This document shows, piece by piece, positions 1 to 64,000 of a DNA stretch of 64,000 bases. The notes beneath the pieces are model-generated. The model was not told the DNA's origin. It did no database searches and saw only the letters and a list, made by a program, of their open reading frames with translations. Source of the DNA: the human T2T-CHM13v2.0 reference genome, Homo sapiens. The position numbers and the translations under genes are program-made. Every line of letters begins with the position of its first letter. Position 1 is the first letter of the stretch. The stretch spans positions 41,440,001 through 41,504,000 of the forward strand of contig CP068257.2 in NCBI GenBank assembly GCA_009914755.4, written 5' to 3'.

Positions 1-204
1 ATTAGGGCCTGGTAGCTTTGAAGGACCACTGTTCAGCTCACCAGAGCTCTACTGTTTTTAGAGGGGAGGGGCGGACAGGGTCTCCGTCTGCCAGTCAGGC
101 TGGAGTGGCGCTCACCTATAAACTTACTTGCATCCATATGTCCAGAAACTTGCTTGTGCTCCTTTCCTGTCTCCCTCCTTTTCTTCCTTCCTTCCTTTTT
201 TTTT

Positions 205-502
205 TTTTTTTTTTTTTTTTTGAGACAGGGTCTGGCTCTGTCACCTAGGCTGGAGCACGGTGATGCAATCTCGGCTCACTGTAGTGTCGACCTCCTAAAC
301 TTACGCAATTTTCCCACCTCAGCCTCGCAAGTAGCTAGGACTACAGGGCACACTGCCACGCCTGGCTAATTTTCGTATTTTTAGTAGATACGGTGTTTCC
401 TCATGTTGTCCACGCTGGTCTTGAACTCCTGAGCTCAAACAATCCACCCATCTTGGCCTCCCAAAATGCTGGGATTATAGGTGTGAGCCACTGCGCCCAG
501 CT
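205..502 (-). mobile_element. Alu (full length).
   Basis: polyT...gagacagggtctggctctgtcacctaggctggagc...gggattataggtgtgagccactgcgcccagc. Confidence 0.9.
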
Positions 503-651
503 GCTTTTTTCTTTTTGTAAGTATAGATGTTATCTATCAACATCCTTCTGTGGAAAAATGAAGATTCTTCCTCTCCCATGCTCCTCCCCACTAGTAGGAA
601 ATATAATTCCATTCTCGGATTCCTTCAGGACAGTTTTATAATTGAGAATAG

Positions 652-1040
<389 letters not shown>

Positions 1041-1161
1041 TTGTTTTCTAGGTTCTGATGCAACTCCCAACTCTCCACCAGGCATGCAGATCTCTTGATA
1101 GGCTCACAGCACTCTGGCGACCTCTTGATTTCCTTATCTCCCCTGAAGCATCACTCCTGTC

Positions 1162-1392
1162 TTTTTTTTTTTTTTTTTTGAGACAGGGTATCACTGAGTC
1201 ATCCAGGCTAGAATGCAGTAGTGCAATCATGGCTCACTGCAGCCTCCAACTCCTGGGCCCAAGTGATCCTAATGCCTCAGCCTCCTGAGGAGTTGTTTTC
1301 CTTTCTTTTTTCTTGTAGAGACAGGGTCTCACTGTGTTGCCCAGGCTGGTCTCGAACTCCTGGCCTCAAGCAATCTTCTCGCCTAGGTCTCC
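1162..1392 (-). mobile_element. Fragmented Alu copies (two partial pieces).
   Basis: polyT-gagacagggtatcactgagtcatccaggctagaatgcagtag...; gagacagggtctcactgtgttgcccaggctggtctcgaactcctggcctcaagc. Confidence 0.7.
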
Positions 1393-2453
1393 TCTGTCCT
1401 ACTGCTGCTGGACTCACAGTGGCCCTGGGACCTCCTGTGACACCATTTCCTCTCCTGTTTTCATTCCCTCCTTTTGGTGGCGTGTGTTCCTGGGCAGAAA
1501 GCCTGCCCTGCATGATGGAAGTGGGTCTCCTGCCTCCGGTGCTAAGGGAGAGGGTGCTGGCCTCAGGGCTTCCAGCCTGCATTCCTTCCTCTTCTGAATT
1601 CCGTCAGGGTTCATCTCCTGGTTTCCATGTGTGCTGGAGGCTGAAGTTGATGCCTTTCTCATCCCAAGCCTCCCTGTGTGAGCTGGGCTTTTCATCCTTT
1701 TTTGGGAGTGTTTTAGACTTCTCATGTCTTGAGTGACCTCACATTTCACAGTGATGTTCACTGTGTAGATCTTTCGCGGTCCATTTTGCTGGGCACTGGG
1801 TGGGCCTCTCGGTCTGCAAAGTCATGTCTTTGAGTTCTGGGGCAGTTTTGTGAATTACTTCATTACTGAGATCCTTCCTTGTTTTCTTTTTGGAACTCTT
1901 ACTTGCCACGTGCTGGGATCCAATAAGCTCAAAGAATTTCACACACAAAAACATAAGGACAAATACATCAGGATACATCATAATTTCCAAAACAACATTG
2001 TAAAAGAACAAAGCTGTAGGATCCATACTTTCAATTTCAAAACTTACTACAGAACTATAGTAATCAAAACAGTGTGGTACCACCATAAGGCCAGACACAC
2101 AGATCAATGGAATAGCACTGAGTCTAGAAATGAGCCCATACATCTGTGAGCAACGGTGCCAGGCCATTCCATGGGGGGAGCATCGTCTCTTCAACAAGAG
2201 ACGCTGAGACAGACAGACATCCACAAACTCCCATGTTAAACCATCTACAAAAATTGACTCAAAATCGAACAATGAGCTAAATCTGTACAGATCTTAGAAG
2301 AAGACATAGGGGTACATTTCCATGAACCTTGGATTTGCCAATGGATATGACACCCAAAGCATGAGCAACAGGAAAAAACAAACAAACAAATTTTGACTCC
2401 ACCAAAACTAAAAACTGCCGTGCATCAAAGAACATTAAGAAAGTAAAGAGACC

Positions 2454-2864
2454 GGGACCAATGGCTCACGCCTGTCACCCCAGCACTTTGGGAGGCCGAG
2501 GTGGGCAGATCACTTGAGGTCAGGAATTCAAGACCAGCCTGGCCAACATGGTGAAACCCTGTCTCCACTAAAAATATTAAAAATTAGACGAGGCGCAGTG
2601 GCTCACACCTGTCATCCCAGCACTTTGGGAGGCCGAGGTGGGCAGATCACTTGAGGTCAGGAATTCGAGACCAGCCTGGCCAACATGGTGAAACCCTGTC
2701 TCCACTAAAAATATTAAAAATTAGACGAGGCGCAGTGGCTCACACCTGTCATCCCAGCACTTTGGGAGGCCGAGGTGGGCAGATCACTTGAGGTCAGGAA
2801 TTCAAGACCAGCCTGGCCAACATGGTGAAACCCTGTCTCCACTAAAAATATTAAAAAGTAGACG
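2454..2864 (+). repeat. Tandem triplication (3 x 137 bp) of an Alu left-arm unit. The units differ by only 2-3 substitutions.
   Basis: Units start at 2454, 2591 and 2728. Each is (g)gcgcagtggctcacacctgtcatcccagcactttgggaggccgaggtgggcagatcacttgaggtcaggaattc(a/g)agaccagcctggccaacatggtgaaaccctgtctccactaaaaatattaaaaa(t/g)tagacgag. The array runs directly into a full Alu at 2865. Confidence 0.85.
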
Positions 2865-3387
<523 letters not shown>

Positions 3388-3589
3388 TTAGTATCCTGAA
3401 CATATAAAGAGCTCCTACAACTCAACAAAAAGACAACCCAATTTAAAAACAGGAGATGGATTCTCCCAAAAAATAACCAACAGGCATATGAAAAGATGGT
3501 CACTCAACATCACCAATGATTACAGAAAGGCAAATCAAAACCATAATGAGACACCTCTTCATACACACTAGCATGGCTATAATAATTTA

Positions 3590-4040
<451 letters not shown>

Positions 4041-4299
4041 TTAACCAGCAATGCCACTCCTGGGTACACACCCAAGAAAAGTGAAAAGAGGTGTCCAGAC
4101 ATACTCGGCCATGAAGGTGCACAGCAGGTTACTCACAAGGGCTGAAAAGCAGAAACAACCAGGTGTCCATCACCGATAAATGAGGAACCAAAATGTGGTC
4201 TATCCACACAATGGCTTATTATTCGGCCACAAAAAGAAACCAAGTACACGTGCTCTGACATGCCTGAAAATACCATGCAAAGTGAAATAAGTTAGACAC

Positions 4300-4998
4300 G
4301 AGGCCACAATTGTGTGATTCCATTTATATGAAATGTCCAGAACAGGGAAAACCTATTTTAGACAACAGAGACACAAAGTCGATCAGCAGTTGCCAGGGGA
4401 GGAGGAAGACGGGAGGGGAAATGATTGCTTCACGGGGTGATGACAGAATGTTCCAGAACGTGACAGAGGTGGTGCCTACACAACTTTCTGGATGTACTAA
4501 ATGCCGCTGATTGTTCACTTTCAAGTGATTGATTTTTAGGTTATTTGAATTTCATCTCAATTAAAAAACCCAAACACGCAAACTGCTCCCGCCAGCTCAG
4601 CCCCGAGCAGACGGCGCAGCCCGTGGAGGATGCTGAGCCACCCAGGCTTCTCCCCGCCCCTTCCTGGACTCTTCTCTCTTTTGCCTTTAATCCACTCTGC
4701 GCAGTCATTGCCTGTGTTCATCCTACCTGGCCGACTTCTCTCTCAATATTTCCTTGGTGAAACATCCTAAGAGGAAGTTACATTAGAGAAAATCACATAT
4801 TTCATCTCATAGGCCGTAAACAGGGCCATTTAGGAAGCCATGTGTTAACGAGGGGAGACGGATGCTCTGTGCCGTGTGCAGGGATAACGGTGCCAGGCCA
4901 GGCAGTTACCAATCACGCGTGTGTTTAGGGCTCAGGAAAGCGAAGGAGAAGTGGGCAAGGGTGGCGGGCCCGCTCCGCACCGCCCAGCGCTCCGGACT
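4300..4998 (-). other. CBS: CBS 3' UTR (approximate, apparently unspliced) extending from the stop codon into the antisense L1 tail. Candidate noncanonical polyA signals on the minus strand are TATAAA (4329-4324) and ATTAAA (4691-4686).
   Basis: This is inference from recalled transcript size: the CBS mRNA is ~2.6 kb with a 1656-nt CDS and ~250-nt 5' UTR, which implies a ~700-nt 3' UTR. No canonical AATAAA occurs on the minus strand between 4020 and 4998. The exact 3' end is not resolvable from sequence alone. Confidence 0.45.
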
Positions 4999-5545
<547 letters not shown>

Positions 5546-5738
5546 CCAGTGTTCTTCTGACATGAGCCCCATGAGCCCCCAGGCCAGGTTCTACCCACCA
5601 CGTGAGTCCCCTGGGCCCCAGGCCAGGCTCCACCCACCGCAGGTCAGGACACACCCTTCCCTGGCCCACCGGCTGAGCTCCTGAGGCACTCATGACTTCA
5701 GAGCCGGTGTGGGCATGAAATTCAAACCCGCTTACAGG

Positions 5739-6040
5739 GCCGGGCACAGTGGCTCACACCTGTGATCCCAGCGCTGTGGGAGGCCAAGGTGGGAGGATCA
5801 TTTAAGCCCGGAAGTCTGGGACCAGCCTGGGCAACATATTGAGACCCTGTCTCTACAGAATATTTTTAAAAATAAATTAGTCGAGCATGGTGGCACACGC
5901 TTGTGGTCCCAGCTACTTGGGAGACTGAGGCAGAAGGATCAGTTGAGCACAGCAGGTCGAGGCTGCAGCGAGCTATGATGGCACTACTGCACTCCAGTCG
6001 GCAACAGAGCAAGACCCTGTCTCTAAAAACAGACAAAAAC
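5739..6040 (+). mobile_element. Alu.
   Basis: gggccgggcacagtggctcacacctgtgatcccagcgctgtgggaggccaaggtgggagg...caacagagcaagaccctgtctctaaaaa. Confidence 0.9.
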
Positions 6041-7454
6041 CCCTTGCCACCATGGGCAGCACACAGCTTCCATCTCTGGCCTGATTCTGTCTTCACCCCT
6101 CCTGCTTTCTCCTGGCAAGCGTAGACCCGGTGTTAATGCTGGCCGAGGCTCCCATGCCACATACCCAGACAGGGCTGTTGTGATGGTTAATTTTAATACA
6201 GATTAACGGGGCCGTGGGAGCCCAGGCATTGGTCACACGTCGTTCTGGGCATGTGTGAGGGGATTCCGGATTAGCACAAGAGTCAAGAGGCAGATAACGT
6301 GTGCTACTGTGGAGGGCCTCACCCAAGCAGTTGAAGGCCTGAATAGAACCAAAGGTGGAATTTCCTGCCTTGGGGCTTGAACTGCTGGCTCTCCAGTCTC
6401 CGGCCTGCCGCCTCACCCTGCAGATCTCAGGGTTTGTCAGCCTCCGTGATCTCATGATCCAGTTCCTTAACACAGATCTCGTTCCCTCTCTCTCCCCGCT
6501 CCCCACACATCCTCTTGGTCCTGCGTCTCCACAGGACCCTACACCAGCTGTCATGAGGCACAGAGGGGTGAGCAAGGTGCGGGTGAGGAAGAGCCCTCGG
6601 AGCCCGTCCCAACTCCGCCACGGCTGTCACTCCTCTCTTTGTAGGCAGAGGTCCCTTGGGGTGGCCCACTTAGAGCCCCAGGAAAAGATAGGGAACACAG
6701 ATGAGATCAGCTCCTTGCATTTTGGGGAAACGGAGGCACAGCAACTGTTGGAGAAGGGAGCCCTGGGAGCCCTGAGTGCCGCAGGCTTCTGTGGCCCTGG
6801 CAGCTCGGCCCAGAGTCAATGGACTAGGGCCAGCCAGGGGACTTTCCGACAAGGGCCAGCTGGTGGTATTTTAGGTCTTGGGGGCCGTGCCGTCTCTGTT
6901 ATGAGCACGCAGCCCTGACGTGCTTGAAAGCAGCCACAGACGGTGGTGACAAGCGTGGACACGCTCCAGGAAGACTTGATTTGGGGACCCTGACATTGGA
7001 ATTTGCATCTTTTTTTTTTTCTGAGATGTTCAAACACAAGTAAATGTGAGATTAAGAGGGGGATCCCTCCTACCCAAGCTTGGGGGTGGGTCCAGGACCC
7101 TGGAAGGCCTCCATTTGCCATGGGGAGGCTGTGAATCTGAGCCTGAGAGCCATTCTGAGGGGTGGGTGATACCTACCTGCAGGCCCCCCCACCACGCCTG
7201 CCCAGGCCTGGTCCTGCGCTGCAGAGCCAAGGACGGGAGATGGGGTTAGACTTGGGGCCCTCACGGACCAGCCTCAGCCACCGAGCGCTCACCCCCTGCA
7301 CACAGGCCTGGTGGGTGGGCAGGCTCCAGGCTCCAGGGCCCCTCCCAACTCTTCCTGTGGGCCCCAGGCCCAGGGCTGCCATCTATGACCCAAAACCTGC
7401 GAGCGACTCTCCTGGCCTGTGGGGATGTGGTGGGGACGCCCGGGGATGCGCTCA

Positions 7455-8189
<735 letters not shown>

Positions 8190-8627
8190 TCACTCCTAGG
8201 TTTGGGCAGAACCCTCAGCCTTTCCAGTGTCAAGAGCCACACCTGCATGTCCCAGGGGATCCGTGTGGAAGGTCACACAAACTTTCCTGGGCCACCCTCA
8301 GGGCAGCAGAGGGTGGGTGTCTCAGGACAACCACGGAGTCTGACCAGCCCGGCAAGGAGCCACCGTGGGCTTCTCCCAGAATGTTCTAGCTCTTGTTGGA
8401 TAACCAAGTGCATGCACAGGCAAATGAGGCTGGGCAGGAGAAAGACCCCGGCAGACGCCGCATGGTGCCCGGGACAGCCTCTGAGCGCGAATGACCTCCT
8501 TAAGTCCCCAAAACACGGCTGGTGTGGATGAGCCTGCACTGATGAGAGCCTCCTCTCCGGCTGCTGCACTTGTAAAGTGGGTGCTTCTCAGCTTCATGGT
8601 TTGAGGGGTGCAGCCAGCTTCGGCCTA

Positions 8628-9410
<783 letters not shown>

Positions 9411-9783
9411 TCACCCCTCCCAGGACGGTGGGGCACACGCTCAGCTGCCCCAGGGAGGAGCGCTCTCTGGCCACACATGGAAGTCCTCTGCCACGAGCCT
9501 ACACGCGGCAGGAACCAGTCTGGGCCCTGGTGGGGAGAAAGAAACCAAGAGTCCTTGGACCCGTTCAGCCAGGGTCAAGGGTGACCAGCCGTCAGGTTTC
9601 CGCGACGTGGGGCTCTCAGTGGTCACTGGGCATGTGTGCCAAGGCTTTCTGCTGTCAGACATGTCCTCGGGGCATCTCTCCCCTGACCTCCAGGTGGGCC
9701 CAGGACAGCCTGCACACAAAGGGTGGGTGGGCTGAGGTCTGAGGGCCTGGAGTGAGCACGGCAGCCCTGCCCCAGGCTGCTCA

Positions 9784-10683
<900 letters not shown>

Positions 10684-11558
10684 TCACACACTCACACGCA
10701 CAGGTACACATGGCAGGCTGGCCAAGTATGTGGGGAGATGGTGTTCTTGCACTGACGGGGGTGGGCAGGAGCCCTGCACAGGGCATCTTGACCCTGGGCA
10801 CCAGATGTGAATCACCCCACACTGGGGAACCCAACTGGGGGCACCCACCAGCCAGGCCTGGCCCTCCAAGGGCAGCTGAGCTCTCGGGAGCTGTGTAGCC
10901 GCTGCAGCTTGCAGGCCATGGAGGAAACCCTGCAGGTGCAGGGGACAGGGCATGGGGGTCTGTAGACACCCGCCCTGGTACCGCCTCCGGAGACCAGGTG
11001 CAGAGCAGCGCCAGTCTCAGCCTGGCTGCCCGGTGACCAGCGAGGTCTGTGGCGTTACTGTCCGAGGGGCCTCTGGGCAAAACAGTCACAGCAAGTCCTA
11101 GGGGGCCACCTGGGCAGCACTCGGTCCCAATCTGGAGTTTGGGGGAAGCAGCAGAGGGAGTCAGGGTGGATAGGAGGTGGCACAGGGCCCGGCCCAAGAG
11201 GACGTCAGTCCATGTGGCCAGGGCTACCCGTTGGAGCTCACGGACCCCAGAGCAGTGAGGGGGACAGACACCAGAGAGGAAGGGACAGGAGGGACAGAGA
11301 GGGAGCCACCGTCTTTCATGCCCCTCCTGTCAGGGCTGTCACTGCGAGTGTGCATTGATTTTCACAGCATTAAGAGGCTGGGAAGCCCCACAGCGTGAGG
11401 GCACGTGGGCAGGAGAGTGGAGGCGGTGCTCACAGGGCCCCGCTGGCCTCCTCCCCTCCCAGTTCTGGCTGCCGGTTCTCAGGTGAGGCGTGAGAGGCAT
11501 CCAGGGAAGGGTGGCAGGATGGAGAGGAGCAGGGACCTGGGAGGGAAGCCGTGTCTTA

Positions 11559-11684
<126 letters not shown>

Positions 11685-12293
11685 TCAGACGCGCCAGGGT
11701 GAGCGTGCGTGGGTGCACACGTATGCATGAATTGTGCACGTGCACGCATGGGAGCATGTCAGACACACTCCGAAGGATCCGTCAAGAGGGGTTGCCTCGG
11801 GGAGAGGGGCTGGGAGGACCCCACTTCTCCGTGAGCATCGGCTTCTTCCTTGTGCACCATGGAGTTTCTGTGTCCACTCGGGGCTTCATAATGAGCTGGG
11901 GTGGGCACTGGTGCCAGGGAAATGCCTGCAGTGGGGCTGCGGCCCCTGGCAAACCTCCTGGCCCTGAGCCTAGAGCCAGCGATGCTACGAGGACGGAGCC
12001 CCCAGCACCACGCCTGCAGGCTGCCTGACTGCACACTGGGCTCTGCTTTATAAACAAGAGACCAAGGCTCACAGTGACACCAGCTGTCCCTAGGAGCCCT
12101 GAAGTCAGAGTCAGAGGCGTCTTCTCTGGGCTTAGTTTGAGGGTGCACACAGCAGTCGGGAAGGTCTAAGTCTGCAGTAGGAGCCCCCACAGGAAGAGAG
12201 GCACCCTCCTCTGTAACGGGGCCCATGGACCTGCTTTCCAGCCCCAAAGGCAGGGGCTTGTTTCTCCACCAACATGGGGAGCAGGGAGACTGA

Positions 12294-12802
<509 letters not shown>

Positions 12803-13241
12803 TGACACACGGAATGCACATGTAGAAACCTCACATGTCCCTGCCTGCGTTTTAGAAGCTGGTGTGTGCTCTCCGAGTCCCCAGAGGTCTAGATCAACTA
12901 TGGTCCCTACAGGGCCTCTGCTGCCTGTGTGGCTAGTCAGTGGCATTGCCAGCGGCCACCTGGTCTGTCCACCCCCAAGCAGGTGGGCAGAGGGGCACGG
13001 GGTAGGAGGAAGGTGAGCGGGGTCGAGCTGGACAGCCTCAGGCTCCAGTCCCCTCCCCAGCTGCTCCAGGGTGCTCGCAGCACCCAGTCCCGGCCATGGG
13101 CCCCGTCAATGCAGAGCCACCGCCCCAGGGGCCCTGGTGGACTTGATTAGAAACAATAAGTGCCATGAGAGCTTCAGCCTTGTTCTAGAAACACATTCTG
13201 GAAGGCAGCTCGAAGCCCCGCCCCATGGCCTCCTGCCCTCA

Positions 13242-13583
<342 letters not shown>

Positions 13584-13999
13584 TCATGGTGGACCCCGTG
13601 TCTAGGCGGTAGGACCCCAGAGGTCTCACCCCAGCCTCTCCCCCTGGGATCGGCACGTCTGCAGACTTTCCAGTTCCAACACGTTTTGCAGACAGCAAAA
13701 CTGCCCGCCAGCCCCACTGAGCATCCGTGTGACCCACACCGGCCCTTCGGTCTCTGCTCTCCCTCAGGCCAAAGTCAGCTTTTTGGCTCTTAACAGACTT
13801 TTCCGGGGCCTTAATTTTCACACGTTTTCCCTGCTCCCTGCCTGTGCCACCTGGGCTACATCCCTTGGTGAGGTCAGGCCACGTGTGCGGACATCGTCCC
13901 CCAGTCTACTTTGTCTCGACCTTCGAGACCAGCTTCTCACCATGCGTGCGGGGCTTGCCCTTCTGTTTCAGTGGAGAAGCTGGTTGGGGCCCAGGGTCA

Positions 14000-14221
<222 letters not shown>

Positions 14222-15018
14222 TCAAGGCCAGCAAAAGCCCCGCCTGGACATGCCTCGATATTCTATTATGGGAGTGGCCAATACCGCTGTTAACAACTGC
14301 CTGTTAATGATCTGCCTGTGGGTGGTGGCCTGTTCCCAGCCTCAGAGGCAGGATGAGAAACCCAAGAACCCAGGCTCCAAGTATTAAAGCGGTAATGACC
14401 TAAATGTTCAGTGCAGGGCGCTCAGAAGTAAAGGCAGGTGCCTGGGAGGAACTGACCTCCCCGGGGTGCTTCTCGGAGCGGGGCCCCCAGGACAGTCCAG
14501 ACAGACCACCCTGCGGCGGAGCAGCAGAGCCTTTGGGGACAAAGGGCATTGCTGGGCAGTGACGTCTTTTTCAAGGGCAAGCAACAGGGAGAGAACGCCC
14601 TTGTCTCATCAGCGGGACCTTTCTAGGCACCCGTCCTCAGACCTGCTCTTAACCCCGAGTCCAGGAACCCTCTCCCAACTCCCACAAGCCCCAGTTGAGG
14701 GGCAGACTCAGGACCAGAGGACTTAGAGCTCCTGGCTGATCCTCAGAGGCCCCCAGTTGGAACTCCGACCCCCCACTCAGTGCAGGAAGGTTCTCCAAGA
14801 CACTGGCCGGTGAGCGAGCACCCAGCCCCAGCTCCTTCGGGTCACGAGCTGCTGGTCCCTTATGTGTCAAGCACCCTTGTCTTCCCAAACACCTCCCAGG
14901 CAGCGCAGAAATACCGCGGGAGACAGCGTGCTGAGCAGACCGTGAGGAATGACAGCTTTCAGCTCAGAAGCCGGGGCCACTCCGCACTGCCCCTCTCCGG
15001 CCCGGCCACACCACTCAC

Positions 15019-15110
15019 CCTGCATCCAGGACACTTCTCCTTCAGCTTCCTGGCAATGCCCGTGATGGTGCCGCCCGTGCCCACTGAAGCCACCAGCATG
15101 TCCAGCTTCC
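15019..15110 (-). CDS. CBS: CBS coding exon 7 (aa 247-276).
   Basis: ccaccag|GG AAG CTG GAC ATG CTG GTG GCT TCA GTG GGC ACG GGC GGC ACC ATC ACG GGC ATT GCC AGG AAG CTG AAG GAG AAG TGT CCT GGA TGC AGG|gtgagtgg = [30 protein letters not shown]. Confidence 0.95.
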
Positions 15111-16301
15111 CTGGTGGACGGATAACATTCTTGGGTCCCTGCCTGGCCAGCCCATCACTCATAGTAATAATCATTGAAAACACACTCAGCCCAAACCACG
15201 GTGGGTAACCAAAAAGTTCAAAAGAAAAACTTCTTCTCCAGTTGGAGCAGCCCTCGTTGCTGCCCTTGGTCTGTGAAAGCCTCAGAAACAGGCAGCCTGG
15301 GGCACCCCAGCCCAGTCTTTGCTCAGTGACACTCGACCCCTAAAACCCCCATTTGGCTGGATGCAGAAAGACAGGACCCTGTCCGGGGGGTGCAGGCGCT
15401 GAGGGCGGGCAGAGGGAGGCTGTGAATTAACCACCTCCGTGGGCTGTTGGATGTTTGCGTGGTGTGAGTGAGTTAACTGAATTTACACAGGAAATGGAAT
15501 CAGTCTTTTAGGCTTCAGCGCAGAAACTCGCTGGGCGCTCACACTGCTGGCCGCCAGCGCGGGCATCTGGTGGAGAAGTCACAGCAGGGAAAGACTCAGC
15601 GAGACGGAGCAGCTTGGGCACCCATGCTGAGACAGGACTGTTTTTGCCAAATGAGAGAGTTCTCACACATAAAGCCCAAACAACCAAATGCCTGGACCTT
15701 ACAGCCCGGCTCCTGGGCACGGACTGAGGGTGTACTCCAGCCCATGCCAACACCGGATTCCCAATAGGAAGCCAGGGCGCCAACCTCTTGGCAACTTATC
15801 TCTAAAGGGATCTCTTGGGAAAACCTCAGTACCAACCCCCACAGGCCTTGGCACCGAGTCCCTGGAAAAGGGCCCAAGGAGCCGGCCTCATGCTTGTAAC
15901 AGAGAGTGAGCTCATCGCAGATGTCACCAGCTCTGTTCTGCAGATGAATTTGATGCCGAGTCAGGGCATGATCCCAAATGAAGTCCAAGCTGTGAGCCCA
16001 GCACCAGCCTGGGCCCTGAACAGACTCGCTGTCTGCATTATCTGCAGGAGGAGCCCCTGCAGACCTGCAGAGATTGCTGGGTAAACAAATACAGCCATGC
16101 CCTGTGTTTGCTATTACAGGTAAACCACAGGCGGAGGCCAAGAGGGCACAACGGAGGGAGGAAATTGTTCTAGAGAAATGCTCTAGAAAAGCATTTCACA
16201 GAGGGAACATTTGAGCTGGGTTCTGAAGGGTGAATAGGAGTTCACCAAGGAGAGGGCAAGAGATGTGTACACTCCCAGGCAGCCAGGGATAAATGCAATC
16301 A

Positions 16302-16439
<138 letters not shown>

Positions 16440-16505
16440 TCACCCCCACATCCCTGACCGAGACCCTCCTAGGGAATGCCTGTCTCCAGGCCCCAGGTGC
16501 CTCAC

Positions 16506-17761
<1,256 letters not shown>

Positions 17762-19627
17762 TCACTGGGGGGCGCCGCAGAAAACCCCGTCCCCCCACCC
17801 ACGAGCTGGGCTTGTGGCGGGCAGGCGCCTGGATTTGGGTCCCCTACGCCCCTATGCCCAGCCATACCCAGCGGCCCCTGCCAAAGCAGCTTGATGTCCT
17901 GAAGCCACAGCACTGGCTTCCCCATCGGATGGGGACTCGCATACTCTCCCTACAGCCTCCCATTGTCCTCCTTCCCCTGTGGGGCGTCACCTGCCCGGGG
18001 AAGGGCTCCCTGCGCAGTTCCCGCACAAGGCCAAGGCCTTCACTTGCACTTCCTTCCTTACTGCAAGTCCTCTCTCCCTCTCCAGCTCTTAAAAATATTT
18101 AGTTTTTAAGAGCGAGAGAATGGGCTGCATGAAATGTGATTTGAGGGACCTGGGACCAGCCTGCAGCACCTCAAAATTTCTGAAAGCAACCACCAGACAG
18201 GTGTTGCCCCTAGAACCAGGACGAGGCGCTGTGTGTGGTGGGGAGGACTCTCGGGGTCTGGCCCTCTACAGGCCTGCATTCTCGGACCCCTCTGGGTCCC
18301 ATACTGTGAAACCCTCAGTTAGATCATTCTCACTAGCGCCTGGGGGCCAGCTCCGAAGCAGAAATCAGAGCTGGTGGCCTCCGGCAAGCCACGTGACCAA
18401 CCTGACCCTCGGTGTGTCTGTCTGTAAAACGGGCATTCCAAAACCTACTTCAAGGGCAACCGCCAAGTTTAGACGTCATCCTGTACGGAGCACAGTGAGC
18501 CAGCCACGCGTGCTGCGTACGAGTTAAGGGTCCCTATTGTCTGACAAATGAGCACAGAGCCGGCCCTGCTGCCTTGGGGGTCTCTGTGAAGGGGGCTGCT
18601 CTGCTGCAGCTCCGAGATCTCCTTCCCTAGAGGGGGGCAGAGGAGGGCCAGGCTCCCACGAGGCCCCTCCTGTGAATCGGCGATCGGTTCCCAACGCACC
18701 GACCCCTGACTTCCTTCCCCCAGCGCCTGCCCCAGCTCTCACAGGTCCCCCGGCTGGGACATTAGAGCATCTCAGGATGAAAAAGTCCCAAGCCATGTTA
18801 CTGGTTCCCTCTCCTTCCCACTCGAACTCCACCCCCTCCATCTGGCCCTGTCGCGGGGTTCTCCGCGGCACCCTTCCTGCCTCCCTCCGAACTCACTTGA
18901 CCTTGGTCATCTGAAATACGAAATTCCGTCCCCGCCTTGTCCCCAAGGCCTCTGCACCCACAGCTTTCTCTGTGACGATGCTGAGGTCTACCAGGGCTCT
19001 GCGCTCTTGGTGAAGAGCGACCCTTAGGAATTCCCTCCACGCTCTTGAGCCTGGAAACTGCGTCCTGCAAAGAAATGCCCTTCCCCGGAGGCCTCAGACC
19101 ACACCTCAGGTGACCCCCTGCGCACCCAGGACGAGGCCAGCCACAGACCCTCCAAATTCCCATTCTCTGTCTCATAAATGATGAGCTGAACTATCTGTCC
19201 CCACGAAGCTGGCAAGACAGAGGTAACCGCTCCCTGGACAGCGGGTGGCTCACAGCACGTGCTAGGACCCGTCCACTGCTCCTTAGCAGGCATGACGCTA
19301 ACCCTCCCCACCTGCTTGCTTCTGCCTTTGACCCTCACCCGGCCCTTCACACCCTCGCTGCTTCCACTCCGGCCTCAGTTCAAAGGTCACCTGTTCGTTC
19401 CCTTGTCCATCTGCTGGGGAGTCACTTTGGTCACCCTCTGACACAATGCCCTGTTGTGTGTTTTTCCCAAACTTAAGCTGATATGTTCTTGGCCACTCAT
19501 TAACCAGCGAGTTTTCTGATCCCAGGGCCTTGCCTAAGGGATCCATCCCAGGACCCCCCAGGACCCCCCAGGCCCACGGAGCCCAGTGTAGATGGAGGAA
19601 GCCCCTCTCCAAAGCCAGGGCACTCAC

Positions 19628-19734
19628 AGAGCTCACACTTCAGGCCGAACTTCTTCCCAATCTTGTTGATTCTGACCATAGGGGTGTCCCCGATTTTCTT
19701 CAGAATATCTGGCAAGATTTTTGGAGATTTTGCC
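19628..19734 (-). CDS. CBS: CBS coding exon 2 (aa 71-105).
   Basis: ctgtttcag|G GCA AAA TCT CCA AAA ATC TTG CCA GAT ATT CTG AAG AAA ATC GGG GAC ACC CCT ATG GTC AGA ATC AAC AAG ATT GGG AAG AAG TTC GGC CTG AAG TGT GAG CTC T|gtgagtg = [35 protein letters not shown]. Confidence 0.95.
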
Positions 19735-21466
19735 CTGAAACAGAGGAGTCCACAATTATTCAGGAAAAAAAAAAAAAAATAGTACCAGCCCTGGCAGACA
19801 TTGTCTTACACAAATCAACACTCGAAGAACTGGAAAAAAAAAAAAAAAAAAAAAAGAACTGGCTTTATCTGGGTGGTGGTTACACAAATCTGTACACAGA
19901 TACACCTAACACACATCCCACACACACGCCTGAAACACACATACACACACATGCTTAGACATACAAATCTATAAAAAGCAAATCATGCCTGTGGTTTATT
20001 TGCACCAATGCCAGCTTCCCAGGTTTGAAAATGAACCTACAGTCGTGGCAGATGTTGTTAGTGGGAAGCTGGGAGAAGGGTACAAAGGATCTATTATTTT
20101 TGCCACTTATTGTGAGTAGTAAATTATTTCCAAATAAAAAAGTTAAAATAAGCAAATACTGACTCCAAAACAAAGGTTTAGGTCCACCTTTTCAGAAAGG
20201 CTTTACTGGAGATGACATTTCCTTTCATCTCTCAGCATGTGACCATAGGAAGCAAAAAAGTGTCAGGGCAGAGACTCCTTAGACCAGGGACAATGGCTGC
20301 AAAGCGCAGGCGGGATGTCTAGCCCTGCACAGAAAATGTCAGGCACGTGGCAGACTCAGAGCCCCGGCAGAGGCGCTGTCGGCCAGGCTCGTGATGCCCT
20401 GCCCTGCAGCATCTGGCTGTGTAAACCCTCAAACCCTGGTCCAGGTGGTTTCCTAAATGGCCCTCATGCCCCTGCCATCCTCCCCCAGGGAGATGCTGAT
20501 GACACCCCCTATCTATCTGCACCAAGCTCACCACATACTCATCTGGGAACACGCATGGCTTACAGCGGTCTCCAGACCCGCAACCCCTCCCTGGGCCTTG
20601 CAGCTCCGATGACACCCCGTGGCTAACCCTGGGCCCCCTCTTCAGCACAGTCACCTGCTGAACAGCCAGGGTCCTTGGGTCCTGCCCCCCAGGAGGCGAC
20701 CCTTAGACCTGGGGTGAACCCAGCTCCCAGAGGTCCTGTGCCATGGAGGGAGTGCCACATTTGCAGGGAGAGCTACCCTGAAGGCCAAAACAGGCGCCAA
20801 CAAGAGCAGCTGGAATCCAATCGCACCCTTCCCGGGGAGCAGAAGGCAGTCCTGCCAGGTCCCCAAACTGTACAGGGGCCAGGGAGGTTCCCTCAGAAGC
20901 AGTTCTCGGCAGAAGGGAACCAGGCTTGGCAGGTGTAGAGAGCCAGGGCCAGGTGGAAAGCCAAGCCCCAGGGTGACAGCGCCGGGGATTAGTTCATTAA
21001 TTCAGTTCGGGCATCTGGCCAGCCAGGCGGGAAGAGTCCCGCCTCCCTGCAGCAGGTGTGCTGACTCAGCACTGGGCCTCGGTGGCTGTGAAGTTACCTG
21101 AGAAGTTTGCAGAGGTGATCAGGGCCAGGCCCAGAGCGCTTAGCAAGAAAAAGGATGTGACTTGCAGGGATAGCCCTGGAGCCCCTTATCTCAAGGACTC
21201 CCACTTCCACAGCCCAAGAGTCTCCTGGGAGGACACGCCACTGTCCTAGAATGAACCTCCAACTCCTGACCCACCTCTGCAGCACCTCCCCGCAACGCCA
21301 CTATTCTCAGGGGCCCTCCGACTGGAGACAAGCGGCGTCGGCTCTGCGTCTCAGGATGGGGGTGTCTTCGGAGGATGAATGAGGCCAGTATGTGAGGTGC
21401 AGGTGCAACGCCATTTACAACCTGGAGGGCATCGTCTCCTTCTCATGCCCTAGAGTTAGGAGCTCA

Positions 21467-22073
<607 letters not shown>

Positions 22074-22477
22074 CTAAGAAGCACATTCTTTGATCTATTT
22101 GTTCTCCTCCAAGATTACACTAAGGAAATAAAGATAATCCTAAGGCTTAGTGAGCTTGATTTCAGTTTCATGCTGGGGTAGGGATTTTTGTTGATTTGTC
22201 TTTTCCACTGATAGATCTTCTGCGCCTTGAGCAGGGCACGAAATGCACATGGCGCTGAGGAAAGACTTGTTGGCTAAATGAATGTGTCGTATCTTCTATT
22301 GCAGTTATGTAAAATGAGGTAACTGCAAACATCTATCTACCCCGTAGAGGGCTTACAAAATGATGGCTTCTTCACCGAACAGTCTGTGCCACCAGAAAAA
22401 CAGCCCTTATGGAAAAATATGTAATGCCTACGGGAAGTCTTCATGACCTAGAGTTAACGGAAAAGTGCAGGCTGGGC

Positions 22478-22842
<365 letters not shown>

Positions 22843-23099
22843 TTATTTATTTATTCTGGAACTACTTGCTGAGCATCCACTGTCTTGCCAGGCACTGGCC
22901 TAGGCGCTGGGCTGCAGCGTAAGGAGGCCTTGGCCTCTCAGAGCCTCATCTACACGGCATGGCCCCACCCCCAGCTCCTCAATCCAGAGTGACTACAGGG
23001 GGTTACACCTCATGTCCTCCTGGCTGTGTGGTGTCCAGGTAACAAACTCCTGCCCTCCAGGTTATGGATCAGCCCTCTTGTGATCAAAAGCAGGACTTA

Positions 23100-23345
<246 letters not shown>

Positions 23346-23536
23346 TCAGGCTCGGATGCTGTGGGGTTCCAGCGAACCCTGCTGGCCCGGCCCCCTCTGG
23401 GAGGCGTGCTCTGCTCCCTCAGAGAAGCCCAGGAAGAACTGCACAAAAACACAGGCACCAGCCCTGTGGGCAGCCGCTTGGCCATTTCTCTCCTATAGGC
23501 ATATACCAAAAAAAATGGAAGCAGACAGTTGCTTGG

Positions 23537-23675
23537 GCCGGGTGCGGTGGCTCACGCCTCTCATCCCAGCACTTCGGGAGGCTGAGGCAGGAGGACCACT
23601 TGAGTCCACGAGGTCAAGACCAGCCTGGGCTCCAGCCCCATCTCTATTTAAAAAATAAAACAACAACAACAAAAC
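23537..23675 (+). mobile_element. Alu monomer-like fragment in the CBS 5'-UTR intron.
   Basis: ggccgggtgcggtggctcacgcctctcatcccagcacttcgggaggctgaggcaggaggaccacttgagtccacgaggtcaagaccagcctgggc...aaaaaataaaacaacaacaacaaaa. Confidence 0.75.
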
Positions 23676-24575
23676 AGATGCTTGCACACCCATGCTCACT
23701 GCTGCACTATTCACAAGTCAAAACGTGGAGGCAGCCCACGTATCCGCAGACGGATGAACACACACAGTAGGCTCATACACACACTAGAATATTACTCAGC
23801 CCTAAGAGAAATGAATTCTGGCACACGCTACAACACGGACGAAACTTCCGGACATTATGCCAAGCGAAATGAGCCAGACACAAAAGGACAAATACTGTGT
23901 GATTCCACTTCCACGATGAGGCACCTGGGACTCTCGAACGCCCCTCTATGTCTGGCAAATTCATAGAGATAGAAAGTAGAATAGAAGCGGCCAGCGGCTG
24001 AGGTGAGTGGGGAAGGGAGGGTGATTGTTTAATGGGTGCAGAGGTTGTGCTGGGGATGATGAAAACGTTCTGGGTGGAGATAGTCACGGTGGTTGCCTCA
24101 CACTTAGAAATGGTTACAGTGATCAGTGTTACGTGTATTTTACCCAGGATTAAAAACACACACACGCACCTGAAATAGATGAGACAGAAAAAAAAAAGAA
24201 GAAAGCAAAAAGAAAGCCAGGCGAGGTCCCATCTGCTGCCCCTCCTCTGGGGGGACAAGGAACCCACGACCACCTCCCACCTTGCCTTCTTCAGAGGGCC
24301 CAGGACTGGGCTCAGCCCCGCTTCACCCTCCTTTGATTCCCCACATTCAACAGGAAGACTAAGTCCACAGCCGTCACTCACCGGACAGATGGTGCTGACA
24401 GTTCAGCACCGCTCAAACTCTGTAAGGAGACGTGACAACAGAATCTGTCATGGGATCCTGGAATAGAAAAGGGCAGTGAGGAGAAAACTCTGCAAATCTG
24501 ACTCAAGCGCGGACTTTGGTTAATGTCAACAATGGTTATGTGATCGTGGAATTGGCTCATTAATTGTAACAAATA

Positions 24576-24895
24576 GGCCGGGCGCGGTGGCTCACGCCTG
24601 TAATCCCAGCACTTTGGGAGGCCGAGGCGGGCGGATCATGAGGTCAAGAGATCGAGACCATCCTGGCCAACATGGTGAAACCCCGTTTCTACTAAAACTA
24701 CAAAAATTAGCCAAGCATGGTGGCGCACACCTGTAGTCCCAGCTACTCGGGAAGCTGAGGCAGGAGAATCGCTTGAACCCGGGAGGGGGAGGTCAGTGAG
24801 CCGAGATCGCGCCACTGCACTCCAGCCTGGCAACAGAGCGAGACTCCGTCTCAAAAAATAAAAATAAAAATAAAAATAAAAGAAAATAAATAAAG
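24576..24895 (+). mobile_element. Alu (young-looking, close to consensus).
   Basis: ggccgggcgcggtggctcacgcctgtaatcccagcactttgggaggccgaggcgggcggatcatgaggtcaagagatcgagaccatcctggc...gagcgagactccgtctcaaaaaataaaaataaaaat. Confidence 0.9.
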
Positions 24896-25002
24896 TAACA
24901 AATATACGACATCAGTTTAAGATCTTAATAACAGGGGAAACTGGGGGAACTCTATCTATTTTTTCAATTTTTCTAAATCTAAAACTGCTCTTTTTTAAAT
25001 TT

Positions 25003-25280
25003 TCGAGACGGAGTCTCCCTCTTGTTGCCCAGGCTGGAGCAGTGGTGCGATCTCGGCTCACTGCAACCTCCACCTCCCGGGTTCAAGCAGTTCTCCTGTC
25101 TCAGCCTCCTGAGTAGGATTACAGACGCCCGCCACCACATCCGGCTAATTTTTGTATTTTTAGTAGAGACGAAGTTTCACCATGTTGGCCAGGCTGGTCT
25201 CGAACTCCTGACCTCAGGTGATTCGCCCGCCTAGCCTCTCAAAGTGCTGGGATTATAGGAGTGAGCCACCCCGCCCGGCC
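25003..25280 (-). mobile_element. Alu.
   Basis: ttcgagacggagtctccctcttgttgcccaggctggagcagtggtgcgatctc...gggattataggagtgagccaccccgcccggcc. Confidence 0.9.
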
Positions 25281-25559
25281 TAAAACTGCTTTTTTTTTAA
25301 AAAGCCTATTAAAAAAGAAAAAGTTGCGGAAGCCGGCTGCCTTTGGAAGCCCTTGGAGTATGCTGTTCAGGTGGTCTCTGCGCACAGGCCCTACCCAGGC
25401 CTCAGCTTGGCCTCCTGGACTTCCCAGCCTCCCCTCCACCTTTGCAATTCACCAGACTGGGGGCCAAAGCGGCTTCAAACGACCCTGGAGGGTGGTGCTT
25501 TCAAGGTCTTGGGACCACGGACTTGTCTGAAAATCCGAAGGCGTTGGATCTTCTCTTCC

Positions 25560-28030
25560 CCAGAAAAATGCACCCGCTTTCAGAGGTTCGTGTCCCACGC
25601 TTTTCTTTCTATCCCAACCTTGTAAGAAGCCGCCGCCGTGAGCGGAGCAGCACCTTCCTCCGCGGGTCGCGGGAGTCACCTACGGGAAGGGACTCTCCGT
25701 CTGGCACAGGCCCTGTCTGGCCTGGGGCGCGCATGCTCCGCCGCCGAATCTTCCAGAAAGCCGTGGACCCGAGGCCCCGGCAGACGCAGGCGGCCCAGCG
25801 CCTTGCTTTTGGCCCCTCGCCTCGCCCTGGAGCCCTCTCTCGCAAGGTAAGGGACTGCCGGGAACGCAGATCGCAAGCCGTCGGGGCTCTGTAGAACTCA
25901 GAGGCGCTCGGCGGAAAGCTCGCCAGGCGACCCAGACCCGAACCCGCGGGCTCCCCAAGACAACAGCGCCGGGCGGCCGGATGCACGTGCGTCCCGGGAA
26001 GGCGGGTTCAGCTGGCATCGCCTGGCCGGTTCCGTTCGCTCCTTAAACCACAAGACCCCCTTGGGGTCACGACGTTCCCGGGGCACCCCTGCACTCGCGC
26101 GCCAGCACTCCCGGAGGGGCCTGGGGAAGGCCACGCGCACGGAGAGCGGGAAACTCCTCTAGGTTTCCAGGTGGGAGATCCAGACCCTACTGAGACCCGG
26201 AAACCGCCGGCCACTCCGCCTCCGGAAGCGACACTTTGGGACAAAGCTGGGGACAAGTAAGCCCAGAAGATCCTCGGGAAGCCGAGAATTTCGCGCTCCG
26301 CTCTCCCACCCACGCTCCGCCTCCCGCTTGCATCCTACAGCTCAGCTGCGGTCTCGCCTGGGGCTCAGGGAAGTGAGGTCCCAGGAAAACCTCCATCCCC
26401 CGAACGCAACCTGGGCAGAGCCCCGCGTCCCTCCCCCAGCGGGCACCCACCTCGCGTGCCGCCCGCGCAACGACAGCGTTTACCGCCACCCCACACGGTC
26501 CGCCAAAAAGGGCGATTTGCAAACAGCCATTTCCCATCCACAATGCAGCGAACTCAATGCTGGGCACCGAAACGTGCATCTCCCCCGGATTCCCACCCCG
26601 CGTCCCTGCTCCACGCTCCAGGACTCGCCGCCAGTGGGGTCCACTCCGCCGGCGCGGGGGCTGGGGTGGGAGCCCGGGGCCACGTGCACGGCCAGCCCCC
26701 ATCTTCTGGGCGGTCAAGACCGCAGGCGTGGGCGCCGGTGGGGCGGGGGTCTTGGGAGACCCTGTCTCGCCGCCTTTCGGTGCAGATGATGCAACTCTGG
26801 GCGGAGGCGCGGAGAGGGAAACCGGGACCCAGTTGAGATCCTCTGTCCAGAGAGGGGAGCGAGTCTCGGTGGGGCCGGATCTCACCTGGACGGATACATG
26901 GAAAAGAGGGGCGAGCGGCTGCCCCGACTGCGGCGAGGCGGAGACGGCGACCCCGGGGTGGCGGCCTCGCGGGGACCCACGGCGAGGGGAGCAGGCGGGC
27001 GGTGATTGGCGGAGAGGCGGGGGCGGAGGCCGGCGCCGGCCAATGTCTCGTGGCAGAGCACCCGCCCGCCCAGCCCCTCCTCCACCCCACCCAGCCCGGG
27101 CCCCTCCCCCCCACCCCTTCCCCACCCCGCCGCAGCCTGGGACCCTCCGGCCTGCCCGACCCCCGCCCTCCCCGGGACCCCGGCATGCCCCCACCCCAGT
27201 CCGCCCGCCCCATTCCCACGCCCTGTTGATTCAACCGCAGACCCGGGTCGCCGCCCCCTCCCCCGCCTTCCTCTTCGCCTGAGCCCGCCCGCCCCGGGTT
27301 CCAGCCACCCCCACCCGCGGACCCCGGTGGTGTCTTCTACCTGGTGTTCCGATGCTGTTTTACTTGGTTAACTTCTTGCCCTTCGGGAATTTAAGGAACC
27401 TTTACTGATGAGCTTGAAACGTGCGTCCTGGTGGGTGGGGGGCCCTGCGCGTCCTCGAGGACCGACCCCGAGGGCGTGTGTCGCGGGCCCGGGAGGGGGC
27501 GCCGCGCCGGGGCGGGACTCGATGGCCGCGCTCTGTGGCCGCCGGACGCCGTGCGCAGCGCCCCGCGTGACCGCGCCCAGAGCCGGGTCCGAACCCCGAT
27601 CCGAGGCGCAGAACAGTCGCCTTGCGCGGCTCCGGTGCGGCCCACGGCCAGGGGCTGCCGGGCGCTCTCGGGGACGGGGCCGACTCCGCGCAGGGTGGTA
27701 GCAGGGGCGCCCCGCGGGGCTCCTTCGCCAGGTCCCGGAGGCCGCGGGCGGGGCCGTTTCCCAAACATCGTGCTCTGGACTTTCAGAGGCTGAACCTGAT
27801 CCCCCCGCCCTATGGCTAAATGGGGGATCCCAGGCCCCCGAGTCTCCCCCCGGACCTGCAGCGAAAGACACGGACGGTGCCCATCAGCTCTGGGCAGAGG
27901 AACGTGCTGCGCCTCCGCAGCGTCCCCGGCTCAGGTCAGAGCGATGCTCCGCAGCCTCCTCCGGCCCGCGCAGCTCCGCCGGGGTCTCTGCCACGTGGGG
28001 CTCACAGTAGGGGAGGGAGTGAGACGTGAA
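25560..28030 (-). promoter_or_regulatory. CBS: CpG island holding the CBS alternative 5'-UTR exons (-1a to -1e, exon 0) and the TATA-less promoter region. Exact UTR exon boundaries were not resolved.
   Basis: Very high GC and CpG density directly 5' of coding exon 1. Published CBS structure has 5' UTR exons -1a to -1e and exon 0 upstream of the ATG exon. The recalled gene span of ~23.7 kb puts the most distal TSS near 28.0 kb. Confidence 0.6.
26990..27050 (-). promoter_or_regulatory. CBS: Candidate CBS -1b basal promoter core: paired CCAAT/ATTGG (NF-Y) boxes flanking tandem GC boxes (Sp1/Sp3).
   Basis: Plus strand 27001-27050: ggtGATTGGcggagaggcGGGGGCGGaggccggcgccggCCAATgtctcg. On the minus strand a GT donor (plus ctcacc, 26881-26886) lies ~100 bp 3' of this. 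The motif arrangement matches the described NF-Y/Sp1-dependent -1b promoter. Confidence 0.45.
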
Positions 28031-28139
28031 TTAGAATTAAATGTCCACTGGCAGGAACTGACACGAAGAACAATAAAGCCGGCGATGTGGGGAGGGGACA
28101 GGGATGGAGTTACATCATGAAGGCTCTGGAAGGTGGCAT

Positions 28140-28226
28140 TGGAGGCCGGGATCGCGCCACTGTCCTCCAGCCTGTGCGACTGAGCGAGACTGTCTCCAGA
28201 AAAAAAAAAAAAAAAAAAAAAAAAAT
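28140..28226 (+). mobile_element. Alu 3' fragment with a long polyA.
   Basis: ggaggccgggatcgcgccactgtcctccagcctgtgcgactgagcgagactgtctccagaaaaaaaaaaaaaaaaaaaaaaaaa. Confidence 0.7.
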
Positions 28227-28428
28227 CCTGTCCAGTCTTTATAAGAAGAGAGACGTGGACACAGACACGCGGAGAGAAAAAGGCCATGTGGAGATGGCGG
28301 CAGAGATGAGATGTGCTGCCACCAGACGAGAAATGGCAGGGATGGCTGGCGGCCTCCACAGGGCTGGGAAAGGTGGCCAGGGCCTCCCTCAGAGCCTTCA
28401 GCCAGCCTGCGGGAGAGAAAGATGATAA

Positions 28429-28735
<307 letters not shown>

Positions 28736-28828
28736 AATGTGTGTTGTTTTAAACCACTCAAGTTTGCAGTAATTTGTTACACAGCCCAAATACTTTTTAA
28801 TTTTTTAGAAATTTTAACGTAATTTTAG

Positions 28829-29378
<550 letters not shown>

Positions 29379-29441
29379 CTCTCTAGTTTTAACACTTACT
29401 GATGATTTTGTCTGAATTGATTTTTATTAAAATGGTTGCTG

Positions 29442-29782
<341 letters not shown>

Positions 29783-29936
29783 CTAAGCCCATCACTCCTC
29801 CATGTACCATTTGGCATTCCATTATTAGAGTTTTCCTTCTCCCTCATTTATTTATTCACTTAGTTATATCAATGTGAGCCGTAGGTCCTATTTTAAAATG
29901 AAAAAGCTACACCTGACCACTGAAAGTGCACGAATG

Positions 29937-30430
<494 letters not shown>

Positions 30431-30857
30431 CACATCTCCCCGGCCCTCATCATTTTCTAGCCTCTGCCTCATTTCTGTGTCTGCCTACATGAGAGGAGGC
30501 ACTGCAGGAGCAGAGCCCCCAGGAGGGCCTGGCCCACCACATTGTACTGGGAAGGAGCTCAGAGCCAGAGATGCAGGAATGCTGGCGTCCTGTGGACAAG
30601 GTGGAAGAGCTTCCTTCTAATCACCTCTGTTTCTTCAAAGGAATAGGCCTGACAGCTGGTCAGCAGCAAGTGGACAGCGAGGCCGAGCTGATGGAGGGTT
30701 TTGTTGTTGTTACTTTTGTTCAGAGTATAACACGTATGCAGAAAGTGCACATGTCATGAGTGGACAGAGGATAAACCGCTACCCCACTGGGGGGCGAGCA
30801 GAGGGGAGAGGCCTGGGCCTGCACCATCCCCTGGTGGCCGGAAGGCTGGGCCCTCAG

Positions 30858-30960
30858 AACTGGAGGAGATTGGAGGAGGAGGAGGAGGAAGAGGAAGGGA
30901 AGGAGGAGGAAGAGGAAGGGAAGGAGGAGGAAGAGGAAGGGAAGGAGGAGAGGTGGGCAG
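30858..30960. repeat. Purine-rich tandem repeat with a 24-bp unit, ~3.5 copies of GGAGGAGGAAGAGGAAGGGAAGGA.
   Basis: ggaggaggaggaggaagaggaagggaaggaggaggaagaggaagggaaggaggaggaagaggaagggaaggaggag. This is a pure R/Y strand asymmetry. Confidence 0.85.
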
Positions 30961-31788
30961 CACTGAGGGCTCCTGCGAATTTCCATTCACAAGTTTCCCA
31001 GGCCCCTGGCAGCACGGCTGTGCTTTTCTCTGGCTGCGGTGAGTGGCCCGCGTGGCAGGGCAGGGGAAGAGCGCTGGAGATGGTCGTGTGTGTTTACGAG
31101 ATTCTCTCTCCCTGCCCAAGTCACGGCAGTGGCGGAAACTTACCCACCCTTTGGATTTGGGCTGAGCCGTGGTTTGCTTCACCCCTTGGGACACACAGCA
31201 GAAGGGAGTGTGCCTGTTTGCAGCTGAGACCTCAGGGACAGCGGCCCTGACCTCAACCTGCAGCCCGGGGCCCAGCCCTGCAGAGCCCGGCAGGGGAAGA
31301 ACAAAATGCCCTTTGCTGGGAGCCACCGGGACTGGGGCTGTTTGCAGGCTGGGTTACGTGTGAGAGTGAAGTTTTGTCTGAGTGTGTTGGTGGGAGACGG
31401 CACAGACGGGAGGCTGAGCTGCGTTTGTTTGCAGGGATCTGCGCTGGGTGGGGCGGGAAGGATGGGCAGCAGGCGGCAGGGACAGTGAAAAGCTGGTGGG
31501 TCCATGGACAGGCAGCGTCACTGGAGAGAAAGAACTGCGGATGGAGAGTTCTAGAATAAGGAGCTGGAGCATCCGAGGGGCTGAAGGGCTGGCACTATAG
31601 CAACAATGCCCTTTGGGTATGAGAGGAGGGGAGGATTTGTGTAGGTCGGTGGCCAAGATCGTTCTGAGGGGAGGGTTCCTGAGCCCAGGCGTCCAGGAGG
31701 AGCTTGGATCTTTAATTTCTTTCAGTGGTGTTTTGGGATTTGGGGTATGTAAGTCTCACACTTCTTTGGTTACATTTATTCCTTTTGA

Positions 31789-32782
<994 letters not shown>

Positions 32783-32818
32783 TGAACCACGTGAAATTGC
32801 TGAAATGTGACCTTTTGA

Positions 32819-33365
<547 letters not shown>

Positions 33366-33366
33366 A

Positions 33367-33668
<302 letters not shown>

Positions 33669-34964
33669 TGATTCAACTTATTTTTAAAAAAAGACCTGGG
33701 ATTTGAGGAGGTGCCTGAATAGTTGGAGGTAGGCGTTTTCCAAATCGAGTTTGGCTGCGTGGGGTGGAATGTAGGCTCCAAGGATGCCCCGCTGTGTGAA
33801 CAGGCCAGCTGCTCCTGGAATGCTGCTGAGAGGGAGGTGCCCTGTTGAGGGGGAGTCCCAGGGGGGTGAGGGGCTGGCTTCCTTGCTGAGAGCCACACCA
33901 TGCCATCTAACAAGTCAGCTGGAACCCCTGGCAAGATGGCCGAGGCTGGGTGGTGACCTCACTTGCTGGGTTGCTGGGCCCAGGCCCGGCTCTCTCCTGA
34001 AAGCTCCACAGACCTGCAGACTCAGTTTCCAGGCCTGTCCTGCTGCCCCCGGAGCACGGGCATGGGAAGACAGCCATCTGGGCGGTCTCGGGACTGTTTG
34101 GTTGAGAAGGTTCTGTCACATATGACGTGCTAGAAAGAAAAGACCTTGGACTTTAATTTCTTTGGGCGTTAGAGAGGAGAAGGCGATTTCAGCTTTAGAC
34201 CATGTTTTCTCTTAGGAGCCTGGCGGTGGGAGGGGAGCCCGGCCATGGGAGGGGAGTCATATTTTCCAGACTGTGCGGCTTCAGGCCACCATGGGTCTCA
34301 GCTGATCTCTTACAAAGCGCTTGGGAGCTCCCGAGACCGGGGAGGCGGCGCGGCGTGTCAGCCTTGGCTGCCGGGTGGCGCTTGAGCTAACCTGATTATT
34401 GCATGGATCTCACTGGTTCAAAACCTTCCTGGGGAAGAAGCCAACTGTCCGTGGAACCAGGAGGAGCCTGAGGGGTGGCAGTGGGCACTAAGGAAGTGGC
34501 CTCGGGGTGCGGGAGGACAGCCTTGGCATGGTTGATGCCTTGCCCAGCCCACTCTGGGTGAGGGAACACGGGAACAGTGTCATGTTTCCATGAGGGGCCA
34601 CTCCTGGCTTCTCTCCTCACCCCCCCACCCCCCATCCTTCCCTGGAGAGGAGTGTGACCTGTCTGACCGCGTCATGCCGAGGCTTCGGCACTGACTTGTG
34701 CAGATGCCTGCACTGCAGGGCGCTGATCTGTTTAAATGGCGCGAGCCCTGGGGACTCACTCCCTCCCTACCCCCAAGCAGGCACAGGGCCAGCGTCCCTG
34801 CATGCTGTGTGGGCCCAAGCTGACCCGCAGGTGGGCAGTCCCGGGTCAGACCATGGACAGGGATGGCCTTACAAGTTCTCTGGGCCTTAAAATCTAGATT
34901 CATGTTCTCCAATCTGCTTTGTCAGAAATAAAGTTGATAAGGCAAAAAAAGTCTACTCAGGTGA

Positions 34965-35332
<368 letters not shown>

Positions 35333-35545
35333 TCCTGTTCATTCAAAATATACCCCAGGCACAAGGACGTGCAAAAGACCCACGAGCAGAAGGGAATCCA
35401 AGAACAGACCCATCTGCACACGGTGACGGGACTACCACAGAGGGAGCCGCGTCCTGCAGGGAAAGGTGGTGGTTGTTTTTACAATAAATGCTGCTGGAGC
35501 AATTGGATATCCATGTAGGAAAGCGCTGATTTCACACCGACACGG

Positions 35546-35850
35546 AACATGGCTGCATGCGTGGCTCACGCCTGTAATCCCAGCACTCTGGGAGGCCAAG
35601 GCCGGTGGATCACTTGAAGCCAGGAGTTTGAGACCAGCCTGGCAACATGTGAAACCCTGTTTATATTAAAAAAAAAAAAAATTAGATGGGCATGGTGGCT
35701 TGCACCTGTATTCTCAGCTACATGGGAGGCTGAGGTGGGAGAATCACTTGAGCCCAGGAGTTTGAGGCTATAGTGAGCTATAATTATGCCACTGCACTCC
35801 AGCCTGGGTGACAAAGTGAGACCCTGTCTCAACAATGACAACAACAAAAG
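35546..35850 (+). mobile_element. Alu.
   Basis: ggctgcatgcgtggctcacgcctgtaatcccagcactctgggaggccaaggccggtgg...cctgggtgacaaagtgagaccctgtctcaacaatgac. Confidence 0.85.
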
Positions 35851-35898
35851 GAAGACAAATCCTAGAGCTAAATGTGAAAGTGAACATATTAAAGCTTA

Positions 35899-36215
<317 letters not shown>

Positions 36216-36217
36216 GC

Positions 36218-36780
<563 letters not shown>

Positions 36781-36784
36781 AACA

Positions 36785-37075
<291 letters not shown>

Positions 37076-37388
37076 ACACACACACACAATATATATATAT
37101 ATAAGGCTTACAACAAAGACAGAGAATATCAGCAGGAACTTAGGGAGGTGAGAAGTATCTTACATGGAACACAAAAAGCACCGTGTACAGACGAAAGATG
37201 GGTAAATCAACTTAGTTGAATTCTAAGAACAGGCTTTCATCAAGACACCATTTAGAGAGAGAAAAGGCAAACCACAGACTGGGAGAAAATATTTGCAACG
37301 CACGTCAACAAAAGATTCATCTCCACCGTATATAAAAAACATCTAGAAATAAATAAGAAAATGACAAACTACTCAATTTTTTTATTTT

Positions 37389-37685
37389 TATTTTTTTTTG
37401 AGACAGAGTTTCACTTTTGTCACCCAGGCTGGAGTGCAATGGGCGTGATCTCGGCTCACTGCAACCTCTGCCTCCCAGGTTCAAGTGATTCTCCTGTTTC
37501 AGCCTCCTGAGTAGCTGGGATTACAGGTGCCTGACAACCAGGCCCGGTTAATTTTTGTATTTTTAGTAAAGACGGGGTTTCACCACGTTGGTCAGGCTGG
37601 TCTCGAACTCCTGACCTCAGGTGATCCACCCACCTCGGCCTCCCAAAGTGCTGGGATTACAGGCGTGAGCCACTGTGCCCAGCCT
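37389..37685 (-). mobile_element. Alu.
   Basis: tttttttttgagacagagtttcacttttgtcacccaggctggagtgcaatgggcgtgatctc...gggattacaggcgtgagccactgtgcccagcc. Confidence 0.9.
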
Positions 37686-38051
37686 CGATATTTTAAAATA
37701 GGCAAAAGACTTAAACCCGGCTTCACAGAGAGACATGCAAATGTTAACAGCAGGAAAAAGTGCCGGCCTCATTAGTCATCAGAAATACGAAAATGAAAAC
37801 CACAGTCACCCATCACTGCACCCCACCAGAACAGCTTACAAACCAAGCGGAGAGGACCACCCCAAGCCCATCACAGTCCAAGCCGCCCTCTGCTCTTGCC
37901 TGGACAGTCCTGTCTGTGTGCTTCTCCTCTGCACTCCTGCCCGGCCTGCAGTCTGTCCCCCACACTGCAGTGAGAAACTGCTTTAAGCATATAAATTAGA
38001 GCTCTTTATGCTCCTGTTCAAACCCTTCCCACGACTCAGCTTAGGGATTCC

Positions 38052-38180
38052 AGGGACAAGCCACGTGTGGTCACTCAGACCTGTACTCCCAGCACTTTGG
38101 GAGGCCGAGGCGGGAGGATGGCTTCAGCCCAGGAGTTTGAAGCCAGCTTGGGCAACATGATGAGACCCTGTTTCTAGGGA
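38052..38180 (+). mobile_element. Alu left-monomer fragment.
   Basis: gtggtcactcagacctgtactcccagcactttgggaggccgaggcgggaggatggcttcagcccaggagtttgaagccagcttgggcaacatgatgagaccctgtttctag. Confidence 0.75.
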
Positions 38181-39216
38181 AAAAAAAGATTCCAGGTCCT
38201 TCCCATGGCCCATGAGGCCCTGTGAGAGCTCTCCCTGGCGTCCTCCCCAACCTTTTCCTGATCTCTTCCCAGCACACGTCTTCAACACCTGGGGAAGGAT
38301 GCCCAGGGTCCCTCCCTCTGGGGCCCCCCAGTACTCAGTCCTGAGTGACTGTGGGCCTGGTTTCACCCAGTGGCATGTGCAGCTTGCAGGTCATTCTGGT
38401 CAGGGGCCAGAGCGCCAGCAAGAAGTCTCTCTCTCTCTCATCACCCCTCTCTCTCCCTCCCTCCCTGTAAGCTGGCAGCATTTTGGGTGGGGGCTGCCCT
38501 GTCAGCCTGGCCCCCGTGAAGACAGCTCTGAGCTGCAGGACCGATGGCAGGCATGTAGGTGAGCGGGACATGAGTCCTGGGATTTCAGGGCTGTTGTGAC
38601 CTGGTGCTAGTCTTTCCTGACAACCCCAGTGTGTTCCTGGTTCCTGCCGCAGGAAATCTGCCCTCACTGCTCCACGCGCCAGGACGTGCCCTCCTCCTCC
38701 TCTTTCCGCACCTATCTCCTGGCTGCGGCTGCTCACTTGTACCTGCACCATTACTTACTGCTGTATTCTTTGCTTTTTCCAGACTGATGCACCCACCAGC
38801 TGCAAATCTTAGGCCAGCTACACCCAACACAGTTGAATATTGTGGACAAGCTGTGCCAGACAAAATCATACATGATTTCACTTCTAAAAGCAGGCAAAAC
38901 TGTCATGTTTAGTGAACCATATGTAGTTTGTAAAATAGTAAAAGCAAAACAAAATGATTATTGCAAACGTCAAGATAGTTGTTTCTTTTAGGGGGAGGAA
39001 GAATTTTATGGCCGGGGAGGGCTGGCCTGGATGCTGGCTTTGTGTTGCTTCTTGACCACGATGATCACCTTGCAATTGTCTTTTAAACCAGGTTTAGCTT
39101 TGAGGTACTTTGCTGTATGTATCATACATCTAATTAAAAATATAACAGACATGGAAGCCAGCTAAGAGATGCAACGTAAGCGTAACTGGGGGAACCATAA
39201 GAAACAATGTTGGCTG

Positions 39217-39490
<274 letters not shown>

Positions 39491-39747
39491 AACAACGTAA
39501 GAAAACTTAGAACAGATGAAGTATTTGATAGCATTCATCCTTGACTTCCTGGATTGAATCACACCCACTACTGGCAGATTTACCTTAACACGCTGCTGGA
39601 CTGTTTGCTAATATTGGATGTGGGGGTTTTGCATCCATATTCAGAACTGGGAGGCCCCTGTAGTTTTGTGGGCCATTTTGATCAGTATCACACTCAGTTC
39701 ATAGAATTTGGAAGCTGACCTTTTTTTCAGGTTGGAAAAATAAGTGA

Positions 39748-40205
<458 letters not shown>

Positions 40206-41443
40206 AACACATCTTCTCGTTGTTGGAGCTAGTTTGTTAGATTGTCTGTCACCTGCAGCGAACAGCACACTGGGACAGCCTGGTCCACTTAGGGTCTCTG
40301 AAGCGGTTCCCTCTTCTGCAGAGCGAGACGCTCCTATTTCTCAAGAGCTTGTGTGGGTCAACTGGGATAAAGAGCTAAAGAGGTCCCTTTTCTTCCTGCT
40401 TTGTCCCATGTCAACCACAACTCCCCTTGCTGGTGTCTGGATTTTCAGGGCAGGTAAAATTTACCTTCCATGCCCCCACAACCTGGTTCAGCTTTGCTAT
40501 TTCCAAAGCCCTTGAGATTCTAACCCCGCCATCCCCCTGGACCTCTCACTTCTCAGGCTGCTCATCTGGACCGAAGGGAGCTCTGGGAACAGAGCGGTGG
40601 TTCCTAGGAAGTGCTGCTTCGATTTGAGCCCCGCTTCTCCAGGGCAGAGGCACAGCATTCGCCAGGCAGGCACTGTGTCTTGCTCACCCCGTGGTGTGCA
40701 TGCATGTCCCAGCGTCCTGGCGGTGCTGGCCACTGGGTGGCTGCGAACCCCTGGAGCCTGGGAAACATGAAATAACAAGCCACTGCAGGGAGCGTCATAA
40801 CACGGAACACGCTCGACGGCTGTCCTCTCCTGGGTCCCCTGCGTTAGGCATGCAAACTTGGGTGCGCAGGGTAAAGCATGTGGGCTTTATTACTGCATTC
40901 CCTACTGTCATGTATGTTTAGATATTTCCAAAATAGAACTTTTATTTCATGAAATGATGGTGAAACTTGAGAGCAAGCTAAAAAGTCCCACTTGGCAAAT
41001 TAAAAGTTAGAAATCTTATGTTGATCCCGTCTTTGGTAAAATTTAGGTGGAATGTGAAATTCACGGTCTGGGAATAAAGTGCTTTTTAGGGCCATCCATA
41101 GCCACGTCCCGCATGGCTTGTTAGTGTTCTGAGACTCAAAGTCTTACCTTCCATCGCACAGGATCGAGAATCAGATTTTATAATTCTATTCTTCCTCTGT
41201 GCTTTGAATTGAGACTTTTTCCAGAAATCATTCTTAGGTTTATTCCCTTTTGGTAAATTCTAGTTCAATCCTGAACTAGAAAAGAGGCAGTGACCACCAT
41301 CACCCCTTTAGACACTGCCGTGGGCACACCACCAATACCTTCCCCATACTCAGTTCATTTGAAGGCAACAGATTTTCTCCAATTAGCAGGGCAATGACCC
41401 CATTAATCATGGTTTCAGAAATATTTAAAATGATCCTTATCTA

Positions 41444-41810
<367 letters not shown>

Positions 41811-42342
41811 GCTGCAGGGAGCACACAGTAACTTAGATAATTCAACACCACTGTTGAATCAGATGTGCTGATACCGTATTTAAAGTTTATTCTGGCAGCT
41901 GTTTGCCATTTGGTTTTATATCTCAGCAAACGTCATATAATATTCACGTAAGAAACAATTTACAGTGGTATTTGGACCTGAATTCATTATAAATCAAAAT
42001 TATTTCAAGTGGCTTTTATATTCTTCCTTTTTAAAAACAATCTGCCTGGCCCTAGCACCTGTATAAAAGCTTAACTCTATCTGCCACTGGTGGACCGCCT
42101 GGACTCATTTCACTGGGCTGCTCTTTCTCAACCATGATCCACGCACACCAGAGGGGCAGCAGTGCCTCATGGGCACTCAGGGTCATGCTCACCTTCCCAC
42201 CTCAACCGCATCATAGACCCACACTGGGGTGGGGGAGTGGGGACCAGGGTGACAGGCTTCCTGTGTGACTGTGAGCTCCTCTTACTACAATGTCTGAAGA
42301 CACTTTTTATGGCATTTTGATTCACATTTTATCATTTACTGG

Positions 42343-42600
42343 TTTTTTTTTTGGGACAGGGTCTCACTCTGTTGCCCAGGCTGGAGTACAGTGGCAATCA
42401 CACCTCACTGCAGCCTCGGCTTACCAGGCTTGGGTGGGTCCTCCCATCTCAGCCTCCCGAGTAGCTGAGACCACAGGCATGTGCCACCACACCCAGCTAA
42501 TTTTTTGATTTTTTGTTGAGATGGGGGTCTATGTTTGCTGCTCAGGCAGGTCTTGAACTCCTAGACTCAAGTGATCCTCCTGCCTCAGCCTCTCAAAGTC
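42343..42600 (-). mobile_element. Older, more diverged Alu (AluJ/S-like).
   Basis: polyT-gggacagggtctcactctgttgcccaggctggagtacagtggcaatcacacctcactgcagcctcggc...ctcaagtgatcctcctgcctcagcctctcaaagtc. Confidence 0.8.
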
Positions 42601-42775
42601 ATGTATATTTTAAATAAGCTTTCTGATTCTTAGCGGTTAAGAAATATAAAGTACAACTTTTGCCATCTTCCCTCCTTCAGACTGAGTGGAAATTAATAAA
42701 TGGCCATCACTGACCAAAGTTAAGGTAAAAGAAAAAAAAAGTTTGTACTTTTTTTGGAAACATGTCGAGTATAAG

Positions 42776-42990
42776 GACATAAACGAAACGGCCCACATCG
42801 CCAAACACTGCCACTAACCCATCTAAAATTACCATTTGCCCACCACCCACATCACCAAACACTGCCACTAACCCATCTAAAATTACCATTTGCCCACCAC
42901 CCACATCACCAAACACTGCCACTAACCCATCTAAAATTTCTGCCCACCACCCACATCGCCAAACACTGCCACCAACCCATCTAAAATTAT
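42776..42990. repeat. Intergenic minisatellite, about 4 copies of a ~50-58 bp unit.
   Basis: Repeating cccacatc(a/g)ccaaacactgccac(t/c)aacccatctaaaatt(accatt)tgcccaccac. The repetitive ORF 42707..42922 is its translation artefact. Confidence 0.85.
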
Positions 42991-43019
42991 CTGCCCACTA
43001 CTATAGTATACAAACCTAT

Positions 43020-43110
43020 TTTTTTCTAAGAGACAAGGTCTCACTGTGTTGCCCAGGCTGGAGTGCAGTGGCATGATCATAGCTCACTTCAGCCTCCCAG
43101 GTGAATCGAC
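43020..43110 (-). mobile_element. Alu fragment.
   Basis: tttttttctaagagacaaggtctcactgtgttgcccaggctggagtgcagtggcatgatcatagctcacttcagcctcccaggtg. Confidence 0.7.
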
Positions 43111-44034
43111 ACCATCACCTTCTTGAACTTCATCACATACAAATGGGCTTTCATGAGATGGTCAAGTAGTATGTCCTGCCAATCTTCACTGGGTGTGTAG
43201 TTAGGGCCCAGCCACTCCCCTACTCCACCAGCAGGGTCTGTCACTGAGCCCCCACAAGGAGCAGAGCAGGGCAGGAGAGCCTGGGTGACTCCCACCTAGA
43301 GCCAGGAGGTTTTTGAGGATGAGGTATGTGGACACGTGGGCATGGTTTGGGATGGCCTCACTTGGAACGTTTTGGTCTTAGGAATGAAATGCTCAGCCCC
43401 CAGCACTGACTTGTGGCAGGTGCCCCAGACCGGTCAGCTGGCTGTCACCATAGTCACACCACCAGCACGCGCCACCCGAGTAGCTTGGGGAAAGTAATAC
43501 CAGAGTGTCTAAAGGCGGATCTGCACCGCAGGCTTCTGTGTCTCCCACAGCCATTGGCATAAGGAAACACGGACACGGACTACTGGCCCTCAGTGTGCCG
43601 TGTGAGCATCCACGCTCCCTCCCACGAACACATGGGGTTCTTGACACAAACTCGCAGGAACGAGAAGGTAACATGGGTCGGGCCCACCCACTGTGTCTCA
43701 CCACAGATCAGCCTTCTTCCCAACATCAGTGCAGTCTACAGCGTGTCTACTGATTATAGCTAAGCACTTCTTCACTAACCAGTTAGAAAAGAAACCCCAA
43801 AAGGCTTTCCATGACAGCCTCGAGAAATTCCGGATTATTTAGCATGTAGATCTCACCTGGTATGTGTTTTATTTCATGCCCTAAGATAAAAAATATTATT
43901 TCATTTATACTCAAAGTGGTGGATGGATATTAATCTTTACCTCCAAGATGACTAGCAGATTTATAAAGAAAAAGAAATTTAAAGAACTTCCACAAGAAAT
44001 AAGTTACACCAAGAATACTGTTATCACTACAAAT

Positions 44035-44040
44035 TTTATT
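44035..44040 (-). terminator. U2AF1: U2AF1 polyadenylation signal AATAAA (minus strand), ~120 nt after the stop codon. Cleavage is expected near 44010-44025.
   Basis: Plus-strand tttatt at 44035-44040, downstream in transcript sense of TGA at 44164-44162. This is consistent with the short U2AF1 3' UTR. Confidence 0.7.
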
Positions 44041-44161
44041 CAGAAACCCATCTTTGTATGTTTTTTTTTTTGTTGTTTTTTAAAAAAAATTCCCCTTATG
44101 AACTGGTTTGGTCAATCAACTACAACACTTTCTAGCAGACATAAGGTAAAAATGGCATGGC

Positions 44162-44309
44162 TCAGAATCGCCCAGATCTTTCACGATCTCTCGACCGCCT
44201 CCTGTCACGCTCCCGTCCGCCGCCACCTCCACCACCGCCACCGCCACCGCCACGACCACGGTCTCTAGACCGAGAACGACGCTCCCGGGATCGGGATCTT
44301 GATCTATGC
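44162..44309 (-). CDS. U2AF1: U2AF1 coding exon 8 (aa 193-240 plus TGA), the RS domain with a Gly12 tract.
   Basis: gcag|G CAT AGA TCA AGA TCC CGA TCC CGG GAG CGT CGT TCT CGG TCT AGA GAC CGT GGT CGT GGC GGT GGC GGT GGC GGT GGT GGA GGT GGC GGC GGA CGG GAG CGT GAC AGG AGG CGG TCG AGA GAT CGT GAA AGA TCT GGG CGA TTC TGA = (K)HRSRSRSRERRSRSRDRGRGGGGGGGGGGGGRERDRRRSRDRERSGRF*. Confidence 0.95.
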
Positions 44310-45530
44310 CTGCAACCAAGGAAAATAAAGAAAACCGTGCCATCCAAACCACGGCACGCAGCACAGAACCACACCCACTCTCTCAACACGCGCAGCTCCT
44401 CAAGCCAACGGCACTGATAAGGAAAAACACTGCTGAAGAGACTGCACGCCGTGACTGAGACACACCCTGATTTCAGGTGTGAAAAGTTTCAGGAGAAAAA
44501 AATGTGCAACTTAGAAGTGAACAGGTGTAATACCTTGCATCTTCTGTCTTCTTCTAGAACCAACTCAAATGGTCACAGGAAATCATAATCAAAATGAGCT
44601 GGACACATACCATCTTCAACCCTCACTGACCCCACGCTTCAGGCGCTCATAGCTACTGTGTCCATCAGGTTTTTGGGCTGGGGAGAGCAGGCCTGTTTTT
44701 CTCTTATGCTTCTTGAATGCTGACAATAAAACAATCGCCACCCATCTATTTACTAGTCCATGTTTAACAGAAGAGGGATGAGAACCTCTCCAGACTCAGA
44801 ACTCAATCGGTTCGATTCTGACGTCTTGATTTTCTCTGCTCTGTGACCTGTCGTACATTTAAATGTAGGATCAGAGAGATGTGACCGCTGGGCCTGATTC
44901 TGCCAGTGTCCCGAAGGGAGGATGCCAGCGATCCCAAGACATAATGAAATGCCCTAAAACCAACAAGCAAAACCAAAAGAAACCCCAGTGGACATGTGAA
45001 ATATGTAAAGCAAAAGCTTGTCCAACCTGCAGCCCAACACAAATTCATCAACTTGCTTAAAACATTATGAGATTTTTTTTGCAATTAAAAAAAAAGTTAT
45101 CAGCTATCATTAGTGTATTTTATTTGTGACCCAAGACAATTCTTCTTCCAATGTGTCCCAGGGAAGCCATCCCTGATCTAAAGGAGGTTACAACATCTAT
45201 TCTTCTTCTTCGTAATATCTGGGAGAATAAACTGCATGCCCACTTTCACCACGAGCCTCATGTCCGCGGCTGCCCAGCTAACCGCCCTCTTGCTTGATTA
45301 CTAAGATCTGATCTCTACTTGAGAAGTTGGATAATGAAGTTACCTGTGTGCAGGTGAATATTCTTCTCCAAAGAGGACATTTGGATATTTAAAAATATGT
45401 ACTATGTTCTAAGCACTGCCTTTTAAAAAACAGAAACAACACCTATGCCAAAATTTTTTTTTTGGAAGGGGGAGGGTTGTGAGGGGAGAAAGAAGCCACT
45501 GAGCTTAACAACGGGCACAGGAATACTCAC

Positions 45531-45623
45531 TTCTTGCGACGGCGGCCATACAGCTCCCGCCGCAGCTCTCTGGAAATGGGCTTCAAATGCATGAAGTTGC
45601 AGAAGCCGCCTCGTGTGCATTCT
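45531..45623 (-). CDS. U2AF1: U2AF1 coding exon 7 (aa 162-191).
   Basis: cccacag|A GAA TGC ACA CGA GGC GGC TTC TGC AAC TTC ATG CAT TTG AAG CCC ATT TCC AGA GAG CTG CGG CGG GAG CTG TAT GGC CGC CGT CGC AAG AA|gtgagt = ECTRGGFCNFMHLKPISRELRRELYGRRRK. Confidence 0.95.
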
Positions 45624-45714
45624 CTGTGGGTGGGTTGGAAGGAGACATTTACTACCTCGTGTGCACACGGCCCCGAACTGTGCTCAGTCACGTCACTGGC
45701 CACTCCTCACTCAC

Positions 45715-45848
45715 CCCATCTCATACTGACGGCAGCAGGCTTCTCTGAAGTCCGTCACGGGTGACAGCTCGGCGTGGATCGGCTGTCCATTAAACCAACG
45801 GTTATTCAAGTCAATCACAGCCTTTTCCGCATCTTCCTCACGGCGAAA
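45715..45848 (-). CDS. U2AF1: U2AF1 coding exon 6 (aa 117-160). Contains the R156/Q157 zinc-finger hotspot; the Q157 codon CAG lies at 45728-45726.
   Basis: ttttcag|TTT CGC CGT GAG GAA GAT GCG GAA AAG GCT GTG ATT GAC TTG AAT AAC CGT TGG TTT AAT GGA CAG CCG ATC CAC GCC GAG CTG TCA CCC GTG ACG GAC TTC AGA GAA GCC TGC TGC CGT CAG TAT GAG ATG GG|gtgagt = FRREEDAEKAVIDLNNRWFNGQPIHAELSPVTDFREACCRQYEM(G). Confidence 0.95.
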
Positions 45849-46499
45849 CTGAAAAGACAAAAACAGAAGTGCTTGCCATCCACGCTTTAATAAGACTTTC
45901 TCAATTACCAATCCAAGTATGTATCAGAGAGAGATATACACACTCAGGTATAGTAAGGTGGAATAGTATTACAGGATAATTGAAAAATCCTTTATTTTCA
46001 ATGAGATTAACTTCAAGATAGTCCAAGATTTTGCCAAATGTTGCCTTCATTTTTCAAATTCAACTGGTTAAAGGAGCAAATATGGCTGTGTAGGCAAATA
46101 AAGTTTTATTCACTAAAAAAGAAAAAAGAAACCAAACATGTGAGTAAACCTAACTTTTCCTTAGTCCACACAGCTTCTAAACCAACAGGTACTAAATATT
46201 CTACACTGAAATAACGATGGCTGTGGTGTACGGTCCGTCCTTCAGTTCTGCTGGCTGGGCGCACGTGTGGGCTGGCCACCGCCACATATGACGCAGCCGG
46301 TAGGCGCCGAGCCAGTGCACCTGAGCCCTGCTGTGCGCCTGAGCATCCAGGATCTCAAGGTGCATGGCGACAGGCACCCCATCCTCTGTCGGCCTTGGCC
46401 CCGGCACACTAAGCGGCTGCACCACTGTCTCGCTTTCGCCTGTTGGCCTTGGCCCCGGCACACTAAGCGGCCACGCCGCCGTCTCGCCCTGGCTCCTAC

Positions 46500-46598
46500 C
46501 TTGACGTACACGTTCCCCACCAGGTGGTCTCCCAGGTTGTCACAGACGTTCATCTCCTCTACTTCCCCATACTTCTCCTCCATTTCTGTAAAAACCTC
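46500..46598 (-). CDS. U2AF1: U2AF1 coding exon 5 (aa 84-116).
   Basis: ccttcag|GAG GTT TTT ACA GAA ATG GAG GAG AAG TAT GGG GAA GTA GAG GAG ATG AAC GTC TGT GAC AAC CTG GGA GAC CAC CTG GTG GGG AAC GTG TAC GTC AAG|gtagga = EVFTEMEEKYGEVEEMNVCDNLGDHLVGNVYVK. Confidence 0.95.
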
Positions 46599-46755
46599 CT
46601 GAAGGGAGACCACAGTGGTTTAAGACTCGTTATACACTACAAAGTGTCATTAGATATAACTCATGTATGTTTATTAGCAGAGAAACATTTTAAATCCTTC
46701 CAAACAGATACAGAAGATCAACAGGTCTATCAGTCACAGAGTTCAGTTCTCTCAC

Positions 46756-46805
46756 CTCAAAAAACTCATCATAGTGTTCCTGCATCTCCACATCGCTCAC
46801 GGCAC
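46756..46805 (-). CDS. U2AF1: U2AF1 coding exon 4 (aa 68-83; completes Cys67).
   Basis: tttgcag|GT GCC GTG AGC GAT GTG GAG ATG CAG GAA CAC TAT GAT GAG TTT TTT GAG|gtgaga = (C)AVSDVEMQEHYDEFFE. Confidence 0.95.
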
Positions 46806-47032
46806 CTGCAAACAACAGAAATCTTGCTGGTTAGAACATGTTAACCGAGTGAACTCTTGTGTTTAAACTCAAACTGCTACAGTAACACACACGAGATTAT
46901 CTAGAGAAAAGCCTGGCAGAGCTGCACTCTGCAGGAGCACTCAGGAGACTGAGCCACATGGCTACTTGTGAATGGTGTCAAGTGTGGTGAGATTTTAAAT
47001 GTCCCCATGACAGTCTCGATTCTGGCTACTAA

Positions 47033-47430
<398 letters not shown>

Positions 47431-47737
47431 CTCAAACTAAGAAATATTAAAATTTTCTTCCTTTTAAGATTTAGAGTAAAGGCCAAATAAGCACACTGAT
47501 GTCTTCCCCTCTTCTATAAGTTTAAAATGAAACCTGAAAGCAGGGTCGATGATTAAAAGCTGATGTTCCTAACTAGTCTTTTATGGACTGCCAGCCATGG
47601 TATGCTCTCAAATTCTTCTGATGTGATTAAAATCCAAGCAACCATGAAGATTCAGTAGGACAGTTCACGCAACCTTACGGTATTGTGGACGCCCTCAAGT
47701 AAAGGGAATGTTACAATGTTTTGCTGATGAAAGCATT

Positions 47738-48038
47738 CTTTTTTTTTTCTTTTTTTTGAGACGGAGTCTCACTCTGTCGCCCAGGCTGGAGTGCGGTGGC
47801 GCAATCTCGGCTCACTGCAACCTCCGCTTCCTGGGCTCATGCGATTCTCTGCCTCAGCCTCCTGAGTAGCTGGGATTACAGGCGCCCACAACCACGCCCG
47901 GCTAATTTTTGTATTTTTAATAGAGATGGGGTTTCACCATCTTGGCCAGGCTAGTCTTGAACTCCTGACCTCGTGATCCACCTGCCTCGGCCTCCCAAAG
48001 TGCTGGGATTACAGGTGTGAGCCACCGTGCCCGGCGCA
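47738..48038 (-). mobile_element. Alu (young-looking) in U2AF1 intron 3.
   Basis: polyT-gagacggagtctcactctgtcgcccaggctggagtgcggtggcgcaatctcggctcactgcaacctccgc...gggattacaggtgtgagccaccgtgcccggcg. Confidence 0.9.
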
Positions 48039-48185
48039 AGTATTCTTAAGTTTTATATTCCCAAACTATTTTCATCAGTTTATTCTTCATAATTCACATG
48101 TATTAGGTAAAATCATGTCTGTTGCGTGGGTAAATTTGGCAAATTTACACTCTATCCCCATCATCATTCTATCAAATTTAATTAA

Positions 48186-48504
<319 letters not shown>

Positions 48505-48692
48505 TAAACCTGAGAAATCACAGAGCTGGTGTATCAACAAACATGTTCCAATCAGCTAGATTAGGGGCTGGCAAAAGCCTGACTGGTTTCCAGATTGGGC
48601 CGGCTGCCTTAGCCTGTGCACCCAACGTGGGCATCTGACTGCTGGCACACGGGTCTTTGAGCTTGCTCAAAACTCTTTTTATCTTTTTTTTT

Positions 48693-48888
48693 TTTTTTTT
48701 TTGAGACAGCGTCTCACTGTCTCCAGGCTGGAGTGCAATGGCGTGATCTTGGCTAATTTTTGTAGTTTTAGTAGAGACGGGGTTCCACCATGTTGGCCAG
48801 GATGGTCTCAATCTCTCGACCTCGTGATCCACTTGCCTCGGCTTTCCAAAGTGCTGGGATTACAGGTGTGAGCCACCGTGCCCGGCCC
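48693..48888 (-). mobile_element. Alu with an internal deletion, in U2AF1 intron 3.
   Basis: polyT-gagacagcgtctcactgtctccaggctggagtgcaatggcgtgatcttggctaatttttgtagttttagtagagacggggttccacc...gggattacaggtgtgagccaccgtgcccggcc. Confidence 0.85.
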
Positions 48889-50989
48889 CCTTTTTATCTT
48901 TGAAGATAAAAAATAACTTCTTATTTTCTAATTCTGAGAATGATTTAAGTTCACTTTCTAACCTATCCGGGGCTGTTTTAATTATTTTTGAACTTCCAGG
49001 AATCTGCTTTCGAACCCAAATTTTATTAAGTGTAACTACTCGGACAGCCTGCCAATCATATCACAGGATATCCCAATTGGAAAGCTATTGGGAATGTACC
49101 TTCCTCCCCGAGTAGAAATCAAGTTATAAACGGCCAAAGTAGCCTATTCCAAAGGGCAGATTTTAATATTTCAAATTCACTTCCTTCCCACATAAGAAGA
49201 ATGTGAAGAGGAGAAAATTATTCACATGCTCAAAGTTTTAGCAGGTTTGAGAAATGGTTTTGGGGTGATTATTTTAAATTATTGGCTATATTTGTTCTGC
49301 TTAAAATGTTTCAATCAAAGTGACTTGAAAGGCAGAGACAACTGCATTAAGATACAATTAAAAACTTATTTGTGACTCAGCCTATGTTAAATACTACAAC
49401 TTGGAAAATAAAGCAGTTTTCTTACAGAAATATCATTCTTAAACTGGGATTGATAGTTAACTTTAACCCACGCATTTGAAGCTTATTTTTTTACATACTA
49501 AAGGGTATGTTGAAAAGAGCCAGTAATTTTAGGTAATTGATTTCTTCCTAAAATGACGAATTAGAATTTCATCTAATTTGTACAATCTGGACTCCAGAAT
49601 TGGAATATAACGTAATTGCTAAACTTTTAGTTTGTAGCATATGGAAAACAAAAGTGCTGTGAACTGCAAATAAAGACACAATGAAAACTAATACAACATT
49701 CTATTGTCAGTCAAGAAAGCATATACAGTCCCCAAATAAACGATCAGGGCAAAGAATTAATTACTGTTACTCAGTCATGTACTTCCATTCACTTTTATCC
49801 CAGGGCAGGGTTGTTAACAAAAATTATTTAATAAGTGCATATAGAAACAATTTCCCTCCGCCTATTGATCTTATTTCCTTAAAAAACAAAAGAAAACAAA
49901 CAAACAAAAAAACAGGTATTTTAAACCAAGGGTTACCAAGTAAATCCTGCTACCATCCGACTCAGGGAAAGAAATCTCTACTATCAGGTCAGTATTAGCA
50001 CTGAAAAGCATTTAGTGTCTTGGCAGGAAAAGTTGACAAGAAAATCTCATCCACACATAGAAATGTGCACCACTGTGCAAGGAAGCACAATCCCCAGGCC
50101 ACCCAGTGCAGGGCCAGCTCGAGAGGGGAATGCCCCCTGGGATCAGCTACCCCATGTCGGTCACCCCATTAACTGAGGGGCTCTGGTTCAAGGGTGTACT
50201 CAATTTAGGCTTGTGGATATCCAAGGGCACCTCAATTTTTACTGCTTTAAAACAGAATGGTGAATGGGAAGTGCCTATCTTTGGTTTGGACTTTCTGATT
50301 TTAACAAGAGTCCAGGTGTTCATTTTAATTTATCCATAAATGACTAAATTCTAATGATTCTATAGTTGGATGGCTGTAAAAATCAAATTTTAGTTTTCTG
50401 AACTTCCCAATCATACTCATCTATGATATCTCCTTCTCTAAAAATTATCATTAGGTAAATATTCACAATCTAAATTTAGTATTTCCCAGTACAGGAAGAT
50501 ATTGGTACCATCTACTGAATGCCCAGTTTTGATCTATTTCTAAATGGAGCAAACCAATTCCATCTCCTAGAGCTGGAGACTGTATCCAGGCAGTGTGTGG
50601 ACAGAACGGACAATCTTTTCTGCCAAGGGCCTATTTGAGTGGAGCACCCCCACACGGGTTAGACGGGTCGGCACGGGGCTGGTGGGTGAGGAACTCAGGG
50701 GTCAGTGCAAGCTGCAGACCCTCATTTGGGGAACGCTCTCAGCACAATGCTCTTACAACTACAGGGTGCACTCCAAAATGGAGTTCAAGGAAAAAAGGCT
50801 AATGAGAAATAAAATCTGAAAAAATAACTTAAAAAGTTTGCTTTTTAAAAATTCCAGAAAGTGAGAGAAACATTCAAATTTTGTTGCTCTAAGAGGGAAG
50901 AATATGACTCGACGTTTAATTCCAGTACATTCCCTCTAGGATGACGGCCAAAGTAAAGGAAGAAGGGGCAGCAGCAGCTCCAGACTGGT

Positions 50990-51292
50990 TTTTTTTTTTT
51001 TTTTTTTTTTTTGGAGACGGAGTCTCACTCTGTCGCCCAGGCTGGAGTGCAGCGGCACGATCTCAGTTCACTGCAACCTCCGCCTCCCGGGTTCAAGCGA
51101 TTCTCTGCCTCAGCCTCCCTAGAAGCTGGGATTGCAGGCATCTGCCACCACGCCCAGCTAATTTTTGTATCTTTAGTAGAGATGGGGTTTCACCATGTTG
51201 GCCAGATTGGTCTTGAACTCCTGACCTCATGATCCACCCGCCTCGGCCTCCCAAAGTGCTGGGATTACAGGCGTGAGCCACCGCGCCCGGCC
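50990..51292 (-). mobile_element. Alu (young-looking) in U2AF1 intron 3, ~230 bp downstream (transcript sense) of the exon 3 donor.
   Basis: polyT-ggagacggagtctcactctgtcgcccaggctggagtgcagcggcacgatctcagttcactgcaacctccgcctcccgggttcaagcgattctc...gggattacaggcgtgagccaccgcgcccggcc. Confidence 0.9.
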
Positions 51293-51523
51293 CAGCTCTA
51301 GACTGTTTTAAAGGGCACCCTTTCCAGTTACTTTTTCCCTTTTAACACACGGTGGGAGTTCAAATCTCCAAAAGAGGTTTCCATGGGGTCAGTGGGACGA
51401 AAGCTCCTTGCCACCTCTAGTGAAACGCGGTCCTTGACACTAGCACGGCAGACCAGATGGAGTGGACACTGAGCTCTGACACGCAAGCCCAGGGAACCGG
51501 GGAAGGAACTTGTATGAACTTAC

Positions 51524-51590
51524 AGCGCAAACCGTCAGCAGACTGGGAAGAGTTTTGAGGGTTACGGTAAATGTTCAAGAGGGCAATGGT
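51524..51590 (-). CDS. U2AF1: U2AF1 exon 3 (67 nt, aa 45-66). This is the constitutive U2AF35a member of the mutually exclusive exon pair.
   Basis: tatttcag|ACC ATT GCC CTC TTG AAC ATT TAC CGT AAC CCT CAA AAC TCT TCC CAG TCT GCT GAC GGT TTG CGC T|gtaagt = TIALLNIYRNPQNSSQSADGLR(C). Confidence 0.95.
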
Positions 51591-52436
51591 CTGAAATACA
51601 AAACGCAACAACTTTATATTATGGAAAATTAAAGGTAAACACTTAACCGGCTGCCTCTGGCAAGTGCTTCAGTTGAGATTCAGTGCTGAAAAGAGAGCAA
51701 GTTATTTTCTGGAGAAGCAGAGGCGTTTTCTCAGTTGGCGGCTGCCTTGAATCCCTAACACTGCGGTGTAACGGAGGTCTCATGATATGCCCATCTTGTA
51801 CTTCTGCTTACAGAACGTGAAAACTCTCCTTTTCAAAATTCCAATTCAGGTAAAAGCACAAATAGTTTGCCAGGCTAGCACCAAAATGTTCTTAGATGTG
51901 GCAGAAAATTTTTAATGAACTCGGAAAGAATAATGCTTACATAAACTGATGGAAAAAATTACTGTATTAGAGAAATACAATTGTTACATATCATGAAATC
52001 TCCACTTCCTGGAGGAAAAATTATAATGGTGAAATAAAACCCACACTTACTGGGCAACTTACCTTATTGATTCCTTAATATTCCTAAGAGTTTTAATTTT
52101 ACACAAAGAACTTAATAAAGGCCAGGGGTTCAGTCACTGTAAAGACCAATGAATGGCTCAAAATGTTGAAATCCGTTTCACATGGACGGACCTGCTCTCA
52201 TGACAAATGTCAATCAATGGAGGTGGCCGGGCCAGTGACCCTCCCTAGAAGGGATAAGCCTCCTGAACGTGGCCAAGTATCAAGTTCTTGCTGTGTGCGC
52301 CAAGGAGTTCCAGCACCTTGTCCTGTTTGCAACAGCTCTATGTCAGCAGCTCAGAAGCCAACATTATTTGTCTCAATTAAGAGTGGGCTCTTTAACACCA
52401 TTGTTTTAAAAAAATTTCTCCAACTGTGGGACTTAC

Positions 52437-52503
52437 AGTGTGAGCCGTCAGCCGTCTGTGCACTGTTTTGGGGATTACGATAGATGTTTTGAATCAAGAT
52501 GGT
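52437..52503 (-). CDS. U2AF1: U2AF1 alternative exon Ab (67 nt), mutually exclusive with exon 3. It encodes the U2AF35b variant TILIQNIYRNPQNSAQTADGSH(C).
   Basis: tttttttttccccgcag|ACC ATC TTG ATT CAA AAC ATC TAT CGT AAT CCC CAA AAC AGT GCA CAG ACG GCT GAC GGC TCA CAC T|gtaagt. It has the same length and phase as exon 3 with ~70% nucleotide identity, lies 846 bp upstream of exon 3 in transcript sense, and has a strong polypyrimidine tract. Confidence 0.9.
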
Positions 52504-55385
52504 CTGCGGGGAAAAAAAAATAAAAAGGGGAATTCTACTGGCTGCTGTGCATATATTAGACAATTGCAAAGAGACAATTTGTTTGCAAATGGCTAAACGT
52601 TTGTTTTTTTCCCGCAAGTCAGACATTTGTCTTCTGAAGAGTACACCAAAACCATCATATTATGAAAACAGAGTTTGAGCAGTGACTTGGGTCAAGTCAG
52701 CCAGCAACCAAGAAGAAACTGTATTGTTTTGATTAGTCCCACGTTTTCAATGTTAAAGTGTTTTAATGCAAGATAAATAGTAGAATACTAATATTTTCTT
52801 GTACTTCAAGCTAGCAGACACCAAGATGTGGAAAAATTCACGTTATAATCATATTCCTCACACAAGATAATTTTTCAAAACCAAATGCGTAACTCAGCTG
52901 TCTGCAGTACATCAAGTTCTCTGGTCTCCTAGCAAAACAGGCACACCAAACAGGTCTGTCAACTGTCATGGACACCCGGCTCTGATTTACACTTTCTTGG
53001 TGGGATCTCTGTTTACATAATACAATAGCTTAAAACATTTGCTCTTTTCCGATCCTTCTTTTAAGGAAAAAAAATCCTTTTAGCCCTTGTGCTTTAAACT
53101 GGATCAGGCAGACTTGAAACCTTACACTGTACCGTTCTTCTTAAAATCAAGTTGTCTGAAAAAACAAACCATGTTTAAGTTAGTAGGCTAATATATTACA
53201 TGAATCTTAACGTCCATATCACTGTAAGCAGCTTATAAAGAAACCCACCCTGAATTATGCTAGAGATTTACAAGCTAAAGCAATCACTCGCATGATTTAG
53301 AAAAATAAATGTTTAGTCTCAACAATATCCACGTGAAGCAGTTTTGTAAGTGGTGGTTTTATAAAACCAGCCAGCTCCATTTCTAGCTCTGTTTAAAGGG
53401 GAGTGGTTGTATGAAGAGTTCCTCAGTCAAAGGTGTGCAGCTGGGAAGCCCACCCCACCTAAGAGGGAGGTCTGACAAACTGTCCACACTGAACCACTCA
53501 GACCTGCATCAGGGCCCCGTTTCTTCCATAAGCCGCCAAGTACAGCCCTGAGTCAACTGAACTCAGGCCTGGGAGGCTTCCCAAAGCTGACTTGACTCAG
53601 CTTTGAACTGAAATGACCGTACCATGACAACCCTGATGAAAAGCTAAACTGAGCCCAATTATTCAACAGTAAAATTCAGTTGGTCTCACTCAGGTATTCT
53701 GGCAGTGGCTATTTAATGAAGGAAGCTTAACGTAAAGAGGCAATGCAGTCTAATGGGAAAGCCAAGGGTGGCTAGGATTGCCTAAAACCAACCAAAACAA
53801 ACCCACGCATCAAACTAGGATGCTTAAGCTGACACATACTACTGACCCCATCGAGCTCCAATGGGCTCTCCCCAGCACTGACCTGGAATGCCTAAATTAA
53901 CTTCACATTTCACATTCTCAGGTAATCTATGATCCAGAAAAACATAAAGAAAGTGCCTCCAGCCAGATTAAAGAAAACTTTTAGAATAGGGAACAGTTGA
54001 TTTCTCTCAGCCCAACACTTGGGACACCCCCCAAAATCAAAGAACTGGGTGGTCACTTAAGATGCTTGGTTATACCACAATCCATGGCCACTGGTTTAGT
54101 TAGGGGAGATTCGGTTCATAAATCAAAACATTAAAGAAAAAACAATTGCAATACACAGAAAATGTAAAGCTAGTTCTCCAAGATTTTGAAATTTGTAAAA
54201 AGAAACTCATGTTCAGAGCTATCAAAAGACAGACTGCTATTATACTAACCACTTGGTAATTAGCATAATGGAGGGAAAAGCCATCATCCTCTTCCCTTCT
54301 AAAAACACTGTGTGCTGTGGGGTCGTCCATGGGCTTCAACCGGAAAAAACCCATGTTTCCTTCTCCCAGCTCACTTACACAAAGTGGTAGATTTTCTTAA
54401 ATGCTTACAGGAAAACGTATACAGACAGATGTGAGCTCAAAGGCAGAGCCTGGCAGCTCCCAGGGACCACGCATAATAGCTACTCAACAGCTCAGAGGCT
54501 GCACATTTAGACTTCAAGGGTGGGTTGGAAGGAGTTCCCCAGCCCTCCATCTGGAAAGACTTGGGCATCGATTTTCAAATTTCAAATGTTCTCATCAACG
54601 TGGGCACAAGTTTTCTGCTCCGATTAGAGGTGCCTTCTCCCTTTAATCCGTAAGTGATCCTTTATAGTGTACCAACCTTTGCCTTTTCTTCAACTAACCA
54701 AAAATAAAACTATCAAAACTCACAACTTTTGATTGAACTGAACTCAGAGCGGATCTAAGCCCAAGATAACAGGCACTCCTCAATTAACCAAACAGACCCG
54801 CTAAGAGCAATTTACGGCCCATTTTCTACCTTTCAGCTTAATTTTTCATGTTTCCATGACGTGATGCGACTCGCTGTTTCCTCAGCTAGGGATGTGAAAG
54901 TGAGGACGCAGCCAGAGAAGCTCGAGCAGCATGATGGGCCTGGTGACAATCACGCTAACTTGGAAGATGGCTCCATCACCTCTACTGTCTGGAGACAGCA
55001 AAGAGCAGAAAGCCCACTCCGTGTCCACTGGTGCCTGGAGGAGGCTAACCCAAGGCTGGCACGGCCACCCCCTCTGGACCCATGTCTATCAGAGGGGGTA
55101 GGGAAGATGGCAGGGCAGCAAATATCAGGCACAGCCAACACACAAACATCAAAAACTGATTTTTAAAGTTTCTCTAATGATAAAAACAAGGAGTGGTGGT
55201 CTCAGACCTTCCACTGGAAGTCGATCACCTGCCTCACTATTATTTAAATAAAAGAACACACTTATGAACACAAATGGAAAATACAACTACGAGAGAAAAA
55301 ATGACTTGCTTAATATGTAGAAATTAACTGTCTTTGAAAAGAACATGAAGTTTTTATAATTTACATGAAAAAAAGGCAAACAAAC

Positions 55386-55473
55386 CTGGCTAAACGTCGG
55401 TTTATTGTGCAACCGAGAGCACCTGTCTCCATGACGACATGCTCCAATTTTGAAATAAAATGAACAGTTGACT
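55386..55473 (-). CDS. U2AF1: U2AF1 coding exon 2 (aa 16-44; completes Lys15), the first CCCH zinc finger. The S34 codon TCT lies at 55418-55416.
   Basis: cttacag|A GTC AAC TGT TCA TTT TAT TTC AAA ATT GGA GCA TGT CGT CAT GGA GAC AGG TGC TCT CGG TTG CAC AAT AAA CCG ACG TTT AGC CAG|gtttgt = [29 protein letters not shown]. Confidence 0.95.
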
Positions 55474-58099
55474 CTGTAAGGGAAAATGAGAGCTGATTAT
55501 TTTGCTGGGAAGATATCAAACACATGGAATATGTCAGCAGCATGACATACACTATCAAATTACTTTTAACCTCACAGAAACATGACACAGACTTTTTTCC
55601 GTGGTATTAAGCACCTCCTCTTCCTTGCTGTATTTTAGGACAACGTAACTTCAACTTCCCTTTCTGCAAACACACTACTTGTTCAGCAAAGACGGTTCTA
55701 ACTCTAACCCGCCTCCTCCTCATTCAAATCCCCTCCACTTTCCTAACTGCACAGCTGTTCTGTTTGTTTCTTAAATGGAGTATTAAATTAGTCTAAAACT
55801 AAATGTAACTTAGGCAGTATCTGTTCTCCAGTTCTCCACGACCAAGTTCTCTCTTGAAAAGACCGGTGTGGTGAGGGTTAAGATCCCAACTCTGCTACCA
55901 GCTGCTTGGGCTTGGGCAAGTCACCCTAGCTCTCAGATGTCATCTGTAAATGATGACAATGCCAATGTGGCACTGTTCTGAGAGTCAGACAGAACGTATG
56001 TGTGCTTCACATATGGTGCTCATGAAGTGCTATCATTATCTAAGGAAAACAGAAAACGAAGTTCAGAGTCTCTCTAAACGCATGACACCAGACCAACAGG
56101 GAGTTTCAAAAAATAGGTCTGAAGTAAATCAATTCTCCTGGTCTCAATACACTGAAAACAAACTATTAGGGGACTGACCAAACCCACCTTAGGAACCACC
56201 TTACGTCACCTTCTGTCTCTACTGCAAAACCCTCCCTTAATACTGTTCAAATACGCTGACAATCCAGATCCATATCCAATGGAACCAGCAATCATGCCTG
56301 TGTGCCAGCAATGTCAGGGAGGGAAGCCGATCTCTGATGAATTAGGACATCTTACCAGACAGACTTTGTTCAAAATTCAATTTTTTTTTAACCAAGTGCC
56401 ATTATGTTTTAAACAGTCAATCCAGAGTTAAGATTGAAGGGCCTCAACCTCAGTGAAATCTGATGGACCATGAAGACTGACTAGCCACTGATTTATTATC
56501 AGGTAGCAATAAAGATGGGAAAGTCCAAATTTATCAGGAGAGGAAAGTGATTATATATATTTGCAAACTTACAGGTCTTGAGATTATTTAACTTGATTAG
56601 ACAATAGCATATCTTTAGGAAGTCATCTAAAAATAAAGAAAGCTTATTTAAAAACTACCTCAGAATGGGCAAGCCCTGGGCCTCAACAATTAATATCCAA
56701 TTATTCCACACAATTAAACTACAGACAAGCTATTAGGATATCCCTGAATCTAGAAAACATCTATAACTTCAAACATATAATAAGCTAAACATTTTTTAAT
56801 TGGTAGAGATCTATATTTTATTCTTAGCTTAAATAATAATTAAAGTTAATATGAACCATCAGCTTCATTTTTCAGGAGTTGATCCTGTTCCCTGGAAGCT
56901 AAAACCCCACGTCTCCCTGAAAAGAAAACACAAGTAACCTAGATTAAATAATCAACTTTTCTGAATTAAAACCATGACCTTTATAGTATAGCCCAATAGA
57001 TTGAAATGTGGTTGCTTATAGCAGAAATATAGGGAGATAGACTTTTACAAGACAGAAGTCATGCCACATGCAAATATGAAAAGGAGAAATTAATGATGCC
57101 CCGATCCTACATGTGTTAGTTCTTCACCCTAAACTCAGAAGAGTCTCTTGTTCCGATAGAGCTGGTCTATTCATTCGCCAAGATCATACCGTGAGTTCCT
57201 TAAGGATAATATCCAAATTTTACCCATGTTTAAGTCTCCAGAAACTGACCTATAGTTGACCCCCACTAAATGTTTCTGGAGTGACTATAACTGGTAGATT
57301 TTGGCTTAAAATTTTGCTAGAAATATAGCCTCCTCATCCAAACAACACAGGAGATTCTACCATGTGTGAAGAGGACATTTTACAAGATAGACTCCATCCT
57401 GGAAAAGAGAAACATTTTAAATAGCGTTTGAAAAAAGTGGCATTAAAAACATCTATGACAAACTTAGGGGTTTATCATTGAAAACATAAAGTCATGTTAA
57501 CTTTGTATGGCACTGAAGAATGCCAAGATAACTAAAGAGTAGATTAAGCCAGATGCTGAGTCTTTAGGTTTTCAAAGTAAGAATTATCCTTCAAACGTCT
57601 GAAAACATTCCATTTAGTCTAAACTACAGCCAACTCACTGGAAATTAGTACGTGCCAAGGTGGCAATTAAAGCTGAAATTAAATGTTTTGCTTTTAACCT
57701 AACGATTGATTAGGGAAGGCATGCAACCTTAAGGAAAAAATCAAAACATCTTTTTCCTTATATCAGAATTGTGTCTTCAAGAACAGTCACCGACTTACAA
57801 ATTTTCAACTTAGATGATGGGTTTATCGGGGTATTAAAGGCATTTTCGATTCATGATGGGTTTATCGGAACGCAATCCCATGGTAAATCCAGGAGCACCT
57901 GTATGTTAAGAGCGGATCACGTCTCTTGTGGTTAGATAGTTAATCCAGTAGTCTCCACCATACTTTTTCTCGTCATATCTCCTTACTGCCGGCCCAGCGG
58001 TCGCTTAAACAGGCAAGAGGCTGGCTAAGTGGATAAAACACCAACGCTTAGGACCCTAAGTTAGATAAGCGACTGAATACTGGCGAGGCTGGTACCAGA

Positions 58100-59050
58100 G
58101 CTTGCTCGACAGGACATTCACAGCCGAAAGTTGGAACAAACGTGTCCACGTCCAAAAGGCCCGGATGCTCCAGGCAACTTTCAGCGCGGCTCGAGGCGGC
58201 TTCCGGGAGCCGGCGACTCGGAGGCCCGGACGTCGGGCGATCAGCCAGTTCGGACCCCAAGGCCGGAGAAAGCTCGGCCGCGGCGCCCCGAAAAGAGACC
58301 CCATTCATTCTCCCCGCTCCATTTTTCCGCCGCGCGGCCCACGAGGCGGCGGCTCCGGAGGGCGCGCAAGGGGCCGGAAGGGCCACCGCTCCTTCCCGCC
58401 GCGCGCCCCTCCCCCGCCACCGCCGCGCCGGCCCGCCTGGGCCTCCCCGGTCGCCCTCCCACCGCCTCAACCACCCTGCGCCCCGATCGCGCCCAACCCC
58501 CGGCGGGGGGCTCCCACTCACTTGTCTTTCTCGGTGCCGAAGATGGAGGCCAGATACTCCGCCATTTCCCACCCGCCGCCGCCGCTGCCGTCGACACTGC
58601 TGCCGACGCCGCCGACCCTGCCGACGCCCGCGGGAGACGTCACCCGGACGCGACGACGCTCTTCCCCGCCCCGACGTGGCAGCGCTACCCAGTCAGGCGA
58701 GGTGCTGCCTGCGCGTGGGCGGGACGCATGCGCGTAGGGAGCACGTAGTGCGCGTGGGAGGCTCCGCCTTTTCGGTCCTGGGAACCCGCGCCCCCTGCCG
58801 GTGCCCTCCCCGCCCGGCCCTAGCTCTCTCGCCTTCTCGCCCGCCCGGCGCTGGCCCTGCTGGATCCTGCGCGCCGGGGACTGGGGGCTGGCAGTGCAGA
58901 CCGAACCCGGGGCCGAGGGGCTTCTCCACAGAGCCGCCTGGGGCTCGGTGGGGGGCGCTCAGCTCGACCCCAGCTAAGGGAGCACTAGGAAGTGCGGGCG
59001 TCCCCTTCCCTGCACCCTTGCGGGGCGGGAACCGTCGACCTAGAAGAAAA
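58100..59050 (-). promoter_or_regulatory. U2AF1: U2AF1 TATA-less CpG-island promoter and 5' UTR. It carries a CRE/ATF site (gacgtca, 58636-58642), an Sp1 GC box (ccccgcccc, ~58674-58682) and an NRF1-like cgcatgcgcg (58725-58734). The TSS is expected ~58.60-58.65 kb.
   Basis: CpG-dense sequence surrounds the exon 1 ATG. The motifs were read directly on the plus strand upstream (in gene sense) of the ATG. Confidence 0.6.
58522..58565 (-). CDS. U2AF1: U2AF1 coding exon 1, with the ATG at 58565-58563 (aa 1-14 plus 2 nt).
   Basis: ATG GCG GAG TAT CTG GCC TCC ATC TTC GGC ACC GAG AAA GAC AA|gtgagtggg = [14 protein letters not shown](K). Confidence 0.95.
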
Positions 59051-61595
59051 AAAAAGCTGAGGCAAACTTGATATAAGTAGAGAGGTTATTTGGGCCAAGT
59101 TTGAAGATTGCAACCCGGGAGCATAGCTTCAAGTTGCCCTGAACATAGGATTTGCAACAGTGACAAGTGGGTTTATAAAGCTTAAGAGGGGGGCAGTTCT
59201 TAAATAGCTCACCAAGAATTTACATGAAAATAACAAGCTATTAATTGGCTGTACGTTGTTCTTTATATCATAATTCCAGGAAAGGAAGTTCATGGGTGAA
59301 GGCAGCGGGTCCGGAGCAATAGTGCCTTTAAACAATTGCCAGGCATGGGTGGGGACCGCTGAAGCCGCATAGACCTGTCTCTCCGGGCCGGATTAACCTC
59401 GCACGCCTCACATAGCTCGGACGCTCTGTGTTGTTTTTCTCTTCTCACACCCCTCTCCGCTTTACCCTCCCTCAGCGCTTGCCAGGTGCGACCTCCCCGG
59501 GGCCCTGCACTCTTGCAGTTGCCTGGCCAAGGCCACCCACAGGTGGAGCTGGAAGGCCAGTGACCTGCCTCTGGGATACCCTTTCAGTCTCCTCATGTCA
59601 CAAGGCTGGAACCATTCCGTTGGAAGGGTTCTATTCCTCTCCTGCGTTTTAACCCCATCAAGCAGCCATTTTCATCTGGTTTCCCACATTCATCAACTCA
59701 CCTGCGATTTACCTAATTTCCAACGCAACTATCAACTCTGATTAGGTAGAAGTCAGAGAGACAGGGCCTATTTTACTTACCTCCTCCACAAGATGAGCCC
59801 CAGACTGTGGGGCAGGACCATGGGATCCTCTTAGCTCGGCTAGAGCTGAATGCTGAGCTCTAGTGTTTGGGCGGATTTGCGTGTTAGAATTGCATTTCTC
59901 TTGGCAACAGAGCATCTTCCTACCTGGGAAAGATGAGCAAACTGGAAACCTGTATTAGAAACAGTAGGGCCTCAGAGGTTTAAACCAAAAAGTATCTTGA
60001 GACAGGGCTCAATCAATTTAGAAGTTTATTTTGCCAAGGTTAAGGACAATGCCTGGGAGGAAAAAAAACACGGTATCACAGAAACAGTCTGTGGTCTGTG
60101 CCTTTCTCCAAAGATGACTTTGAGGGCTTCAGTATTTAAAGGGGAAAAGTGGGCTGGAGGGGAAAGCGGAACAGTGTGGTAATCCACACGTTGCAAGAGA
60201 AAAGAAGCAGGTTGGGAACAGTCGACTGTGTACAGCTCACTCCTCAGCAAATCAGCACTTTACATAAGAGAAGCGGATGTTGAACCTTCTATCTGTAGCC
60301 GTCTGCTTAGGAACGAAAGGAAAGGCAGCTGCTTACATGACTCAGCTTTCAGCTCATTCTTTTCCTTTTGACAGAGTGAACTGGGGTCCTGACTTTTGTG
60401 TTCCTTTCGCAGAGGTGAGGCCAGAGAAGTGACAAGACAGATGCCAGTCCAGCAGGTGGGCATGTCCAGAAAGTGCAGCCTCAGGACACGGTCTGGGAAC
60501 AAAGACTGCTGGAGAGTTGGAAGCTGGCAAGAGGCTCTCAGCTGTGAAGTACCTGGGGTGGGGGAGAAGTGGTCGGAGAAAGCAGAGGTAAGGTCTGTGC
60601 GTGGGAACTGAACTGAAATCCACAGCTCTATTACAAGGAATTAATCTGGTTACTAGAACCAGGGTAGATGATCAGACCAGGCAGGGCCACCAGTACCATC
60701 CACCCATTTTTCCTGAGAAAAGAAAAATAGGGTAGTCTGAGCTCTGTGAGGTGTGCAGAATGATCAGGCCCAGAGAGGCAGGAGTGTGGGACTTCATTCA
60801 GCGCCTCTTCCACCATAGAAGCAACTGTCCAGGGCAATTGTTTGATGGAATTTTTGCTCCTGACAGGCTGCCTCACCCATTATCTTCTTGTTCACATGGA
60901 ATTAGTGATGCTAAGAACGATGCATAGCCAATCAGCACCTTCTGTTATTTTAATGCAAATTCTTGCTAACAACTTAGGGACTGCCTCTTCCTTTTCCTTA
61001 AAACCCCACTGTGACTGCTGCTAATGGGAACATATGTTCAGGGCAACCTAGGGGCATGTGCCCAGGGAGCCATCCTCAAGCTTTGGGCTCAAATAAACTC
61101 TATACTTAATCATATTTCCTGAATTTCATTATTTGAGGTTGACATTTTGGCAACCCAGATAGGACCTGAAGCAGGCCTTCAGGGATTGCCACTAAGTAGT
61201 GGCATCAATAGTTGGAGCCTTGGTACCAGCACAAACGACTGTTGTTTACTCGACCTCACTGGGGCTGGCAGGGGTCTCTGGTAAGGCCAGTCTTGGGATC
61301 TGAATCCTCCCAGCTTAGTTGAAGATTGAGACTTACACACTAATAATTTGATAGGGTTAGAACTGAAGCTCCACTGAAAGGTAGGAGTTTCCATTTTTAT
61401 TCTCTAGAGATTCTGTTGACTGCAGATTTGTGATTTTCACTTCTGTCTGAGGTTTTGCTTGTCTTTTTACAGTTTGCAGCCTTTTCTCTCATTCGAAATT
61501 TGGTCAAGGAGAAAGTGTCATCTTTAAAACTGGCCATATTCTGAAACTTGGTTCAACTGACAAATCTAAACATTCTTCTTCTTCTTCTTTTTTTT

Positions 61596-61893
61596 TTTTT
61601 TTTTTTTTTTTTGAGACAGAGTCTCGCTCTGTCGCCCAGGCTGGAGTGCAGTGGCATGATCTCGGCTCACTGCAACCTCTGCCTCCTCAGTTCAGGCAGT
61701 TCTCTGCCTCAGCCTTCTAAGTAGCTGGGATTAGAGGCGCCTGCCACCATGCCCTGCTAATTTTTTGTATTTTTAGTAGAGTTGGGGTTTCACCATCTTG
61801 GCCAAGCTGATCTTGAACTCCTGACCTCGTGATCCCCCTGCCTCGGCCTTCCAAAGTGCTGGGATTACAGGCGTGAGTCACCGCGCTTGGCCA
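61596..61893 (-). mobile_element. Alu upstream of U2AF1.
   Basis: polyT-gagacagagtctcgctctgtcgcccaggctggagtgcagtggcatgatctcggctcactgcaacc...gggattacaggcgtgagtcaccgcgcttggcc. Confidence 0.9.
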
Positions 61894-62281
61894 TTTTCTT
61901 CTTTAGTGACCAAAATTCCTCCCCTTAGGCATTTTTGGTCATTCAGAAGGAAAATCTAAATTATGGACACTTGTGCTTCTAGAGCAGACATGCATCTGCA
62001 GAGACGGCAGCTGGATTCGTGGACAATGCTTATGGTGCCACCTTCTGTCAGTATCTAGAAACATGGTCTCACTTAACCCGTGAAGACCCCAGACTATAAT
62101 AGCTAAAATGGGGCGCCTTTAAAGTAACTAGTTTATGCACTCAATAGGAAAAATCTGCATCTAAAATTTAAAAACTGAGAGAGCTATTTTTCAATGATAC
62201 TTAGAAGCTTCTAAAAGAAGTTCTGATGAAGTCATTTCTTTGCAAGAAGAAAACAGAAGATTATCTGAAACTATTTCTTTT

Positions 62282-62750
<469 letters not shown>

Positions 62751-62766
62751 TAGAAGTAGTTTCAGG

Positions 62767-63137
<371 letters not shown>

Positions 63138-63263
63138 CTAAACTCATCTCTTTCTGCCTGTTCCCTCAGCTCCCATACATCTCTTAAGCAGTGTTTTTGG
63201 AATTCCACAATGCACACATTTCCTTCTCTCAAAAAGGGGAAAGTATATTTAAATTTGGAACAG

Positions 63264-63600
<337 letters not shown>

Positions 63601-63606
63601 AATAGG

Positions 63607-63941
<335 letters not shown>

Positions 63942-64000
63942 CTAACATCCAGGGAATTAGTTCAGCTGAGATCAGATCTGAAACAAGTCAAAACCCTTTA

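What the first reader, a model, noticed from the sequence alone, without database searches (positions are those of the whole stretch)
51524..52503. U2AF1 mutually exclusive exon pair Ab/3: two in-phase 67-nt paralogous exons 846 bp apart
Both exons begin ACC AT and end ...C(A/G)C T|gtaagt, and each is 67 nt long. They encode TILIQNIYRNPQNSAQTADGSH versus TIALLNIYRNPQNSSQSADGLR. Including both or neither shifts the frame by 67 nt and creates a premature stop, which is the classic tandem-exon-duplication AS-NMD autoregulatory arrangement. Exon Ab has an unusually long pure polypyrimidine tract (ttttattttttttttccccgcag). The surrounding ~6 kb is Alu-free, consistent with conserved intronic regulatory sequence.
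Basis: partly seen in the sequence, partly recalled or inferred. Interest (0 to 1): 0.5.

Follow-up and report, generated by a model that had tools for sequence, protein, structure and literature searches.

The report
Known U2AF1 exon Ab/3 pair

Summary
On the minus strand lie two 67-nt exons, Ab (52503..52437) and 3 (51590..51524). Both are AG...GTAAGT-bounded, they are 846 nt apart, and they share 44/67 nt and 15/22 aa. The whole U2AF1 coding sequence is in the window. Splicing 2-3-4 or 2-Ab-4 gives 240-aa proteins differing at 7 residues. Ab+3 gives a stop in exon 3, and skipping both gives a stop in exon 4. Both stops lie more than 350 nt upstream of the last junction.

Both exons are present in vole, alligator, birds and sharks, with an intervening intron of 766-939 nt. 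Exon 3 is 67/67 nt identical from human to bird, and the flanking intron blocks are conserved. Amphioxus has one 67-nt exon.

All of this is published: the Ab/3 pair and NMD of the double-inclusion isoform, the weak branch-point cluster, long polypyrimidine tract and ESL hairpin upstream of Ab, and mTOR control.

- The tract contains one A.
- An Alu lies 231 nt from exon 3's donor.
- NMD-coupled autoregulation is not demonstrated.

One small addition: outgroups show that the minor exon Ab keeps the ancestral coding state and exon 3 is derived.

The parts
52437..52503 (-). U2AF1 exon Ab (67 nt, phase 0 start). It encodes TILIQNIYRNPQNSAQTADGSH plus the first base of the next codon, and is used in isoform U2AF35b.
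   Evidence: The peptide is 22/22 identical in vole, alligator, birds and sharks. Named in PMC5224494.
51524..51590 (-). U2AF1 exon 3 (67 nt, same phase). It encodes TIALLNIYRNPQNSSQSADGLR and is used in the major isoform U2AF35a.
   Evidence: It is 67/67 nt identical in vole, alligator and two birds.
51591..52436 (-). Intron between exons Ab and 3 (846 nt), GTAAGT...CAG, free of Alu.
   Evidence: The orthologous intron is 766 nt in vole, 878 in alligator, 811 and 823 in birds and 939 in sharks.
52508..52532 (-). [quoted passage not shown]
   Evidence: Described as a repressive long PPT in PMC5224494.
52533..52543 (-). Branch-point cluster of exon Ab (-30 to -40, cagcagccagtagaa region), with adenines at -30, -31, -33, -36 and -40 and no U at BP-2.
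   Evidence: Sequence. It is 100% conserved in tetrapods. The branch points were mapped experimentally in PMC5224494.
52564..52588 (-). ESL hairpin (-61 to -85 of exon Ab): TTGCAAACAAATTGTCTCTTTGCAA.
   Evidence: Exact match to the reverse-complement sequence printed in PMC5224494. It folds as a 6-bp stem at -3.5 kcal/mol, z = -1.0. The stems are invariant in tetrapods and a loop position varies A/C/G.
53004..53203 (-). Distal conserved intronic block about 500-700 nt upstream of exon Ab.
   Evidence: 94-100% identical to vole and 72-96% to alligator and bird. It corresponds to the '~500 nt upstream' conservation peak of PMC5224494.
52304..52436 (-). Conserved block downstream of exon Ab's 5' splice site. 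It contains a third TTGCAA palindrome (52327-52332), 104 nt into the intron.
   Evidence: 76-96% identical to alligator and bird. TTGCAA sits at the same offset in vole, alligator and birds and is absent in sharks.
51591..51653 (-). Branch-point and short interrupted pyrimidine tract region upstream of exon 3 (published branch points at -25 and -27 = 51615 and 51617).
   Evidence: The last 30 nt are identical in human, vole, alligator and birds. Branch points are from PMC5224494.
55386..55473 (-). U2AF1 exon 2 (88 nt), the constitutive upstream partner. It ends in phase 0 with ...TTTAGCCAG.
   Evidence: The published human RT-PCR primer U2AF35_F matches its 3' end exactly.
46756..46805 (-). 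U2AF1 exon 4 (50 nt), the constitutive downstream partner. TGA at 46799..46797 is read when both alternative exons are skipped.
51562..51564 (-). Premature TAA read in exon 3 when exon Ab is also included (isoform c).
   Evidence: The NMD sensitivity of isoform c is shown by UPF1 knock-down in PMC3091714.
51007..51292 (-). Alu element in intron 3, 231 nt downstream of exon 3's donor. It marks the edge of the conserved, Alu-free zone.
   Evidence: Human-vole identity falls to 0.36-0.50 from here on.

Best explanation
The two 67-nt segments are exons Ab and 3 of the human-type U2AF1 gene (minus strand). They arose as a tandem exon duplication in an early vertebrate. Each encodes residues 45-66 at the start of the U2AF homology motif.

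Because 67 is not a multiple of 3, only mRNAs with exactly one of the two exons keep the reading frame. These encode U2AF35a with exon 3 and U2AF35b with exon Ab, which differ at 7 residues. mRNAs with both exons (isoform c) or neither (isoform s) hit a premature stop far upstream of the last junction and are removed by nonsense-mediated decay. So at the level of stable mRNA the exons behave as mutually exclusive.

Which exon is chosen is set by ordinary splicing regulation, not by a steric or spliceosome-type block. Exon Ab is held down by a cluster of weak branch points next to its long pyrimidine tract. It is tuned by the conserved ESL hairpin at -61 to -85 and by U2AF, PUF60, hnRNP C, SRSF3 and FUBP1/2.

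Shown here: the anatomy, the frames, the stops, deep conservation of exons and flanking intron blocks, and the single-exon outgroup. Taken from the literature: NMD sensitivity, the branch points, ESL function and the trans-acting factors.
For: - Anatomy and frame consequences.
- The full U2AF1 CDS is in the window, 100% identical to the human U2AF35a sequence as I remember it.
- Published human primers and the published ESL sequence match exactly.
- CBS lies downstream, as on human 21q22.3.
- The similarity is far beyond chance.
- Both isoform types are annotated in many vertebrates: 31 Ab-type and 45 exon-3-type among the 120 best homologues.
- Both exons, 67 nt each with AG/GTAAGT, are present in vole, alligator, two birds and two sharks. 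There is a single 67-nt exon in amphioxus.
- Exon 3 is 67/67 nt identical from human to bird, and intron blocks are conserved.
- Literature: PMC5224494, PMC4402522, PMC3091714, where UPF1 knock-down raises isoform c, and PMC6821156.
Against: Nothing contradicts the core reading.
- No RNA-seq or junction data could be examined here, so usage and NMD rest on published work.
- The ESL fold is not significant on thermodynamics alone (z = -1.0).
- The ESL shows no compensatory changes in my small alignment, because its stems are invariant.
Confidence: 0.96

Rival explanations
1. The pair is primarily a homeostatic autoregulatory switch. Excess U2AF35 would drive its own pre-mRNA into the unproductive Ab+3 or skipped isoforms, which NMD removes, as with the poison exons of SR proteins.
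For: - The PTC-bearing isoforms exist and are NMD targets (PMC3091714).
- Exon and flank ultraconservation resembles that of SR-protein poison cassettes.
Against: - What is reported is a shift of the a/b ratio, not an increase of unproductive isoforms with rising U2AF35.
- The terms autoregulation, feedback and homeostasis do not occur in PMC5224494 or PMC4402522.
- Both productive isoforms are conserved at the protein level for about 450 My, so the pair is not merely a decay switch.
Confidence: 0.25
2. Mutual exclusivity is enforced by competing RNA base-pairing (docking and selector sites, or looping-out of exon Ab), as in insect Dscam or 14-3-3 zeta.
For: - Conserved intronic blocks lie upstream of both exons.
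- PMC5224494 reports long inverted repeats between these blocks.
- I found a third TTGCAA palindrome 104 nt downstream of exon Ab, conserved in position in tetrapods. It could pair with either ESL arm.
Against: - The authors deleted and swapped the inverted-repeat stems and saw no change in exon inclusion.
- The inverted repeats found here (I1-I7) are short, 73-92% complementary, and mostly in poorly conserved sequence.
- Double-inclusion mRNA is readily made once NMD is blocked or in minigenes, so there is no strict structural exclusion.
- Sharks have the exon pair but none of the TTGCAA elements.
Confidence: 0.1
3. Exon Ab is a non-functional leftover or pure poison exon, and U2AF35b is splicing noise.
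For: Exon Ab is the minor form and is actively repressed (PMC5224494).
Against: - The Ab peptide is 22/22 identical from shark to human, and 64/67 nt are identical.
- Teleosts that lost the alternative splicing kept an Ab-type paralogue (PMC1808492).
- Isoform-specific targets and interactomes are published (PMC4402522, PMC6821156).
Confidence: 0.02
4. Exclusivity arises from steric hindrance (branch point too close to the upstream donor) or from U2/U12 splice-site incompatibility.
For: These are two of the recognised mechanisms for mutually exclusive exons (established knowledge; listed in PMC5224494).
Against: - The intron is 846 nt, and exon 3's mapped branch points are at -25 and -27, about 820 nt from exon Ab's donor.
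- Both exons have identical U2-type GTAAGT donors and YAG acceptors.
Confidence: 0.01

Closest known systems
U2AF1 exons Ab and 3 themselves (Pacheco et al. 2004, J Biol Chem 279:27039; Kralovicova & Vorechovsky 2017, PMC5224494)
   Same: Everything matches: 67-nt tandem exons, 7 amino-acid differences, PTC isoforms c and s, the long PPT, the branch-point cluster at -30 to -40, and the ESL at -61 to -85, whose published sequence matches window 52564-52588 exactly.
   Different: Nothing in the locus differs. My only addition is the outgroup polarity: exon Ab carries the ancestral coding state, whereas the 2017 discussion tentatively suggested that Ab 'came second'.
Other U2AF-regulated tandem homologous exon pairs (TPM1/TPM2 6a/6b, FYN 7a/7b, OGDH 4a/4b)
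   Same: These are duplicated equal-phase exons, one repressed through its BP/PPT organisation, with tissue-specific choice (PMC5224494; PMC7969005).
   Different: In OGDH, exclusivity is enforced by distant branch points near the upstream 5' splice site. In alpha-tropomyosin exons 2/3 it is enforced by steric hindrance. In U2AF1 neither applies, and the frame/NMD filter plus regulated repression does the work.
Ultraconserved poison-exon cassettes of SR and hnRNP genes (Lareau 2007 and Ni 2007; cited from memory)
   Same: A splicing-factor gene with extreme nucleotide conservation of an alternative region, including synonymous sites and intron flanks, and an NMD-targeted isoform.
   Different: In those cassettes the alternative exon itself carries the stop, and the protein promotes its inclusion (negative feedback). 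Here each exon is coding, the stop arises only from double inclusion or double skipping, and feedback through NMD is not demonstrated.
Docking/selector RNA-structure systems of insect mutually exclusive exons (Dscam exon 6, 14-3-3 zeta)
   Same: Tandem duplicated exons with conserved intronic elements and inverted repeats upstream of the variants.
   Different: Published stem deletions and swaps in U2AF1 had no effect. No covariation support was found here.

Membership tests
Tandem-duplicated mutually exclusive exons filtered by reading frame and NMD | Two adjacent homologous exons of equal length and equal phase | tested here: met
   67 nt each, both start in phase 0, 44/67 nt and 15/22 aa identical. 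The similarity is beyond chance.
Tandem-duplicated mutually exclusive exons filtered by reading frame and NMD | Exon length is not a multiple of 3, so double inclusion or double skipping gives a PTC more than 50-55 nt upstream of the last exon junction | tested here: met
   67 mod 3 = 1. The PTCs lie 417 nt (Ab+3) and 370 nt (skip) upstream of the last junction.
Tandem-duplicated mutually exclusive exons filtered by reading frame and NMD | Both single-inclusion isoforms are expressed | tested here: met
   Indirect. Both isoform types are annotated in many vertebrates in the protein collection. Direct RNA and protein evidence is published (PMC4402522, PMC5224494, PMC6821156). No reads were examined here.
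Tandem-duplicated mutually exclusive exons filtered by reading frame and NMD | The double-inclusion isoform is stabilised when NMD is inhibited | not testable with these tools
   Published: UPF1 knock-down enriches U2AF35c (PMC3091714).
Autoregulatory AS-NMD (poison-cassette) loops of splicing factors | Extreme conservation of the alternative region, including synonymous sites and intron flanks | tested here: met
   Exon 3 is 67/67 nt and exon Ab 66-67/67 nt identical between human and vole, alligator and bird. Flanks are 76-100% identical.
Autoregulatory AS-NMD (poison-cassette) loops of splicing factors | The gene's own protein increases the unproductive isoform (negative feedback) | not testable with these tools
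   The literature read shows only that U2AF depletion shifts the a/b ratio. There is no mention of feedback or autoregulation.
Docking/selector RNA-structure mutually exclusive splicing | Conserved complementary intronic elements with covariation, whose disruption abolishes exclusivity | tested here: inconclusive
   Only short imperfect inverted repeats were found. The ESL stems are invariant, so there is no covariation signal. Published stem deletions had no effect.
Steric-hindrance mutually exclusive exons | The downstream exon's branch point lies too close (under about 60 nt) to the upstream exon's 5' splice site | tested here: not met
   The intron is 846 nt and the branch points are at -25 and -27 of exon 3.
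U2/U12 spliceosome-incompatibility mutually exclusive exons | One flanking intron has U12-type splice sites | tested here: not met
   Both donors are GTAAGT and both acceptors are YAG with pyrimidine tracts.

The most novel reading that the evidence does not exclude
The repressed minor exon Ab, not the dominant exon 3, preserves the pre-duplication coding sequence. The main vertebrate U2AF35a isoform would then be the derived form, and U2AF35b the ancestral-type protein kept at low level. This reverses the tentative suggestion in the 2017 paper that exon Ab 'came second'.

A weaker add-on: a third, tetrapod-conserved TTGCAA palindrome 104 nt downstream of exon Ab may compete with the ESL arms and loop out the exon.
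Probability: 0.7. Interest if true: 0.2.

Novelty: already known. Interest (0 to 1): 0.08.

Why it matters
U2AF1 is an essential 3' splice-site recognition factor and a recurrent target of mutation in myeloid neoplasia. The Ab/3 switch yields two isoforms with partly different targets and is controlled by mTOR.

As a scan result, the finding mainly shows that the first-stage reader can recognise a real, functionally important exon duplication from raw sequence. It adds nothing to what has been published since 2004.

The only incremental point is the polarity of the duplication: exon Ab is ancestral-like and exon 3 derived. This bears on how a duplicated exon copy takes over as the major form.

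Tried and rejected
- RNA.duplexfold between the 750 nt upstream of exon Ab and the whole intron Ab, in five species. It returned one meaningless global duplex per species and was discarded.
- ESL thermodynamics alone is unremarkable (z = -1.0). The alignment has no compensatory changes. So I could neither support nor contradict the published hairpin independently.
- Exact look-up of the two human isoform sequences in the 15-billion-protein collection. Neither is held, which is uninformative.
- Pacheco et al. 2004 is not in the library, so it is cited only through papers that cite it.
It was rerun on the plus strand.
- The Rfam scan of 51000-53500 at E<=1 found only Alu-derived hits. There is no known RNA family in the exon pair region.
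- ORFs on either strand of 51300-52800 are short, unremarkable intronic ORFs.
- Chance similarity, steric hindrance and U2/U12 incompatibility were considered and rejected on the sequence.

Full report
**What is in the sequence.** The feature lies on the minus strand.
- Exon Ab is window 52503..52437 and exon 3 is 51590..51524, each exactly 67 nt.
- Each is preceded by AG and followed by GTAAGT. They are separated by an 846-nt intron.
The other frames of each exon contain stops.
- They share 44/67 nt in register and 15/22 residues.
- No shuffle of exon 3 out of 200,000 reached 44 matches (maximum 36).
- Among all 67-mer pairs 200-3000 nt apart in the window, the only ones with at least 44/67 identity outside Alus are a 31-bp VNTR and this pair.
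- The repeat finder independently reports the pair as family D1.

**The gene.** tblastn with the human U2AF35a sequence as I remember it (UniProt Q01081) finds all coding exons on the minus strand between 58565 and 44162.

| Exon | Window coordinates (minus strand) |
|---|---|
| 1 (from ATG) | 58565-58522 |
| 2 | 55473-55386 |
| Ab | 52503-52437 |
| 3 | 51590-51524 |
| 4 | 46805-46756 |
| 5 | 46598-46500 |
| 6 | 45848-45715 |
| 7 | 45623-45531 |
| 8 (to stop) | 44309-44162 |

With these GT-AG boundaries, the four possible splice products behave as follows:
- 2-3-4 gives a 240-aa protein identical to that remembered sequence.
- 2-Ab-4 gives a 240-aa protein differing at 7 residues (47, 48, 49, 59, 61, 65, 66).
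- 2-Ab-3-4 stops at codon 76 (TAA at 51564..51562), 417 nt upstream of the last exon junction.
- 2-4 stops at codon 47 (TGA at 46799..46797), 370 nt upstream of it.

Both stops satisfy the usual 50-55 nt rule for NMD (established knowledge).

The encoded region is the start of the U2AF homology motif. It falls inside the solved human fragment 1JMT, residues 43-146. Pfam finds the two CCCH zinc fingers and the RRM-like core.

**Origin of the window.** Four observations point to the human, or a very close primate, 21q22.3 CBS-U2AF1 region:
- The window holds 42 Alu-like intervals.
- The CBS coding exons lie downstream on the same strand, 23309..5002, with CBS's 31-bp VNTR at 8735-9287.
- Published human RT-PCR primers for this very splicing event match exons 2 and 6 exactly.
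- The published reverse complement of the ESL hairpin matches 52564-52588 exactly.

**It is already described.** The literature held here states the following:
- U2AF1 makes U2AF35a and U2AF35b from tandem 67-nt exons 3 and Ab. These arose by duplication and are conserved in vertebrates.
- Transcripts with both or neither exon carry stop codons and are down-regulated by NMD (PMC5224494 introduction; PMC4402522).
- UPF1 knock-down enriches the double-inclusion isoform, to the point that it is used as a routine NMD control (PMC3091714).

Kralovicova & Vorechovsky mapped four weak branch-point adenines at -30 to -40 of exon Ab, next to its long pyrimidine tract. They showed that this BP/PPT unit represses the exon. 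They also showed that an EvoFold hairpin (ESL, -61 to -85) bound by FUBP1/2 tunes inclusion, with U2AF, PUF60, hnRNP C and SRSF3 as regulators.

The window has these elements at 52533-52543 (branch points), 52508-52532 (tract) and 52564-52588 (ESL). mTOR-dependent control and isoform-specific functions are also published (PMC6821156).

I fetched orthologous loci through homologous proteins.
- Vole, alligator, two birds and two sharks all have both exons: 67 nt each, AG/GTAAGT-bounded, Ab first.
- The intervening intron is 766, 878, 811/823 and 939/939 nt respectively, against 846 nt in the window.
- Exon 3 is 67/67 nt identical in human, vole, alligator and birds. Exon Ab is 66-67/67 identical. 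So synonymous sites are frozen.
- Human versus shark is 64/67 for Ab and 57/67 for exon 3.

A five-species alignment of about 2.2 kb shows the conserved intron blocks:

| Block (window coordinates) | Position | Identity to human |
|---|---|---|
| 52604-52504 | upstream of Ab (ESL, branch points, tract) | 82-100% in amniotes |
| 53203-53004 | 500-700 nt upstream of Ab | 72-100% |
| 52436-52304 | downstream of Ab's donor | 76-96% |
| 51653-51591 | upstream of exon 3 | 78-94% |
| 51503-51454 | downstream of exon 3 | 84-92% |

This matches the two conservation peaks described in PMC5224494.

**How exclusivity works.**
- Steric hindrance is excluded. The intron is 846 nt and exon 3's branch points are at -25 and -27.
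- U2/U12 incompatibility is excluded. The two donors are identical U2-type sites.
- A docking/selector structure is not supported. The inverted repeats I find are short and imperfect. The ESL stems are invariant, so they give no covariation. The authors' stem deletions and swaps had no effect.
- Double-inclusion RNA is abundant from NMD-immune minigenes and after UPF1 depletion.

The best-supported mechanism is therefore regulated repression and activation of each exon, plus removal of out-of-frame products by NMD.

The word 'autoregulatory' is only partly justified. U2AF depletion shifts the a/b ratio. An NMD-coupled negative feedback is not reported in the papers I read.

- The tract is cccctttttatttttttttccccgcag.
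- The Alu-free zone is 51293-61605 (10.3 kb). However, an Alu at 51007-51292 lies 231 nt from exon 3's donor (Rfam SRP-type hits). Conservation collapses exactly there.

**Evolutionary polarity, a small addition.** Amphioxus has a single 67-nt exon with the same boundaries. It is 54/67 nt identical to human exon Ab but only 41/67 to exon 3.

At the 7 residues that distinguish the isoforms, 20 invertebrate orthologues carry the Ab state 94 times, the exon-3 state 22 times and neither 24 times. Fission-yeast U2AF23 also has TIL at the start of this segment.

So the minor, repressed exon Ab keeps the ancestral coding state, and the major exon 3 is the derived copy. It also changed more between shark and human. 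The 2017 discussion tentatively suggested from intron conservation that exon Ab 'came second'. I could not check whether Pacheco 2004 addressed this.

**Teleosts.** Labrid loci have only an exon-3-type exon. A Colossoma 'U2AF35-like' paralogue has an intact Ab-type exon plus a decayed 3-like exon whose GTAAGT donor is shifted. This agrees with the published fugu case of isoforms replaced by paralogues (PMC1808492).

**Verdict.** This is a correct reading of a well-known locus. The novelty class is 'already known' and interest is low.

Noticed in passing
window 52437-52503 vs 51524-51590; L006:9982-10048: Outgroup polarity. The single amphioxus exon and 20 invertebrate orthologues match exon Ab far better than exon 3 (54 vs 41 of 67 nt; 94 vs 22 diagnostic-residue states). 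The minor exon Ab is therefore ancestral-like and the major exon 3 derived. This is opposite to a tentative remark in PMC5224494.
   Followed up: partly
window 52327-52332 (with 52564-52569 and 52583-52588): Three TTGCAA palindromes flank exon Ab. Two form the ESL stem. The third lies 104 nt into the downstream intron, at the same offset in vole, alligator and birds, and is absent in sharks. It could pair with either ESL arm and loop out exon Ab. This is a post-hoc observation and is untested.
   Followed up: partly
window 51591-52436; L009, L010, L001, L002, L004, L005: The intron between exons Ab and 3 keeps a narrow length (766-939 nt) from sharks to human and is free of Alu. By contrast the whole gene spans about 11-14 kb in vole, birds and the window, but about 45-93 kb in the shark loci.
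   Followed up: partly
window 8735-9287: A 31-bp tandem repeat with 17.8 copies and 92% matches overlaps the end of a CBS coding exon (9261-9371, minus strand). This is the known CBS 31-bp VNTR (recalled from memory).
   Followed up: partly
window 5002-23309 (-): The cystathionine beta-synthase (CBS) coding exons lie downstream of U2AF1 on the same strand. The neighbourhood is conserved: CBS follows U2AF1 in alligator (L010), and an HSP20/crystallin-type gene flanks it in shark (L005).
   Followed up: partly
L003:7822-7888 (Colossoma U2AF35-like paralogue): This teleost paralogue has an intact Ab-type exon and a 3-like exon whose GTAAGT donor sits 7 nt early, giving 60 nt. Used alone it would break the frame, but together with Ab it would stay in frame. 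It is probably a decaying exon copy.
   Followed up: no
proteins P0004, P0039, P0040, P0043: Some automated gene models (Albula, Apodemus, Chloebia, Varanus) contain both the Ab and the exon-3 peptides in tandem. These are almost certainly mis-predictions that force the frame through both exons.
   Followed up: no
window 32354-32501 (-): The only Rfam gathering-level hit in the window is Metazoa_SRP at 72 bits, inside an Alu-rich stretch. It is an Alu, not an SRP RNA gene.
   Followed up: partly
window 26001-28000 and 58001-60000: Two GC-rich segments (0.71 and 0.60 GC) look like CpG islands. The second overlaps U2AF1 exon 1. The first lies upstream of the first CBS coding exon.
   Followed up: no
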